A stretch of DNA of 64,000 nt from positions 4,915-68,914 of the IMG/VR virus record IMGVR_UViG_3300047510_002172. One strand, given 5' to 3'. A program made the translations under genes and the position numbers. This document shows positions 1 to 64,000 of the stretch, piece by piece (position 1 is the first letter of the stretch; each line of letters opens with the position of its first letter). The notes under the pieces are model-generated. The model ran no database searches. It was not told the DNA's origin and saw only the letters and a list, made by a program, of their open reading frames with translations. The stretch is from a virus.

Positions 1-178
1 AACTACGACTGATAGACTCTACTGTCGGTTCAAAATCTTGCGTAACAATATCTAGTATTTCAATACAGTCTTGTTTTTGTAGATAAGTTAGATCAGTACT
101 TTTATTAACTAAGTTAGCAATAACCCCTCTTGCAAGCGGTAGTGAAAAAGAGGTATTTTCAAATCTAATTAATCTCAT
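1..178 (-). CDS. Hypothetical protein, 5' part only (runs off the window; MRLIRFENTSFSLPLARG...)
   Basis: ATG at 178 lies 1 nt after the stop of the 180..3404 gene, and the frame is open to the window edge. Translated by hand. Confidence 0.7.
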   Translation of the reverse strand, partial: MRLIRFENTSFSLPLARGVIANLVNKSTDLTYLQKQDCIEILDIVTQDFEPTVESISRS

Positions 179-179
179 A

Positions 180-3100
180 TTATTCCCAAATTATATTGTT
201 GAGTTGTGTATGCACTGGTACGACTTTACTTAATGATGCAATTATGTTTTTCTCTATTATTTGTCTTACTGCTGTGTTAGTTATATTAGAATTTTTAATT
301 TTAATATTAAACATGTTAGACTTTGCGCCAGGCAATCTATGTAAGAAAAATCTTTCTATTTGTTCTAAATAATATCTTTCTCCGGTTGGCACTGACCATT
401 TTAAATCTGTAAATGAACTCTTTAAGAATTGTTTTTGTATAGCTTTGATATCAGATTGCTGTAATGCCTGTGTATAATGTCTTACATCTGCTATTTTACC
501 TTTAAAGTTATATACATCTAACCCAGTATATTCTGCTAAAGTCTGCTTTTTAAAGCTAGCTGATCCAATAATTAAATCTGGATTATTCTTGTTATTATAT
601 ATTCTATATATACTTGAAGCACTACCAACCTGTGTGCTTTTTACGACGTTACCGTCTATATAAAACTTTAAAGTATTATTATTATCTAATGTTGCTGCAA
701 AATGATGCCAACCAGGAGTTAAATAACTAACATCATAATTTAAATTAATTGCAGAACCAGTACTATTTTCCGTAGCTATATTACGCACGAAAGCCTTTAT
801 AGATAAATCATTATCACTTTCTGCATTGTATATGTATTTTCTTTGATAATCGTACCCGGTAGGATCTCCTAGAGTTACATTTGAACTGTCCGTTAAATTA
901 ACTGTAGTTACAATATCTCCTGTAGTAGAGTCAATTTTAAATAGCTTTTGTGTTTTTGGGTCTATGACTACACCATAATGTACTGTTGCACCTGTTACTT
1001 GACTTATTTCAGAAACGAATGTAATAATTCTAGGTTTACTATCTACCACATCTTCTACCCCAGATGCTACCGGGGCATTGGTTAAATAAACATCCCAGAT
1101 TAAAGTTCCATAATTATCTAACTTGCAAAGATTACGCTTAGCGTACAATAGCCAAATATTATTTTCGTGGTCGCAAGCTATGTATTCCCCGCTTACAGCA
1201 GACAAAATCGACGAAGTAGTTCCTGAGTACGGCTGCCTTGAAAGTATATTATCTGCTAAAGTAAATCTAGTGTTATTACTATCTACCACACTATTACCTA
1301 CTGTACCATTAAAATAGTATGGTATACCGTTCAAGTCAATGCCGTAATTATTATAGCCAGATTGTGTACCGCTTATGGTACCGGTTGTTGAAAGGGTACC
1401 ATCTATATTGTACTTACGCCACACAAAAGATGAAGCTGCTGGTGAGGCAAATACTAGTATTTGTTTTTTACTGTTTTCCTGTATTAAATTAGCTCCAAAA
1501 ATATCACCTGAGATAGATATAGAGTATGAATTTGCAATTAAATCATCTTGATCGTATACTAAAATTTGTTTGTTTTCTGTAACTATGTAATAACTTGAAT
1601 CGTATTCTGCTTTTAAAATAAAGTTTTTATTTGTTAAATCAGTAGGGGTAGATTTAAGCGTAACTAAGTTAGTATTAGTTGTTGTTACTGTGTTTCTTGC
1701 TATACTTAAAAACGGCGTCAAAAGAGTATTATTTTTCGTAATACCTATACCGCCACTATAATAATTACCTACAATTTGACTACCTTGTACATTACCCCAG
1801 TTAGTATTATAAGCATAAGCTGCCAAAGTTACACCAGGGTAGTTAAGTTCAGAATCGGTATAGTCTGACACCCCGTAACATACACTAGTATCAATTGATT
1901 CCTGATTGGTGCCTTGAAATATCTCTACAGCACTTGTAGCAAAATTTTTAATGATACCAGCGCTTAAACCAGTTGCTTCATTTATGAGAGGAGTAGTCCA
2001 GTTTTTATAAAAACGAGTTAAAGAAGAAGAAAGAGCATCAACTACAGTTTTGTTATCTTCTGGTCCTATACGGTGATAAACGTACAAGCTTTCCGGGTTA
2101 AAAGTCTGTGTAGAAGGTGTATCCCAGATTAAATTTGGACGATTATTTGCTGCACTAGTTACAGCTGTAGAAGTTAAAACACTAGTTAAATTAATATGCG
2201 CCGGATCGTAATATCTATCCATCCATACAGCTTCTCCGCTAGCAGGGGATGCAGATAGCCAGGAGCAAAAATAAACCCCATTCTGTACGCCAGGGTTGTT
2301 GCCCCAGTTAGTATATTTTCTATAATTAGCTTTTTTAACAAATAGTCGATCAGAGCGATAAGGTGATGAGCCTCCTAATGCGCCGGTCTTTACTAGCGTT
2401 GAAGCTGATAACGCTAAAGAAGTAGCGCTTACTGGAAAGTGAAAATATGTATCTCTATCTTTTACAAATATTTTTGCAATCTCTGAACCTTTATAACTTA
2501 GATAGATTTTATCATTGCCGTCTGTCGTATTTAAACCGGTATATAATTTATTATAGTTTCTTAATTGAGTGCTTAAAGTAGGTGTTTGTATACCTTCTGC
2601 AGAGTAGTAATTCTTAAGAGGTGTTATATTAACATTTGCGTAGTCTATTGTTGTATCTAATGTGGTGTAGGGTGTAGAAATTAAATAGTTACTACAGAGT
2701 GCTTTAGTGGCTGTGCTTATAGTTAAATCATTCGGTGTAGTGACATATTTCGCTAAATTTGATTCTCCTTTATTAGGTATGGTATTATAATAAAAACGAT
2801 TTAAGTAGAAAGTTTGTACAGAGCTAAAATTAGTATCTAAATAAGGTACTAGCCCGACAATGTTAATACCGGTATAAACATTAAATAAAGTGCTATAATT
2901 AGTGAAAATAACTGCTTTATCGTTAAAAAGAGTAACATTAAACAGCTGTGTTGAAGCTCCGGTATATGTCTGAACACCTAAAGTAGTACTACCTGTTCTA
3001 GTAATACATAAATTACTATCAACATTAGTAAAGAAAACAGTACCGCTAGAAGTTTGATCTAAAGTAAAAACAGTAGCGCTAGATATATTACTAGTATAAG

Positions 3101-3404
3101 TTATATTTGTACTGGATACAGCAAGATATAACGGAGTACTACCAGATAGAAACGAAATAGTGGTATTAGTTATTACATTAGTTCTATCTACTTCTATATA
3201 GTCAGCAACTTTATCGTTTAAATTAAAATTATCTGTAAGAAACAATAAATTATCTTGATTAGCTGCAAAATCTTTTGCACCGGACAAGATACCAGATATA
3301 TTAATGTATGCCCCTTCTATCGTGTAAAACGTAGTGCTATCTATAGTTACATTTTGATCATAACCATATTGCAAACTAACCGGAGAAGGGCTAACAATTG
3401 CCAT
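180..3404 (-). CDS. Large virion structural protein with a C-terminal LamG/concanavalin-A-like domain
   Basis: 1074-aa Ser/Thr/Asn-rich ORF with LamG-like motifs 'GWHHFAATLD...LKFYIDG...LIIGS...FKGKIADVRHYTQAL'. TAAGTA lies 5 nt upstream. Confidence 0.7.
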   Translation of the reverse strand: MAIVSPSPVSLQYGYDQNVTIDSTTFYTIEGAYINISGILSGAKDFAANQDNLLFLTDNFNLNDKVADYIEVDRTNVITNTTISFLSGSTPLYLAVSSTNITYTSNISSATVFTLDQTSSGTVFFTNVDSNLCITRTGSTTLGVQTYTGASTQLFNVTLFNDKAVIFTNYSTLFNVYTGINIVGLVPYLDTNFSSVQTFYLNRFYYNTIPNKGESNLAKYVTTPNDLTISTATKALCSNYLISTPYTTLDTTIDYANVNITPLKNYYSAEGIQTPTLSTQLRNYNKLYTGLNTTDGNDKIYLSYKGSEIAKIFVKDRDTYFHFPVSATSLALSASTLVKTGALGGSSPYRSDRLFVKKANYRKYTNWGNNPGVQNGVYFCSWLSASPASGEAVWMDRYYDPAHINLTSVLTSTAVTSAANNRPNLIWDTPSTQTFNPESLYVYHRIGPEDNKTVVDALSSSLTRFYKNWTTPLINEATGLSAGIIKNFATSAVEIFQGTNQESIDTSVCYGVSDYTDSELNYPGVTLAAYAYNTNWGNVQGSQIVGNYYSGGIGITKNNTLLTPFLSIARNTVTTTNTNLVTLKSTPTDLTNKNFILKAEYDSSYYIVTENKQILVYDQDDLIANSYSISISGDIFGANLIQENSKKQILVFASPAASSFVWRKYNIDGTLSTTGTISGTQSGYNNYGIDLNGIPYYFNGTVGNSVVDSNNTRFTLADNILSRQPYSGTTSSILSAVSGEYIACDHENNIWLLYAKRNLCKLDNYGTLIWDVYLTNAPVASGVEDVVDSKPRIITFVSEISQVTGATVHYGVVIDPKTQKLFKIDSTTGDIVTTVNLTDSSNVTLGDPTGYDYQRKYIYNAESDNDLSIKAFVRNIATENSTGSAINLNYDVSYLTPGWHHFAATLDNNNTLKFYIDGNVVKSTQVGSASSIYRIYNNKNNPDLIIGSASFKKQTLAEYTGLDVYNFKGKIADVRHYTQALQQSDIKAIQKQFLKSSFTDLKWSVPTGERYYLEQIERFFLHRLPGAKSNMFNIKIKNSNITNTAVRQIIEKNIIASLSKVVPVHTQLNNIIWE

Positions 3405-3434
3405 GAAAATACTTAGGATTAGATAGCAAATAGT

Positions 3435-3635
3435 CTAATCAGCCGCAGAAGAAATATTAATCGTTCCTACAAATGAAGTTAATTGAAAATCAGATAAATC
3501 CGTTATAGACCCTATAGTTAGAATATTATCAGAATGGATAACTATCCCTTTTGTGAGATCTTCGGTTACCATCCATAATATTTGCTGCTTATTAGAGTTT
3601 TCCCATTTTACTATCTGTCCTTGTTTAAGCATCAT
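3435..3635 (-). CDS. Small hypothetical protein
   Basis: 66-aa ORF that fills the gap between co-oriented genes. Confidence 0.6.
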   Translation of the reverse strand: MMLKQGQIVKWENSNKQQILWMVTEDLTKGIVIHSDNILTIGSITDLSDFQLTSFVGTINISSAAD

Positions 3636-3645
3636 ATTTAAATTA

Positions 3646-4212
3646 TTATAAAAATATTACTTTTTTATCGTTAACTAATTTATCTATTACTTTTTTTTCT
3701 ATATCAGGTTTGTGCAAATTACCTTTTTTAACTGCATTAAAATAATGATGCTCTGTGCGTTCCCACCAATCAAAACCTGTAATAGTAAGCTGAGAATATT
3801 CCTTAAGAAGAATCCAAATAGCAAACAGTCCCGTAGAATAGCAGTAATATTCTTTTTTATCTATACCAGAATAATTAACTAAATCCATTAAATCTGATGA
3901 TTCTGTTTTATAGATATTTTTAGCTTGAGGCATAAAATTTATAAAATCCTTATATAGCGCATCTTTATTTTTATCCCATTGCCAACTATGTAAGTATATT
4001 TTTTTATAAGGTATACCCAGTCTCCATTGAGCAGGTTTGTTTGTAAAATTAATTACATTAAACCAGATTGTAGTTTTTGTCCCGACATTTTGTTCATATT
4101 TCTTTGTTTCATACTCGTTGAATCTTACTACCTCTTCGTATGAATCAATTAAGGATCCGTTTTTTTTATCTAGTAAAGACGTTCCGTTACCCACTACAAT
4201 AATTTTTTGCAT
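3646..4212 (-). CDS. GT29 sialyltransferase-like glycosyltransferase
   Basis: Sialylmotif L-like 'IIVVGNGTSLL...GSLIDSYEEVVRFN...VGTKTT', S-like 'STGLFAIWILL...LTITGFD', motif III-like 'HHYF' and VS-like 'HKPDIE' (H-x4-E). Confidence 0.75.
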   Translation of the reverse strand: MQKIIVVGNGTSLLDKKNGSLIDSYEEVVRFNEYETKKYEQNVGTKTTIWFNVINFTNKPAQWRLGIPYKKIYLHSWQWDKNKDALYKDFINFMPQAKNIYKTESSDLMDLVNYSGIDKKEYYCYSTGLFAIWILLKEYSQLTITGFDWWERTEHHYFNAVKKGNLHKPDIEKKVIDKLVNDKKVIFL

Positions 4213-4216
4213 TAGT

Positions 4217-5068
4217 TTACAATTTTAAAGCCGTTACTGCTTTATTTAAAATATTTTTTATTACCGGCTCTGGAATCTTTTGCTTGAAAGCATTAACTAT
4301 ACCTTGTATAAATTCATGCTGAGGATCTTTAAGTATCTCTAGCCAGCCTACAAAATAATTCCAAATACGGTCTTCAAGTATATTAGGGTAAGGTACTCCG
4401 TTAGGTCTTCCAAATCTATGATTCCATTTAAGTTGAGGTAAGCATATACAACTAGCATCGTTTCTTCTAAATTTTTCATGTATATAACCTTCTTCCCCAC
4501 CAAAGCCTTTAAAGTGTTCGTTAAACCCAGGCCAGGCAGCTGTACGGCATGAAAATAAACCAAGTCCCATCATAGGTATTTTAAACGGTTCGCCCTTTTC
4601 ATATTTTTCTTTATTAGTAGCCCAGACCCCGAACATTACATCTCGCCAGACTGGATCGAAATGCGTAGAATATGATTTGAGGTCATCATACCACAACGGA
4701 CCTTGCACGAGATTATTAGTTTCGGGATTAGAATCGTAGTATTTCAATAAAGTCTGTATGCCATCTTTCTCAATTAATACGTGCGAGTCCATACAAAGTG
4801 TGTATTCACCAGCAGCGTTTTTAAAAATTTCATTACGAGTAGAAGTACTCTTTTTTGCAGTATAAGGTATATATTTTTCTTTAGCCCAATTAGTTATAAA
4901 GTTTTTTATTTCTTTACCGTGAGCACTTTCAGGGTTGTTATCAACTACAATAATCTCTACTTCATTTTTTAACTCCGCTAAATGGTACATCTTCAACGCC
5001 TGCACGGTAAAAAAAACACCGTCATAGTCATCGTATACTGCCATTCCTATAGTTAATTTCTTAGACAT
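4217..5068 (-). CDS. GT2-family (GT-A fold) glycosyltransferase
   Basis: 'LTIGMAVYD', 'EIIVVDN', 'RNEIFKNAAGEYTLCMDSH' (DxD-equivalent) and 'GFNEHFKGFGGEE'. Confidence 0.85.
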   Translation of the reverse strand: MSKKLTIGMAVYDDYDGVFFTVQALKMYHLAELKNEVEIIVVDNNPESAHGKEIKNFITNWAKEKYIPYTAKKSTSTRNEIFKNAAGEYTLCMDSHVLIEKDGIQTLLKYYDSNPETNNLVQGPLWYDDLKSYSTHFDPVWRDVMFGVWATNKEKYEKGEPFKIPMMGLGLFSCRTAAWPGFNEHFKGFGGEEGYIHEKFRRNDASCICLPQLKWNHRFGRPNGVPYPNILEDRIWNYFVGWLEILKDPQHEFIQGIVNAFKQKIPEPVIKNILNKAVTALKL

Positions 5069-5105
5069 ACTATAATTTATATGCTAATTTAAATTAGTCA
5101 AATAA

Positions 5106-7709
5106 TTACGGCGGAGGTGTAGTTGTAGTAGTTGTTGTTGGTGGAGGTGGCGGAGGTGTAGTCGTAGTAGTAGTCGGAGGAGGCGGTGGAGGTGTAGTCG
5201 TAGTAGTTGTAGTTAAAGTGAAAGTAGCTGTTATAGTCGCATTTCCTACAGGCATTACTATTTGAGTAGGATTATCTGTATTAGTGAAGCTACCAGCAAA
5301 TGAATGAGCCCAAATCCAGTTATTAAAGATATAACCCAGGCTAGGAGATGCAGTAATATTTGTACTGTTACTTCCTACAGGTACATTTTGTGTACTTCCT
5401 GCAGTACCTCCGGTATTATATGCAACTGTTAATAATGGAGCCGGGGTCGTTGTTGTAGTCGTAGTTGGTGGTGGTGGAGGTATTGTAGTAGTAGTCGTAG
5501 TGGTCGGGGCTGGAGTCGTTGTAGTAGTAGTCGTTGTGGTCGGGGCTGGAGTCGTTGTAGTAGTAGTCGTTGTGGTAGTAGTCGTTGTGGTCGGGGCTGG
5601 AGTCGTTGTAGTAGTAGTCGTTGTGGTAGTAGTAGTCGTAGTGGTAGTAGTAGTCGTAGTGGTAGTAGTCGTAGTGGTAGTAGTCGTTGTGGTAGTAGTA
5701 GTCGTAGTGGTAGTAGTCGTTGTGGTAGTAGTCGTTGTGGTAGTGTTATAAACAAATACTGACCAGCCAAAATTTACGTCGTCTTGTGGATCTGTCAAAC
5801 CAGCTACATTAGAGAGTTGTGCGGTATAGTAAAAACGCGTTCCAGAGCCTTCTGCCATTCCTGTTCCTTTATATGCAGAAATTTCACTATTCCAAATAGC
5901 ATAAGTAGTGCCTGTTGCTTCCTCTCCAGCTGTTACATAGGTACCACCGTCCCAGTTATACCACTGATATGTCACTGGAGTGCTTCCATCGTGGTCTACA
6001 ATTTCTATGTTTATATTGGTACCTGATAGTATTGGATCAGCTGATGCAGGCTTGTTAGGGCTATTATCCCATGGACTAAAATTCACATAAGAAGGCAATA
6101 TTGGCCCGTTAAAAATTAAATACCAACCAAATTTAGGAGAAGTACCGTACTGGTTTAATAATTCTACAGCGTAATAAAACGCACTTACTCCCGGAGAGCC
6201 TGTCGCACTTCCTACACCGGGGGGATACGTATTGCCAAGATAATACGCAGATGTAGATGCTGTCTCTCCAGATGCTTCTACATATCCGATACCGTCCCAG
6301 TCATACCACTTGTAGCCTGTTACAGGCGACACGGCCGTATAACCAACTACTTCAACCAGCATATTGTCAGTATAATTAAATGTAGTACCGGCTGGTGGAT
6401 CAAACACTGCGTCTGTGGCAACACCACTTTCTAGATTAAATTGCCATCCCAGTATTTCAGAGGTACCACCTAAATTAGTTATTTCTACCCCGTAATAATA
6501 CGTACTAACAGCTGGGCTTACATTAGTATCAATATCAGGGTCTCCCGGAGGGTAACCATCACCCAAATTATATGCTGATGCTGCAGAACCGGAAGGAGCC
6601 CCTGTTGGATTCCATGCACTTGCTACCCAGTTATACCATTGATAATTTGATACAGGCGAACAACCGTCTTGACTAGTTACTGTTACAGAAAGAGAGCTTC
6701 CAAGATAATAAGTGCCTTGAGACGCTGGGTCAAAACCTACTTCCGTTACTATACCCGGGGTTAAATAAACAGTCCATCCAAATATTTGAGATTGACCGAG
6801 CGCATTGGTTAATTGTACTCCATAATAATAAGTACTTACCGCTGTTGTTAAATTAACATCTGGGTCTCCCGGCGGATAACCAGCACCTAGATCATAAGCT
6901 GAAACTGTAGCTCCGGATACGGCCTCATTTGGTACCCAGGCATCCGCTATCCAGTCGTACCATTGATAATTAGTAATAGGGCCGTCCCCGGTATACCCAG
7001 TTACTGTAACAGAAAGAGAATTACCTAAACAATATGTACCTTCTGAAGCAGGGCTAAAAAATACTTCTGTAATGGTACCAGCTGATAGAAATACTGCACT
7101 TAAATTAAAGCTACTAGGCGGGAATGAAAATACTAACGGGTTTCCGGTAATAGGTTCAGATATATTTGTTTCATAACCACTAACCCAATACCCGAATACC
7201 GAGCCGTCACTCGGCCCAGCTGATACCTGCACAAGATTGGTATAATTGTAAGGTCCTATATTTTCTGCAGATGCAGGATCTGTTACACCACTACCTGCGC
7301 CTGCATAGTATAAATTATAATAGAGATCAACAAGTGTATATATAGCAGATACACTTGTTGTACCAGAGTTTTGTATTGTTATGGTAAGATCATTTATAGT
7401 AGCCCCGTTATTAGCAGTTAAACTACTAAATTGGTAACCGGCGCTAGCAGCTGTGAGTAAGGTAAATTCAAAACCTATACCAGATGCAGAGCCACTAGTA
7501 GTACCATTATCTCTTCTCGTGTAACCACCGGATGCTGGTACGGAAACAATACTATAATTATAGTATTCTCCCGATGCCGGCCAAAACTGCACCCAGTTAC
7601 CGTCTTTTTTGACATACCCCTCAGTAATAGTTCTCCAAGAGTTACTGTGTTTAGTATAAAACTCAATAACTTCTTTCCAGGCACCGCTTACTTTAGTATA
7701 GATACTCAT
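5106..7709 (-). CDS. Mucin-like fibre-associated protein with four Ig-like repeats and a poly-Thr/Pro stalk
   Basis: N-terminal 'YTKVSGAWK...YVKKDGNW' motif. Four ~105-aa repeats (F.P...VTV...YQWY.W...YY.V.L.N..G.S...GW), about 48 consecutive Thr, then TnPAP and TnPPPP tracts. Confidence 0.7.
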   Translation of the reverse strand: MSIYTKVSGAWKEVIEFYTKHSNSWRTITEGYVKKDGNWVQFWPASGEYYNYSIVSVPASGGYTRRDNGTTSGSASGIGFEFTLLTAASAGYQFSSLTANNGATINDLTITIQNSGTTSVSAIYTLVDLYYNLYYAGAGSGVTDPASAENIGPYNYTNLVQVSAGPSDGSVFGYWVSGYETNISEPITGNPLVFSFPPSSFNLSAVFLSAGTITEVFFSPASEGTYCLGNSLSVTVTGYTGDGPITNYQWYDWIADAWVPNEAVSGATVSAYDLGAGYPPGDPDVNLTTAVSTYYYGVQLTNALGQSQIFGWTVYLTPGIVTEVGFDPASQGTYYLGSSLSVTVTSQDGCSPVSNYQWYNWVASAWNPTGAPSGSAASAYNLGDGYPPGDPDIDTNVSPAVSTYYYGVEITNLGGTSEILGWQFNLESGVATDAVFDPPAGTTFNYTDNMLVEVVGYTAVSPVTGYKWYDWDGIGYVEASGETASTSAYYLGNTYPPGVGSATGSPGVSAFYYAVELLNQYGTSPKFGWYLIFNGPILPSYVNFSPWDNSPNKPASADPILSGTNINIEIVDHDGSTPVTYQWYNWDGGTYVTAGEEATGTTYAIWNSEISAYKGTGMAEGSGTRFYYTAQLSNVAGLTDPQDDVNFGWSVFVYNTTTTTTTTTTTTTTTTTTTTTTTTTTTTTTTTTTTTTTTTTTTTTTTTPAPTTTTTTTTTTTTTTPAPTTTTTTTTTPAPTTTTTTTIPPPPPTTTTTTTPAPLLTVAYNTGGTAGSTQNVPVGSNSTNITASPSLGYIFNNWIWAHSFAGSFTNTDNPTQIVMPVGNATITATFTLTTTTTTTPPPPPPTTTTTTPPPPPPTTTTTTTPPP
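5110..5744 (-). repeat. Coding low-complexity Thr/Pro repeat (imperfect ACC-ACA-ACG-ACT-ACT units)
   Basis: Seen on the + strand as gtagtagtcgttgtg-like units. The uninterrupted Thr run spans 5601..5744. Confidence 0.9.
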
Positions 7710-7715
7710 TCAGTA

Positions 7716-10700
7716 TTATGAATATACTAAGTAAATGTCTCCGTTATTTCCAGTACCTGAATCCGGTATACCAGGAGTATCTGTTACTGTACGGTTGCTC
7801 CAGCCGTTTGTGCCTATCGTATAAGATATTCCATCTACTACAGTACCTAAAGTGTTAGTAGCGCTTATAATAGGAGACTGTACACTAGTTTGTGCATAAA
7901 TATTACCTGTACCTGTAGATGGATTAACTGCTCCTGAACCAGCTAAATCTGGCGCTACACCGTAGCCGACGCTTAAATTACCTCTTGCCCATAATGACCC
8001 GGCTTGTGGGTTATAGCCTGAACTTGCCGTGGTTGAAAGGTAAGGCGCGCGAGTTATAGTTACCAGTCCGTCATTTTCTACAACCATTCTTTGCACCCCG
8101 ACTACAGCTCCTCCGTTTGTATAAGAATTATTTGTATGAAGTGCTATAGTACTTCCCACACCAACACCAGCCTGTAAAACAAGTTGACCGCCAGCAGCTG
8201 CTGTAGGGTAATCGTTACCTACTAGGTCGATTTGTGCACCATTCTGAACGCCATTTGCACTACCAGAAGTAATAGTAAAGGCTCCACCGTTGTTAGTGTA
8301 ACGCATACCTAAACCAGATGTAACTATTATTCCATCAGTAGTTTGCACGCCTTTAATCTGTACGGTATTTGTAGCATCATTATATTTTAGCCAACTATCG
8401 TTTGAGCCTACAGTAAAGTAAGCATTGTTGGCGCTCACCCCTAGCCAGAATCCAGCAACATTATCATTATTTGGCCCGGTTTTATTTAAATAAATAGTGC
8501 CGCTTGTAGCTAAGTTACTTGTAGCGCCGTTAAGTATAAGTTCGCTACCTGTCCACTTCATACTTCTACCGTTTGGACTTACTAGCGACATTTTATATAC
8601 ACCAGTAGTAGAATCCCCGGCGCGGCCGAGCCAGATACCGTTACCTTCATATGAAGTTGTGTTCATACCTAGGTACATATCTGTTGCAGAAGAACCACTA
8701 TATAGTACAATACCGCTGTTACCGTAAGATAAAGATAAACGCACTCCGTCCCAAACTAAATTGTTAGAAGTACTGCCTACTCTAAACTTGGCGTAGTTAT
8801 CACTGTCCATGCCTAACCAGAAACCGTCTTGCGGGCTTGCAGTCGGAATCCAGTCACTTGTACCATAGCTCCTTATTACGCCACGGTCAGTAATAGCGCT
8901 GGCCTGATACCCCATTACAAGGGTCTTTAAAATAGTTGCATCTTCAGCAAGTAATAGCCCTGTTGCTATACTTGAAAATTGCGCTCCGAAAGGAGCCCAG
9001 CCACTACCTACACCCGGTATACCTAAAACTGAGCCTAAGGCACTACTTGCTGCTAAGTAGTAACTACCGCCTGAGGCTGGATATACAACAGCGTCAGCTC
9101 GAGTAGATGTTCTAAAATAAGATGTACCGGCATCATAAACACCTCTATAAACTATACCCGGACCGGTATCCCCGACAGGACCAGCTTTTGATTTTGTTAC
9201 GGAGAATACTTGTTCAAAACTGACCGGTGAACCCCCTATTGGAGAATATGTTGCAGTGAGTACCGTAGAGCCAGTATCAAGGGAAGCGTCAAAAGCAGTT
9301 AATACATAATAACTTGCATTAGCAGTAGGATAGGTCAAAATAGAGACCCCCATACCACTAGTTGTACTTTTTATCCCGTACACTACATACTGATTATCTA
9401 CTAAATTTGAACCCTGGTATATTCTAAAATAACCATTACCTGCTGACAAAGGTGTAGTAACCACACCAGTACTATCGGCGCCTATAGTATGATTTTGATT
9501 AGTTAAAAACGAAGTAAAGCCTTGACCACCTGAAGTGACTTTTACAACACGTACAGCGTCAGATAGACCTGAAGCAATATGACTTGCGCTTACTACAAAC
9601 GATTGTACTTCTTTACCTAGAGTTAAAGCACTCGCAAAATTAGTGACGGTAAGTGTTACTACATTACTACTTGTAGTGTTGGTAAGTAAAGAACCAGCGG
9701 CAGCATTAGAAGTACCGTCTGTATAGTACTGCACGCCAGACCACTGGACAAAGCCAGATATAATTGATAAGACTGCATTAAAAGTTGCTACCTGACTAGA
9801 TGGAGTTGGTGTGCCAGTATTATCAAAAGTAAATACCTGAGTATCTGCATTTAAAAATACTGCTTGAGCGCTACCAGCCGGACCAGTTACACCCTGTCTT
9901 GATTTAGAAAGTGTTACTGCCCGGTCAATACTTTTTCCAAATACCTGCGCTCTGAATATAGCCGAAGCTCCGATAACATTATCATTAATACTATCAAGTG
10001 TGTATATACCAGTACTTGAACCTATAGAAAAATTTACTGTATTAATACCGCCTGCAGATACCGGGGTAATTAAACTCGTAGCTCCTTCCCCTACTACACT
10101 GTATGTCACGCCAGAAGTTACTTCGTTTAAGCCATAAAATACTTGAAATAAACCGGTAGCTTTAGCTTGCTCGCCCGGCCCTAATGTGCCATTTTGTTCA
10201 GAAGCTAATACTATAGCAGGATTGGTTAAATAACCCTGTAACGCATCTGTAGCGTCTTGTAGTCTAGTAATAGTAGTAATATCATAATATACATCTGTAC
10301 CAGAAACGATACTTGCAGTTACTACGCAAGAATAAGCCGAACCGAATTGAGTATTTGTTAATGCTCGTGTGTTACCTGTACCACTAAAACTCGGTGTACC
10401 TATAAAGGTATTATTAATATCATATAACTTTCCGGCAAAAGTAGCCGTACCTGTTAAATTTTGCGGTACAGCGTATAAAAGTATAGAGGTAGGATTATAC
10501 GGAGTTGCTGTTAAGGACGTCGTGCCAGCAGCTGCGTTACTACTAGCCTGAAATACATAACTCGACGCTACTAATTGCAGCCCGTAACTTGTTCTACCAT
10601 CTCCGCCTGTAGCACCTGAAGGACCTACTGTTCCAGTTCCGGATACACCAGAAAATCCTGAAAATCCTGAAAACCCAGAAAACCCGCCGCCACCACTTAA

Positions 10701-10847
10701 CCCGTTGTTTTGCAACCAGGTCAAAGTCTGGCTTAATGTCATCTTATACGTCTTCGGATCAGTAGAAGTTTTAGCAACTGGTATACTTGTATTGCCGGTT
10801 ATTGTACCTGCTGGAATCGGCGGAAGTTGTGGGATCTTGATAGGCAT
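7716..10847 (-). CDS. Tail fibre / host-attachment protein
   Basis: 1043 aa, Gly/Ser/Thr-rich. Short GFS/G-X-Y linkers, duplicated modules ('LTNPAIVLASEQNG' / 'LTNQNHTIGADSTG'), repeated 'GFWLG/GIWLG' beta segments and a C-terminal 'GNNGDIYLVY'. A perfect TATAAATA lies upstream. Confidence 0.65.
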   Translation of the reverse strand: MPIKIPQLPPIPAGTITGNTSIPVAKTSTDPKTYKMTLSQTLTWLQNNGLSGGGGFSGFSGFSGFSGVSGTGTVGPSGATGGDGRTSYGLQLVASSYVFQASSNAAAGTTSLTATPYNPTSILLYAVPQNLTGTATFAGKLYDINNTFIGTPSFSGTGNTRALTNTQFGSAYSCVVTASIVSGTDVYYDITTITRLQDATDALQGYLTNPAIVLASEQNGTLGPGEQAKATGLFQVFYGLNEVTSGVTYSVVGEGATSLITPVSAGGINTVNFSIGSSTGIYTLDSINDNVIGASAIFRAQVFGKSIDRAVTLSKSRQGVTGPAGSAQAVFLNADTQVFTFDNTGTPTPSSQVATFNAVLSIISGFVQWSGVQYYTDGTSNAAAGSLLTNTTSSNVVTLTVTNFASALTLGKEVQSFVVSASHIASGLSDAVRVVKVTSGGQGFTSFLTNQNHTIGADSTGVVTTPLSAGNGYFRIYQGSNLVDNQYVVYGIKSTTSGMGVSILTYPTANASYYVLTAFDASLDTGSTVLTATYSPIGGSPVSFEQVFSVTKSKAGPVGDTGPGIVYRGVYDAGTSYFRTSTRADAVVYPASGGSYYLAASSALGSVLGIPGVGSGWAPFGAQFSSIATGLLLAEDATILKTLVMGYQASAITDRGVIRSYGTSDWIPTASPQDGFWLGMDSDNYAKFRVGSTSNNLVWDGVRLSLSYGNSGIVLYSGSSATDMYLGMNTTSYEGNGIWLGRAGDSTTGVYKMSLVSPNGRSMKWTGSELILNGATSNLATSGTIYLNKTGPNNDNVAGFWLGVSANNAYFTVGSNDSWLKYNDATNTVQIKGVQTTDGIIVTSGLGMRYTNNGGAFTITSGSANGVQNGAQIDLVGNDYPTAAAGGQLVLQAGVGVGSTIALHTNNSYTNGGAVVGVQRMVVENDGLVTITRAPYLSTTASSGYNPQAGSLWARGNLSVGYGVAPDLAGSGAVNPSTGTGNIYAQTSVQSPIISATNTLGTVVDGISYTIGTNGWSNRTVTDTPGIPDSGTGNNGDIYLVYS

Positions 10848-10860
10848 TTTAGTATACTAT

Positions 10861-10868
10861 TATTTATA
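10861..10868 (-). promoter_or_regulatory. T4-type late promoter TATAAATA
   Basis: Exact T4 gp55 consensus, 13 nt upstream of ATG 10847. Confidence 0.65.
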
Positions 10869-11393
10869 CTATATTACAGTTGTTACGGTAGGTATTTGGT
10901 TACCTCCATTAAAACTTAATAGCAAATAATTAGGATTTTTTGTTTCTAAAACAAATATCTGCGAATTACCCGGACCCCATACTCGAGTTTTTAACAAATT
11001 AATATCTTCAAACACATAAGGAGCAGATGAACCTGTTGGGTTTTGGGTAAGATATTGCAAAATTATATTTGCAGAAAGAGTATATACTACTGGAGTGAAA
11101 CTCGTACCGGATATCGCAGTGATACTAACAGTTTGTATTGTTGTATTGTCATCAGCAATGTCTAGACCGGAAAACGTATAAGTTAAAGGTGCTCTTACAT
11201 CAACATCCTTATATGTAGTTAAAGCTTCTGCACTGGTAGCAAATGTATAAACACGTGTTACAGTTTTATCAGGAAATCCGTATATAAGTTTACTAACAAA
11301 GCCTAGAGCGGATGGATTAAATGTAATGGTAAGAGGAGAAGTACCTGAACAAGAAGAAGTAAGAGCTGCAAAATTGTAAGTTAATGATGACAT
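10869..11393 (-). CDS. Hypothetical structural protein (possibly PKD/Ig-like)
   Basis: 174-aa beta-rich ORF ('SGTSPLTITFNPS') in the structural block. Confidence 0.6.
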   Translation of the reverse strand: MSSLTYNFAALTSSCSGTSPLTITFNPSALGFVSKLIYGFPDKTVTRVYTFATSAEALTTYKDVDVRAPLTYTFSGLDIADDNTTIQTVSITAISGTSFTPVVYTLSANIILQYLTQNPTGSSAPYVFEDINLLKTRVWGPGNSQIFVLETKNPNYLLLSFNGGNQIPTVTTVI

Positions 11394-11394
11394 A

Positions 11395-12954
11395 TTATAC
11401 GACCAAAATGGTATTATTAGTTTCAGTTACTACTGGGTTATTTGTTTCTGTTGCAATTACATTACCAAATGTAGTTGTACCTGTACTGTAGTTAATTATT
11501 TTGTAGCTTTGGCCGCTAAAAGCAATAAACGTAATAAAATATGAATTTGTACTTTTATTATAAGTTAGTACAGGGGGCTTGATATAAGTTAAGTATAATT
11601 TATCAATGTCTTCTCCGGAAGCCCCCTGGTAGTAAATATACTCATTAAAGTTAGTATTATTAGTAGGCCATATTCTAACTCGTTCAGCAGGGTTATTAAG
11701 ATTATACTCGTAAAGTACGGGTACTACTATACCTGAAGCAGACGGAGCGGTAGATACTATACTTGCTGAAAGTAACAAACAAGCTACGAATGTTTTTTCA
11801 GGTTCATTATACCATATACCCCCGTAGTATTGTATAGCGTCGCCGCTTAAAGTAACTCCTGTTAGAGAAGTACTTGAAAGAACTCGAGTAGGTAGAGTCG
11901 TTGCTAAATTTAAATTGAGATAATCTGTACCGGTATTTGTTATAGATACATCATTATAATCAAAAGTAATTTTCTCAAATAATGTATACCCACTAAGCCG
12001 AATAACTAAAGTATCAAAATATACTTCAAAGTTTTTAATACTATTACCGGTTAATTGATTATAAATTGTTGCTTGATTGTTATACTTGTTGTAAACGGCT
12101 GAAAGAGCATCTGTAGCTTTATATACATACCCGTCAATAGTCTTGACCCATAACTGTCCATAAGACTCTTGCATAGCATATATGCTTCGAGCGCTTAAAG
12201 CTGGTTTATAGAGAGCATACTGATTACCAAAAACATCAGCATGCCAAGAATATAATTCTTTGTCTGGTGTTATAACAGTATATTCAGTTCTTAAATCTAA
12301 ATCAAAATATTTTAACCAGTCTAGTTCAGTAAACTTATTATCCTGTACCCATATATTTTTTTGAGACCCGGTCCAGTATTCAAAATCATCTTTTATAGTG
12401 ACTACGCCGTATGTATTATTTTTCTGCGTTTCAATATTAGACTGATAAGGTATAAACTTCTGATACAAATCTGAATTTCTTACTTGACCATCAAAAGCGG
12501 TATCTGTAGAAGACCCTTTCATCCAGTCAGTATTTTCAATATGCTTTATTATATCGTCTTGGTCTTTTTCTGTTAAGCCTCTTCCTTTATTGAATACATT
12601 AGGATCAATGTATTTGTAAATTACATTAGGTATAATCTTAGTAGCATCAATAAGAGAAGTTATATTTTTTGTTTGATAAGTAGAAATACCTATATTATTA
12701 GGCGTGAAATAACCTCCTAAATCTTGCCGGGTAACTAAATTGCTGCTAATTTGTGGTAGAGTAGCTACAGTAGGATAATAACGATTAGCTAAATTAGTAT
12801 ATGGAGCCAAAGGAGCAACTGTCGCTCCAATATAACCGTCATTAGTACCTGATAAAACAAATTCTCTATTACCTAGATATTTTTGAGTTAACGTAACTAA
12901 TTGTAAGTTAGTCTCATCAGCAGTAGTAAAAGCATCTGTTTGTACGGTAGCCAT
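11395..12954 (-). CDS. Hypothetical virion structural protein
   Basis: 519-aa ORF coupled to the upstream gene by a TAATG overlap. It ends in a doubled 'TETNN' motif. Confidence 0.65.
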   Translation of the reverse strand: MATVQTDAFTTADETNLQLVTLTQKYLGNREFVLSGTNDGYIGATVAPLAPYTNLANRYYPTVATLPQISSNLVTRQDLGGYFTPNNIGISTYQTKNITSLIDATKIIPNVIYKYIDPNVFNKGRGLTEKDQDDIIKHIENTDWMKGSSTDTAFDGQVRNSDLYQKFIPYQSNIETQKNNTYGVVTIKDDFEYWTGSQKNIWVQDNKFTELDWLKYFDLDLRTEYTVITPDKELYSWHADVFGNQYALYKPALSARSIYAMQESYGQLWVKTIDGYVYKATDALSAVYNKYNNQATIYNQLTGNSIKNFEVYFDTLVIRLSGYTLFEKITFDYNDVSITNTGTDYLNLNLATTLPTRVLSSTSLTGVTLSGDAIQYYGGIWYNEPEKTFVACLLLSASIVSTAPSASGIVVPVLYEYNLNNPAERVRIWPTNNTNFNEYIYYQGASGEDIDKLYLTYIKPPVLTYNKSTNSYFITFIAFSGQSYKIINYSTGTTTFGNVIATETNNPVVTETNNTILVV

Positions 12955-13982
12955 TAGTTTAATTCTTCAATTACTAAAATTTCGGTGTTTATGGGCGGTA
13001 CTCCATGAAAGACTATGTTTTGATTTTGTACGCTAATTGTAAAAGCTGTGTTTGGAGTTTGTGTGACACCGTCAATACTGACTCTATATTTAGAAATGTC
13101 TTGAGTAGTTATACCGTTTAAAGGAAATGTGGTTGAAGTGCCGTCTGCAGTAAACACATAAATGTTACTTGGAGTAGAAGTTGGTGTTACTGCTGTACCA
13201 ACAAACCCTGACACTCCATAACACGGGTTAAGGTCGTTTGCTTGTGCTAATGCATCTATAATTAATCCAAGTAAATACTCTGCTGGTATTTCATATAGAG
13301 AAGTCTCGTATAAAGATGCGCTTACCCCGGAAGTAAAAGTTGTATAAGTTGATATATCTACGCTAGGGTCTCTATCAAAATAATTCTTAGTATCAAATAA
13401 TTCTTCTATTTCTATACTAAATGAACCGGATATATCGTTTAAGTTTGGAAGGTAAGGTATTAAATCCCCGTTACTAACTATTAAGCCTGAATTATTTGAA
13501 TCCGCTCTTTGCGTGAATACACTGAGAATATAGTTATAAAATAAACGTTCTAAGTAGCCACTAGTACCTTGTAAATTGTATTTTAACTTGGAATAAACAA
13601 TTTGCTTTCTACGTTCTGCTAGATATCTAGATACGTCCTTAAGTTTACGAGCAAAGTAAGTTATAGCAGACTGTAAATCATAATCGTTATTGTAATCTAC
13701 TATACTAAAAAATTGTTGTTCTTCTTCTGTACGAGTAGTTAACCCTAACTGTTTAAGAAAGTTAATATACAGTTTTTTAACATATGCAGTATTTGCACTA
13801 GTTTTAGCAGCATTAGTTTTGTACCATCTTTTTAAATATGCATTATACTGTTCTACCTGAGCATTAGGATCTATATTTGTGTATCTATTTTTCCATTCCT
13901 GGAAAGAGTACGGATTGCCAGTATCCGTTTCTCTTGTAGAAGTGGTAGGCCGGGAAAGGTCGTTTATATTAAAAACTGGCAT
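12954..13982 (-). CDS. Virion structural protein, possibly baseplate-associated
   Basis: C-terminal 'FTADGTSTTFPL...VSIDGVTQTP...AFTI...IVFHGVP' module typical of T4-like baseplate/fibre proteins. TAAATA lies 6 nt upstream. Confidence 0.6.
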   Translation of the reverse strand: MPVFNINDLSRPTTSTRETDTGNPYSFQEWKNRYTNIDPNAQVEQYNAYLKRWYKTNAAKTSANTAYVKKLYINFLKQLGLTTRTEEEQQFFSIVDYNNDYDLQSAITYFARKLKDVSRYLAERRKQIVYSKLKYNLQGTSGYLERLFYNYILSVFTQRADSNNSGLIVSNGDLIPYLPNLNDISGSFSIEIEELFDTKNYFDRDPSVDISTYTTFTSGVSASLYETSLYEIPAEYLLGLIIDALAQANDLNPCYGVSGFVGTAVTPTSTPSNIYVFTADGTSTTFPLNGITTQDISKYRVSIDGVTQTPNTAFTISVQNQNIVFHGVPPINTEILVIEELN

Positions 13983-14010
13983 CTTTAATATTTATGCCGA
14001 GGTTTTAACA

Positions 14011-14247
14011 TTACCATTTACCTTTTGGGCATTTAGCAGCTGCTATTTTAGTCTTAAATATTAAATAACAACCACATAGATTACACCGCATATCTTGTTT
14101 TAATAAGTGCTCACATTTATTACATATTTCCCGTCTTTCAGTAATAACTTTATCTTCAGCTAAAGTCTTACCAGTCGCAACTGCGTTAGCCGCAACATTA
14201 GCTACTTCTTTACCTAAATTAAGAGCCATTTTAATTAAATTAGGCAT
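14011..14247 (-). CDS. Small Cys-rich protein (DUF6171-like)
   Basis: 'RREICNKC...CNLCGC...KCPKGKW' pattern. Confidence 0.65.
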   Translation of the reverse strand: MPNLIKMALNLGKEVANVAANAVATGKTLAEDKVITERREICNKCEHLLKQDMRCNLCGCYLIFKTKIAAAKCPKGKW

Positions 14248-14249
14248 AG

Positions 14250-15461
14250 TTAAATAACTTTACTAGCAAAAGGGTATGAGCGTCTACCCAATAATATAAA
14301 AATACCACTACCACCATTACCCCCAGATAAACCGGCTGTGTATACTGGTGTATTCGGTACAGCCATACTTATAAAGCCGGCGGCTGCACCACCACCACCG
14401 CCGCCACTATTTATAGGCCCGTTTTGACCACTTTCAGGTGAACAGGAGCATGTAGAAGCAGTATAGGTCGATCCACCACCTGACCCACCAGCATAATAAG
14501 TAGTGCCTGCATCCCAAGCAGAGCCACCATAACCACCTAAGGTGTACCAGTTATATGGTGGAAATTCGTATGTATCAGGGGGCTCAACATCGTTTAAATA
14601 ACCAAGAAGACTTCCGGCTCCGCCACCACCAGCTAAATAATACGTTAAAATCTCTCCATCTTTTGCTCGTGGAAATTTTACTATTCCGGCTCTACCCCCT
14701 GTACCTCCTTGAACCGCTGCTAAGTCCCCTGTGGCAGCTACTGAATATGCTGTACCGCCAGGAGAATTTTTAGCTATGCCGCCGCCGCCGCCAGCCCAGG
14801 GATTTTGAAGTCCTCTTTCCCCACTACTCCCTAGTCCTCCTGCATAAGAAGTAAAGCGAAAAGCAGTCGTATGTCCTGTGTAGGAAGTTGAACTCACTAG
14901 TACACTTGCAGTAGAATTTAAAAAGCCGTAACCGAAAGTCCCAAGACCGAAAGATTCCATTTGAAACGTATAACTGTTGGTGTATAGCCACCCATTTACT
15001 CCTCCACCGCTACCATCGGATGCTGAAGTTTCAATACCTGCTGCTGTCGGTGCTGCTGCATTGCCACCGCCAACACTATAAAGAAATTGACCATTAATAA
15101 AGATAGAAGAGGAGCCGCCTTCCTTTGCGTACCGAGCAGCAGAAACAGCGCCAGGACTATAGGCTCCGATTCCGCCAGCGCCTATAGTTATAGTTAATAC
15201 GTCTCCTGCTCTAGCCGGCAAGTTTAATACAGCTACAGCACCTGCACCGCCGCCCCCGCCAGCGTACGAAGTGCTAAACAACCCGGCGCCTCCGGCGCTA
15301 CCTCCGCCGCCACCAGAAACTAGTATACCTGTAAGAGAGTAATACCAGCCTGGAACAACAATAGTACTAGAACTTGTTACGACGTCTAATATTTCAATTT
15401 TATTACTAAAAGGTATAACTGAATTAGATAGAGTTTTATTAGATAATAAATTGGAAGACAT
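14250..15461 (-). CDS. Glycine-rich domain protein (fibre-tip/adhesin-like)
   Basis: 'LVSGGGGG...GGGGGAG...ITIGAGG...NSGGGGG...GGNGGSGIFIL' is the typical phage glycine-rich domain layout. Confidence 0.7.
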   Translation of the reverse strand: MSSNLLSNKTLSNSVIPFSNKIEILDVVTSSSTIVVPGWYYSLTGILVSGGGGGSAGGAGLFSTSYAGGGGGAGAVAVLNLPARAGDVLTITIGAGGIGAYSPGAVSAARYAKEGGSSSIFINGQFLYSVGGGNAAAPTAAGIETSASDGSGGGVNGWLYTNSYTFQMESFGLGTFGYGFLNSTASVLVSSTSYTGHTTAFRFTSYAGGLGSSGERGLQNPWAGGGGGIAKNSPGGTAYSVAATGDLAAVQGGTGGRAGIVKFPRAKDGEILTYYLAGGGGAGSLLGYLNDVEPPDTYEFPPYNWYTLGGYGGSAWDAGTTYYAGGSGGGSTYTASTCSCSPESGQNGPINSGGGGGGAAAGFISMAVPNTPVYTAGLSGGNGGSGIFILLGRRSYPFASKVI

Positions 15462-15475
15462 TTGTATTAATATAA

Positions 15476-15859
15476 TTAAGGGCTAGCGCTAAGCCAGGAA
15501 AGTGTAGGTTCATTCCATATGTAGAACTTACCATCAGTAGGATAAGGCACGGGAGAGTTCCAACCCCATTTTTTATAACTTCCATCATGTACTAAAATCC
15601 ATGAAGGGAAAGGTTGAGCTATATAAAACGCATCGGTAACCGTATCATACCAGTACCCTATACCGGCATATTCATTTCTTATACTATTATTATATGAAGT
15701 CTGTATCCAAAAAGCAGGATCTCCAACTGCACCAGAATCAATAAAATCTTGTTCAGCTCTAATAACATTAACCACAACACCACGATACCCAGATAGCGTA
15801 GTACCGCTTACGTCTATTGTAAACGCAGATAAATTTGCTATATTTGCGTAATGACCCAT
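15476..15859 (-). CDS. Conserved phage protein, probable fibre-assembly partner of the glycine-rich protein
   Basis: 'MGHYA...WIQTSYN...YAGIGYWYD...DAF...PFPSW...W.SPVPYP...Y.WNE' motif string. Confidence 0.6.
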   Translation of the reverse strand: MGHYANIANLSAFTIDVSGTTLSGYRGVVVNVIRAEQDFIDSGAVGDPAFWIQTSYNNSIRNEYAGIGYWYDTVTDAFYIAQPFPSWILVHDGSYKKWGWNSPVPYPTDGKFYIWNEPTLSWLSASP

Positions 15860-15860
15860 T

Positions 15861-16190
15861 TTATGTTACTTGTGCGCCAAATGCATTAAATACCAGATTA
15901 GCTGTACTTGCAGAAACTGAAATAACATCAGTTGCAGAAACTGTCATACCTATAGTAATAATTGTTGTATCATTACCTGGTACTGTTGTAGAATAGGCTA
16001 TATAATGTTTATTTGCTATAGTTTCTCCGGTAGGGCGTACTGCTATACCATAAGTTGCATTTGCAGATGCTAAATTACATACTGTTAAAGTTGAAATAAC
16101 TGCAGTAGTTGCAGCCGGTACAGTATACAAAGTTGTAAGTGTGTTAGCTGTAGGATTACTTTGACCTAAGACTTTATATGATGAAGGCAT
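15861..16190 (-). CDS. Small virion structural beta-sandwich protein
   Basis: 'YKVLGQSNP...TTLYTVPA...ISTLTVCN...VPGNDT...FNAFG'. Similar in layout to 23010..23363. Confidence 0.65.
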   Translation of the reverse strand: MPSSYKVLGQSNPTANTLTTLYTVPAATTAVISTLTVCNLASANATYGIAVRPTGETIANKHYIAYSTTVPGNDTTIITIGMTVSATDVISVSASTANLVFNAFGAQVT

Positions 16191-16206
16191 TGTTATAAAT
16201 TATTTA

Positions 16207-19200
16207 TTAACCACCCATTAAAAGAAAAATAGGATCGAAAGGAACTGTTGTGCCGTCAAATGTACCAGTAGCACCAGAATAACCACTATATCCTGAATAA
16301 CCACTTCTACCTGAATAACCACTATAACCAGAATATCCCGATATACCAGTAGTGCCAGTAGTACCGCTATAGCCAGAGTAGCCACTGTAACCGCTTATGC
16401 CGCCCGTACCACTATAACCGGAGTATCCTGAATAACCACTTCTACCTGAATAACCACTATAACCAGAATACCCAGATATACCACCGGTACCACTATAACC
16501 GCTATAACCGCTGAATCCACTTATTCCAGAGTAACCAGAGTAGCCGCTATATCCGCTTATACCGCCTGTACCACTATAACCGCTATAACCGGAGAAGCCG
16601 CTTATACCAGAATAGCCGCTATAACCAGAGTAGCCTGAAATACCGCCTGTACCTGAGTATCCAGAGTAACCAGAATAACCACTTCTACCGGAATAGCCAC
16701 TATAACCAGAGTAGCCTGAAATACCACCAGTACCAGAATAGCCAGAGTAACCACTAAAGCCTGATATGCCAGAGTAGCCACTATAACCAGAGTAACCTGA
16801 AATACCACCGGTGCCTGAGTAGCCACTATAACCAGAATAACCGCTTCTACCGGAGTAGCCACTGTAACCAGAGTAACCTGAGACGCCACCGGTACCGCTG
16901 TACCCACTGTAACCAGAGAAACCGCTTATTCCTGAATAGCCGGAATATCCACTATAGCCTGATGTACCACCAGTGCCTGAATAACCTGAGTAACCACTGA
17001 AACCAGATACACCTGAGTAACCAGAATACCCTGAATAGCCTGATGTACCGCCTGTACCAGAGTAGCCTGAGTAACCACTAAACCCGCTTATACCACTATA
17101 ACCAGAGTACCCACTATACCCACTAATACCACCTGTACCACTATATCCAGAGTAGCCGCTTCTACCTGAATAACCAGAATAACCGGAGTAGCCACTTATA
17201 CCTCCTGTACCAGAGTAGCCGGAGTAACCGCTAAACCCGCTTATACCGGAGTAGCCACTATAGCCTGAATACCCAGAAGTGCCGCCTGTTCCGGAGTAAC
17301 CGCTGTAACCTGAAAAACCACTAACACCGCTATAGCCTGAATACCCTGAGTAACCAGAGACACCTCCAGTACCACTATAGCCTGAATACCCGCTATAGCC
17401 TGACGTACCTATACCAGAGTAGCCACTATAGCCTGAGTACCCACTTCTACCTGAGTAACCAGAATACCCACTAAAACCACTTATGCCACTATAGCCCGAA
17501 TATCCTGATGTACCTACACCGCTATAGCCAGAATACCCGCTGAACCCACTCACTCCGCTATAGCCACTGTAACCAGAATACCCACTGATACCGCCTACAC
17601 CGCTATAGCCTGAATACCCGCTGAAGCCACTTGTACCTGAGTAACCGCTGTACCCTGAATAACCGCTTAAACCTCCAGTACCACTATAGCCTGAGTAACC
17701 AGAGTAGCCGCTAAACCCACTTATACCAGAATAACCTGAGTATCCGCTATACCCTGATGTACCTGTTCCGGAATAACCTGAGTATCCGCTATAGCCTGAA
17801 AACCCGCTAATTCCGCTGTAGCCACTGTAGCCGCTGTAGCCCGAAAAGCCTGAAGTGCCTTGACCGCTATAACCGGAGTAGCCTGAGAACCCGCTTACAC
17901 CTGAATAACCAGAGTACCCTGAATAGCCAGATACACCACCGGTCCCACTGTATCCACTATAACCGGAATAACCTGAAGTACCTATTCCAGAGTAACCACT
18001 GTAACCCGAGTAACCGCTTCTACCTGAATAACCAGAATAACCGCTATAGCCCGAAAAGCCTGAAGCGCCTTGACCACTGTAGCCGGAATAACCAGAGAAC
18101 CCGCTTACACCACTATAGCCTGAATAACCGCTATACCCTGATGAGCCTCCTACACCAGAATAGCCACTGTAACCAGACGTGCCTGTACCGCTGTAACCAG
18201 AATAACCGGACGTACCTATACCGGAGTATCCGCTATAACCCGAATAGCCACTAAAGCCGCTTATACCGGAATAGCCTGAATACCCGCTGTAGCCTGAAGT
18301 ACCTATACCGCTATAACCACTATAACCAGAGAAACCACTAGTACCGCTATAACCACTATAACCTGAAAAGCCTGACAGTCCACTATAACCACTATAACCA
18401 GAGTATCCGGAAGTGCCTATTCCAGAGTAACCGCTATAACCCGAGTAGCCACTTCTACCGCTGTAACCGGAATAACCGCTATAACCAGAGTAACCCGATA
18501 TACCACCTGTACCTGAATAGCCTGAATAACCAGAATACCCACTAAAGCCGCTTACTCCACTATAACCGCTATAACCAGAGTACCCGCTTAAGCCGCCAGT
18601 ACCCGAGTAGCCACTATAGCCAGAATAACCACTGAAGCCACTTATACCGGAATAACCTGAGTAGCCACTGTACCCTGACGTACCGCCTGTGCCTGTTGCA
18701 CCGGAATAGCCTGAATACCCTGAGAAGCCGCTAATACCGCTATAACCTGAATACCCGCTGTAACCGCTAAAGCCACTTATGCCAGAATAACCACTATAGC
18801 CGGAATAACCACTAGTACCTACCCCAGAGTAGCCGCTATAACCTGAATAACCACTAAACCCACTTATACCGGAATAACCACTATAACCAGAGTAACCTGA
18901 TACACCGCCTGTACCTGAATAGCCTGAATAACCGGAGTAACCTGAAGTACCTCCTGTCCCAGAATAACCTGAATAACCACTAAAGCCACTTATACCGGAA
19001 TAACCTGAGTAGCCACTATAACCAGATGTGCCGATACCTGAATAACCGCTATAGCCTGACGTACCTACACCAGAGTAGCCACTATACCCTGAATACCCGC
19101 TTCTACCTGAGTAACCACTGTACCCGCTGTAACCTGATGAACCGTCAATTGCAGATGCACCGGAATAACCGCTATAGCCAGAGGTGCCTCCGCCGCCTGT

Positions 19201-22200
19201 TGCTCCAGAATAGCCTGAGTAGCCACTAAAACCGCTTATACCTGAATAACCGGAGTAACCAGAATAACCGCTGAAGCCACTTATACCTGAATAACCACTA
19301 TACCCTGAATACCCTGATGTACCAGTACCTGAGTAGCCACTATAGCCTGAGTAACCACTAAAGCCGCTTATACCGGAATAGCCTGAATACCCGCTATAAC
19401 CTGAGAACCCGCTTATTCCTGAATACCCGCTATAGCCTGATGTACCTCCTGTACCAGCTGCTCCGGAATAACCTGAGTAACCTGAAAAACCGCTTATTCC
19501 TGAATAGCCACTATAGCCAGAGTAACCACTAAAGCCGCTTATACCGGAATAGCCTGAATACCCGCTGTAGCCTGAAGTACCTATACCAGAATAACCGCTG
19601 TAGCCCGAGTAGCCTGAAGTACCTACGCCCGAGTAGCCGCTATAGCCAGAATAACCACTGAAGCCGCTTACGCCACTATAACCTGAATACCCGCTGTAGC
19701 CTGATGTACCGCCTGTACCGGCTGCCCCTGAATAACCACTATAACCAGAAGTACCTACCCCGGAATAGCCTGAGTACCCTGAATAACCACTAAACCCGCT
19801 TATACCGGAATACCCGCTATAGCCTGAATAACCGCTATAGCCGCTTCTACCAGAGTAGCCGCTATACCCAGAGTAGCCACTTGTACCTGAATAACCAGAA
19901 TAGCCTGAAAAACCAGATTGACCGTATGCTACAAGATATGCGCTAAAATGTGTACCGGCACTATCTGCAGTTCCTCCTTGCTGTATATCTACATTAGCTG
20001 AGTTACCACTGTAAACAGTAAAGTCAATATAGTCTGTAGTACCGTTTAAATAAATTACTCTACTACCACCCTGACTCTGGCCTACTGACGTGTTAATAAC
20101 ATCTTGATATATAGCAAATGTATTATTATTCTTTCTTACTTGTGTATTGTATTGATTATTGTTTACAGCCCCTGTAGCCCACCAAACGCTTATTTCAACA
20201 TTATAATACCCAGCAACTGTTGGAGTAAGTCTTTTTGTAGTAGCGTTCCACCAGTTTTTAGTGTCGTGATATGCAACAAATGGTATGAGTGTATCGGCTC
20301 CGTTGGCGATAGAATAGTTAGCACTTAAAGTACCTACAGTTAAATAATCACTCGGAGACAATACGTTTGATGCTCCGGAATACCCTGAATATCCACTAAA
20401 ACCAACAGCCCCGGAATAACCACTATAACCTGATGTGCCGGAATAGCCCGAGTAACCTGAAAAACCACTTATACCTGAGTAACCACTATAGCCTGAGTAA
20501 CCACTACCACCAATAGTACCTGAATAACCACTATAGCCAGAATAGCCTGATTCTCCTTTACCGGAATAACCTGAGTAGCCTGATGTGCCTACACCAGAGT
20601 AACCGCTGTAACCAGAATAACCACTAAACCCACTTATACCGGAATAACCACTATAGCCTGAGTACCCGCTATAACCAGAAGTACCTGTACCAGAGTAGCC
20701 GCTATAACCAGAAAAGCCACTTGTACCGCTGTAACCAGAGTATCCTGAATAACCAGATGTACCTACACCAGAATAGCCGCTGTAACCAGAATAACCACTT
20801 CTACCTGAATAGCCGCTATAACCTGAGTAACCGCTTACACCACCGACACCAGAGTAGCCGCTATAGCCAGAATAACCTGAAAAACCACTCGTACCGGAAT
20901 AGCCGCTATACCCAGAGTAACCGCTCGCCCCTCCTACACCGCTATAACCTGAGTACCCGCTATAGCCTGAAAAACCACTCGTACCGGAATACCCACTATA
21001 TCCTGAAAAACCACTTATACCGCTATACCCACTATAGCCAGAGTAGCCACTTGTACCTCCAGTGCCCGAGTAACCAGAATAACCACTGAAACCACTTATA
21101 CCGGAGTAGCCACTATAACCTGAATAACCAGAAGTACCTGTTCCAGAGTATCCAGAGTAACCACTAAAGCCTGATACCCCAGAGTATCCTGAGTAACCAC
21201 TGTAGCCGGAATAACCAGAAGAACCTGTTCCGCTATAACCTGAATAACCACTAAAGCCACTTGTACCTGAATAACCACTATAGCCAGAATAACCGCTACC
21301 ACCAGTAGTACCAGAATACCCACTATACCCTGAATAACCTGAGGTGCCTGTACCACTATAGCCTGAGTATCCACTAAACCCACTTATACCTGAGTACCCA
21401 CTATAGCCTGAATAACCAGAAGTACCTCCTACGCCAGAATAACCGGAGTAGCCACTTCTACCACTATACCCAGAATAACCAGAGAAACCACTTACTCCGC
21501 TATAGCCGGAATAGCCGGAGTAGCCGGACGTACCTGTACCGGAGTAGCCAGAATAGCCACTAAAACCGCTTACTCCGGAATAGCCACTATAACCAGAGTA
21601 GCCTGATATACCACCTGTACCTGAATAGCCTGAATACCCGCTAAAGCCTGATATGCCTGAGTACCCGGAATAACCAGAATAGCCGGAACTACCTTGTCCA
21701 CTATAACCAGAGTACCCGCTGAAGCCGCTTACCCCACTATACCCGCTATAACCAGAGTAACCTGACACGCCACCTGTACCTGAATAGCCTGAATACCCGG
21801 AGTAGCCGCTTCTACCTGAATAACCGGAGTAGCCTGAATAACCAGAACTACCTTGTCCGCTATAACCAGAGTAGCCTGAAAAACCACTTACTCCACTATA
21901 GCCTGAATAGCCCGAGTAACCTGATACACCACCTACACCAGAATAGCCGGAATAACCAGAAAAACCGCTTATACCAGAATAACCGCTATAACCTGAATAG
22001 CCAGAACTACCTTGACCACTATAGCCGGAATACCCACTAAAGCCGCTCGTACCGCTATAACCTGAATAACCTGAGTAGCCAGATACACCACCGAACCCAG
22101 AATAACCAGAGTAACCAGAGAACCCGCTTATACCAGAATAGCCACTATACCCGCTATAACCAGAACTACCTTGACCACTATAGCCGGAATACCCACTTCT

Positions 22201-23010
22201 ACCACTATACCCGCTATAACCAGAGTAGCCTGATAAGCCATCAATACCTGAATAACCAGAATAACCTGACCGGCCAGAATAACCAGAATAACCACTATAA
22301 CCTGAAACACCATCTACACCAGAGTAGCCAGAATAACCAGACTGACCCATGTAACCAGAGTAACCACTATAGCCTGATTCTCCTTTTCCGGAATAACCAC
22401 TATAACCTGAGTAACCAGAATAGCCGCTGGTTCCGCTGTAACCAGAATACCCGCTATACCCGGAAGCTCCATTAGTACCCGGTACGCCTCCACCTATTTC
22501 ATACCAAGACGTACCATCACTAATTAAAGTAAAGCTAGCATTAGTACTAACGGTTTTTGTGGTAACCATTCCATTAAGGTTACCGGTAAGATCTATACTA
22601 CTTATTCCTTTATTAACTAAAGTTAAAAATCTACCGCCATATGTGGTTGGATCTGGTAATTGAGCTGTGGTACTACCTGGTGTATCGAAAAACGCAACAG
22701 ACGTGTCCCCTAATGGAAAAGTACCAGAAGAAGTATATTGCTCAAGAGCATAAGCTAATGTTTGCGCGCTTAAACCAGATATCTGTATTGTATTAGTATT
22801 GTCTATGAAAATATTGTTTTCACTTGACCAATACCGAGTACCAGATACATCAGAAGTGACAATGTATCTATATGCATTATTACCAGAAGGTGCTCCTAAG
22901 TTAGGCTCAGCGTTGCTTTGCCCTAAAAACGCATAACGACTTGGATCAGAACTTAACGGAGGTGTTGTTTTTACCCGGCCACTTAAAAACTGTGGGGTAT
23001 AATTACTCAT
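16207..23010 (-). CDS. Giant Gly-Tyr-Ser collagen-like fibre protein with an internal C1q/TNF-like domain
   Basis: 2267 aa with about 1900 aa of (G-Y/F-S)n in two blocks. The blocks flank a globular domain at ~19925-20370 ('IPF...WWNATTKRLTPTVAGYYNV...VIYLNGTTDYIDF...FSAYLV'). Confidence 0.8.
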   Translation of the reverse strand: MSNYTPQFLSGRVKTTPPLSSDPSRYAFLGQSNAEPNLGAPSGNNAYRYIVTSDVSGTRYWSSENNIFIDNTNTIQISGLSAQTLAYALEQYTSSGTFPLGDTSVAFFDTPGSTTAQLPDPTTYGGRFLTLVNKGISSIDLTGNLNGMVTTKTVSTNASFTLISDGTSWYEIGGGVPGTNGASGYSGYSGYSGTSGYSGYSGYSGYSGKGESGYSGYSGYMGQSGYSGYSGVDGVSGYSGYSGYSGRSGYSGYSGIDGLSGYSGYSGYSGRSGYSGYSGQGSSGYSGYSGYSGISGFSGYSGYSGFGGVSGYSGYSGYSGTSGFSGYSGYSGQGSSGYSGYSGYSGISGFSGYSGYSGVGGVSGYSGYSGYSGVSGFSGYSGYSGQGSSGYSGYSGYSGRSGYSGYSGYSGTGGVSGYSGYSGYSGVSGFSGYSGYSGQGSSGYSGYSGYSGISGFSGYSGYSGTGGISGYSGYSGYSGVSGFSGYSGYSGTGTSGYSGYSGYSGVSGFSGYSGYSGRSGYSGYSGVGGTSGYSGYSGYSGISGFSGYSGYSGTGTSGYSGYSGYSGTTGGSGYSGYSGYSGTSGFSGYSGYSGTGSSGYSGYSGYSGYSGVSGFSGYSGYSGTGTSGYSGYSGYSGISGFSGYSGYSGTGGTSGYSGYSGYSGISGFSGYSGYSGTSGFSGYSGYSGYSGVGGASGYSGYSGYSGTSGFSGYSGYSGYSGVGGVSGYSGYSGYSGRSGYSGYSGYSGVGTSGYSGYSGYSGTSGFSGYSGYSGTGTSGYSGYSGYSGYSGISGFSGYSGYSGYSGVGTSGYSGYSGKGESGYSGYSGYSGTIGGSGYSGYSGYSGISGFSGYSGYSGTSGYSGYSGAVGFSGYSGYSGASNVLSPSDYLTVGTLSANYSIANGADTLIPFVAYHDTKNWWNATTKRLTPTVAGYYNVEISVWWATGAVNNNQYNTQVRKNNNTFAIYQDVINTSVGQSQGGSRVIYLNGTTDYIDFTVYSGNSANVDIQQGGTADSAGTHFSAYLVAYGQSGFSGYSGYSGTSGYSGYSGYSGRSGYSGYSGYSGYSGISGFSGYSGYSGYSGVGTSGYSGYSGAAGTGGTSGYSGYSGYSGVSGFSGYSGYSGYSGVGTSGYSGYSGYSGIGTSGYSGYSGYSGISGFSGYSGYSGYSGISGFSGYSGYSGAAGTGGTSGYSGYSGISGFSGYSGYSGYSGISGFSGYSGYSGYSGTGTSGYSGYSGYSGISGFSGYSGYSGYSGISGFSGYSGYSGATGGGGTSGYSGYSGASAIDGSSGYSGYSGYSGRSGYSGYSGYSGVGTSGYSGYSGIGTSGYSGYSGYSGISGFSGYSGYSGTGGTSGYSGYSGYSGTGGVSGYSGYSGYSGISGFSGYSGYSGYSGVGTSGYSGYSGYSGISGFSGYSGYSGYSGISGFSGYSGYSGATGTGGTSGYSGYSGYSGISGFSGYSGYSGYSGTGGLSGYSGYSGYSGVSGFSGYSGYSGYSGTGGISGYSGYSGYSGYSGRSGYSGYSGYSGIGTSGYSGYSGYSGLSGFSGYSGYSGTSGFSGYSGYSGIGTSGYSGYSGYSGISGFSGYSGYSGYSGIGTSGYSGYSGTGTSGYSGYSGVGGSSGYSGYSGYSGVSGFSGYSGYSGQGASGFSGYSGYSGYSGRSGYSGYSGYSGIGTSGYSGYSGYSGTGGVSGYSGYSGYSGVSGFSGYSGYSGQGTSGFSGYSGYSGYSGISGFSGYSGYSGYSGTGTSGYSGYSGYSGISGFSGYSGYSGYSGTGGLSGYSGYSGYSGTSGFSGYSGYSGVGGISGYSGYSGYSGVSGFSGYSGYSGVGTSGYSGYSGISGFSGYSGYSGRSGYSGYSGYSGIGTSGYSGYSGYSGTGGVSGYSGYSGYSGVSGFSGYSGYSGTGGTSGYSGYSGYSGISGFSGYSGYSGTGGISGYSGYSGYSGRSGYSGYSGTGGISGYSGYSGYSGISGFSGYSGYSGTGGTSGYSGYSGYSGVSGFSGYSGYSGTGGTSGYSGYSGYSGISGFSGYSGYSGTGGVSGYSGYSGYSGRSGYSGYSGYSGTGGISGYSGYSGYSGISGFSGYSGYSGTGGISGYSGYSGYSGRSGYSGYSGYSGTGGISGYSGYSGYSGISGFSGYSGYSGTGGISGYSGYSGYSGISGFSGYSGYSGTGGISGYSGYSGYSGRSGYSGYSGYSGTGGISGYSGYSGYSGTTGTTGISGYSGYSGYSGRSGYSGYSGYSGATGTFDGTTVPFDPIFLLMGG
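16265..22480 (-). repeat. Coding GYS/GFS tripeptide repeat with synonymously diversified 9-bp units, interrupted at ~19925-20370
   Basis: Visible 9-bp periodicity (accactata/accagaata/gcctgagta on the + strand). Confidence 0.95.
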
Positions 23011-23363
23011 TATTGCGTATTAAGAGCTTCTAGAACCGAAAAAGTAATGGTTATACCTGAAGCGCTACTATAAGCAAGTAGCTGATCGAATTCTTCTAGA
23101 ACTAGCTTACCAATAGTTAAGTTGACTGTGTCGTTACCTGGAACTTGAAAGTTTTTAACAATATCGAAGTACTCTTTACCGGTAACTGTATAATTATTAC
23201 CGGATAATCCTAAAGAAACTGTTAAAGTACTAGTAGTTGTGTTACTTGCTAAAGCTGTAAGAATGATAGCGGCGCGATCGAACGGAGCTTCATAATAAAC
23301 TGTAGGAGAGCTATCCAGTTTAGCGGATACTCTTCTAAAATAATTCAGTGGTGTTTGCGCCAT
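23010..23363 (-). CDS. Small virion structural protein (related in layout to 15861..16190)
   Basis: 'VYYEAP...AIILTALASN...VPGNDTVNL...KLVLEEFDQL...SVLE'. TAAGTA lies 7 nt upstream. Confidence 0.6.
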   Translation of the reverse strand: MAQTPLNYFRRVSAKLDSSPTVYYEAPFDRAAIILTALASNTTTSTLTVSLGLSGNNYTVTGKEYFDIVKNFQVPGNDTVNLTIGKLVLEEFDQLLAYSSASGITITFSVLEALNTQ

Positions 23364-23373
23364 AAAATAATAC

Positions 23374-24930
23374 TTATTCTAGAGCCAATGTTAGCGGAGT
23401 CACTAAAGCTAGAATTGATCGATTAAATGTTTCTCCTTCAATTACACCAGTTTGCTGTACAATAGTAAATTCTGGCCCTACTCTAAAGTTACCACTTTCA
23501 TTCGTACTTGTTACATATACAGCTCCTCCGGAAAGAGATACGGCTTCATTAGCAGTATTGGATTTACCACCTAAAGACGGAACTGCTGCTGAGAGTTGAA
23601 TACCAGATCCTACATATTCCATTGTATGGGAACTGGAAGTAATGGTACTACGTATATAAAAACGTACTAAACTACCAGCAGACAGGGTTTGCTGTACATT
23701 AGTAAGAGATTGGATTTCATAATGGTACGCGCTAACCGGGGACGCTGTAACCGATGCTACAGTTTGTAAGGTCCATAAAGTATTAGTAGGATCGTTTTCT
23801 ATTTCTAGAATTAATCCAAGATAAGGCTCAACAACTGGTGGATCATAAAACGGAAATGGCCTCGGAGTTACACCACTTACTGAAAGTATATCTGTACCAG
23901 GCACTGCATTTTGTACGAGTCTACCTGTTAATACTGGGGATAAAGATTTACCAGAAGCTACTAAGCCGTATGTACCGAAAGAACAATTCGAAGTATTAAT
24001 AGAACAAGTTCCGCCAGATTCAGCATAAACTCCAATAGTACAGCAAATTGTAAATGTACTAACAAGCTGAGCATAACCATCTTTAATAATATGTATGCCT
24101 AAACCACCTTGATTGAACTGAGTAAAAGAGTCCGTAACAAAACTTCTCAAATAACCAGCTGCTAAGGAACCATCTACTCTAATACCACAACCTGCATTAT
24201 AACCACTAACAGCTGAAGTAATAGAACTACAACCTTGTATGTAAGGACTAGTTACAATAAAAGGCCTGCTAGTTAAAGGTGTAACTAGACAGCCAGGTGT
24301 ATTAAATGCGATGGCGGTAAGAGCAGCAGCACTTAAATTAGGGAAAGCTGCAGCAGCTGATGGTTCTAAGTGATCTCTAAAAGTAAAGCCCCAAACGTAA
24401 ACACTATTTGTACACCAAAATATGTCGTAAAAAGGATTAACTGGGCGTATAGTAGTTCTTCTTAAATTATCTCCAATAACTGAACACGTCGGAGGTAAAT
24501 AGATTGGGTTTATTTCTGTATAATCTCCAGTTGATACAAAAATCGTATAGCGTGTCGGGGCATTTGCTGCAGCTATTGCAGCTGCTTTTTTAATTGTAAG
24601 TAAAGAATCAGAAATTGAACTTCCTGTATTGCTGTCACTACCGTCTTTAGAGACAAACAAACGATTTGTTTCAGAAGTAGCACCAGCAATAAATGGCACT
24701 AAATCACTGTCTGAAGTACCATCTCTATACCAATACTTGTACGGGGTACCTGCTATTAAAAGACGTACTTCTAATGACTTAAAACGTACTGCTGCTGGTA
24801 TAGAGGTATTTGCTGCTGCTTTTGCTGTTGTTTCATCTGCACCTTCATAAGGCCCAGACCAGGCATCAACAGGTACAGCATTAACTGGCTGTATTCCATA
24901 AGGTAATTGTAGTCCGGGTGTTAGTGCCAT
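23374..24930 (-). CDS. Virion structural protein with a pectin-lyase-like (beta-helix) region
   Basis: 'LFVSKDGSDSNTG...LTIKKAA...GDYTE.NP...GDNLR...SPYIQGC...DSFTQFN.GG.G...GYAQLVS.FT' resembles T4-like cyanophage-type structural proteins. Confidence 0.65.
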   Translation of the reverse strand: MALTPGLQLPYGIQPVNAVPVDAWSGPYEGADETTAKAAANTSIPAAVRFKSLEVRLLIAGTPYKYWYRDGTSDSDLVPFIAGATSETNRLFVSKDGSDSNTGSSISDSLLTIKKAAAIAAANAPTRYTIFVSTGDYTEINPIYLPPTCSVIGDNLRRTTIRPVNPFYDIFWCTNSVYVWGFTFRDHLEPSAAAAFPNLSAAALTAIAFNTPGCLVTPLTSRPFIVTSPYIQGCSSITSAVSGYNAGCGIRVDGSLAAGYLRSFVTDSFTQFNQGGLGIHIIKDGYAQLVSTFTICCTIGVYAESGGTCSINTSNCSFGTYGLVASGKSLSPVLTGRLVQNAVPGTDILSVSGVTPRPFPFYDPPVVEPYLGLILEIENDPTNTLWTLQTVASVTASPVSAYHYEIQSLTNVQQTLSAGSLVRFYIRSTITSSSHTMEYVGSGIQLSAAVPSLGGKSNTANEAVSLSGGAVYVTSTNESGNFRVGPEFTIVQQTGVIEGETFNRSILALVTPLTLALE

Positions 24931-24931
24931 A

Positions 24932-26275
24932 TTATGATCGTGTTACTTGATGTCTATGAGATGGAGAATAAGGCACGCTATTAGTCATGGTATAAATTTT
25001 ATAACTTACAGGAGTACCTAGATAATCATTTACATTAAAAGAAGATAAAATATAGTTAGAAGTAATGTTTACACTTAAAGCATCTAAATCTAAAACCTGT
25101 GTTAAAGTATTACTTGTAGGCATTGCTACAACAAAAATATTATATACAGTACCCGTGTTTAGAGTGAAAGGATTACTTAAACTAGACGTAAACCCACGGG
25201 AACTTAAAGCACGGACTGCAGCTGAGTTAGTGGGTTGAGCAGAAGCAGGGCCATAAAATATGAGATTATTAAAGTTTATAGTGGTCGACGCACTTACGCT
25301 TTGTCCAAGATAGTCTTGGTATGTATCGGTAACTAGTGCTCTATAAGCTATACTAGTAGAAGCACTCAGACTTTTATTATCGTGAGTAAAGCCACCTATA
25401 GCTGCAGTACCACCGTAACCCGTAAGAGATACAGATGTTAAAGATGTCCATGCTGACCAAGTACCAGTTAAAGCCCGAAATTGCAATGTATAATTAGTAA
25501 GGGACACTAATGGGCTATTACGCGTTACACTACCACTAATGATCGACCCGACATTGCCTTTTTCTCTTAAAGCATTAGTTTCAGGCGTATAAAGAGTTGA
25601 GAGCGCCACAACTGGTATATTAATAGATGGCGCTAAATATGGAGTTGGTGTAATATTAAGATAACCAGTACCTATACCACCGGCACTATCTGTAACAGTA
25701 TATCTATAATTAAAAGGTGCTGAATTAAAATTAGTATCAGTATAGACGTGAACAGCTGATGGTATAAGACCGGCTGAAAGTGTTGTCCAGCTACCTGTGT
25801 TATTTCTTCTCCACGATAAAAGACCGCTAGAAAGAGAAGGTACAGGAAATGAACTTGGGTTAATTGTATAGCTGGTAAAGATTTGATTACTAATAGCAGT
25901 TTGATTGAACTGTATAGTACTTGTAGAAGAAAGAGAGACTATTGGGCCGAGAGGTTCATTAGTTGCTAGTAGTATTACCTCATTAGGGGTTTTACCTGTT
26001 GCTGGTATTACATCTCCATTTACATAACGCCCGAAAGTCTTATCATTATTTAAAACAACTGTTATATCTTCAGTAAAAACTGCCCCAGCTCCTGAAAAAC
26101 CTGAAAATCCAGAATATCCGGAATACCCAGAATAGCCTGATCCTCCTTGCGCTCCAGAATAGCCTGATTCCCCTCGCGGGCCTGGATCTCCTTTTGCACC
26201 AGAATACCCAGAAAAAGCAAGTGCCCCTGCTTCAATCAGGTCCTTGATCATCGACTTGGAGACTTTGGTAATCAT
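24932..26275 (-). CDS. Fibre-associated structural protein with a short collagen/GYS segment and Ig-like beta domains
   Basis: 'GAKGDPGPRGESGYSG...' followed by Ser/Thr-rich beta domains. Confidence 0.6.
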   Translation of the reverse strand: MITKVSKSMIKDLIEAGALAFSGYSGAKGDPGPRGESGYSGAQGGSGYSGYSGYSGFSGFSGAGAVFTEDITVVLNNDKTFGRYVNGDVIPATGKTPNEVILLATNEPLGPIVSLSSTSTIQFNQTAISNQIFTSYTINPSSFPVPSLSSGLLSWRRNNTGSWTTLSAGLIPSAVHVYTDTNFNSAPFNYRYTVTDSAGGIGTGYLNITPTPYLAPSINIPVVALSTLYTPETNALREKGNVGSIISGSVTRNSPLVSLTNYTLQFRALTGTWSAWTSLTSVSLTGYGGTAAIGGFTHDNKSLSASTSIAYRALVTDTYQDYLGQSVSASTTINFNNLIFYGPASAQPTNSAAVRALSSRGFTSSLSNPFTLNTGTVYNIFVVAMPTSNTLTQVLDLDALSVNITSNYILSSFNVNDYLGTPVSYKIYTMTNSVPYSPSHRHQVTRS

Positions 26276-26353
26276 TAAGTTAAAATATCAGATTTAATAC
26301 TAAACCTGTATATATTTACACTTAGTTAACAGTATTAGGTATGCAAAAATACC

Positions 26354-27064
26354 TTAGTAAATTAATCCATCATTTCGTTTTCTATTACTATTATCAAACA
26401 TTTTTCTATTAGTAATAGTAGTGTTCTGTTCATGATCCGGCATATCATCATAAGCATACAGACCTTGGTGTGTTATGTTAAATATATCCGCTCTAACAAG
26501 GTAATCCGGAGCAGCGGTAATACCGTATTTAACACAATGTGCAATTAAGTTCTTAGCCATAGTAGGATCAACAGCATACGAATGAGTACGTAATAGAAAA
26601 TGGTAATTATTACCATCAGATCCATGTAAAGGTATTTTACCTAATGGCCAGCCTCGTTTAGCCCATTCTATACAGCCTAGATAAACTATCGAATTAAAGT
26701 GTTCGAATTGTTCGAACTTTTTAACCATAATAGCATCATGCTCTAATACTACTATTGGCTTATCTATTTTAGCACATTCTAACCAAAGACTAAAATGGCT
26801 TAAAGTACATGCAACTTCAGATTTAGTTTTATAATGATCTGTTACTTTAAGTATCTTAAAAATAGATTCATCTTTAAACCTTTCTGGAGTCTTTATACCC
26901 TCTCCGGTGCCATCGAAGGCATCCCAGACTTCATATTCCATGCCTACGTTTTTGCATGATTCTTGGCACCGAAGAGAGTACTTTTCTGACTTCTCGTTAC
27001 CTTTAATAGTAACAATATAAGCCTTTTCTACATTAGTTTGGTAAGAATAATTAAGATTTAGCAT
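26354..27064 (-). CDS. GT25-family glycosyltransferase
   Basis: 'AYIVTI...WDAFDG...EVACTLSHFSLW...IVVLEHDA...THSYAVDP..A...PD'. The likely start is ATG 27064 rather than the TTG at 27082. Confidence 0.8.
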   Translation of the reverse strand: MLNLNYSYQTNVEKAYIVTIKGNEKSEKYSLRCQESCKNVGMEYEVWDAFDGTGEGIKTPERFKDESIFKILKVTDHYKTKSEVACTLSHFSLWLECAKIDKPIVVLEHDAIMVKKFEQFEHFNSIVYLGCIEWAKRGWPLGKIPLHGSDGNNYHFLLRTHSYAVDPTMAKNLIAHCVKYGITAAPDYLVRADIFNITHQGLYAYDDMPDHEQNTTITNRKMFDNSNRKRNDGLIY

Positions 27065-28784
27065 CTTCTTCTCTAGCAGCAATTACAGCTTCCAAGTCCT
27101 TATGGTCATAACGACCAGCCTTATGTACTTGTATCAGTATTCTAGTTGCTAGAGCCACGTTGTTAAGGTGGTTAATAGAATAGTCCAGTTCTTCTTGAGT
27201 AATCTTACCCTGCTTCATTCTTGCTTCATAAGGAGCGGTATATTCAAACTGAATATCGCATACCTCAATATCAATATCATGTTCAAAACCGAGTAATGAT
27301 TCAGTATCTCCATTCTGTGCTTTCTGTATAAGATTTCTCTTATTAAACAGATGGAACATACCTACAGTAATAGCCCTCTTATGAGTGGGATCATCTAGAG
27401 CGGTATCACATCTCCAGTGCGGTACAACAATTTCCCAGATTGCGCCATTACCGCTGATTCTATACATTTCCTTTATAACTTTAATAAAGTCGTCTCCAGT
27501 AGTACCTAGATGCTCTAGAATATCTTTAGCTACAATGTGATCAAACTCGCTGTCTTTCCAGGGCCAAGGAAACTGCTCAAGGTCTACTACTTGATCTGGG
27601 TTTACTACTGCATACTTATCGACATTGAGGAAGTTCTTAAACTTCTTTAGACCACAACCAAGATTAATTCTCTTCTTTTCTCTGTCTTCATTAGGTAGAT
27701 CGATATGAGCAAGTTTATATTTTTCTTCTAGCTCTTTATAGATCTTCTGGAAAGGTTCATTCCACTTTTCAAAGATCTTCTGACGGAAAACTCTGACTGT
27801 CTTATAGTAGGGACTACTCTCACTATTCGGAGAGCCTGGTGTCCAGGTATGGTAAGGTAGTACTGGTACAAGTACCCATACTTCTTTACCCATAGCACCT
27901 GCAAGATGGGCAATACTCGTGCATGAAGTAATTACTAAGTCTAAGTTAGCAATTGCTCCCATAGTATCTTCCCACGAAATGAGAAGATGTTGTAGATCAG
28001 TAATACCTTCCGGTAGTTCAATAGTATTATGGTCTCTCTGTAAACTATAAACCTGTAGTTCTGGGTACTTTGCTAGGTTAGTAATGAAGTTTTCTGGAAA
28101 ACGCCGGAACTGTTGATGTTCAAACTTAGGATTACCAGCCCAACGTATACCGACTTTAATTTTATCTGACTTTATAATCGTCTTCCAGATGTCTACAGTT
28201 TCTGGTCTTGGGGTGAGATAAGGATCATTTGGAAACTTATCAAAAGTATGACCAGCGATCCAGCCAGCACTAAAACCAGGTATCCAGAAATCGTGTTGTA
28301 CAAGGTGGGTCTGGTTTCTTGCAATTACTTTATCTACTCCCTTAATACGAGAGAAAATAGATATCATTTCCGGTACAGTTGCAATATATACCTTTTCTGC
28401 CCCTAGTTCCTTATAGGTAGTAGCAAAACGAGAATGAATAATTTCATCTCCATACCCGCCTTCAAGGGAAATAATAATAGACTTACCCTTTAGAGTATGT
28501 GTTTCTGGGTTATAAATTGGAGCATCGGTTCTAAGAGGTGGAGAGCCATAAACATTCAAAAATCTTCCATGTTCTAGCAAGCGGCAACCGGCTTGGTAAT
28601 CTCCATCTTGAATAAGAAACCACCCTCTATTAAAGCAATGACGGAACCATATATCTTGAGTGGCTTTACCGTTCATATCTAACACTTTATCAGGGCCAAG
28701 CTTTTCTAATTTGTCTGAAATAGCCCGGGCTTCTTTGTTCTTACCTTCAATCTGAAGTTTTAACATTAAGTCAATGTCATGCAT
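27051..28784 (-). CDS. GT9-like (GT-B) glycosyltransferase fused to a class I SAM-dependent methyltransferase
   Basis: 'EGGYGDEI...RF', 'KVGIRWAGNP' and 'LDLVITSCTSIAHLAGAMGKEVWVL' (TPR/GT9-like). The C-terminus has 'INLGCG...NVD...PWPWKDSEFDHI...LEHL...DDPTH' (methyltransferase). Confidence 0.75.
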   Translation of the reverse strand: MHDIDLMLKLQIEGKNKEARAISDKLEKLGPDKVLDMNGKATQDIWFRHCFNRGWFLIQDGDYQAGCRLLEHGRFLNVYGSPPLRTDAPIYNPETHTLKGKSIIISLEGGYGDEIIHSRFATTYKELGAEKVYIATVPEMISIFSRIKGVDKVIARNQTHLVQHDFWIPGFSAGWIAGHTFDKFPNDPYLTPRPETVDIWKTIIKSDKIKVGIRWAGNPKFEHQQFRRFPENFITNLAKYPELQVYSLQRDHNTIELPEGITDLQHLLISWEDTMGAIANLDLVITSCTSIAHLAGAMGKEVWVLVPVLPYHTWTPGSPNSESSPYYKTVRVFRQKIFEKWNEPFQKIYKELEEKYKLAHIDLPNEDREKKRINLGCGLKKFKNFLNVDKYAVVNPDQVVDLEQFPWPWKDSEFDHIVAKDILEHLGTTGDDFIKVIKEMYRISGNGAIWEIVVPHWRCDTALDDPTHKRAITVGMFHLFNKRNLIQKAQNGDTESLLGFEHDIDIEVCDIQFEYTAPYEARMKQGKITQEELDYSINHLNNVALATRILIQVHKAGRYDHKDLEAVIAAREEDAKS

Positions 28785-28820
28785 ATAACTGTATTTAACA
28801 GACCTAAAAAGAAAAACAAC

Positions 28821-31800
28821 TTATTTTTTAATATATGCTACTACCCCGCCTTGGTTTTTATTAGCACCGGCATCATCAATATCCGCGGTAACAGCAGTCG
28901 GGGTATAATCGTATTCTACTATGTTTTGTACTGGTAAACGAGTACCCCAATTATATAGTACATTAGCATTATTTATAAGATAATTCTGAGATGCTCCTGC
29001 AGATACTTTTTTCCAAGTACCACCTATACCTATTTGAGTAGGAGACGGGTAAGAAGTTATATTGGGTAGTTCAGTCAGCCTTTTCAAATAAGTAAATGAT
29101 AAATCCATATTATTACTTTGTGTATTTGCTGTGGTAAAAAACAACTGGTCGCTATACGGGTACGGACCAGGACCAATCATAAAGATTTTTCCATCAAAAC
29201 GTTTGGCAATAAAATTAGAATAATACAATTGAGTCCAACTACTTGTGCCAATTTGTACCGGAGAAGATGTAGGAATAGTACTCCCGTTCCCAAAAAAAGG
29301 TAAAAAAACACTACCACTAGAGCCGAAGCCTCCACCCCATTGAAATAAGGCCCCGTCAGAACGTATAGCGGAAGTAATATTTCTATTGACAAGTACTTGT
29401 GTCCAACTACTAGTACCAATTTGCACTGGAAATATTTTGTTAATAGTTGTCCCGTCTCCAAGTTGGCCGTCAGCATTGTTTCCCCAACCAAATAATGCAC
29501 CATCTGAGCGTATTACAAAATAATTTCCTATCGAGCTACTCCCGGCTCCAACACTAAGCTGAGTCCAACTACTTGTACCTATTTGTACCGGAGAAGACCT
29601 TAAAACAACGCCGTCCCCTAAACCACCAGGCGCGCTGCCCCATGTGAACAATGCGCCATCAGAGCGAATAGCTCCTATTTGCTGGTAGGTACCAGCAACT
29701 TGAATCCAACTACTTGTACCAATTTGTACCGGGGAAGACCTATTAATAGTGGTATTGTCTCCGATCGCTCCGTAAAAGACAGCGCTAAATAAGTTATTAG
29801 TACCCCAGCCAAATAAAGAACCGCCTAACCGTATTGCATGCATCGTACCTGAAGGCCCTCCTGAACAAAGAGATATCCAGCTACTTGTGCCAATTTGCAC
29901 CGGAGAAGACTTATTAGTAGTGGTATTATCTCCAAGGTTTCCTTGAAATCCAGAACCCCAGCCGAATAAAGCTCCGTCAGAACGTATAGCAAAACCACAA
30001 TCCCCAGTAGCAATTACTTGACTCCAGCTACTTGTGCCAATTTGTACCGGAGAAGACTTAAATACTGTAGTTCCGTCTCCAAGTATGCCGTTTTGGCCGC
30101 TACCCCAAGCAAATAATGCCCCATCAGAACGTATTGCTAAACCTGTGCCATATGTATTAGTATATTGTACTTGAGTCCAACTATATGTATTAGTTCTATT
30201 ATATCCCCAAGCATATGCTCTGTTATTTATATCTACCCCTAATCCATTGTCGTAACCAGCACTTGCAAAGTTCCATGAGTTACCATCTACAAGTACCGGG
30301 CTTGTAATTAAACTACCAGTTAGTACCGGGGAGTTTCTAGAAGTAGTTGTACCATCTCCTATACTTCCAGCGGAATTAAGTTCATTTATTCCCCAAGCAA
30401 ACATTGCCCCATCATTACGTATTGCGAAAGGTGTATTTCCTTTACCGTATATTTCTCTCCAAGGATTTGCACCTAATTGTACCGGGGAAGATCTTGCTAA
30501 AGCGGTTCCATCTCCAGCAAGACCAAGAACACCTAAAAAGTTACTACCCCAACCAAATAATAAATTAGCACTAGTGATGCCGTACGTATTTCCTGAGCCG
30601 GCGGCTAGCATATACCAACTACTAGAACCAATTTGAATCGGTGAAGATTTATTAATAGTAGTATTATCTCCTAATTGACCTCCGCTATTACCACCCCACG
30701 TAAATAATGATCCATTAGAGCGTAAGGCTACTGTATGGGTAGCTCCCGCATAAACTTGAGACCAACTACTGGTACCAATTTGTGTTGGAGATTTAACTAC
30801 TGCGTAAGAACCTAACTGTACCGGAGAACTCTTTGTAACTACAGTACCGTCACCGGTTGCACCCTGCGCGTTTTCACCTTGACCGAATAATACATAATTT
30901 AAACGTATTTCATGCGCACTACTAACTTGTATCCAGCTACTTGTACCGATCTGTACTGGAGATGATTTATCTGTTGTAGTACTATCTCCTATTACACCAG
31001 CTGGACTATTATTACGGCCCCAAGCAAATAGAGAACCACCTGAACGTATAGCGCGATTATGATTAAAAAGGGCTCCTGTTGCTATTTGAGTCCAGCTACT
31101 TGTACCGATTTGTACTGGAGATGAGGTAGAGGAAAGAGAACCTAATAAGACCGGAGAGCTTCTTGAAATTAATGAAAATGTCGGTTGCAAAAAACCGACA
31201 TTACTACTATTGGTACTACCATCTACCACATTACCACCGGCCCAATAAATTAAATTATCACTTCTTAATATTTGTGTGCTATTTACCCCTGTAATAACTT
31301 GTGTCCAACTGCTTGTACCGATTTGTACCGCAGAAGATCTAGACACTGTAGTATTATCTCCTAGAGCACCACGGCCGCCATTTCCCCATGTAAATAATGC
31401 TCCATCAGTACGAATAGCAGCAGCATTATTATAACCCAAAGATGCGGCTTTACTAGCAGTACTCCATGGACCGTTATTACCAATTTGTACTGGGGATGAA
31501 CGAGATATAGTTGTAGTAAGTCCGAGTACATTATTACCTGCGCCCCAGCTCCATAGAGTTCCATCGCTTCTACGGGCGTACACTTGAACACTAGCAAAAC
31601 CACCATAATCATTCAACCCCTGTACCTGGGTCCAACTACTAGTACCGACTTGTATTGGAGAAGAAGTGTTAACAGTACTATTTTGTCCGAGCTGACCACC
31701 AGTTTCGTTACCGGACGGGCCGTAATTGCTACCCCAGGTAAATAAAGCACCATCAATGCGTATTGCAGCCCCGGCAGATGGCCCTGCAAGTACTTGAGAC

Positions 31801-34800
31801 CAGCTACTTGTGCCGATCTGCACGGGAGAAAAATAACATGATATTAATCCAACCTGTACTGGAGAAGAGTTATACCCTGTGTCAATATTATTTCCAAAAA
31901 CTGATCTAGCTATACCTAATTGTATGTAGTTTAAATCTCCTAATGTAGCCCCACCGGCTTCTCTACCCCATGTAAATAACCCGCCATCTGTACGTATTGC
32001 CGTCCCGGTTATTTCATTACTGTTATCTCTGTAAGACGTGCCAAGTTGAGACCAGCTACTACTACCAATTTGTACCGGAGAAGATTTAGACACTGTAGTA
32101 TTATCACCAATATTATAATTTGCACCGGAGCCCCATGCAAATAATGCACCGTCAGAACGTATCCCGTAGCTAGTATTACCGGACCGTACTTGAGTCCAGC
32201 TACTAGTACCGATTTGTACTGGAGAAGATTTATCTACAGTAGTACCATCTCCTAATTGACCTAAACTATTAGACCCCCATGCAAATAAAGCCCCGTCGGA
32301 CCGAATAGCATGTCTTGTTGAAATAAATGTCCAGCTGCTAGTACCGATTTGTACTGGAGAGGACTTGTTAATAGTAGTACTATCTCCAAGCCATCCAAGC
32401 TGATTATACCCCCAAGCAAATAAGCTGCCGCCATTTCTTATTGCAAAAACAGTAGTATTACCGCCTCGTATTTGAGTCCAACTACTTGTACCTACTTGTA
32501 CCGGAGATGAACGAGCAGTAGTTGCATTACTACCTAATGCTCCGTTAGTTCCGGATCCCCAAGTAAATAAACCGCCATCAGTACGTATTGCAACTGTTGT
32601 ACCAGCCGGTCCATCGACCTGGGTCCAGCTGCTGGTGCCGATCTGTACTGGAGATGATCTGTTTATAACAGTATTATCTCCAAGAGCACCTGATCCATTG
32701 TTTCCCCAAGTAAATAATGCTCCATCAGTACGTATAGCGAAAGACTGATATTCTCCGGCGCCTACTTTTGTCCAACTACTTGTACCGATTTGTAGCGGAG
32801 AGTAATACTTACTAGAAATTCTATTGTCCCCCAAAACTCCGAAGCCGTTTATATCATATCCCCAAGTAAAAAGTAACCCATCAGAACGGACACCTACAGC
32901 ATGGCTAAAGCCAAACGCTACCTGAGCCCAGGATTTAGTATAATCTTTACGGTCATTCCAACTTTCATTAGTACCAAGTTGTCCAGAATTAAACATACCC
33001 CAACCAAACAATGCACCGTCTGAACGTATCGCTAAAGTACTGTATAAGTTAGTACTGACTTGAGTCCAGCTACTTGTGCCAATTTGTACCGGGGAAGAAC
33101 GGGTTAATTCAACATTATTCCCTGTAGCATATAATCCGGCTGATGTATATAGACCGTCAGGGGAGCCCCAGGCAAATAAGGCACCGTCTTCCCTTATAGC
33201 ATATGTTGCATAATACGCATTTACATTTTGCCACTTACTTGTTCCTATATAAACAGGTGAAGATCTACTAATAGTAGTATTATCTCCAAGTAAACCGGTG
33301 GAGTTGCTGCCCCATGCTACTAATGCATTAGACCACTTTTCTATAACAAAAGTAGACAATCCGGCTTTTGTTATATTTTCAGCTTTTAATACACCAATTA
33401 TTACCGGAGAAGATCTACTTATTGTAGTATTATCCCCTACTTGCCCGGCAAAATTGTAGCCCCAACCAAAAACTTGATAATCAAAATCTCTAATAGCAGC
33501 TGCATCTCTAGCGCCGCCATATGTAACCATTACCCAGCTACTTGTTCCAATTTGTATAGGAGAAGACGTACTGGTCTGGGTATTATTACCTAACGGTCCG
33601 TTAATGCCGTTACCCCACGTGAATAGAGCTCCATCATTTCTTATAGCCCCTTGTGTGATATCTCGAGTATTACCTACCCATTTCCAACTACGGGCATGTA
33701 AGTCTCTTGGAGATAGTACGACTTCAGATGTATTAGAACTTCCGAGTTCTCCTGAAGAACCAGAACGCCAAGTATATAATTTATTATCAGTTGATACTCC
33801 TAAATTAGCTAGTCCTCCTGCATGTACCTGAGACCAGCTTATATTAGTAATCTGGGTAGGTGTTCTATAGACTTTATCTAAACCAATTTGTACCGGAGAA
33901 GATCTTGGGGCTGTGGTACCATCACCGACTGGAAACGCTGGACCTCCATCATAACCGTTATATCCCCAATGGTATATCTTAGAATTTCTTATACCATAAG
34001 TAGTAGTATTTCCGCCTGTAGTAATTAAAGTCCAGCTATCTGTTCCTATCTGTACAGGGGAAGCATAAAATGGGTAGTACCCTATTGCAGTGGGGGTATT
34101 AGGAAGATTACCAGGTTGAAATTGTATACCGGCGTTATATGGATAAGGGCCACCCGCAGAAACAAGCGGCACAGTGGCATTCCATAGGGTTTGACTAGCG
34201 CCAGGTCCCCATCCATAAAGAGTCTTATCAGAACGTATTGCAATAATACCTACTTGTTCTATGATAGAACTAAAACCAAATAACGGGTAATTATGTACAA
34301 ACGACCAACTACTACCAATGCCAATTTGTACAGGGGAACTAGTGTCGTATCTTGAAGCATTACCTACATTATAAATAATGCTACTTGATATTGAATTGCG
34401 GCCCCAACCAAATAAAGCACCATCTACCCGTATAGCAAAATTAGCTAAACTACCCATAGTGGATATAAACGTCCAGCTACTTGTACCAATTTGTACCGGA
34501 GAAGATTTAGATACTGTAGTGCCATCTCCTAACTGACCACTAGAGTTAGCTCCCCAGGTAAATAACCTGCCATCAGATCTTATAGCGGCGTTACCACTGA
34601 CAATTGTCCAGCTACTTGTACCGATTTGTACCGGAGAAGATTTAATTACTGTTGTGCCATCTCCTAATTGACCGTCCTGATTAACTCCCCAGGTAAATAA
34701 GGCACCGTCAGACCTTATAGCAGAAAAAGCAGGAAGAGAATTACCTGTTCTGTACCCTGCTACTTGTATCCAGCTACTTGTACCAACCTGTACCGGGGAA

Positions 34801-37800
34801 GACCGAGACACAGTAGCATTTGACCCTAAAGCGCCTGAACTACCAGAACCCCAAGTAAATAAAGCACCGTCAGATCTAATGGCCGCGTATGTATTATTAA
34901 AAGTAGATGAAGTAAGCGCAACCTGTATCCAGCTACTTGTACCGATTTGTACCGGAGAAGATTTATTTACAGTAGTACTATCTCCTAGCTGACCGGAACT
35001 ATTAGACCCCCAAGTAAATAAGGCGCCGTCAGATCTTATAGCGGCACTATTATTTGGGCACGCGTCTAACTGAGTCCAGCTACTCGTACCTATTTGTATA
35101 GGGTATAATATACCGCTAAAATTCGCAAATTCAGGTATACCGCCACTCCCGGAGGAGCTGTTCCCTAAAAAGAATAGACCACCGTCATTTCTCAGGGCTA
35201 AAATCTGTCCAGTGCCAAAGCCATTGCTGCCGCCGCCCTTAATTTGCGTCCAAGATTGTCTATAGTCATTATAACTAATATTGTTAATACCTAAACCTCC
35301 AGGGTCAATATTACTAGTTTGATTAAGTCCCCAGCCAAACAAGGCACCATCAGATCGTATTGCAAAACTATTTCTACCAGCTCGTACCTGAGACCAACTA
35401 CTTGTACCTACCTGTACTGGGGAAGAACGAGGCTGAAAAGTACCATCCCCGAGAATGCCTGAAAATGCAATATTAGGCCCCCAGGTAAACAACCTTCCAT
35501 CTGAGCGGATTGCAGCGGTATAGCTGAGCATTGAAACTTGCGTCCAGCTACTTGTGCCTATTTGTACTGGGGATGATCTGTTTATAATAGTATTATCTCC
35601 AATACTACCAAAATTGTTATACCCCCAGGTAAATAACCCGCCATCAGATCTTATAGCCCCGGTTATACTAGTACCAATAGCTACTTGAGTCCAACTACTT
35701 GTACCTATTTGTACGGGTGAGGACTTATTTATAGTGGTATTGTCTCCTAACTGTCCAACATTATTATATCCCCATGTAAATAGACTACCACCAATTCTTA
35801 TAGCTATACTACTATCAAAACGAGAGCTAATTTGAGTCCAACTACTTGTACCTACCTGTACTGGTGAAGACCGTGACACAGTAGTACCTGCCCCTAGCTG
35901 ACCAAAATTATTTAATCCCCAAGTAAATAAAGCACCATCACTACGCATTGCGAGTGTATACCTATCACTCGCTACTACTTGAGACCAATTACTAGTACCG
36001 ATCTGCACCGGAGAGGATTTAGTAACGGTCGTACTATCACCTAACTGACCGTTAGCATTAATTCCCCAAGTATATAATTTACTATTCGAGTCTATTGCAG
36101 CAACGTGATTTGTTCCAGCACTTATCTGAGTCCAAGAAATATTATCTCCTGCAAAGAAGGTACCGTTACCCGGGCCTGTGTCTCCGTATGCGCCCCAAGT
36201 AAACAAGGATCCGTCTGAACGAATCGCATAGCTTCTTCCTGCAGGAGTGTTTACTGCAATACCAAGACCATATGTAACTTGTGTAAAACTAGTTGAACCG
36301 CCGATTAATACAGGAGACGATCTATTAATTGTCGTTCCGTCTCCAATTTGATAAAGATCATTTCTACCCCATGCAAATAAAGCGCCATCTTTACGAATTG
36401 CTATAGGTGTGTACGCGTAACCATAAATTTGACCCGGTGCCGCGATGGCCATCCCTGCAGCAAGTTGAATCCAGCTACTTGTACCAATCTGTACCGGGGA
36501 AGATTTTTTGACTGTAGTGTTATCGCCAAGCGCGCCAAAATCATTAAGACCCCAAGCAAACAAGGCTCCGTCTGAACGTATTGCGTATGTAGAAGCTCCT
36601 TGAGCGCATACAACTTGAGTCCAGCTACTTGTACCGACCTGTACCGGGGAATAGGTATTAATTGTACTGTTTATACCTAATTGCCCATCAAGATTAGGCC
36701 CGAAAATAAATAATGCACCATCAGTTCTTATGTCTGCACCATGCCAAGTATTTGAATATGTACCAACGGTAGACCAAGATTGGGCAGCATTAGTAATATT
36801 AATACTATTTTGTCCAAGCTCACCATAAAGATTGGATCCCCAAGCAAATAGCCCTCCATCCGACCGTATTGCTATAGTATGTGCAGTACCCTGTCCGACC
36901 TGAGTCCAGCTACTTGTACCCACTTGTACCGGAGAAGACCTATTTACATATGGATACACACTTTCTCCAAGTACTCCGTAATCTCCTTTACCCCAAGTAA
37001 ATAGTCTACCATCAGAACGTATTGCTGCAGCATTATTGTTACCAGCTGCAACGGCTGTCCAGCTACTTGAACCAAGTTGTACTGGAGAGGATCTATTTAA
37101 AGTACTATTATCTCCTGCAGCACCATATACATTATAACCCCAAGCAAACAGAGCACCGTCTGAACGTATAGCAACACTATGATCTGCGCCAGCTCCTACT
37201 TTGCTCCAGCTACTAGTACCAATTTGCACTGGAGAGGATTTACTTAGAATAGTATTATCTCCAAGACCGCCACCATTATCATTACGACCCCAAGCAAATA
37301 AAGCACCATCTACGCGTATTGCTAAAGCATGGAACTGACCAGCTGCGACCTGAGACCAGCTACTTGTACCAAGTTGTACCGGGGATGAACGAAAACCTAG
37401 TGCACCTATACCTAATTCCCCATAATTATTACCGGCACCCCAAGCTAATAATGCACCATCTGACCGTATACCAAAAGTACGGAACTGGGTAGCACTTGCA
37501 AAACCGTTCGCAACTTGGGTCCAAGATAAAGTACCATCGAGATTAACTGCGTTATTACCTATCTGTCCAAAAGAGTTATCTCCCCAACCGAATAAAGCAC
37601 CATCAGATCTAATTGCATGAGTTGTAACACTATTAGTACCAATTTGAATCCAGCTACTCGTACCTACCTGTACCGGGGAAGAATAATTAACAGAAAAAGA
37701 ATTTATATTTAATCCTAATTGGGCATTAGAGTTGCTACCCCAAGCGAATAAGGCACCATCTATACGTAATGCCATAGTATGAGAATAACCTGCTTCAACT

Positions 37801-40800
37801 TGAGACCAACTACTTGTACTAATTAGTACCGGAGATGATCTGTTAATAGAGGTATTATCTCCAAGCTGGCCGCTAGTATTTTGACCCCACGCATAAAGTT
37901 GGCCAATACTATTAATAGCTACAGTATGGTTACCACCGTTATGAACTTGACTCCAGCTACTTGTACCGATTTGTACCGGTCTACTCTTGTTTATAGTAGT
38001 TCCATCTCCTATTGTTCCTGTACTATTACCGCCCCATGCGTATAATTTACCATTACGAGATACTATAGCGGTACTATTAAAACCTGCACCTACAGAAACC
38101 GGGCTAACAAAATCTGTTACACCCGTAGCAAAGTTTTCGTTATTGCCCCATCCAAATAGGCTGCGATTAGTTGTAATACCTAGAGCAGCTCTATCTCCAG
38201 CATTGACAAGAATCCAGCTACTTGTACCAATCTGTACCGGGGAAGACCGGTTAATAGTGGTATTATCTCCTAATTGATAGGTATTATTAAGACCCCATGC
38301 AAATAATCCACCATCGGTACGTATAGCAGATGCATAATATTTACCAGCTGTTACAGCTGTCCAGCTACTTGTACCGATTTGAACCGGGCTAAGAGACACT
38401 GGTGGTCCAACTACTGCCCCTATTTGAGCGCCAATTTGTACCGGGGAACTTAGATTGACTGTAGTACTACTACCATTTCCTGCGTAAACAGAAATCCCCC
38501 AAAGAAATAAACTTCCACCAGAACGTATTGCAAAAACTCGATTGTTATTAGAGCTAATAAAACTCCAACTACTTGTACCAATTTGTACCGGAGAAGACCG
38601 GTTAATAGTGGTATTATCCCCTATACTAATCCCTGTTCCCCAACCAAACAAAGCACCATCAGTGCGTATCGCATGACTTGCTGTACTATTGAGCTGGTTG
38701 TACGGAAGTTGTGACCAGCTACTTGTACCTACTTGAACCGGGGAGGATCGAGATGTAGTTGCGCCTGAACCTAGCGTCCCGTTAGCTCCGTTTCCCCAAG
38801 TAAACAAAGCACCGTCAGAACGTATTGCCGCAACGCTATCAAAGTTGAATGTAACTTGAGACCAGCTACTTGTACCGACTTGTATCGGTGAAAAAAACGT
38901 TTTTGTTGCAGTGCCTATTTGCACTGGAGATGAAGCAGTAAAGACCTGCCCTGGGGCACCGGTATAATCCCATGGCGCAACAACTCGCCATGCCCAAATA
39001 GTATTATCTATTCTTAGCGCGCTAGGACTAGGATCTAATCTCACTTGAGTCCAGCTACTAGTACCTATTTGTACCGGAGAAGATTTCGATATAGTAGTCC
39101 CGTCCGCAAGTACTCCGGTAGTACCCGCACCCCAAGTAAACAATCTACCATCAGAACGTATTGCAGCTGTAGCTGAATAAAAAATACTTGATTGAACTTG
39201 AGACCAACTACTAGTACCTACTTGTACCGGGGAAGATCTGTTAAGGGTCGTACCGCTACCTAATGTGCCGTCGTTGTTACGGCCCCAGCTAAATAATCCA
39301 CCGTCATTTCTTATTGCAAACGTTCTCGTGGACCCGCAATTTATTTGAGACCAGCTACTTGTTCCGATTTGTACAGGAGAAGATTTATTTATAGTAGTAC
39401 TGTCTCCAATTTGACCGAAAGCATTACTCCCCCAAACAAATAAAGCTCCATCGGTTCGTATAGCTCCTACATGATTTTCTCCGCATGAAATTTGGGACCA
39501 ACTACTTGAACCGATTTGTATTAGATCATTCGCATATCTAGATATTGTTGTTCCGTCTCCAAGTACACCATTATCATTACGACCCCAAGCAAACAATGCC
39601 CCGTCGTTGCGTATTGCAAGTACTGGGTTAAATTGACCACTACTAATATAATCTACTTGAGCCCAACTACTATTATTTACCTGTAAAAGTACTCTTGAAC
39701 TTGCGCCAGGCCCACCAGTTGGCACCCCAAGTACCTCTCCGATAATTCCCCAAGCAAACAATGCCCCGTCTGTGCGTATTGCATAATATGTACTATTCTT
39801 GTTTACTCCTTTTGTCCAAGTATTTTCAACAAGAGCTGGCCAGTAGCCGCCCGAGCTTCCATCTCCAGCTAGCCCTAATACATAAAGTTTATTATTATTG
39901 TCTATATAACCATTTTGTCCACCGACTATTTGAGTCCAAGAAATACTGCCAAGAGGGTTAGCAGTAAAATTATTACCAAATAGCCCAGCTGGGGTAGAGT
40001 TTTGCCGGGCATCGGTTCCCCACATAAATAAAGCACCGTCGGTCCGTATACCAGCTACTAGCGTCCCGTCGGTATTAGGAGTAACTTGTATCCAACTACT
40101 TGTACCTACTTGAACAGGAGAAGATCTGTTAGACTCTCCGCCTGGAAAAATATTCTGTCCGAGCTGACCAGCATAATTCGCTCCCCAAGTAAATAGTGCG
40201 CCATCAGAGCGTATTGCATACGTATTAAAGCTATTAGCTCTAATTAAAATCCAACTATTAGTACCTATTTGTATCGGACTAGATTTATTTATAGTAGTAC
40301 CGTCTCCTAGTTGACCGAAAGTGTTAATTCCGCGTGTCCAGAGAGAATAGTCAGATTTAACAAACGTAACCCTACTAGTAGAAGAAGGATCAGTAGTTAT
40401 TTGTCGATAATTATTATTATCATACAAAGTTAAAATATTATTATATTCAATACCGGTATTTCTTGTTTGAACAGGGTCATTAACAAAACTATTATTAAGA
40501 ATATTATTTAAAGTACTAAACCCCCATAAAAATAACTTTTGATCGGAAGTTATTGCACCAATATAAGAAGTGGTTACATCAACGAAAGACCATGAAGACG
40601 TACTAAAGCCACTAAGACTGGTTACGGTACTATTATTACCTATCTGCCCGTAAAAATTATCCCCCCATGCAAACAAGCCGCCGTCTTTACGGATTGCATA
40701 CGAATTAGAATTACTAGCAGCGACTGCTACCCAGCTACTTGTACCAATTTGAACAGGAGATGAAACATATTTACGATACTCTGCATGCCCTGTACCCAGT

Positions 40801-41030
40801 TGACCGGTTTCGTTTCTTCCCCAAGCAAACAAAGCGCCGTCTGACCGTATTGCTACAACATGGCTTGTACCTTCTGCAACTGTTGACCAATAGCTAGTAC
40901 CGACTAAAACTGGAGAGCTTTTATATACAAGAGTACCGTCCCCTATTTGTCCGTACGTATTATCCCCGCCAAGGTACAGTTTAGATGCACCTTTGAGCGG
41001 AGAAGCCATTAGCCATCTTACTAGATTCAT
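28821..41030 (-). CDS. Giant RCC1/BLIP-II-like repeat protein (77 blades by manual count; 11 nested 7-bladed beta-propellers)
   Basis: 4069 aa of ~50-aa units 'W.QV..G..H..AIRSDGALF.WG.N..GQLGD.TT..KSSPVQIGTSS'. Confidence 0.9.
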   Translation of the reverse strand: MNLVRWLMASPLKGASKLYLGGDNTYGQIGDGTLVYKSSPVLVGTSYWSTVAEGTSHVVAIRSDGALFAWGRNETGQLGTGHAEYRKYVSSPVQIGTSSWVAVAASNSNSYAIRKDGGLFAWGDNFYGQIGNNSTVTSLSGFSTSSWSFVDVTTSYIGAITSDQKLFLWGFSTLNNILNNSFVNDPVQTRNTGIEYNNILTLYDNNNYRQITTDPSSTSRVTFVKSDYSLWTRGINTFGQLGDGTTINKSSPIQIGTNSWILIRANSFNTYAIRSDGALFTWGANYAGQLGQNIFPGGESNRSSPVQVGTSSWIQVTPNTDGTLVAGIRTDGALFMWGTDARQNSTPAGLFGNNFTANPLGSISWTQIVGGQNGYIDNNNKLYVLGLAGDGSSGGYWPALVENTWTKGVNKNSTYYAIRTDGALFAWGIIGEVLGVPTGGPGASSRVLLQVNNSSWAQVDYISSGQFNPVLAIRNDGALFAWGRNDNGVLGDGTTISRYANDLIQIGSSSWSQISCGENHVGAIRTDGALFVWGSNAFGQIGDSTTINKSSPVQIGTSSWSQINCGSTRTFAIRNDGGLFSWGRNNDGTLGSGTTLNRSSPVQVGTSSWSQVQSSIFYSATAAIRSDGRLFTWGAGTTGVLADGTTISKSSPVQIGTSSWTQVRLDPSPSALRIDNTIWAWRVVAPWDYTGAPGQVFTASSPVQIGTATKTFFSPIQVGTSSWSQVTFNFDSVAAIRSDGALFTWGNGANGTLGSGATTSRSSPVQVGTSSWSQLPYNQLNSTASHAIRTDGALFGWGTGISIGDNTTINRSSPVQIGTSSWSFISSNNNRVFAIRSGGSLFLWGISVYAGNGSSTTVNLSSPVQIGAQIGAVVGPPVSLSPVQIGTSSWTAVTAGKYYASAIRTDGGLFAWGLNNTYQLGDNTTINRSSPVQIGTSSWILVNAGDRAALGITTNRSLFGWGNNENFATGVTDFVSPVSVGAGFNSTAIVSRNGKLYAWGGNSTGTIGDGTTINKSRPVQIGTSSWSQVHNGGNHTVAINSIGQLYAWGQNTSGQLGDNTSINRSSPVLISTSSWSQVEAGYSHTMALRIDGALFAWGSNSNAQLGLNINSFSVNYSSPVQVGTSSWIQIGTNSVTTHAIRSDGALFGWGDNSFGQIGNNAVNLDGTLSWTQVANGFASATQFRTFGIRSDGALLAWGAGNNYGELGIGALGFRSSPVQLGTSSWSQVAAGQFHALAIRVDGALFAWGRNDNGGGLGDNTILSKSSPVQIGTSSWSKVGAGADHSVAIRSDGALFAWGYNVYGAAGDNSTLNRSSPVQLGSSSWTAVAAGNNNAAAIRSDGRLFTWGKGDYGVLGESVYPYVNRSSPVQVGTSSWTQVGQGTAHTIAIRSDGGLFAWGSNLYGELGQNSINITNAAQSWSTVGTYSNTWHGADIRTDGALFIFGPNLDGQLGINSTINTYSPVQVGTSSWTQVVCAQGASTYAIRSDGALFAWGLNDFGALGDNTTVKKSSPVQIGTSSWIQLAAGMAIAAPGQIYGYAYTPIAIRKDGALFAWGRNDLYQIGDGTTINRSSPVLIGGSTSFTQVTYGLGIAVNTPAGRSYAIRSDGSLFTWGAYGDTGPGNGTFFAGDNISWTQISAGTNHVAAIDSNSKLYTWGINANGQLGDSTTVTKSSPVQIGTSNWSQVVASDRYTLAMRSDGALFTWGLNNFGQLGAGTTVSRSSPVQVGTSSWTQISSRFDSSIAIRIGGSLFTWGYNNVGQLGDNTTINKSSPVQIGTSSWTQVAIGTSITGAIRSDGGLFTWGYNNFGSIGDNTIINRSSPVQIGTSSWTQVSMLSYTAAIRSDGRLFTWGPNIAFSGILGDGTFQPRSSPVQVGTSSWSQVRAGRNSFAIRSDGALFGWGLNQTSNIDPGGLGINNISYNDYRQSWTQIKGGGSNGFGTGQILALRNDGGLFFLGNSSSGSGGIPEFANFSGILYPIQIGTSSWTQLDACPNNSAAIRSDGALFTWGSNSSGQLGDSTTVNKSSPVQIGTSSWIQVALTSSTFNNTYAAIRSDGALFTWGSGSSGALGSNATVSRSSPVQVGTSSWIQVAGYRTGNSLPAFSAIRSDGALFTWGVNQDGQLGDGTTVIKSSPVQIGTSSWTIVSGNAAIRSDGRLFTWGANSSGQLGDGTTVSKSSPVQIGTSSWTFISTMGSLANFAIRVDGALFGWGRNSISSSIIYNVGNASRYDTSSPVQIGIGSSWSFVHNYPLFGFSSIIEQVGIIAIRSDKTLYGWGPGASQTLWNATVPLVSAGGPYPYNAGIQFQPGNLPNTPTAIGYYPFYASPVQIGTDSWTLITTGGNTTTYGIRNSKIYHWGYNGYDGGPAFPVGDGTTAPRSSPVQIGLDKVYRTPTQITNISWSQVHAGGLANLGVSTDNKLYTWRSGSSGELGSSNTSEVVLSPRDLHARSWKWVGNTRDITQGAIRNDGALFTWGNGINGPLGNNTQTSTSSPIQIGTSSWVMVTYGGARDAAAIRDFDYQVFGWGYNFAGQVGDNTTISRSSPVIIGVLKAENITKAGLSTFVIEKWSNALVAWGSNSTGLLGDNTTISRSSPVYIGTSKWQNVNAYYATYAIREDGALFAWGSPDGLYTSAGLYATGNNVELTRSSPVQIGTSSWTQVSTNLYSTLAIRSDGALFGWGMFNSGQLGTNESWNDRKDYTKSWAQVAFGFSHAVGVRSDGLLFTWGYDINGFGVLGDNRISSKYYSPLQIGTSSWTKVGAGEYQSFAIRTDGALFTWGNNGSGALGDNTVINRSSPVQIGTSSWTQVDGPAGTTVAIRTDGGLFTWGSGTNGALGSNATTARSSPVQVGTSSWTQIRGGNTTVFAIRNGGSLFAWGYNQLGWLGDSTTINKSSPVQIGTSSWTFISTRHAIRSDGALFAWGSNSLGQLGDGTTVDKSSPVQIGTSSWTQVRSGNTSYGIRSDGALFAWGSGANYNIGDNTTVSKSSPVQIGSSSWSQLGTSYRDNSNEITGTAIRTDGGLFTWGREAGGATLGDLNYIQLGIARSVFGNNIDTGYNSSPVQVGLISCYFSPVQIGTSSWSQVLAGPSAGAAIRIDGALFTWGSNYGPSGNETGGQLGQNSTVNTSSPIQVGTSSWTQVQGLNDYGGFASVQVYARRSDGTLWSWGAGNNVLGLTTTISRSSPVQIGNNGPWSTASKAASLGYNNAAAIRTDGALFTWGNGGRGALGDNTTVSRSSAVQIGTSSWTQVITGVNSTQILRSDNLIYWAGGNVVDGSTNSSNVGFLQPTFSLISRSSPVLLGSLSSTSSPVQIGTSSWTQIATGALFNHNRAIRSGGSLFAWGRNNSPAGVIGDSTTTDKSSPVQIGTSSWIQVSSAHEIRLNYVLFGQGENAQGATGDGTVVTKSSPVQLGSYAVVKSPTQIGTSSWSQVYAGATHTVALRSNGSLFTWGGNSGGQLGDNTTINKSSPIQIGSSSWYMLAAGSGNTYGITSANLLFGWGSNFLGVLGLAGDGTALARSSPVQLGANPWREIYGKGNTPFAIRNDGAMFAWGINELNSAGSIGDGTTTSRNSPVLTGSLITSPVLVDGNSWNFASAGYDNGLGVDINNRAYAWGYNRTNTYSWTQVQYTNTYGTGLAIRSDGALFAWGSGQNGILGDGTTVFKSSPVQIGTSSWSQVIATGDCGFAIRSDGALFGWGSGFQGNLGDNTTTNKSSPVQIGTSSWISLCSGGPSGTMHAIRLGGSLFGWGTNNLFSAVFYGAIGDNTTINRSSPVQIGTSSWIQVAGTYQQIGAIRSDGALFTWGSAPGGLGDGVVLRSSPVQIGTSSWTQLSVGAGSSSIGNYFVIRSDGALFGWGNNADGQLGDGTTINKIFPVQIGTSSWTQVLVNRNITSAIRSDGALFQWGGGFGSSGSVFLPFFGNGSTIPTSSPVQIGTSSWTQLYYSNFIAKRFDGKIFMIGPGPYPYSDQLFFTTANTQSNNMDLSFTYLKRLTELPNITSYPSPTQIGIGGTWKKVSAGASQNYLINNANVLYNWGTRLPVQNIVEYDYTPTAVTADIDDAGANKNQGGVVAYIKK

Positions 41031-41626
41031 ATTACCGGTGCTTCAGTAGTGGTAGTACTTGTAGTAGTACTAGTTGTGGTTGTTGGTTCGGGTTGTACGT
41101 ACACTGGCCAAATTATATTAAATGGGTCTTCTTGTAGAGTTATATCTGCTAGAGCAGACATATGAGCATCTAATGCTTTTAGTGTGTCTAGTTGAGGTAG
41201 AGATAATCTTTCGTGTCTATAATATCTATTATATCTCCATTCAAAATCTTTCATAAACTGATCTCTATTACTTCTTACTATAGACCATTGAAATTGTTTA
41301 TTTTCGTATTCTAGTACTTCTGGTGGTAAAGGTGCTGCCCCTCCACCACCTCCACCACCAGGGCTTGGTACAGGCGTAGGTAGATTTTCTATAACTGGCT
41401 CTTCATAGACTACCCCGTCAATTACGGTATAACTGTAATCAACTATTTTTTGTGTGGCCGGATTAAAATAATACGGATTTTTTACTACTGTTTTCCACCC
41501 TAAAGCATCTAACTCAGCCGGATAATTTAACAAATTAGGTAGATTACTAATATTTTTCCAATTAGTAGGTAAAATGTCGCATGTTTCTTTAACTGTATTA
41601 TCTTCTACGTAAGCAAAATTTGCCAT
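41027..41626 (-). CDS. Tail-fibre assembly chaperone-like protein
   Basis: 'WSIVRSNRDQFMKDFEW...ALADITLQEDPFNIIWP' is a tail assembly chaperone-like motif. Thr-rich C-terminus; ATGA overlap with the RCC1 gene. Confidence 0.7.
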   Translation of the reverse strand: MANFAYVEDNTVKETCDILPTNWKNISNLPNLLNYPAELDALGWKTVVKNPYYFNPATQKIVDYSYTVIDGVVYEEPVIENLPTPVPSPGGGGGGGAAPLPPEVLEYENKQFQWSIVRSNRDQFMKDFEWRYNRYYRHERLSLPQLDTLKALDAHMSALADITLQEDPFNIIWPVYVQPEPTTTTSTTTSTTTTEAPVI

Positions 41627-41637
41627 GGTACTATAGA

Positions 41638-42657
41638 TTATTTACTATCGGCCATAGATAATAAAGCTCTCCAATCAGCACCATTATCATTAGTTGAAAA
41701 CACTATTACATCTGTGCCAGAAGTAGTTAATGTTGAAGCAACTCCACCAGGCCATCTAGTAGTTGTGGGCCAGATCATAGTATAAGAACCACCATTAGTT
41801 AGTTCCAATATAAATCCACCAGCATATCCAGCTGAAGGAGAGTTACTAATAGTCCAAGTTACGTTACCGGTAGCAGTTGCTGAAAAATAATTTGCCGTGC
41901 TATAGTTTATGTCTGTGGTGCCTGTAACACTACCTAAACTTATTGCGCTTACATTTGGACCAGATGTGCCTCCACCCCCGGCTCCGGGCGCGCCGCTAAA
42001 ACCGCTAAATCCACTAAAGCCAGATGTACCTATACCGCTGTACCCAGAGTACCCACTCGTGCCACTTACTCCTGAATAGCCACTATAACCAGAATAACCA
42101 CTTCTACCAGAATATCCAGAGTAGCCAGAAAATCCGCTTATACCAGAGTATCCAGAATAGCCGCTTATACCAGAGTAACCAGAATATCCAGAAGTACCTA
42201 TACCAGAATAGCCACTATAACCACTTCTTCCGCTGTATCCGCTATAGCCTGAAGTACCGGCGCCGCCACTTGCGTATATTGTTCCAGTAGCAGAAATATT
42301 ACCAACAACAGTTAAAGCTTCATTTGGACTACTAGTGCCAACTCCGACTTTAGTACCAGATACTACTAACGCATTAGTACCATACGTACCCATTACAACA
42401 CTGTCATTACTGTTTACTTCTAATATAGGTAAACCAGTAATATCTCCTACAGACATAACAACACCGGTAAGAGCATCTGTTATACTGAATAAGGAACCAG
42501 CTGAACCTATAAATGCTACTTGACCTTCAGGCAGTACCTGTAAGGTTATAGATGATGCAGAAGGATTTAACGCGCTTAACCCAGCTGATAAACCTACAAA
42601 CCGAATACTCGGATTGCTTGTTGTATTGCGATTAGGTGTTATGATCAAGTCTGGCAT
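41638..42657 (-). CDS. Short fibre protein with a GYS stalk and a C-terminal adaptor domain
   Basis: 'KVGVGTSSPNEALTVVGNISA' fibre motif, ~90 aa of GYS, and C-terminal 'GGFILELTNGG...WP...WPGG...LT..G.DV..F.T.D.G..W'. Confidence 0.7.
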   Translation of the reverse strand: MPDLIITPNRNTTSNPSIRFVGLSAGLSALNPSASSITLQVLPEGQVAFIGSAGSLFSITDALTGVVMSVGDITGLPILEVNSNDSVVMGTYGTNALVVSGTKVGVGTSSPNEALTVVGNISATGTIYASGGAGTSGYSGYSGRSGYSGYSGIGTSGYSGYSGISGYSGYSGISGFSGYSGYSGRSGYSGYSGYSGVSGTSGYSGYSGIGTSGFSGFSGFSGAPGAGGGGTSGPNVSAISLGSVTGTTDINYSTANYFSATATGNVTWTISNSPSAGYAGGFILELTNGGSYTMIWPTTTRWPGGVASTLTTSGTDVIVFSTNDNGADWRALLSMADSK

Positions 42658-42677
42658 CTATTATTATTTATTAAAAA

Positions 42678-43451
42678 CTATAACCCGTACCTTCCTTTTG
42701 TCGCGTTAAAGTTTTGAAGAACTTCAGTTGCAGCTAATGCGCGGCTGTACATTCTTACTGTTGAAACATTACAATCTGCATTCATTGTATACGTCTGGCC
42801 GTTATTACTTGCAATTGCTATTCTTAAATTATTAGTCGTGCCTATACCAGCGGCATTCGGTGCAGTAAAACTATTAGTTCCTATTGGTATCCCATTTATA
42901 AAAGTAGTGAGAGTGTTACTACTTCTTACTACTACAACATGAAACCATGTTCCAACAATAATGTTAGCGTTTGACGAACCTATCGACGCACCCGGAGCTG
43001 AAACTATACTCGAGGTCCCGCTCCATATATCGTAGGTTAAATTAGTAGCACTATAATAAAACATTGCGTGGTAACCACGGTACACTAATAATGCACTCCA
43101 AGCTTCTGTAGCATCGTAGTTAGTAGGATTCGCGTTGTTTATTCTTGCCCATACCTCCGTAGTATGATTACTATACAAATAAGTAGAAACAGCTAAGTTA
43201 CCGGAAACAGTTATATCTGCGTATGCACCTGCCTCAGAGGCGGGCGGCATAGATCTTGTAAATTTTAAAGATCTACTAGAAGCTTCAAAAGAGTAAGTTG
43301 CAGGAAAAGGGGCGGTTAAATTAAAATTTCTTCCATTTCTACTTATATCAGTCCAAGTAGCCCCAGTTCCCGGGTAACTTTTAGTATTACCTGCATCTAA
43401 ACAGAGTACTAAACCATCTTCTATAATATTAGGGCCACCAAAAACACTCAT
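42678..43451 (-). CDS. LamG/concanavalin-A-like lectin domain protein, paralog 3
   Basis: 'GLVLCLDAGNTKSYPGTG...WFHVVVVR...FING...MYSRAL...QNFNATKGRYGL'. Confidence 0.8.
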   Translation of the reverse strand: MSVFGGPNIIEDGLVLCLDAGNTKSYPGTGATWTDISRNGRNFNLTAPFPATYSFEASSRSLKFTRSMPPASEAGAYADITVSGNLAVSTYLYSNHTTEVWARINNANPTNYDATEAWSALLVYRGYHAMFYYSATNLTYDIWSGTSSIVSAPGASIGSSNANIIVGTWFHVVVVRSSNTLTTFINGIPIGTNSFTAPNAAGIGTTNNLRIAIASNNGQTYTMNADCNVSTVRMYSRALAATEVLQNFNATKGRYGL

Positions 43452-44116
43452 AAACCAAATCTTCCTTTCGTTGCGTTAAAGTTTTGAAGTATTTCTGATT
43501 CAGTAATACCTCTATTATATAGTAAGGCTGTAGAAATATAACCAAACGGTTGACTACCTCCAGCTTCATTACCCCAAGCGTTATGGGTAGTACCATTTGC
43601 TGTATATGCTACAGTTCCTTTTGCAGCAAGACCATTAATATAGAGATTAGTACTACCTGTACCTGTATTAGTAACAGTATACATAGTCCATTTATTAGCT
43701 AGACCTAAAGTGCTTACATCTAAATTATATGGTACAAAATTTCCCCCGTTATTATCATAATAACCTAACCGGTTAGTACCGGTTTCAACTAGTACAGGGT
43801 GATCGTCAGGAGTCGTTCTCCAGAGCGTTCTCCAAGTAGTAGTACTAGATATTACTCTAGCCCAAGTAAGCATGGTATAGGAAGTACCAAATGTATATGA
43901 AGAACCGCTTGGATAACAGCGGCCAGTGGTACTACAATTAAAACAATTTATCCCATCTACAGTAGTAAAGGATGCTGATACTAAAGTATGATTATATTTA
44001 TTTAAAGTAAGATCTGTAAATACCGTGCCCGTGCCGGAATAGCTTTTAGTATTACTTGCATCTAAACAAAGCACCAAACCATTCGTGACTATCTTTGGAC
44101 CGTTGAAATAGCTCAT
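43448..44116 (-). CDS. LamG/concanavalin-A-like lectin domain protein, paralog 2
   Basis: Same terminal motifs as the other two paralogs; ATGA overlap. Confidence 0.8.
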   Translation of the reverse strand: MSYFNGPKIVTNGLVLCLDASNTKSYSGTGTVFTDLTLNKYNHTLVSASFTTVDGINCFNCSTTGRCYPSGSSYTFGTSYTMLTWARVISSTTTWRTLWRTTPDDHPVLVETGTNRLGYYDNNGGNFVPYNLDVSTLGLANKWTMYTVTNTGTGSTNLYINGLAAKGTVAYTANGTTHNAWGNEAGGSQPFGYISTALLYNRGITESEILQNFNATKGRFGL

Positions 44117-44838
44117 AGGTTGTATCTTCCTTTCGTTGCGTTAAAGTTTTGGAGTACTTCTGTAGCAGCTAATGCGCGGTTGTATATTTGAATTAAGGAA
44201 ACACTGCCGGCAAAATATCTTTCTGAAGAAACGACGAGACTAAAGCCTCTTCCAACATTTAAATTATTCATTGTTCCAATAAATCCCGTTGGGCTTCCAG
44301 CCGAACCTCTAGATATGCCAGTTGGCATTCCATTGTAATAAGTAGTTGAACTATTTGGGACGTAAGTAATTGCAGCGCAATGCCAAGTATTTACTGCGAG
44401 ACCACTCGCGACCACAACGTGCCCATAAAGGGAATTATTATTGTTAGTTATGTTTGAATATGCCCATCCAAGCTCACCGAGAGCGTTGAATTCTAATCTC
44501 GGGCCTATATTTCCTGTAGTCGCATTATATGCATAATTGCAATCTAAAACGTTTGCATAATTTTTAATTGAAGTAGGATAAAACCATACAATTACAGTAA
44601 ATGAAGAAAAAGACCCTGATAATCCTCCAGAGACTGAATATTGATTTGTTCCGTTGAAAACAATACTTCCTCTACTAGCGTTACTATATGTTGGGCCGCC
44701 GGTTAATGTACCGTTATACCCATTCCTACTTAAATCAGTCCAAGTAGTACCAGTACCAGGATAGCTTTTAGGATTACCTGCGTCGAGGCAAAGTACTAAA
44801 CCATTAGTTACTATGCGTGGCGCGTAAAATGTAGACAT
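44113..44838 (-). CDS. LamG/concanavalin-A-like lectin domain protein, paralog 1
   Basis: Same terminal motifs; 'WHCAAITY...YYNG...FAGSVSLIQIYNRAL'. Confidence 0.8.
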   Translation of the reverse strand: MSTFYAPRIVTNGLVLCLDAGNPKSYPGTGTTWTDLSRNGYNGTLTGGPTYSNASRGSIVFNGTNQYSVSGGLSGSFSSFTVIVWFYPTSIKNYANVLDCNYAYNATTGNIGPRLEFNALGELGWAYSNITNNNNSLYGHVVVASGLAVNTWHCAAITYVPNSSTTYYNGMPTGISRGSAGSPTGFIGTMNNLNVGRGFSLVVSSERYFAGSVSLIQIYNRALAATEVLQNFNATKGRYNL

Positions 44839-44839
44839 A

Positions 44840-47800
44840 TTAATACTCCACTCTTAATTTAGGTATGTCTTTACGTTCAGCCTGGATAAAGAAATAACTA
44901 TTTATATCTTTATTAAAAATATTTTCGTTTTTAATATAAACTTCCGTAGGGGTAATTCTATCTACAATTAATTTTTGAAAATGTCCAATTGGTGTAAGCT
45001 GAACGGTTATAGTATTTTCATCTACTAGTTGCGGCCAGTATTCAGGTAGAAGAATTATACTTTCTTTAGTTATACCTCTTATGAACACTGAATGCTCTGG
45101 GCCTTCTGCTACACCGTATTCAAGTTTCTTATAAGGCTTAGTTGGGTGCTTAATAACAAAGCTCTTTGTAGTAGCTGCAAATGACCCGCTTACTTCTAGA
45201 GAGTAACTCGGGGTAACAGTATTAATACCAACAAAACCACCGCTTGTAGCGTAGAATCTTACATTACCAGCTCCATCAGAAATTACTATATTACGGCTAG
45301 AGCTTGTAAGATTAAGACCCCCGGCATTACCATTAAAATTACCAATTACTACGTTTTCATTACCTGGGGCTACTGCACTTAATGCGCCAAAACCTACAGC
45401 AATATTATTCGTAGAAGTAGTGGTGTTAAAGAGAGCGTTTGTGCCTATACCTATATTACCGGTACCAGTGCTTATAGAATTACCTGCTTGGTAGCCGATC
45501 CCGATATTATTAGTACCGGTATTAACTGTAGAAAGTGCATTATACCCTACAGCGATATTTCTTACATCAGTATTACTAACACTGTTTAGACTGTTCCACC
45601 CTATTGATACGTTAGTATTAGTTGCAGAAGCTGTATACCCATATACTGTACCAAGAGCTCTTGCGCTTGCAGGTGCAGAAGCACTACTTGAACCGCTATA
45701 ACCTGAGTAACCTGAAGTACCGATACCGCTATAACCAGAGTAGCCACTTATCCCTGAATAACCAGAGTAACCTGAAAACCCACTTATACCGCTATAGCCA
45801 GAGTAACCACTTGTACCACCACTACCAGCATCTCCTGCACGCGTAAAGGAAATAACAATACTACCATTGTTACTTAAAGTATTATTACCTTCCACATATG
45901 TTACATTAATCTTATAGTAGCCCGTTGCAGCAACAATACTGTTAATCTGGAAAGTTAAATACGTCGCACTTGAAACTCTATTAAATACTCTTAGAGTGCC
46001 TTTTACAGTATTAATAGAATCATCTAATGCAGCTAACCAACTTGCTGTTGAGGCACTATCTCCATTAGTGTTACTGACGTAAATCTGAGTAGTACTTGTT
46101 TGAGTTAAATTATTAAACCGTAAAAACCCAGCGCCTGGATCAGAATCAGTAACTGTTGTTGAGAATGTATATGGTTGACTATCTCCACCGAATATACCTT
46201 GATATCCACTGTAACCGCTAATACCGGAGAAGCCGCTTGCACCGGAATAACCAGAGTAGCCACTAAAGCCAGAAACACCTGAGTAGCCGCTGTAGCCTGA
46301 GAAGCCTGATATACCTGAGTAACCTGAATAGCCTGATATCCCGCTATAACCTGAATAGCCTGAGTAACCGCTTACGCCAGAATAGCCAGAGTAACCTGAA
46401 TAACCACTTCTACCACTGTAACCAGAATAACCGCTAAAGCCGCTTATACCTGAATAGCCTGAATAACCTGATACACCGCTATAACCGGAGAAGCCACTTA
46501 TACCACTATAACCAGAATAGCCTGAGAAGCCGCTTATACCGCTGTAGCCGGAATAACCGCTAAAGCCGCTTATACCTGAATAGCCTGAATAACCAGAGAA
46601 GCCACTAATACCACTGTAGCCTGAATAGCCGCTAAAACCACTTACACCGGAATAGCCTGAATATCCGCTAACCCCGCTAGCTCCACTATAGCCAGAATAG
46701 CCTGAAAGACCGGAGTAACCTGAATACCCACTAAAGCCGCTTGTACCGGAGTAACCTGAATACCCGCTGAAGCCGCTTATACCGGAATAACCTGAATACC
46801 CGCTGAAGCCGCTCGCGCCACTATAACCACTATAACCGCTAAAGCCGCTTATTCCGCTATAGCCAGAATAGCCTGAGGCGCCAGAATAGCCTGAGTACCC
46901 ACTAAAACCGCTTGTACCGCTGTAGCCTGAATAGCCACTAAAACCAGAAATACCTGAATACCCGGAGTAGCCTGAATAACCAGAGAAGCCGCTTACCCCT
47001 GAATAACCAGAGTAACCGCTATACCCTGAAGTACCTACTGCTCCGGAATAACCACTATAACCTGAAAAACCACTAGTACCACTATAGCCAGAGTAGCCAA
47101 TCGTACCGGAGTACCCTGAGTATCCAGACTGCCCACTGTAGCCTGAATAGCCACTAAAACCGCTTGTACCGGAGTAGCCTGAATAACCTGAAAACCCGCT
47201 AATACCACTATAGCCAGAGTAGCCGCTTATACCTGAATAACCAGAATAGCCGCTTATTCCAGAATAACCGCTATAACCAGATTGGCCACTATAACCAGAG
47301 TAACCACTCAAACCAGAATAACCACTATAACCTGAAAAGCCGCTAATACCGCTGTAGCCACTATAGCCTGAAAAGCCTGATAGCCCGCTATAACCGGAAT
47401 AGCCAGAATAACCAGATTGCCCGCTGTAACCACTATAGCCAGACTGTCCACTATAACCAGAGTAGCCTGAAATACCGCTATAGCCTGACTGCCCACTATA
47501 GCCTGAGTAACCGCTAAAACCGCTTATACCAGAATAACCAGAATAACCAGATTGTCCGCTATAGCCAGAGTAGCCACTTGTGCCTTGATAGCCAGAATAA
47601 CCGGATGAGCCTTGACCACTATAACCAGAGAACCCTGAAATACCTACGGCACCTCTATATATACCTGTAGAAATATAACTATAATGCTGAGTACCTTCAT
47701 AGTACATGCGTACTGTTCTACTATTAGAAGATGTATTTCTTACATCAACCTCTACCATTATACGGTCAGTACTGGATAGAGCTATAGCATTAGCTAATGT

Positions 47801-50632
47801 ATATGACGTAACCTGTAATGCCGGGGCATTAATGTTAGTATTGGTAAGAGTGTCCCCTACAGCGCTAAATAAGAGAGTCTGAGTGCTACCATCATATTTG
47901 TAAACACTATAAATAAAATTTAAGTCGTTTGCACTGCTTACATAATAATATGTATTGAACTGCCAGGTACCTGGAGGTAATTGATCGGTATTAGGCTGGC
48001 CTGTAGGGGTAATCGCGTCAAATAATTGCGCAGTAGATAATCCTAAAGTAACTGTAGCGTATGTTTCCGGGTCACCGTCTGGAGCATCGTCAAGTACATA
48101 ATGCGACGGTACATCAGATGCGCTACTTGTATAATAGAATGTCAAGCCTACTGCTGGCGCGCCAGAAAAACCACTCGTACCACTATAACCAGAATAGCCG
48201 CTTACCCCGCTATAGCCGGAATAACCACTTAGGCCTGAGTACCCACTATAACCAGACGCACCACTGTAGCCACTGTAGCCACTGTAGCCGGACTGACCAC
48301 TGTAGCCACTGTAGCCGGACTGACCACTGTAGCCACTATAGCCGGATTCGCCTGAGTAACCACTGTAGCCTGATTGACCACTATATCCGCTGTAACCAGA
48401 CTCCCCAGAGTAGCCACTGTAGCCTGATGTACCAACACCAGAGTAACCACTGTAGCCTGATGTACCAACACCAGAATAACCAGAGAAGCCTGACAAACCA
48501 GAATAACCTGAATAGCCAGACTCACCACTGTAGCCTGAATAACCACTAAAGCCGCTTATACCAGAATAACCAGAATAGCCAGAATAGCCAGATTCTCCAG
48601 AATAACCTGAATAGCCTGAAAACCCACTAGCACCAGAATAACCACTGTAGCCGCTAAGACCGCTGTAGCCGCTATAGCCTGACAAACCAGAATAACCTGA
48701 ATAGCCTGACTGCCCACTATAGCCTGAGTAACCGCTAAAACCGCTTATACCAGAATAACCACTGTAACCGCTGTAGCCACTATAACCTACTTCTCCTGAG
48801 TATCCTGAGTAACCACTGTAACCGGAATACCCGCTTAATCCTGAATAACCAGAGTAACCAGAAAAGCCGCTAAGCCCGGAATAACCTGAGTAACCAGAAA
48901 AACCAGAAATACCTGAGTACCCAGAATAGCCTGACTCTCCAGAATAGCCGCTATAACCACTAAACCCACTTGTTCCTGAATAACCACTATAACCGGAGTA
49001 ACCACTTGCGCCAGAGTAGCCTGAGTACCCGCTAAAGCCAGACAAGCCTGAATAGCCGCTGTAACCACTAAAACCGCTTATACCACTATAACCACTATAA
49101 CCAGACTCTCCGGAGTAGCCGCTATAGCCTGAAAACCCACTTATACCGGAATAGCCACTATAGCCGGAGTAACCACTGGCGCCAGAGTAACCACTATAGC
49201 CGCTAAAGCCAGACAAGCCTGAATAGCCGCTATATCCGCTGTAGCCACTAAGACCGCTATAGCCACTATACCCGGAAAAGCCTGAAATACCTGAGTACCC
49301 AGAATAACCTGAATAGCCTGATATACCTGAATAGCCTGAATAACCTGACTGACCGCTGTAACCACTATAACCTGAAAATCCGCTTGTACCAGAGTAACCG
49401 CTATAGCCGCTAAGACCGCTATAGCCACTATACCCTGAAAAACCAGACTGACCGGAATAGCCTGAATACCCTGACTGACCACTATAGCCTGAATATCCTG
49501 AATAACCACTTTCTCCACTATAGCCAGAGTAGCCTGAATAACCAGACTCTCCAGAATAACCCGAATAGCCGCTTATTCCTGAATAACCAGAATAACCAGA
49601 TTGACCGCTATAACCAGAGTAGCCAGAAAAACCACTTATACCGGAATACCCACTATAACCAGAGTCTCCAGTACGAGAAAAAGAAACAATTACTTGATCG
49701 TTGTCAGATAAAGTATTATTACTAATAATATATTCTAGATCAATAGTTTGATATGTAGAATTATTAGTACTACTGTAAACAAAAAAGTCAAAAAATGTAT
49801 TAGTATCTGAAAGTTTGGTTATTCTAATAGTACCACGTTTAGGACTTGTAGACTGTACAAATGTCTGTAGCCAGGTAAAGAGGTCTGTACTATAATAGTC
49901 GTAATTGCTTATATAAGCAATAGTAGTACTAGTTTGTAGAATGTTATTAAACTTTAAATAGCCAGAGCCTGGATCACTACCTGAGATATTAGTTGAAAAA
50001 GTATATAAGAAACTATTACCGCCAAAATCTCCTTTATACCCAGAGTAGCCACTATAGCCTGACTCTCCAGAATAACCACTATACCCAGAGTAGCCACTAT
50101 AGCCTACTGTCCCAGAATAACCACTATAGCCGGAGTAACCACTTACTCCACTATAGCCAGAGTAGCCACTCATACCATCGACGCCGCTATACCCGGAATA
50201 ACCACTTATACCTGAGTACCCGCTGTAGCCAGAATAACCGCTCGTGCCTTGATACCCAGAGTAACCGCTTTCTCCTTGACCAGAATAACCACTGTAACCT
50301 GAAGTACCTACTCCAGAATAACCGGAATAACCACTTCTACCGCTATAGCCTGAGTAACCACTTCTACCTGAGTAGCCGCTATAGCCTGATTCACCAATAA
50401 AGCCGTCTTGACCACTATAACCTGAATACCCGCTAAAACCTGAGCGTCCACTAAAACCTGAAAATCCCATTACCCCTTGAGCGGATAATGCAGAAATAGT
50501 AATAGAGTACGAAGTATACGTACCGTTATTGTTATTTCTTTCTAAAAATAAAAGATCAGTACCAGAAAGAGGACCAACTGGTACTGAAGGTAGTTCGTGT
50601 GGAAATATTAATGTCGGGAAATCAGCGGACAT
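44840..50632 (-). CDS. Second giant GYS collagen-like fibre with globular nodes, YadA/Hep-Hag-like head repeats and a conserved fibre C-terminal domain
   Basis: 1930 aa with four GYS blocks and a duplicated 'YTFST...DPG.G.L.FNN' domain. 'NIAVGYNAL/NIGIGYQAG' repeats precede a C-terminal 'KSFVIKHPTK...EGPE..V..RG'. Confidence 0.8.
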   Translation of the reverse strand: MSADFPTLIFPHELPSVPVGPLSGTDLLFLERNNNNGTYTSYSITISALSAQGVMGFSGFSGRSGFSGYSGYSGQDGFIGESGYSGYSGRSGYSGYSGRSGYSGYSGVGTSGYSGYSGQGESGYSGYQGTSGYSGYSGYSGISGYSGYSGVDGMSGYSGYSGVSGYSGYSGYSGTVGYSGYSGYSGYSGESGYSGYSGYKGDFGGNSFLYTFSTNISGSDPGSGYLKFNNILQTSTTIAYISNYDYYSTDLFTWLQTFVQSTSPKRGTIRITKLSDTNTFFDFFVYSSTNNSTYQTIDLEYIISNNTLSDNDQVIVSFSRTGDSGYSGYSGISGFSGYSGYSGQSGYSGYSGISGYSGYSGESGYSGYSGYSGESGYSGYSGYSGQSGYSGYSGQSGFSGYSGYSGLSGYSGYSGTSGFSGYSGYSGQSGYSGYSGISGYSGYSGYSGISGFSGYSGYSGLSGYSGYSGYSGLSGFSGYSGYSGASGYSGYSGYSGISGFSGYSGYSGESGYSGYSGISGFSGYSGYSGLSGFSGYSGYSGASGYSGYSGYSGTSGFSGYSGYSGESGYSGYSGISGFSGYSGYSGLSGFSGYSGYSGLSGYSGYSGYSGYSGEVGYSGYSGYSGYSGISGFSGYSGYSGQSGYSGYSGLSGYSGYSGLSGYSGYSGASGFSGYSGYSGESGYSGYSGYSGISGFSGYSGYSGESGYSGYSGLSGFSGYSGVGTSGYSGYSGVGTSGYSGYSGESGYSGYSGQSGYSGYSGESGYSGYSGQSGYSGYSGQSGYSGYSGYSGASGYSGYSGLSGYSGYSGVSGYSGYSGTSGFSGAPAVGLTFYYTSSASDVPSHYVLDDAPDGDPETYATVTLGLSTAQLFDAITPTGQPNTDQLPPGTWQFNTYYYVSSANDLNFIYSVYKYDGSTQTLLFSAVGDTLTNTNINAPALQVTSYTLANAIALSSTDRIMVEVDVRNTSSNSRTVRMYYEGTQHYSYISTGIYRGAVGISGFSGYSGQGSSGYSGYQGTSGYSGYSGQSGYSGYSGISGFSGYSGYSGQSGYSGISGYSGYSGQSGYSGYSGQSGYSGYSGYSGLSGFSGYSGYSGISGFSGYSGYSGLSGYSGYSGQSGYSGYSGISGYSGYSGISGYSGYSGISGFSGYSGYSGTSGFSGYSGYSGQSGYSGYSGTIGYSGYSGTSGFSGYSGYSGAVGTSGYSGYSGYSGVSGFSGYSGYSGYSGISGFSGYSGYSGTSGFSGYSGYSGASGYSGYSGISGFSGYSGYSGASGFSGYSGYSGISGFSGYSGYSGTSGFSGYSGYSGLSGYSGYSGASGVSGYSGYSGVSGFSGYSGYSGISGFSGYSGYSGISGFSGYSGYSGISGFSGYSGYSGISGFSGYSGVSGYSGYSGISGFSGYSGYSGRSGYSGYSGYSGVSGYSGYSGYSGISGYSGYSGISGFSGYSGYSGVSGFSGYSGYSGASGFSGISGYSGYQGIFGGDSQPYTFSTTVTDSDPGAGFLRFNNLTQTSTTQIYVSNTNGDSASTASWLAALDDSINTVKGTLRVFNRVSSATYLTFQINSIVAATGYYKINVTYVEGNNTLSNNGSIVISFTRAGDAGSGGTSGYSGYSGISGFSGYSGYSGISGYSGYSGIGTSGYSGYSGSSSASAPASARALGTVYGYTASATNTNVSIGWNSLNSVSNTDVRNIAVGYNALSTVNTGTNNIGIGYQAGNSISTGTGNIGIGTNALFNTTTSTNNIAVGFGALSAVAPGNENVVIGNFNGNAGGLNLTSSSRNIVISDGAGNVRFYATSGGFVGINTVTPSYSLEVSGSFAATTKSFVIKHPTKPYKKLEYGVAEGPEHSVFIRGITKESIILLPEYWPQLVDENTITVQLTPIGHFQKLIVDRITPTEVYIKNENIFNKDINSYFFIQAERKDIPKLRVEY

Positions 50633-50644
50633 CTTATATACTTA

Positions 50645-51769
50645 TTAACCGCTAAGCGGTATCGATCCGAGTGCTGAAATTAAGTCGGATAGATTTGTTA
50701 ATGTCGGGAAATTTGGTCCCTGTATACTTGCAGCAACAGTCTCTATTGTAGGCATAATAGGTACAAGAGAGCTTAAAGCCGGGTTATAAGAGGAAAGTAA
50801 TGAGTAAAGTGTTTGTAGAGCAGCTGCATTTGCAGAAGTAATTGTTGTGCCAGTACTTGTTGAGTAGTTACTTGGACTTTGAACAACGACATATGTATTA
50901 GAAGCTGAAGCTCCTAATGCTCCGACCGTTTGACCGGTGGTGTTAGTTACACCAATAAGATTGACGAGTATATTTGCATCCTCGTAATCTCCATATACAT
51001 TAGTATTAGATTGCGGATTTTCTGCGTAATCAAATATACGAGCAGAATCTTTATCAACGAATTGGGTATATTCCTTTGTTTCAAGTATTTTTGGTAGGTT
51101 ATTAAGATAGCCATCGCTCTTATTATCATATACTTGATCCATTTTAGCTTCCCGGGGGGCTTGTGGCTCGTAGCTATAATCGAATCGCTTGGCTTGTATC
51201 ATCCATATATAATGCCCAAGTAATTGATTACCGGTGCCTCCTTTTTGATCAACACGCTCAGTTATTTCATATATTTGACCACTTCTTCCATTAGGTCTAG
51301 ATTGCCCGTACTCTGAAAGCTCTATTAAATCCCCTGCTTTTGGTTCATATTGATATATATTAGTCACTCCACTTAAAGCAGACCCTGTTAAAGTGTTAGT
51401 AAATGTTTTAATTGCAATTAATGCAGTTAAATCTGCTGTACCTTGCAAGCCGAACTTACTTAAAATAACACTATCATTACTCAGTGTTATTGCGAAAATC
51501 ATAGATACCGGGGAAGCAAATCCAGCTAATGGCTGTTCTCCATAAAAATAATCATGTGCGGATAAAGAATACAAATTAACATAATAGTTAACTTTCATTC
51601 CAAATTGATTTATTTGCTCTGTCCACCAGTTTTGCCATAAGTTCTGTTCAAGAGCGTTATTAGTTACATCACTATAACGAAGACTACCAGACAAGCATTC
51701 TGCCCGGCCATTAGTTGTGGTAGGAGCTACGTACTGACCTGTATCGACACAGTAACTTGCAATAGACAT
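50645..51769 (-). CDS. gp14: Neck protein, T4 gp14-like
   Basis: 'EQINQFGMKVNYY...FYGEQP...LSKFGLQ...PKAGDLIEL...YEITE'. Located near the terminase and tail genes. Confidence 0.7.
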   Translation of the reverse strand: MSIASYCVDTGQYVAPTTTNGRAECLSGSLRYSDVTNNALEQNLWQNWWTEQINQFGMKVNYYVNLYSLSAHDYFYGEQPLAGFASPVSMIFAITLSNDSVILSKFGLQGTADLTALIAIKTFTNTLTGSALSGVTNIYQYEPKAGDLIELSEYGQSRPNGRSGQIYEITERVDQKGGTGNQLLGHYIWMIQAKRFDYSYEPQAPREAKMDQVYDNKSDGYLNNLPKILETKEYTQFVDKDSARIFDYAENPQSNTNVYGDYEDANILVNLIGVTNTTGQTVGALGASASNTYVVVQSPSNYSTSTGTTITSANAAALQTLYSLLSSYNPALSSLVPIMPTIETVAASIQGPNFPTLTNLSDLISALGSIPLSG

Positions 51770-51828
51770 TATAAAAATATTTACAGTTATTGTTACTTTT
51801 AAATAGAAGTAAGCTAAATATAATTACA

Positions 51829-52875
51829 ATGGCAAAATTAAAGAATTTAAGCGAGCTCGGTGATATCTATACTTCTAGTATACAGTCTACTGTTGTTGAA
51901 AAAGAAAAAGTACGCGATTATAATGATGTATTACTTACCGACACCACTAACTACTTGCCAGAAAGTACCATGCCTAAGGTAGGCGAAGGCTTTGGTAAGC
52001 AAAAGGAAGAGCTAGCTAAAGGCACCGGCCCTCAGGCTGCAGATAATTTTAAGAAAGTTACAGAAGAACAAGATCCAGGCGCATCTAAGAAGACAATGAA
52101 GAAAGATGATGCAAAAGATACAGAAAAAGCTGAAGAAGGCGAAGAGCACGAAGCCGGGGAAACAGAAAAAGAAATTAACGACGATGCTAAGAAGCATGTC
52201 AAAGCAGAAAAAGCAAGATTAACTACCCCTAAAGAAAAATTGCAAGAAGAGGTAGAATCTGGGTCGAAAAATACTAAATATAAGAAACAAACATTTACTA
52301 TGTCAAAGTCAAAATTCGATAAACTATACGAAGACGCCCTTAACGGCGCTCCTTTTGCAAAAGACGACGAAGCAACTCCTGTTGCTCCTGCTGACGATAT
52401 GGGTGGTGAAGAGCCTGTAACAGATACTGGCGCCGATATGGGCGGTGATTCCGTTACTATTACCCTTGATCGTGCACTTGCACAAAAACTTCATGACGCT
52501 CTTATGGGCCAACTCGGCGGCGGCGAAGAAACAGCTCCTGACATGGGTGATGCCGGTGCTGAAGCAGGTGATGAAACACCAATGGCAGAAGAAGACGAAG
52601 ATGACGCAATGGGCGAAGCAGTTGATGCCGAAGATCTTGGACATCCAGGACCTGGCCATCATGCAAAGTCTGAACAGCTTAAAGACGGCCACAAGATCCA
52701 CAAGGTTGGCGCTTTAAAGGCAGCCGGTGCTGCTTCTGAGCAGGGCGGACCAAAAGGCGGCGACGGTACCGTAAATAAGGCTAAAGACTTCGATAAGGGT
52801 CTTCAAAAGCCAACCGGTAACAATCAAGCCGGTAACCTCAAGGTAAGCAAAGGTACAGGCAACGCTTTCGAGTAA
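51829..52875 (+). CDS. Acidic, low-complexity protein, probably prohead core/internal head protein
   Basis: ATG 51829 lies 8 nt after TAAATA (the ORF track's TTG at 51790 is unlikely). Rich in E/D/K/G/A; terminator downstream. Confidence 0.6.
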   Translation: MAKLKNLSELGDIYTSSIQSTVVEKEKVRDYNDVLLTDTTNYLPESTMPKVGEGFGKQKEELAKGTGPQAADNFKKVTEEQDPGASKKTMKKDDAKDTEKAEEGEEHEAGETEKEINDDAKKHVKAEKARLTTPKEKLQEEVESGSKNTKYKKQTFTMSKSKFDKLYEDALNGAPFAKDDEATPVAPADDMGGEEPVTDTGADMGGDSVTITLDRALAQKLHDALMGQLGGGEETAPDMGDAGAEAGDETPMAEEDEDDAMGEAVDAEDLGHPGPGHHAKSEQLKDGHKIHKVGALKAAGAASEQGGPKGGDGTVNKAKDFDKGLQKPTGNNQAGNLKVSKGTGNAFE

Positions 52876-52896
52876 GATAAATTGACATAGAACTTT

Positions 52897-52925
52897 AAAG
52901 CTCGTTAGCAATAACGAGCTTTTTT
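52897..52925 (+). terminator. Intrinsic terminator between convergent genes
   Basis: AAAGCTCGTTA-GCAA-TAACGAGCTTT hairpin with a GNRA loop, followed by Ts. Confidence 0.85.
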
Positions 52926-52929
52926 ATTG

Positions 52930-54711
52930 TCAATATTTTAAATAGCCTGGATTACCTAAGTCAGGTAACATCTTAGTAGCCGTAGAGTAATTCGGCAACT
53001 GCCACCCTAAAGCCTTTAATTCATCTAAGTCTTCTGCTTCGTTTTCATTTGTCGGTATAAATACCGGGCTAAACGGTAATTCAACGTTTTTGTCTTTATT
53101 GAATTTATTATATAGTTCGGAAGGCTTAGGCATACTAACAATAAATGGGTCCCAGTTTGTTGGTACTATTTTTAAAGGCTTACCGTTATTATCTTTTTGA
53201 CTTACTTCAAAGAATTGCTCTACTACTTTAGTGTCTAGAATAAAAATAGCCCATATTAATGCTTCTACTCTATCATCTAAATATCTTTCATCTTGTTTCT
53301 TCCATACTCCATTGTCTTGTCTGATATAAGTTTTAAACTCTTCTACAGTTTGTTTATCGTTTATTTTTAAACACCTTAATACGTTCATCCAATATCTAAA
53401 GTTGGACATACTGTTAAACTTACTATTAGTATGGGAATATACTCCCATGCGATTGTCTTTTTCAGCTTTTTCATTATAAGACCCCATACTTGGAGTGTAT
53501 TTTACAATATTAGAATATTGATGGGTATGTATTAGGGCATCGATAACCTGTGCTCCGCAATTATTACGCTCTACTAGTAAAGGAGGGTTGCCCCATTGAC
53601 TAGCTATTTCAACAAGCTTACCTGCAAAATTAAACGGATCTAATTTGTTATAAGCATAGGTAGCTACTTGTTCTATAGCGGTTAAATCAGTTATATCTAC
53701 AACTTGTATTACTGAATTAGCTCTAGCAATACCTTCTCCGACGTCAACACCTATACTATAATAATGTCCGTCTTCTTTATCTTTATATATTTTATAATGG
53801 CCGTCCTCATCCACAAAAATCGGATCAGGTGCAATTCTACTTAACTCGTCAAGCTGATCTTTATCAAACACACTTTCCCCAACTGCTCTAAATTCATTAC
53901 CATACTCTTGATCAAAAGCGTCTTGGGAACCAAGGGCTCTCACAGTCATTTCCTTCCACTTTTCATCTCTACCAGGCACTTCCCACCAGTCAACTCTTTC
54001 ATAGTGCCATCCATTTTTATCTTCTACAGCTTCACTGTATATGTTATAAAATAAATTACCAACCCCATTAGGTGTTGATAACATAAAAATCTTAGATTTC
54101 TTAGATGAAGAAATTACCGGGAATACTGATTCCCAGAAGTCATTCATAAACTCTGAAGGAATAAATGCAGCTTCGTCAATGAGAAGACAGTTAATAGATT
54201 CACCACGAGCAGCATCAGATGTAGTAGTACTAATACCAATAGAACTACCATTAGCTAACTCCATACCTTCTTTAGCGTAATTTATAACACCCGGCTTTAA
54301 AAAGTTAGGTAACATTTCATAGGCTAAACGAATACGTTTAAATATATTTTTAGCTGTGCCTTCTTTATTGGCTATCAATAGTACTCTATAGTCATCGTTA
54401 AAGCATACCATCCATAAAGCAAATATAGTTAATAGGGTTGTCTTACCGATCTGTCTAGAAGATAAAACAATATTGAATCTATTTTCAACTAAGGATTTTA
54501 ATATACGCTTTTGATAAGGATAAAGCTTAATAGGCTGCTTACCTTCATCGAGATTTACTATATAAAAGAATTTAGAAAAATGTAATATAGACTTTCTAGC
54601 TCTTTCTAGATCTTCAACCATCTCTTGAGTCCATTCAAACTGAGTCTCTGGCGCAGGTAAGTTTTTATTACCTAGATAGAAGTTTTGATCTTTGTTTGGA
54701 CTTTTGGCCAT
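52930..54711 (-). CDS. gp17: Terminase large subunit (T4 gp17-like)
   Basis: 'LYPYQ', Walker A 'SRQIGKTT', Walker B 'LLIDEAAF', motif III 'STPNG', 'FDQEY', and nuclease motifs 'GVDVGEG', 'ERNN', 'DDRV'. Confidence 0.95.
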   Translation of the reverse strand: MAKSPNKDQNFYLGNKNLPAPETQFEWTQEMVEDLERARKSILHFSKFFYIVNLDEGKQPIKLYPYQKRILKSLVENRFNIVLSSRQIGKTTLLTIFALWMVCFNDDYRVLLIANKEGTAKNIFKRIRLAYEMLPNFLKPGVINYAKEGMELANGSSIGISTTTSDAARGESINCLLIDEAAFIPSEFMNDFWESVFPVISSSKKSKIFMLSTPNGVGNLFYNIYSEAVEDKNGWHYERVDWWEVPGRDEKWKEMTVRALGSQDAFDQEYGNEFRAVGESVFDKDQLDELSRIAPDPIFVDEDGHYKIYKDKEDGHYYSIGVDVGEGIARANSVIQVVDITDLTAIEQVATYAYNKLDPFNFAGKLVEIASQWGNPPLLVERNNCGAQVIDALIHTHQYSNIVKYTPSMGSYNEKAEKDNRMGVYSHTNSKFNSMSNFRYWMNVLRCLKINDKQTVEEFKTYIRQDNGVWKKQDERYLDDRVEALIWAIFILDTKVVEQFFEVSQKDNNGKPLKIVPTNWDPFIVSMPKPSELYNKFNKDKNVELPFSPVFIPTNENEAEDLDELKALGWQLPNYSTATKMLPDLGNPGYLKY

Positions 54712-54726
54712 ATTAGATACTTACCG

Positions 54727-54754
54727 TTGATATTATTTTATATACTGCTAATAT
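54727..54754 (+). promoter_or_regulatory. Putative sigma70-type promoter (TTGATA-16nt-TAATAT with TGn extension)
   Basis: TTGATA at 54727-54732, TG at 54746-54747, TAATAT at 54749-54754 and ATG at 54760. Confidence 0.4.
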
Positions 54755-54759
54755 ATTAC

Positions 54760-55413
54760 ATGTTTACACCAAGTATTGTTGCTCTTCCAGAAGAACTACT
54801 ATTAACTCAGCCTATTAAAGACGAAAGTCTCTTGTTAACATGTCAGCTAACTCAATTTGACAGAGAAGGTTACGAATTACTACCAATTGAGCAAGAATAC
54901 TATAAAGCTAATAATATTAATCTACATGCAGAGCAAGTTTTTGCGTTAGAATCAGGAAGCGCTGAAGGCTGGCAAGCATCTCTACAAAAATGGTTTGTGC
55001 AGGAAACAGAACATCCAGAATATAAACTCGATCATTCTTTCTTTGTAACGCGTTACGGATTTGAAGGAGAGGCTAAAGAACAACTTAAAAGGTTATCTAA
55101 AACTAGACCAGAACTCAAAAAACTTTTAAATATTATCCCTAAATGGGGTACAGATTTTTGTGTGGATCTTATTACTGCTGATGAGTGTTTTGAATTAATA
55201 CACTGGGAATGGGACTTTAGAGATGTATACGAGCTACAGCACCATGTAGAAACTATGGAACATGTTATAGAAACCACTGACTGGAAATCAGTAGAAAATG
55301 CAGTCAGATACTTTAATCAATACAACCACAATGCAGATTCAGAAGCAGAGGGTAATTTTAAAGCTAATCTGTTTGGTCTACCTAGAGCTATAAGACTGTA
55401 TAAAGGTTTTTAA
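54760..55413 (+). CDS. Hypothetical phage protein
   Basis: The probable start is ATG 54760 (MFTPSIVALPEE...), because the longer ORF would overlap the terminase start. Globular composition; no recognised family. Confidence 0.7.
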   Translation: MFTPSIVALPEELLLTQPIKDESLLLTCQLTQFDREGYELLPIEQEYYKANNINLHAEQVFALESGSAEGWQASLQKWFVQETEHPEYKLDHSFFVTRYGFEGEAKEQLKRLSKTRPELKKLLNIIPKWGTDFCVDLITADECFELIHWEWDFRDVYELQHHVETMEHVIETTDWKSVENAVRYFNQYNHNADSEAEGNFKANLFGLPRAIRLYKGF

Positions 55414-56156
55414 GTTTTTACGTCAAAAACTTTTTCAAACGTCTTTGGTGCTTCTTTATAGCTTTTCTGGCTTTCATCGTTCTTATCTTTGGTAAATTGC
55501 CAGTTAAAACAGAGGTCATCTACGACCTTAAAACCGTAAAAATTTAATACTTGTTTTTGAGTATTAATTACATTTTCACCGTTCCAGTTTTGTCCAATAG
55601 CAATTATACCAACATCTTTGTCTTTAATAATATTATCTTCTTCTAAAGTGGTGTGCCTATTTTCAAGCCAGTCTAAACGTTCAATAAGTTTTTGATAGAT
55701 ACTATTTGTCTGGCCCCAACGAATACTAATAAAAAACATAACACAGTCAGCTTCAAATAGCGGGCTAGCTATTTTCCACAGCTCATCGTCTTTATTGTTG
55801 TAAGATGCCCAGCACCGAAGATTGCCAGTAGGGTTCTTTTCTTTATCTTTAAGAGCAGCATCTTTAACTCCGCAATTATTACCATCTGCTCTACTAACAT
55901 TACCCTCGCAGCAGTATATAGTTAATTTACTAACATCTATTATCTCTACTTTATCCCCTACTTCAGATTTAATATGTTCAGCTAAAAGCGTACTTTTGGG
56001 TTTTTCTTTATCTCCTTCCCAGCGATTAGACGTGGTTAGAAATAGTATCTTATCTTTATTTTTAAGATACTTAACAATATTATCCAGTTTCTGCTTATAG
56101 ATGTCTGGATTATTTGTATTAACAATATCTTCAAAGAGTTTTAAATATGTGCTCAC
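55410..56156 (-). CDS. Flavodoxin-fold NAD(P)H-dependent FMN reductase / iron-sulfur flavoprotein-like protein
   Basis: 'ILFLTTS.R...STLLA...IDVSKLTIYCCEG...C...CW...DEL..I...L.EAD...F...IRWG...YQKLIERL...KDVGII'. GTG start. Confidence 0.7.
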   Translation of the reverse strand: MSTYLKLFEDIVNTNNPDIYKQKLDNIVKYLKNKDKILFLTTSNRWEGDKEKPKSTLLAEHIKSEVGDKVEIIDVSKLTIYCCEGNVSRADGNNCGVKDAALKDKEKNPTGNLRCWASYNNKDDELWKIASPLFEADCVMFFISIRWGQTNSIYQKLIERLDWLENRHTTLEEDNIIKDKDVGIIAIGQNWNGENVINTQKQVLNFYGFKVVDDLCFNWQFTKDKNDESQKSYKEAPKTFEKVFDVKT

Positions 56157-56159
56157 TTA

Positions 56160-56171
56160 GTAAATATTTAC
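56160..56171. promoter_or_regulatory. Palindromic bidirectional late-promoter-like element GTAAATATTTAC
   Basis: Perfect 12-bp palindrome giving TAAATA on both strands, 8 and 10 nt before the divergent starts at 56156 and 56177. Confidence 0.65.
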
Positions 56172-56176
56172 AAGGC

Positions 56177-57226
56177 ATGGAACCATCTGCAAACACAACT
56201 ACATACGAATTTCATACCGATTTGAATCCGGTTATCTGGGATGGGGTAGTATTAAAGCCAGAGATTAGAGACAAATTAATGGATATAGCATCAGCATTTA
56301 TAGATTTTATAGAAATAGATATTGATGTTGTTGATGTTATTATAACTGGTTCATTAGCAAACTATAACTATACAGTATATAGTGATTTTGACTTGCATAT
56401 TCTTACTGATTTTTCTGAGTATAAAGCAGACCCAAAACTCTTAAAAGACTATTTTGGAGCAAAGAAGACTGTATGGAATACCACTCGTAATATAACTATA
56501 AAAGATTATCAAGTAGAATTATATGTACAAGATGTTTCTGAAGCACATTATTCTACAGGAGTGTACTCTTTAAAAAGAAGTGAATGGATAGTAGAGCCTA
56601 AACCTATTACAAATGTAACAGAAGTAGATAAAAAATTGGTTTTAACTAAAAAACAAGCAATGTTAGATATTATTAAATATGCTCTTAGCCCAGAGTGTAC
56701 TATAGAAAATGCAGAAAATGCTAAGGAAAAGTTTATGAGTATGCGTAAGATAGGTCTAGAAAAAGGCGGCGAATTTTCAGCTGAGAACTTAGCTTACAAA
56801 GAATTGCGCAGAGAAGGCTGGATAGATAAGTTAATCAAAGGGGTTATATCTAAGAAAGATGTTAGACTTTCTCTAGCTGAAGAAAAATTTAAAAATTACT
56901 TTTCTCTAAACAGTCAAGAAAAGAGAGGGCCGCGTCATAGAAGCTTAATGGCAGGGGTCAATAGTATGACTAATACTAAGGGTAAGAGTGTGCGTATGAT
57001 AGCGAAGAGTCATACAGACCAGGAAACACCTTTTCCAAAAATAGAAAATTTAAAAGCAAAAAAGAACGGAATAGTACCATTGACCCCAGACGAAGCTCGA
57101 GGTATAGCTGCTTATTACGATATAGATCTAGAAAAAATTAAAACAACTCCACGCGGGTTAAGTACAAGTAGTATTAAAATAGCGTTCAATCCTACTGCTA
57201 ATACATTTATACTAACTAAATCATGA
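56177..57226 (+). CDS. Pol-beta-superfamily nucleotidyltransferase
   Basis: 'ITGSLANYNYTVYSDFDLH' (hG-S...DxD) with a third acidic residue in 'VELYVQD'. The likely start is ATG 56177. Confidence 0.75.
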   Translation: MEPSANTTTYEFHTDLNPVIWDGVVLKPEIRDKLMDIASAFIDFIEIDIDVVDVIITGSLANYNYTVYSDFDLHILTDFSEYKADPKLLKDYFGAKKTVWNTTRNITIKDYQVELYVQDVSEAHYSTGVYSLKRSEWIVEPKPITNVTEVDKKLVLTKKQAMLDIIKYALSPECTIENAENAKEKFMSMRKIGLEKGGEFSAENLAYKELRREGWIDKLIKGVISKKDVRLSLAEEKFKNYFSLNSQEKRGPRHRSLMAGVNSMTNTKGKSVRMIAKSHTDQETPFPKIENLKAKKNGIVPLTPDEARGIAAYYDIDLEKIKTTPRGLSTSSIKIAFNPTANTFILTKS

Positions 57227-57819
57227 GTGTTATTGAACAATCTATACTTAATAAAAACAGAAAAGATAAATTTCTGCTAGTAATAAATTTACCAGACGCT
57301 TTAAAAGAAATAAACACAGCTGGGCAGAATACAAGAAGTAATGGTACCTTAGATTTAGATAAATTACAGTTTTCAGTATATGGAGCTGTTGTACCGCCAA
57401 CTACTATACCTGCTGTTGAGGTGCCTTTTGCGGGGCAGAGCTTAAATGTGACAACCGGTAAAAAACAAAATTACAGTGAAATAACAGTAAACTTTACTGT
57501 AGATAACGGGTTTAACAACTGGTGGGTGTTGTGGAAATGGTTAAATTATATTAATAATGCTGTTTATGGATATTTTGACGTAGAGGGCATATCTACCCAA
57601 CTACCCCGTACATTTGTGAGTACAGCTAATTTGCAGCCCTACCAGACTAAAATTACTGTATTTGGCCTAGATGAATACAATGTTAAAAAAATCCAGTGGA
57701 CATACGGTAAGGCATTTATAACTGGTTTAAATGGTATAAATTATAGTTACAGAGACCCGGAACAAATAGAATCTTCTTTTACATTTTCATTTAGTCAGTT
57801 AGCAACAGAATTACTGTAA
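57223..57819 (+). CDS. gp3: Tail completion / tube terminator, T4 gp3-like
   Basis: 'QFSV....VP..TIP..EVPF.G........YSEITVNFTVD..F.NW..L.KWL' tube-fold signature, immediately upstream of the sheath gene. Confidence 0.6.
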   Translation: MSVIEQSILNKNRKDKFLLVINLPDALKEINTAGQNTRSNGTLDLDKLQFSVYGAVVPPTTIPAVEVPFAGQSLNVTTGKKQNYSEITVNFTVDNGFNNWWVLWKWLNYINNAVYGYFDVEGISTQLPRTFVSTANLQPYQTKITVFGLDEYNVKKIQWTYGKAFITGLNGINYSYRDPEQIESSFTFSFSQLATELL

Positions 57820-57848
57820 TTACGGTAACATTTCATTCCGAAAAAGCC

Positions 57849-57854
57849 TAAATA
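57849..57854 (+). promoter_or_regulatory. Late-promoter-like TAAATA before the sheath gene
   Basis: CTAAATAAT with the hexamer 16 nt before ATG 57871. The same CCTAAATAAT occurs at 60181 before the tube gene. Confidence 0.6.
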
Positions 57855-57870
57855 ATAGTATAACACTACT

Positions 57871-60180
57871 ATGGCTAACAGACGTTCTATAAATTCCCCA
57901 GGCGTAGAAATCCGCGAGATCGATCTCAGTACAAGAGCGACAACTCCCAACGGTACAAGTATTCTTGTTGCCGGCTTTGCACCACAAGGCCCTACTTCTG
58001 AAATTCTTAATATTTCAACTATAGCTGAATTTGAAAATATATATGGTACCCCTACCAATGCAGCAGAGCGTTATTTTTATTATTCAGTAAGACAATTATT
58101 TACAGGTGGTACGAACGCAACAGTAAATGTTGCTCGCTTACCTTACGGAGCCTCCGCCGGAGAAGGATTTTCCAGTAAGTACAGTGCTTTAGTTTTTCCA
58201 GTTATACCGACTGCAACAGCAGGGGCATCTGCCCTGAGTGCGCAACTAGGCGGTGCTGCAACTAACCTTAGTGCAGCTAACTATTACTATTTTGCAAAAC
58301 CAACTTTACTTGAATTATCAGAAAATGACTACACTACTATTAAGCAAGGCGGAATTAACTGGTCTACAACTGGAGCTGGTTCTGCAATGCCTAGTATTAC
58401 CAGTGTTAACTCTCTTACTGGTAACGGTATAGGGTTGGTAGTATTAAATGATGCAAAGACCACAATTAACGAAAAATTTGAAGGCTATTATTTAAATCTA
58501 GCAGACAATACTAACTTAAACCCATCTACAGCCTTTGATGATGCTAAGGACATTAAAACAATTACCTCTGAAGGGGCAGCAATTTCTAGCTATAGTACAA
58601 TTCCAAATACACGTTTAGGATTTTCAGTAAGCGCAACTTCTACAGGCGGTATAGACAGTTTATCAGAAACTATCGAAAACATACCGTCTTATAATATAGC
58701 CACTGGTAGCGGATACGACGACACCGCAATCTTTTCTCTTTTCAAAGTAAGAGTTACCCCATTTGAAAAGAATTCATTAACATTAAGTTATGTATTACAA
58801 GAAGGCTATACTTCTTCTTTCTACGCTAATCGTACTATACAAGATCCAAACGGCGGACAACCTCTTAATAATTTCGTCAGTACAGTTGTTAATGACGCCT
58901 CACCGAACCTCACAGTATTAGTAAATCCTTATATTAGTAATAATACTACTTGGCTAGATGCTAGTGGTAACGCTCAAAAATATATTAGAGTGCTTACCCA
59001 ATCTCTTGCCACCACTGTAACAGCTGCAGTTTCTGCTTCTACCTACGGCGGGGCAGATAGTCTATTTCCTCTCGGTGTTTATGCTCAGACTTTAGACACT
59101 ACTAGTAATAAGGTTATCGGCAGCGTGTCAACAAAGCTCGACACTGTTCTCAATCTTGCTGAAAATGCAGATGTAATAAACATCGACGTAATTGCCGACG
59201 GCGGTCTCTCTACAATTGCAGCTGCAGTTGCAACAGCACCGTTAAGTACTAACGGGGTTTATGATGATATTGTTTTTAGCGGCGAACTTAAGACTCAAAT
59301 CGACAATCTATCGGATACTACCGGTACATATAGTGCAGGTACAGTTGTCTCAGCTTGGCTCGATGTAACGAACAAGTTTAGTCAATTTGCACAATTCCGC
59401 CGTAAAGATTGCGTATACATCTCTGACCCAATACGACACATCTTCGTACAAGGGGAAAATTATAAGACTTTAGATGATAAATCTAAAAACTTCTCAAATA
59501 ATATCTACTGGCCACTACGCAATCTTTACACCAATTACAATACTAGCTATTCTGTAGCATACGGTAACTGGGTAAAGGTTGTAGATGGTTTTAGTACTAA
59601 GCCAGTATGGGTTCCGTTCTCTGGTTTTGCAGCAGCAATCTATACAAGTAATGACGCAGTTGCTTATCCTTGGGGCGCACCGGCTGGGTTAAACCGCGGT
59701 GTTGTTACCGGTATAACTGATATAGCGGTAAACCCACAACAAAAACAACGAGACCTTCTTTATAAGGTATCTATTAATCCTGTTGTAAGTTTCCCAAATG
59801 AAGGTACAGTAATTATGGGTCAAAAGACTCTACTTAAGGCACCAAGTGCATTTGATCGTATTAATGTACGTCGTCTATTCTTATATCTAGAAAAGTCAGT
59901 ACTTAATACTACAAAGTACTTCGTATTTGAACCAAATACGACCTTTACTCGTAGCCGTCTCGTTAATACAATTACCCCTGTATTTGATCTAGCTCGTAAT
60001 ACTCAAGGGGTGTTTGATTACTTAATTGTATGCAATGATACTAATAATACTGCAGAACTTATTGATGATAATACGCTTGTGGTAGACATTTATATCAAGC
60101 CAACTCGTACAGCAGAGTTTATCTTGGTAAACTTCTACGCAACTCGTACTAACCAAAACTTCCAAGAGTTATTACAATAA
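57871..60180 (+). CDS. gp18: Tail sheath protein (T4 gp18-like)
   Basis: 'SPGVEIREID', 'GFAPQGP', 'RKDC...D', 'PWGAPAGLNRG', 'INPVV', 'GQKTL...SAFDRINVRRLF', 'FEPN' and 'IKPTRTAEFI'. Confidence 0.95.
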   Translation: MANRRSINSPGVEIREIDLSTRATTPNGTSILVAGFAPQGPTSEILNISTIAEFENIYGTPTNAAERYFYYSVRQLFTGGTNATVNVARLPYGASAGEGFSSKYSALVFPVIPTATAGASALSAQLGGAATNLSAANYYYFAKPTLLELSENDYTTIKQGGINWSTTGAGSAMPSITSVNSLTGNGIGLVVLNDAKTTINEKFEGYYLNLADNTNLNPSTAFDDAKDIKTITSEGAAISSYSTIPNTRLGFSVSATSTGGIDSLSETIENIPSYNIATGSGYDDTAIFSLFKVRVTPFEKNSLTLSYVLQEGYTSSFYANRTIQDPNGGQPLNNFVSTVVNDASPNLTVLVNPYISNNTTWLDASGNAQKYIRVLTQSLATTVTAAVSASTYGGADSLFPLGVYAQTLDTTSNKVIGSVSTKLDTVLNLAENADVINIDVIADGGLSTIAAAVATAPLSTNGVYDDIVFSGELKTQIDNLSDTTGTYSAGTVVSAWLDVTNKFSQFAQFRRKDCVYISDPIRHIFVQGENYKTLDDKSKNFSNNIYWPLRNLYTNYNTSYSVAYGNWVKVVDGFSTKPVWVPFSGFAAAIYTSNDAVAYPWGAPAGLNRGVVTGITDIAVNPQQKQRDLLYKVSINPVVSFPNEGTVIMGQKTLLKAPSAFDRINVRRLFLYLEKSVLNTTKYFVFEPNTTFTRSRLVNTITPVFDLARNTQGVFDYLIVCNDTNNTAELIDDNTLVVDIYIKPTRTAEFILVNFYATRTNQNFQELLQ

Positions 60181-60194
60181 CCTAAATAATATAT

Positions 60195-60716
60195 ATGTCA
60201 CAAACTATTCAAGACTTTTATAGAGTAGCTCAACAGAGAGATTTTGCTAGAGATTACATGTTACGTGTAGTCTCTATTGGGGAAGACACATTCGGGGAAG
60301 ATGATTTTGTATATATTACAACAGCAACTTTACCTGATAGAACTATATCTAATCAAGTTGCTACCTACATGGGCCTCGATTTTAACGTGCCTGGCACTGC
60401 AAAGTATAATGGTAGTAATAACTGGAGTGTACAGTTTAGAGCTGATAAAAACGGCCTATTACGTAAAAAACTTGAAGATTGGCAAATCGGTAAAGTATTT
60501 GACGATGAAACCAGTACAGGAGATCTAGCTCCACGTGGAATCGATAAAGTTATTGAGTTAAATTTAATTAATGATAAATTAGATATTGTTAATACGTATA
60601 AGCTTTACGGCGTATATGTAGTAACTCTAGGTAGCATTGGATATAACATTGCAGGCACAGGGGCTCCGTTAACGTTTAACGCATCTCTTGCGTATCATTA
60701 CTGGAGACACGAATAA
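60195..60716 (+). CDS. gp19: Major tail tube protein (T4 gp19-like)
   Basis: 173 aa directly after the sheath gene; 'TATLP...YMG...PG...WSVQF..D...R..LEDW...YKLYG'. Has its own promoter motif and terminator. Confidence 0.85.
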   Translation: MSQTIQDFYRVAQQRDFARDYMLRVVSIGEDTFGEDDFVYITTATLPDRTISNQVATYMGLDFNVPGTAKYNGSNNWSVQFRADKNGLLRKKLEDWQIGKVFDDETSTGDLAPRGIDKVIELNLINDKLDIVNTYKLYGVYVVTLGSIGYNIAGTGAPLTFNASLAYHYWRHE

Positions 60717-60722
60717 ATAATT

Positions 60723-60747
60723 AAAACCCCCTTAAAGGGGGTTTTTT
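60723..60747 (+). terminator. Intrinsic terminator after the tail tube gene
   Basis: AAAACCCCCT-TAA-AGGGGGTTTTTT hairpin with a T tract. Confidence 0.85.
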
Positions 60748-60770
60748 AATGTCTGGTTGTAAGTATTGGT

Positions 60771-61517
60771 ATGGCAGATGAACCCGTACAGCTCAAACCG
60801 TTTATTGTAAGTGAATCCAAGGTAGGAGGGCAAGCTCCGGGATTAAAAAATCTTTCCTTAACACAATTCTATAATGTAGCGTTGAGAGATGGTTTTGCGC
60901 GGGGATATTTATTTAGAGTAAAAAATATTACTAATGTAAATTTAGGGGATACAATAATCTATGCTACGTCTGGTAAGATACCGGACCGAAGAGTTAATAT
61001 AGCTACCGTAAATTATCAGTCCTATAATTTTAGAGTACCAATGAACGCAGAGTATCCGGATAAAGAAAATTGGTCGCTGAATTTTTACTGCGACGGAAAA
61101 TATTACATTCGTAGCGTTCTTGAAGACTGGAGCAAGAGTATTTATAATCCAGACACTTTTACCGCAAAAAGAGACTTTAGCAGCTATAACCTCGAAATGG
61201 TCTTACTTAAGCCAGACGAGACAAGTTTAAAAGAAATAAGAACTTATAAATTAATAGGTTGTATACCAACATTAGTTTCGACTCCGCAATACAACGTAAG
61301 AACGAGCGGAGAAATTGTAACTGTAAACGTCACTATGGCCTTTCAATACATAGAAGCTGCAGATGTGTTATCGAAGGCAGAGCCCGCTGGCCTCATAGAT
61401 AAAATTAATAAATTTACAAAAAGTGTTAAGAACGTTACCGGCCAAGTTAAGCAAATTACAAGTGCTGTTAATAATGTCGCAACAGCAACTAGAACTTTAA
61501 GAAACATTCGACGCTAA
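60771..61517 (+). CDS. Tail tube-like paralog with a C-terminal helical extension
   Basis: 'FARGYLFRV...SGKIPDR...WSLNFYCD...R..LEDW...YKLIG..P' aligns by eye with 60195..60716. Confidence 0.75.
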   Translation: MADEPVQLKPFIVSESKVGGQAPGLKNLSLTQFYNVALRDGFARGYLFRVKNITNVNLGDTIIYATSGKIPDRRVNIATVNYQSYNFRVPMNAEYPDKENWSLNFYCDGKYYIRSVLEDWSKSIYNPDTFTAKRDFSSYNLEMVLLKPDETSLKEIRTYKLIGCIPTLVSTPQYNVRTSGEIVTVNVTMAFQYIEAADVLSKAEPAGLIDKINKFTKSVKNVTGQVKQITSAVNNVATATRTLRNIRR

Positions 61518-61525
61518 GTATATAT

Positions 61526-62221
61526 ATGTACGAACAAAAAATACAAGATTTTTATAGAGTAGCAACTACTCGAAAATTTTCTAGAGATTATCAACTTCGA
61601 GTTAATTATTTTAGTGTACCTGGTATTGGAGAATTATTCGGACCGGACGATTTAGTTTATATTAAAAGCGCGAGTTTGCCTGGACGTAGACTAGATGTAA
61701 TTAAAGCCCCGTACATGGGTGTTAATTTCAATGTACCCGGTCTTGTGACATATACTAATTCAGAAAGCTGGAGTGTTACATTTTATTGTGATGAAGAATT
61801 GCAGTTGAGGCAAAAACTTGAAGTAGCCCAAAATTCAAATTTTAGTGCGTTTAACTCTATTGGAGATCTATCTTTACCTGATGATACATGTCGTATAGAA
61901 CTAAATGTTATTAATGATAAATTTGAAGTAGTAGCACAGTACCTACTTATAGGTGCATTTATAACTGATTTAGGGTCTATAGAGTATAGAATGACCGGAA
62001 ATGGCGGGCTACAGGAAATAAAAGCAACTATAGCATATCAATTCTGGCAAGGCGCTGCAGATCAAAGCTTTATTAGTGTAGACCGTGGCGGCGCACTCGG
62101 ATTCTTAGATCGTATTGCGCGCGGGGCTCAATCTATATCTCAAGCCGCGGGCGCTGTTGGAGGACTGGCTGGTTCACTCTCCCAGGCCGGTTCTACAATA
62201 TCTAGGGCTTTTAGAAGATAA
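61526..62221 (+). CDS. Tail tube-like paralog with a C-terminal Gly/Ala-rich helical extension
   Basis: 'IQDFYRVA..R.F.RDY.LRV' is nearly identical to the N-terminus of the major tube protein. Confidence 0.8.
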   Translation: MYEQKIQDFYRVATTRKFSRDYQLRVNYFSVPGIGELFGPDDLVYIKSASLPGRRLDVIKAPYMGVNFNVPGLVTYTNSESWSVTFYCDEELQLRQKLEVAQNSNFSAFNSIGDLSLPDDTCRIELNVINDKFEVVAQYLLIGAFITDLGSIEYRMTGNGGLQEIKATIAYQFWQGAADQSFISVDRGGALGFLDRIARGAQSISQAAGAVGGLAGSLSQAGSTISRAFRR

Positions 62222-62224
62222 TCT

Positions 62225-62953
62225 ATGAGCGAAGTCGCAACAGGCTCAGCTGATCTAGCAAATTCGTCTACTCCGAATGCTCCTTTTAGACCTATACAAG
62301 CATTTAAGGAGTTACTATCTAATCCTAGTTTTACTATACCTATCGAAGCAAATTTTGCAATAGGTATGACTTTTACGTCTAATCTACTTAGTGTAATAGG
62401 AGATATTAATCTATCTGATACAAATAGTATAATTGAACCTCAAAACTATAATGTTAGGAATACTCAGTCTAGTATTGCAGGGGTTTTGAATTTATACGAG
62501 CAAACACTTGGGCTTATATATGCTACCAGTATAAACATTCCCGGGGAAGCTACAGAGGCAAGAAAGATAGAAGTTTCTGAAAATAAAAACGCAGGTATAT
62601 TTTTACCATTACCAGTACTGAACAATAGAAGAGTACAAACAACGTTTTCTATAAACATACTAGAAACAAATCGTTCCTTTTTAGACGCCTATATAAGACC
62701 GTGGATTATAGCATCATCCTTATACGGATTATATACAAGATCAGATAATAGCCCGCAAAATATAAAATTAAATAATTTATTTGTTTATCAGTACGATAAA
62801 CAACGAAAAATAAGAAAGACAATAATTTTTAATAAAGTTATACCAGTTTCTATGGAGAGCACGAATTTGGCATACGGCAACACAGGTTCGACTTCTACTA
62901 AGGTTATTGCAACTAGTTGGCTTTTTGATTCTTATAGTATAACTAGTTATTAA
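62225..62953 (+). CDS. Baseplate-tube junction protein (gp54/gp48-like tube fold)
   Basis: 'ATSINIPGE...FSINILETN.SF.D..IRPW...F..VIPVS' plus its position after the tube genes. Confidence 0.55.
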   Translation: MSEVATGSADLANSSTPNAPFRPIQAFKELLSNPSFTIPIEANFAIGMTFTSNLLSVIGDINLSDTNSIIEPQNYNVRNTQSSIAGVLNLYEQTLGLIYATSINIPGEATEARKIEVSENKNAGIFLPLPVLNNRRVQTTFSINILETNRSFLDAYIRPWIIASSLYGLYTRSDNSPQNIKLNNLFVYQYDKQRKIRKTIIFNKVIPVSMESTNLAYGNTGSTSTKVIATSWLFDSYSITSY

Positions 62954-63858
62954 TGTCTTTTAAGATTAAGTTAACTTTACCAAGTACTTCAGAATCGGTA
63001 CTTGTAAATGAATTGCAATATAAATTTTATCGCTCTTTAGTAAAAGGTCTACACGAAACTAATACAAGTAATATAAATTTACAGATAAACTTAATTTTAA
63101 AAGAATTAATTCCAAATATAGATATTAAAAAATTAACTCTTGAAGATAAACTTGCAGTTTATTTAGCGGTAAGAGAGATATGTGTCAATCCGGACCTAAA
63201 ACTAAAAGGTACATGCGAAGAAACAGCTAAACCTTTCAACTGGATTACAGAAGTAAAAAGTATAGCGGAAAACTTAAAAAAAATAAATTTAAATTATTCT
63301 TTTAAGGAATTGAATGTAGAAGGAAGTTTTACAGGAATAGCAATTAATCATGAAATAGATTATATGAACGAACCGGAGAGTCTTTTTACTGAATTAATAA
63401 CTCGTATAAATTATTTAAAAATAGAAAATATAAACGTAGAACTAAATACGTCTTTCAAGGAACGTAAGAATATTTTAGAGTTATTACCAGGTTCAATACT
63501 AAAAACTTTAATAAAGCATCTGCAGAATTATTTAACTGAATTAGATTCTATAACTCTGTTAGAGGTAAAGTCTCCCTACACTAATAAAGTTTTATTACGG
63601 TACACTGGTCAATTAACTGTAACAGAGACTAATAATTTTATAAAATATTTGTATTTAGAAAATTTAAATAACATTTATAGATCTTTTTATAATGTAGTTA
63701 AGCGCTGTCAGTTTACCCCTGAATATTTAGACAGTATAACTCCAGCTGAAATGCAGGTATACTGGTCTTATTTTATTACAGATTTAGCTGATAACGGTAA
63801 AACAAAAAATACTACAAGTAATGCATTACCTCAAACAGATGAACTAGGTTTTAATTAA
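62953..63858 (+). CDS. Baseplate hub subunit (T4 gp26/gp51-like)
   Basis: 'LTLPST...LTLEDKL..YL.VRE....' and C-terminal 'FTPEYLDSITPAEMQVY'. Confidence 0.55.
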   Translation: MSFKIKLTLPSTSESVLVNELQYKFYRSLVKGLHETNTSNINLQINLILKELIPNIDIKKLTLEDKLAVYLAVREICVNPDLKLKGTCEETAKPFNWITEVKSIAENLKKINLNYSFKELNVEGSFTGIAINHEIDYMNEPESLFTELITRINYLKIENINVELNTSFKERKNILELLPGSILKTLIKHLQNYLTELDSITLLEVKSPYTNKVLLRYTGQLTVTETNNFIKYLYLENLNNIYRSFYNVVKRCQFTPEYLDSITPAEMQVYWSYFITDLADNGKTKNTTSNALPQTDELGFN

Positions 63859-63859
63859 T

Positions 63860-64000
63860 ATGAATACTATAAATATTTTACGAGAAATTGCTCTTAAAAA
63901 TGCTTTTGCAATTTATATACCTTCTCTCGGAAGAGATGTAAAGTTTATACCTCTGAACATAGCACAGCAACGCCAGATATATGAAAGCGCAAGCGATAAT
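63860..64000 (+). CDS. Second baseplate hub-like protein, 5' part only
   Basis: Hand translation MNTINILREIALKNAFAIYIPSLGRDVKFIPLNIAQQRQI...; 'YIPSLG..VKF.PL' resembles gp26-like N-termini. Confidence 0.55.
   Translation, partial: MNTINILREIALKNAFAIYIPSLGRDVKFIPLNIAQQRQIYESASDN

Follow-up and report, generated by a model that had tools for sequence, protein, structure and literature searches.

A single open reading frame on the minus strand (28821..41030) of a 64,000-nucleotide stretch of phage DNA, here called the window, encodes a 4069-residue protein, P0001, that is composed solely of RCC1 blades as judged from its translation and from Pfam. We consider it probable that its 77 blades form a tree of eleven seven-bladed propellers, which would act as a multivalent adhesin. 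RCC1 and BLIP-II folds are seven-bladed, and the evidence set out below supports nesting of the propellers over a plain string of them. The frame and protein length are those given by the first-pass annotation, and the Pfam RCC1 profiles agree: PF00415 (RCC1) reaches 1071.3 bits over 39 stretches (cut-off 21.7), and PF25390 reaches 1533.9 bits over 17 stretches (cut-off 150). All 49 RCC1 profile matches found genome-wide fall in this frame, the start ATG of which overlaps the stop codon of a 199-residue open reading frame upstream. The source phage is uncultured, its record is a fragment in IMG/VR whose completeness is estimated at 30, and megablast of window positions 41000-60000 against a phage collection gave no match.

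Blades were counted with an HMM of 49 columns, trained on 26 canonical repeats. It returned 84 hits along the protein, comprising 76 with a blade core, seven of a strand only and one N-terminal part-blade; the 76 cores, together with one blade common to both termini, give a total of 77, or 11 x 7. The first-pass annotation had reached the same total by splitting at tryptophan-containing motifs; the number holds by HMM, but a plain 'W..V' split yields just 68 starts, the Trp being absent from some blades. Nine blades are open, in that the following strand is absent, and nine sites carry a second strand and are read as closings. The four double SP(V/T)Q motifs quoted earlier are all present, at residues 701-720, 861-886, 2377-2394 and 3402-3420. 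Matched as brackets, the opens and closings give levels of 7, 7, 7, 7, 7, 14, 7, 7, 7 and 7 blades, and the nested-bracket pattern in P0001 is confirmed. It had been claimed that each insert holds exactly seven blades of its own; this is true of nine of the ten levels, whereas the level E+I holds 14, with no inner bracket visible, and its division in two is presumed. An HMM repeat count incompatible with seven-blade bracketing had been named beforehand as evidence against nesting; the count was 77, with every level at 7 or 14, and the unit borders drawn earlier were reproduced within a few codons.

The HMM itself called eight of the nine opens and six of the nine closings. The open at blade 18 (residues 939-974) and the closings at residues 2390-2398, 3576-3585 and 3996-4005 were read by eye, and seven further HMM hits that are truncated were counted as ordinary blades whose strand has degenerated. 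When every one of the 16 truncated blades was admitted as a candidate open, exactly one of the 11,440 nine-subsets made every level a multiple of 7. A parse with all levels in multiples of 7 was permitted by none of the random layouts (0/250 and 0/5000), and 224,529 valid random bracketings included no perfect one. Tokens taken from HMM coordinates misread degenerate blades, giving one innermost bracket of 5 in P0001, none in the ortholog P0003, and 6 and 3 in the ortholog P0004; they were therefore applied only to the statistic on other proteins, the P0001 parse being that of a hand-checked token string. An automatic stack parse, built on adapted-HMM blade cores and a strand PSSM, was rejected as too noisy (P0001 sizes of 4, 4, 3, 2, 7, 14, 2 and 7, with nine levels unclosed).

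All segments of the parse lie on the minus strand. The root propeller is distributed over four of them: segment 1 (40593..41030, residues 1-146), with the N-terminal part-blade, R1 and the open R2, from HMM and co-folding; segment 2 (38109..38426, residues 869-974), with a closing strand, R3 and the open R4, from HMM, orthologs and co-folding; segment 3 (30180..30314, residues 3573-3617), with a closing strand and the open R5; and segment 4 (28824..29060, residues 3991-4069), with a closing strand, R6 and a C-terminal part-blade that meets the N-terminus, the last two from translation and co-folding. Unit A (residues 147-868) is split into a first part with A1-A4, A4 being open (39939..40592, residues 147-364), and a second part with a closing strand and A5-A7 (38427..38909, residues 708-868), both from HMM; within it lie the seven contiguous blades of unit B (38910..39938, residues 365-707), from HMM and bracket count. 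Unit J (29061..30179, residues 3618-3990; HMM) comprises seven blades within the root, the seventh degenerate.

The largest branch is unit C (residues 975-3572), assigned by HMM, with C1-C4, C4 open, in its first part (37524..38108, residues 975-1169) and a closing strand and C5-C7 in its second (30315..30806, residues 3409-3572). Unit D (residues 1170-3408), likewise from HMM, is made up of D1-D5, D5 open (36777..37523, residues 1170-1418), and a closing strand with D6-D7 (30807..31136, residues 3299-3408). The E+I level covers residues 1419-3298. Its unit E has a first part with E1-E4, E4 open (36135..36776, residues 1419-1632; HMM), and a second with a closing strand and E5-E7 (33393..33881, residues 2384-2546; HMM and orthologs), the E/I border being placed by us at 2546/2547. 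Unit I follows from HMM as I1-I3, I3 open (32931..33392, residues 2547-2700), and a closing strand with I4-I7 (31137..31847, residues 3062-3298), and encloses the seven contiguous blades of unit H (31848..32930, residues 2701-3061; HMM and bracket count). Unit F (residues 1633-2383) has F1-F6, F6 open, in its first part (35253..36134, residues 1633-1926; HMM and AlphaFold2 model) and a closing strand, F7 and a last strand closing F1 in its second (33882..34064, residues 2323-2383; AlphaFold2 model). The seven contiguous blades of unit G (34065..35252, residues 1927-2322; HMM and AlphaFold2 model) lie within F at the deepest level.

All nine opens occupy one equivalent loop, downstream of a GQLG hairpin, which places the insertions in the loop joining strand D to the next strand A. 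In the proposed architecture a structural blade would comprise strand A ('SSPVQIG'), strand B ('W.QV') and strands C and D ('AIRSDGALF.WG'), with a surface loop carrying the GQLG hairpin connecting it to the next blade. At nine sites this loop would hold a whole propeller, placed after the hairpin and ahead of the next strand A. Every such insert would begin with strand B and finish with strand A; the final strand A would close the insert's own first blade, so that the two ends of the insert come to be neighbours. The host chain would restart with its own strand A after a linker of 4 to 13 residues (at the seven sites where both strands are clear), which would account both for the open blades and for the doubled motifs at closings. 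The predicted tree runs root > A > B; root > C > D > (E > F > G, and I > H); root > J, with the seventh root blade assembled from both chain ends and with E and I probably two tandem propellers in one loop. Such a tree likely arose as whole propellers were repeatedly copied into the equivalent loop. Blade-by-blade identities with rotation make G and H collinear at rotation 0 (0.53 versus 0.44), and the best C-D and D-F rotations align their open blades with differences of merely 0.04-0.07; these signals are weak, and no order of duplication is therefore claimed.

Unit F with G inside (residues 1633-2383, 751 residues) was modelled with AlphaFold2 from an 81-row alignment, giving a mean pLDDT of 82.8, with 434 of the 751 residues at 90 or above, and a pTM of 0.59. 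UVR8 (8gqe_B) aligned to this model with Z 50.2 and an rmsd of 1.4 Å over 336 residues (model range 1..751, chain range 17..377), unit F forming a seven-blade ring that superposes on the solved RLD with 336/386 residues aligned. HERC2 (7q40_C; Z 42.9, 1.7 Å, 319 residues) and RCC1 (1a12_A; Z 37.9, 2.3 Å, 321 residues) also matched over the model range 1..751, and BLIP-II (1jtd_B) matched unit F with Z 25.5 and 2.4 Å over 238 residues. Other seven-blade propellers align to model residues 291 to 644-692, which is unit G, and the fold search found no propeller covering residues 1-352 or 353-751. This search reports the first and last aligned residue rather than the alignment residue by residue; the split alignment of F is deduced because 336 residues align at 1.4 Å. 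DSSP assigns 55 strands to the model, the last (744-749) after blade F7. The closing strand of G, which falls in a stretch with pLDDT 25-41 (model residues 645-687), is missing from the model. The model thus supports placing F1-F6 and F7 together on one solved propeller, with G as a separate predicted propeller. GH74 xyloglucanases also have two seven-blade propellers per chain, in sequence; one of them (6p2m_A) aligns to the F+G model with Z 17.2 but only at 17.6 Å over 461 residues, so its arrangement differs. An AlphaFold2 run on residues 1419-2546, that is E with F+G inside, from a 3-row alignment gave a mean pLDDT of 29.2 and no usable model.

The root was co-folded in ESMFold2 as four chains (residues 1-146, 869-974, 3573-3617 and 3985-4069), fragments that are up to 2598 residues apart along the P0001 chain. 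The co-fold scored 0.79 in each of three runs, compared with 0.02 for the best of three controls; among solved complexes 58 of 80 attain the mark set for it, as do 2 of 110 mismatched pairs, a calibration set that differs from this case with its custom three-row alignments and four chains. The runs had at least 68% of contacts in common, with partner pLDDT of at least 72. The C-terminal piece contacts both blade R5 and the N-terminal piece, in keeping with the earlier proposal that the N- and C-termini complete the seventh blade of the root. The success of the co-fold may reflect resemblance to RCC1 propellers of solved structure, and co-folding might assemble any set of RCC1 blades into a ring.

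The bracket positions are conserved. In the orthologs P0003 (L001:3662-16078; 78% identity) and P0004 (50% identity) the opens and closings are positioned as in P0001 despite differing linker sequences, and nine of ten levels fit in each; the exceptions are an 8-blade unit B in P0003 and a unit J of only 4 blades in P0004. Across 237 other RCC1 proteins we found 170 innermost 'open, n blades, close' brackets, in 91 proteins, holding 7 blades in 67 cases, 6 in 17 and 8 in 2. Shuffling the tokens 1000 times gave a mean of 7.05 seven-blade brackets and a maximum of 15. The spacing n=7 accounts for 24 of 960 'open, n, open' intervals, and 'close, n, open' intervals show no peak at 6 (6/132), which argues against alternating tandem closure. 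After collapsing the inserts, 7 of 14 second-round brackets and 0 of 3 third-round brackets hold seven blades; at least one clean insert occurs in 50 of the 237 proteins. In the homolog P0005, counted by eye, 13 opens at one per five blades are followed by about 20 closings, mostly one per two blades (5+2=7), and relatives appear to go far deeper in nesting.

The two predicted models, F+G and root, cover two of the ten brackets. Folding of the bracketed units, set beforehand as a check, was favourable for F with G inside and for the root fragments. The bracket grammar and its conservation are thus read directly from the sequences and the nested fold from these two predictions; C, D, E, I, A, B, H and J presumably fold in the same way. 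The first-pass annotation had proposed a nested tree up to six levels deep (root>C>D>E>F>G), for which the brackets, the orthologs and both models speak, the deeper levels being extrapolated from them. It is unlikely, in our view, that only B, G, H and J are real inserts and that the root, C, D and E/I stay open or are completed, in an oligomer, by strands from a neighbouring copy. The excess of closings in P0005 and the 8- and 4-blade units of the orthologs speak for such partial nesting, and the root co-fold, as one of just two models, cannot separate closure within a chain from closure between chains; but opens and closings balance within the single P0001 chain, each outer level totals 7 or 14 blades, and the root pieces co-fold far above their controls.

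The gene lies within a tail-fibre module. Nearby genes code for giant collagen-like tail-fibre proteins, three lectin-like proteins with Laminin_G_3, the large terminase and a head-closure protein, the flanking open reading frames match tail-fibre PHROGs, Collagen and Laminin_G_3, and the related viral contig L001 has an identical gene order. From this context P0001 would belong to the tail-fibre module as a host-binding structure on the virion surface, its eleven rigid propeller faces acting as a multivalent adhesin. A PLL-type lectin (6gxs_A) matches unit G with Z 19.0 and 4.6 Å over 282 aligned residues, a match at the level of the fold only. The same fold could instead belong to an internal or DNA-organising protein, a role that has been suggested for phage RCC1-domain proteins in the available part of the phAPEC6 paper, where they are proposed to help order packaged DNA (PMC7247149), and that agrees with the PHROGs family entry, 'regulator of chromosome condensation', under DNA, RNA and nucleotide metabolism. 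We regard this role as very unlikely: both the suggestion and the category, assigned by name only, derive from the name of eukaryotic RCC1, whereas the P0001 gene sits amid collagen-like fibre and lectin-like genes and its homologs carry PF13385 (Laminin_G_3) in precomputed domain lists.

Also very unlikely, in our view, is a string of eleven propellers of seven consecutive blades whose open and double junctions are decayed or spare linker strands: tandem arrays do exist in the family, many relatives of about 1100 residues having 21 regular blades and no irregular junctions, and AlphaFold-type models tend to ring-close any seven blades, but a string would leave the blade after each open junction one strand short and each closing one over, leaves unexplained both the 4+3, 5+2, 6+1, 4+3 and 2+2+1+2 sums to seven around the inserts and the n=7 peak in the 237 other proteins, and disagrees with an F+G model in which RCC1-like matches span 1..751 and G takes up about 291..690.

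In multi-domain proteins, to our knowledge, the domains usually follow one another along the chain like beads, and no more than one or two are inserted into others. P0001 shares its blade motif and seven-blade fold with UVR8, RCC1, the RLDs of HERC1 and HERC2, RPGR, RCC2 and BLIP-II, a likeness that does not imply a Ran, UV-B or beta-lactamase function. Each of its 26 solved sequence relatives consists of just one propeller, 370-536 residues in size, whereas P0001 would have eleven per chain, ten of them inside loops of others. The nearest parallel in the available text of PMC6847430 is Trm734, a solved triple WD40 propeller in which BPB, complete in itself, interrupts BPA ahead of the latter's last strand and the chain begins with a strand that belongs to BPC, the third propeller, so that brackets already nest; DDB1 is named there as another three-propeller protein. 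As in Trm734 and DDB1, one complete propeller lies within another of the same chain in the predicted model of G in F. P0001 differs from Trm734, as far as that text describes it, in having RCC1 rather than WD40 blades, eleven propellers rather than three, and insertions in the inter-blade loop rather than inside the last blade (strands c7/d7), and in the branching and six-level recursion of its parse.

Giant proteins solely of RCC1 repeats are known from Oscillospiraceae (bioRxiv 10.1101/2023.11.21.568195), and the jumbo coliphage phAPEC6 has eleven RCC1-like genes (PMC7247149). In the portions of these two texts available to us their function is given as unknown or merely speculated upon, and nesting is absent, the word 'nested' occurring 0 times in the preprint. 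The literature searched, taken without supplements, held no paper on propellers nested in RCC1 proteins, and 'nested propeller' and its variants, searched as phrases, returned unrelated papers only.

More broadly, we lean towards the view that the RCC1 giants of phages follow a recursive rule, by which a seven-blade propeller is repeatedly copied into one particular surface loop of another, a single gene thereby encoding a self-similar branched tree of rigid domains, and that the product is a single-chain, dendrimer-like multivalent adhesin of a topology class not described before. If this is true, six-level branched nesting would be a new route to large, rigid, branched objects from one gene, and would pose a hard folding problem, because the outer propellers close only after thousands of residues of insert have been made. 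It would also provide a natural template for tree-shaped scaffolds in protein design. The grammar of an open, seven blades and a close can be searched for across the thousands of metagenomic RCC1 giants, and the finding, if it holds, would show how uncultured large phages present many binding faces per fibre protein.

The propeller gene of the window (28821..41030, minus strand) is a single ORF encoding a 4069-residue protein, P0001, whose Pfam matches are to RCC1-type repeats only (PF00415, 1071 bits over 39 stretches; PF25390, 1534 bits over 17 stretches). A 49-column blade HMM, built on 26 canonical repeats, gave 84 matches in P0001: 76 with a blade core, seven strand-only and one N-terminal part-blade. 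With the C-terminal part-blade included, the protein has 77 blades. The normal repeat runs W.QV, AIRSDGALF.WG, GQLG, SSPVQIG. Eight HMM matches end ahead of SSPVQIG and pass directly into a new W.QV; we refer to these as opens, where an insert begins. A ninth open, at aa 939-974, is ambiguous in P0001 and is called by the HMM in the ortholog P0004. Six strand-only matches, each following a complete SSPVQIG and a short linker, mark closings, where the host propeller resumes. Three further closings (aa 2390-2398, 3576-3585 and 3996-4005) were assigned by eye, and seven other truncated HMM matches were judged to be degenerate ordinary blades.

Matching these signals as brackets gives 7, 7, 7, 7, 7, 14, 7, 7, 7 and 7 blades per level. 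Because parsing the truncated matches involved judgement, every choice of opens was tested: only one of the 11,440 ways of picking nine opens from all 16 truncated blades makes each level a multiple of seven, and it is the set already chosen by hand. Random layouts of 16 candidates and nine closings contained a perfect subset in 0/250 and 0/5000 trials, and none of 224,529 valid random bracketings was perfect. The 14-blade level would best be read as two tandem rings, E and I, of 4+3 and 3+4 blades around units F and H, respectively; the candidate E/I border is an atypical junction present in all three orthologs. The HMM count and bracket levels confirm the ORF of 11 bracketed propellers and 77 blades described in the first-pass annotation, whose unit borders agree with ours to within a few codons.

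Opens and closings fall at equal places in the orthologs P0003 (4138 aa, 78% identity; L001:3662-16078, on a viral contig of 70,120 nt whose genes are ordered as in the window) and P0004 (3894 aa, 50% identity), while linker sequences have drifted. There are two exceptions, eight blades in unit B of P0003 (aa 369-773) and four in unit J of P0004 (aa 3601-3815); these counts may truly depart from seven, or they may reflect errors in assembling the repeats. Apart from residue 2, all three orthologs share the same first 19 residues (window 40986-41030 encodes aa 1-15). A remoter homolog, P0005 (5840 aa, 34% identity), has 13 open blades, one per fifth blade, then a seven-blade core and about 20 closings, mostly at every second blade (5+2=7). 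This pattern would be a far deeper nest, and the surplus of closings suggests either brackets whose start lies in a different gene or a protein cut short.

We also tokenised 237 other RCC1 proteins, taken from two homology searches, with the same HMM. Innermost brackets of the form open, n full blades, close numbered 170 in 91 proteins, with a sharp peak at n=7 (67 brackets, against 17 at n=6 and two at n=8); within-protein shuffling of tokens gave a mean n=7 count of 7.05 and a maximum of 15 in 1000 shuffles. In the control pattern open, n, open, n=7 occurred in 24/960. Alternating tandem closure fails to explain the peak, since close, n, open had n=6 in just 6/132 cases. When clean inserts were collapsed, seven of 14 second-round brackets held seven blades, but 0/3 did so in a third round. 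Many relatives of ~1100 aa are regular 21-blade arrays without brackets, so the RCC1 family contains tandem as well as nested forms.

AlphaFold2 modelling of aa 1419-2546 from a three-row alignment gave a pLDDT of 29.2. Unit F containing unit G (aa 1633-2383), modelled from an 81-row alignment of mostly non-orthologous RCC1 proteins, reached a mean pLDDT of 82.8 (pTM 0.59), with low confidence only at the open linker and a long loop of blade G7; the closing strand of G is absent from the model. DSSP places four strands in each blade, A (SSPVQIG) first, then B (W.QV), C and D. Solved single RCC1-class propellers superpose on model residues 1 to 751, whereas other seven-blade propellers (lectins, WD40) cover about 291..644-692, in line with the split unit F proposed in the first-pass annotation. 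The best match, UVR8 (8gqe_B), has Z 50.2 and an rmsd of 1.4 Å over 336 aligned residues (chain 17..377), followed by HERC2, RPGR, RCC2, RCC1 and BLIP-II, with ranges starting at 1-19 and ending at 717-751. F offers 294 + 61 residues in two parts, with G in between. As the alignment output is limited to the two end points of each aligned range, the arrangement is a deduction: F1-F6 with F7 would form one ring and G another, the only reading we see.

Four fragments of the root, the outermost propeller (aa 1-146, 869-974, 3573-3617 and 3985-4069), were co-folded with ESMFold2. The score was 0.79 in 3/3 runs, compared with 0.02 in the best of three controls; 58/80 solved complexes and 2/110 mismatched pairs reach this mark, in a calibration set that differs from our four chains and author-made alignments. 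Contact agreement was at least 68% and partner pLDDT at least 72. The C-terminal piece lies between blade R5 and the N-terminal piece and contacts both, the latter at residues 6-9, 14 and 16. Resemblance to RCC1 propellers of known structure may account for this result. The F+G model and root co-fold give structural support to the nested design, and join the bracket counts, the orthologs and the family peak in favouring the nested reading first proposed from sequence. Nesting is likely to be real for the modelled units, F+G and the root, and the whole eleven-propeller tree as parsed is, a little less surely, probably correct.

In the proposed architecture each insert would start with a B strand and finish with an A strand, so that its last strand completes its own first blade and its termini meet, which is what would let it be inserted into a loop. 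Beyond a linker, 4-13 residues long at the seven closings with both strands clear, the host chain would then pick up again. Most closing linkers carry an aromatic residue (e.g. TATKTFF, LDKVYRT, LISCYF, SYAVVK); their lengths are retained in P0004, their sequences not. The loop used is the same for all nine insertions, suggesting that whole propellers were copied repeatedly into a single permissive site. Blade identities give weak support to particular duplications. Units G and H (window 31848-35252) are collinear, with a mean blade-by-blade identity of 0.53 when aligned at rotation 0 and of 0.44 when rotated otherwise (G5-H5, 0.78), modest support for a whole-propeller duplication.

Each of the 26 solved sequence relatives is a single propeller. 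The nearest topological precedent, as far as the accessible part of its report describes it, is Trm734, in which a complete WD40 propeller is inserted ahead of another's last strand and the chain begins with a strand of its third propeller (PMC6847430); on that description Trm734 differs in having three propellers, another repeat family and insertion point, and no recursion. Giant RCC1-only proteins (bioRxiv 10.1101/2023.11.21.568195) and phage RCC1-like genes (PMC7247149) are already in print, with nesting unmentioned in the accessible portions of either, and a term search of a survey of repetitive propellers (PMC9218822) returned no 'nested' wording. The literature searched yielded no description of nesting in RCC1 propeller proteins. 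On the nested reading, P0001 would be a known kind of domain insertion, propeller into propeller, carried to a recursive, branched extreme.

The source record, a linear viral contig, measures 68,914 nt, and its completeness is estimated at 30. Here the propeller gene, whose ATG overlaps the stop codon of the preceding 199-aa ORF, belongs to an extended series of fibre genes, all on one strand, in which the large terminase and a head-closure protein are also encoded. Two giant ORFs of 2267 and 1930 aa (16207-23010 and 44840-50632, minus strand) have many stretches matching collagen-like tail-fibre PHROGs. Just upstream are three consecutive small ORFs of 257, 222 and 241 aa (42678-44838, minus strand), each with one Laminin_G_3 lectin-like domain; directly downstream, within the fibre operon, are a family-25 glycosyltransferase domain protein (26354-27082, minus strand) and a 577-aa ORF that weakly matches a methyltransferase PHROG (27051-28784, minus strand). 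From this gene context, P0001 would be a multivalent, virion-borne host-binding structure.
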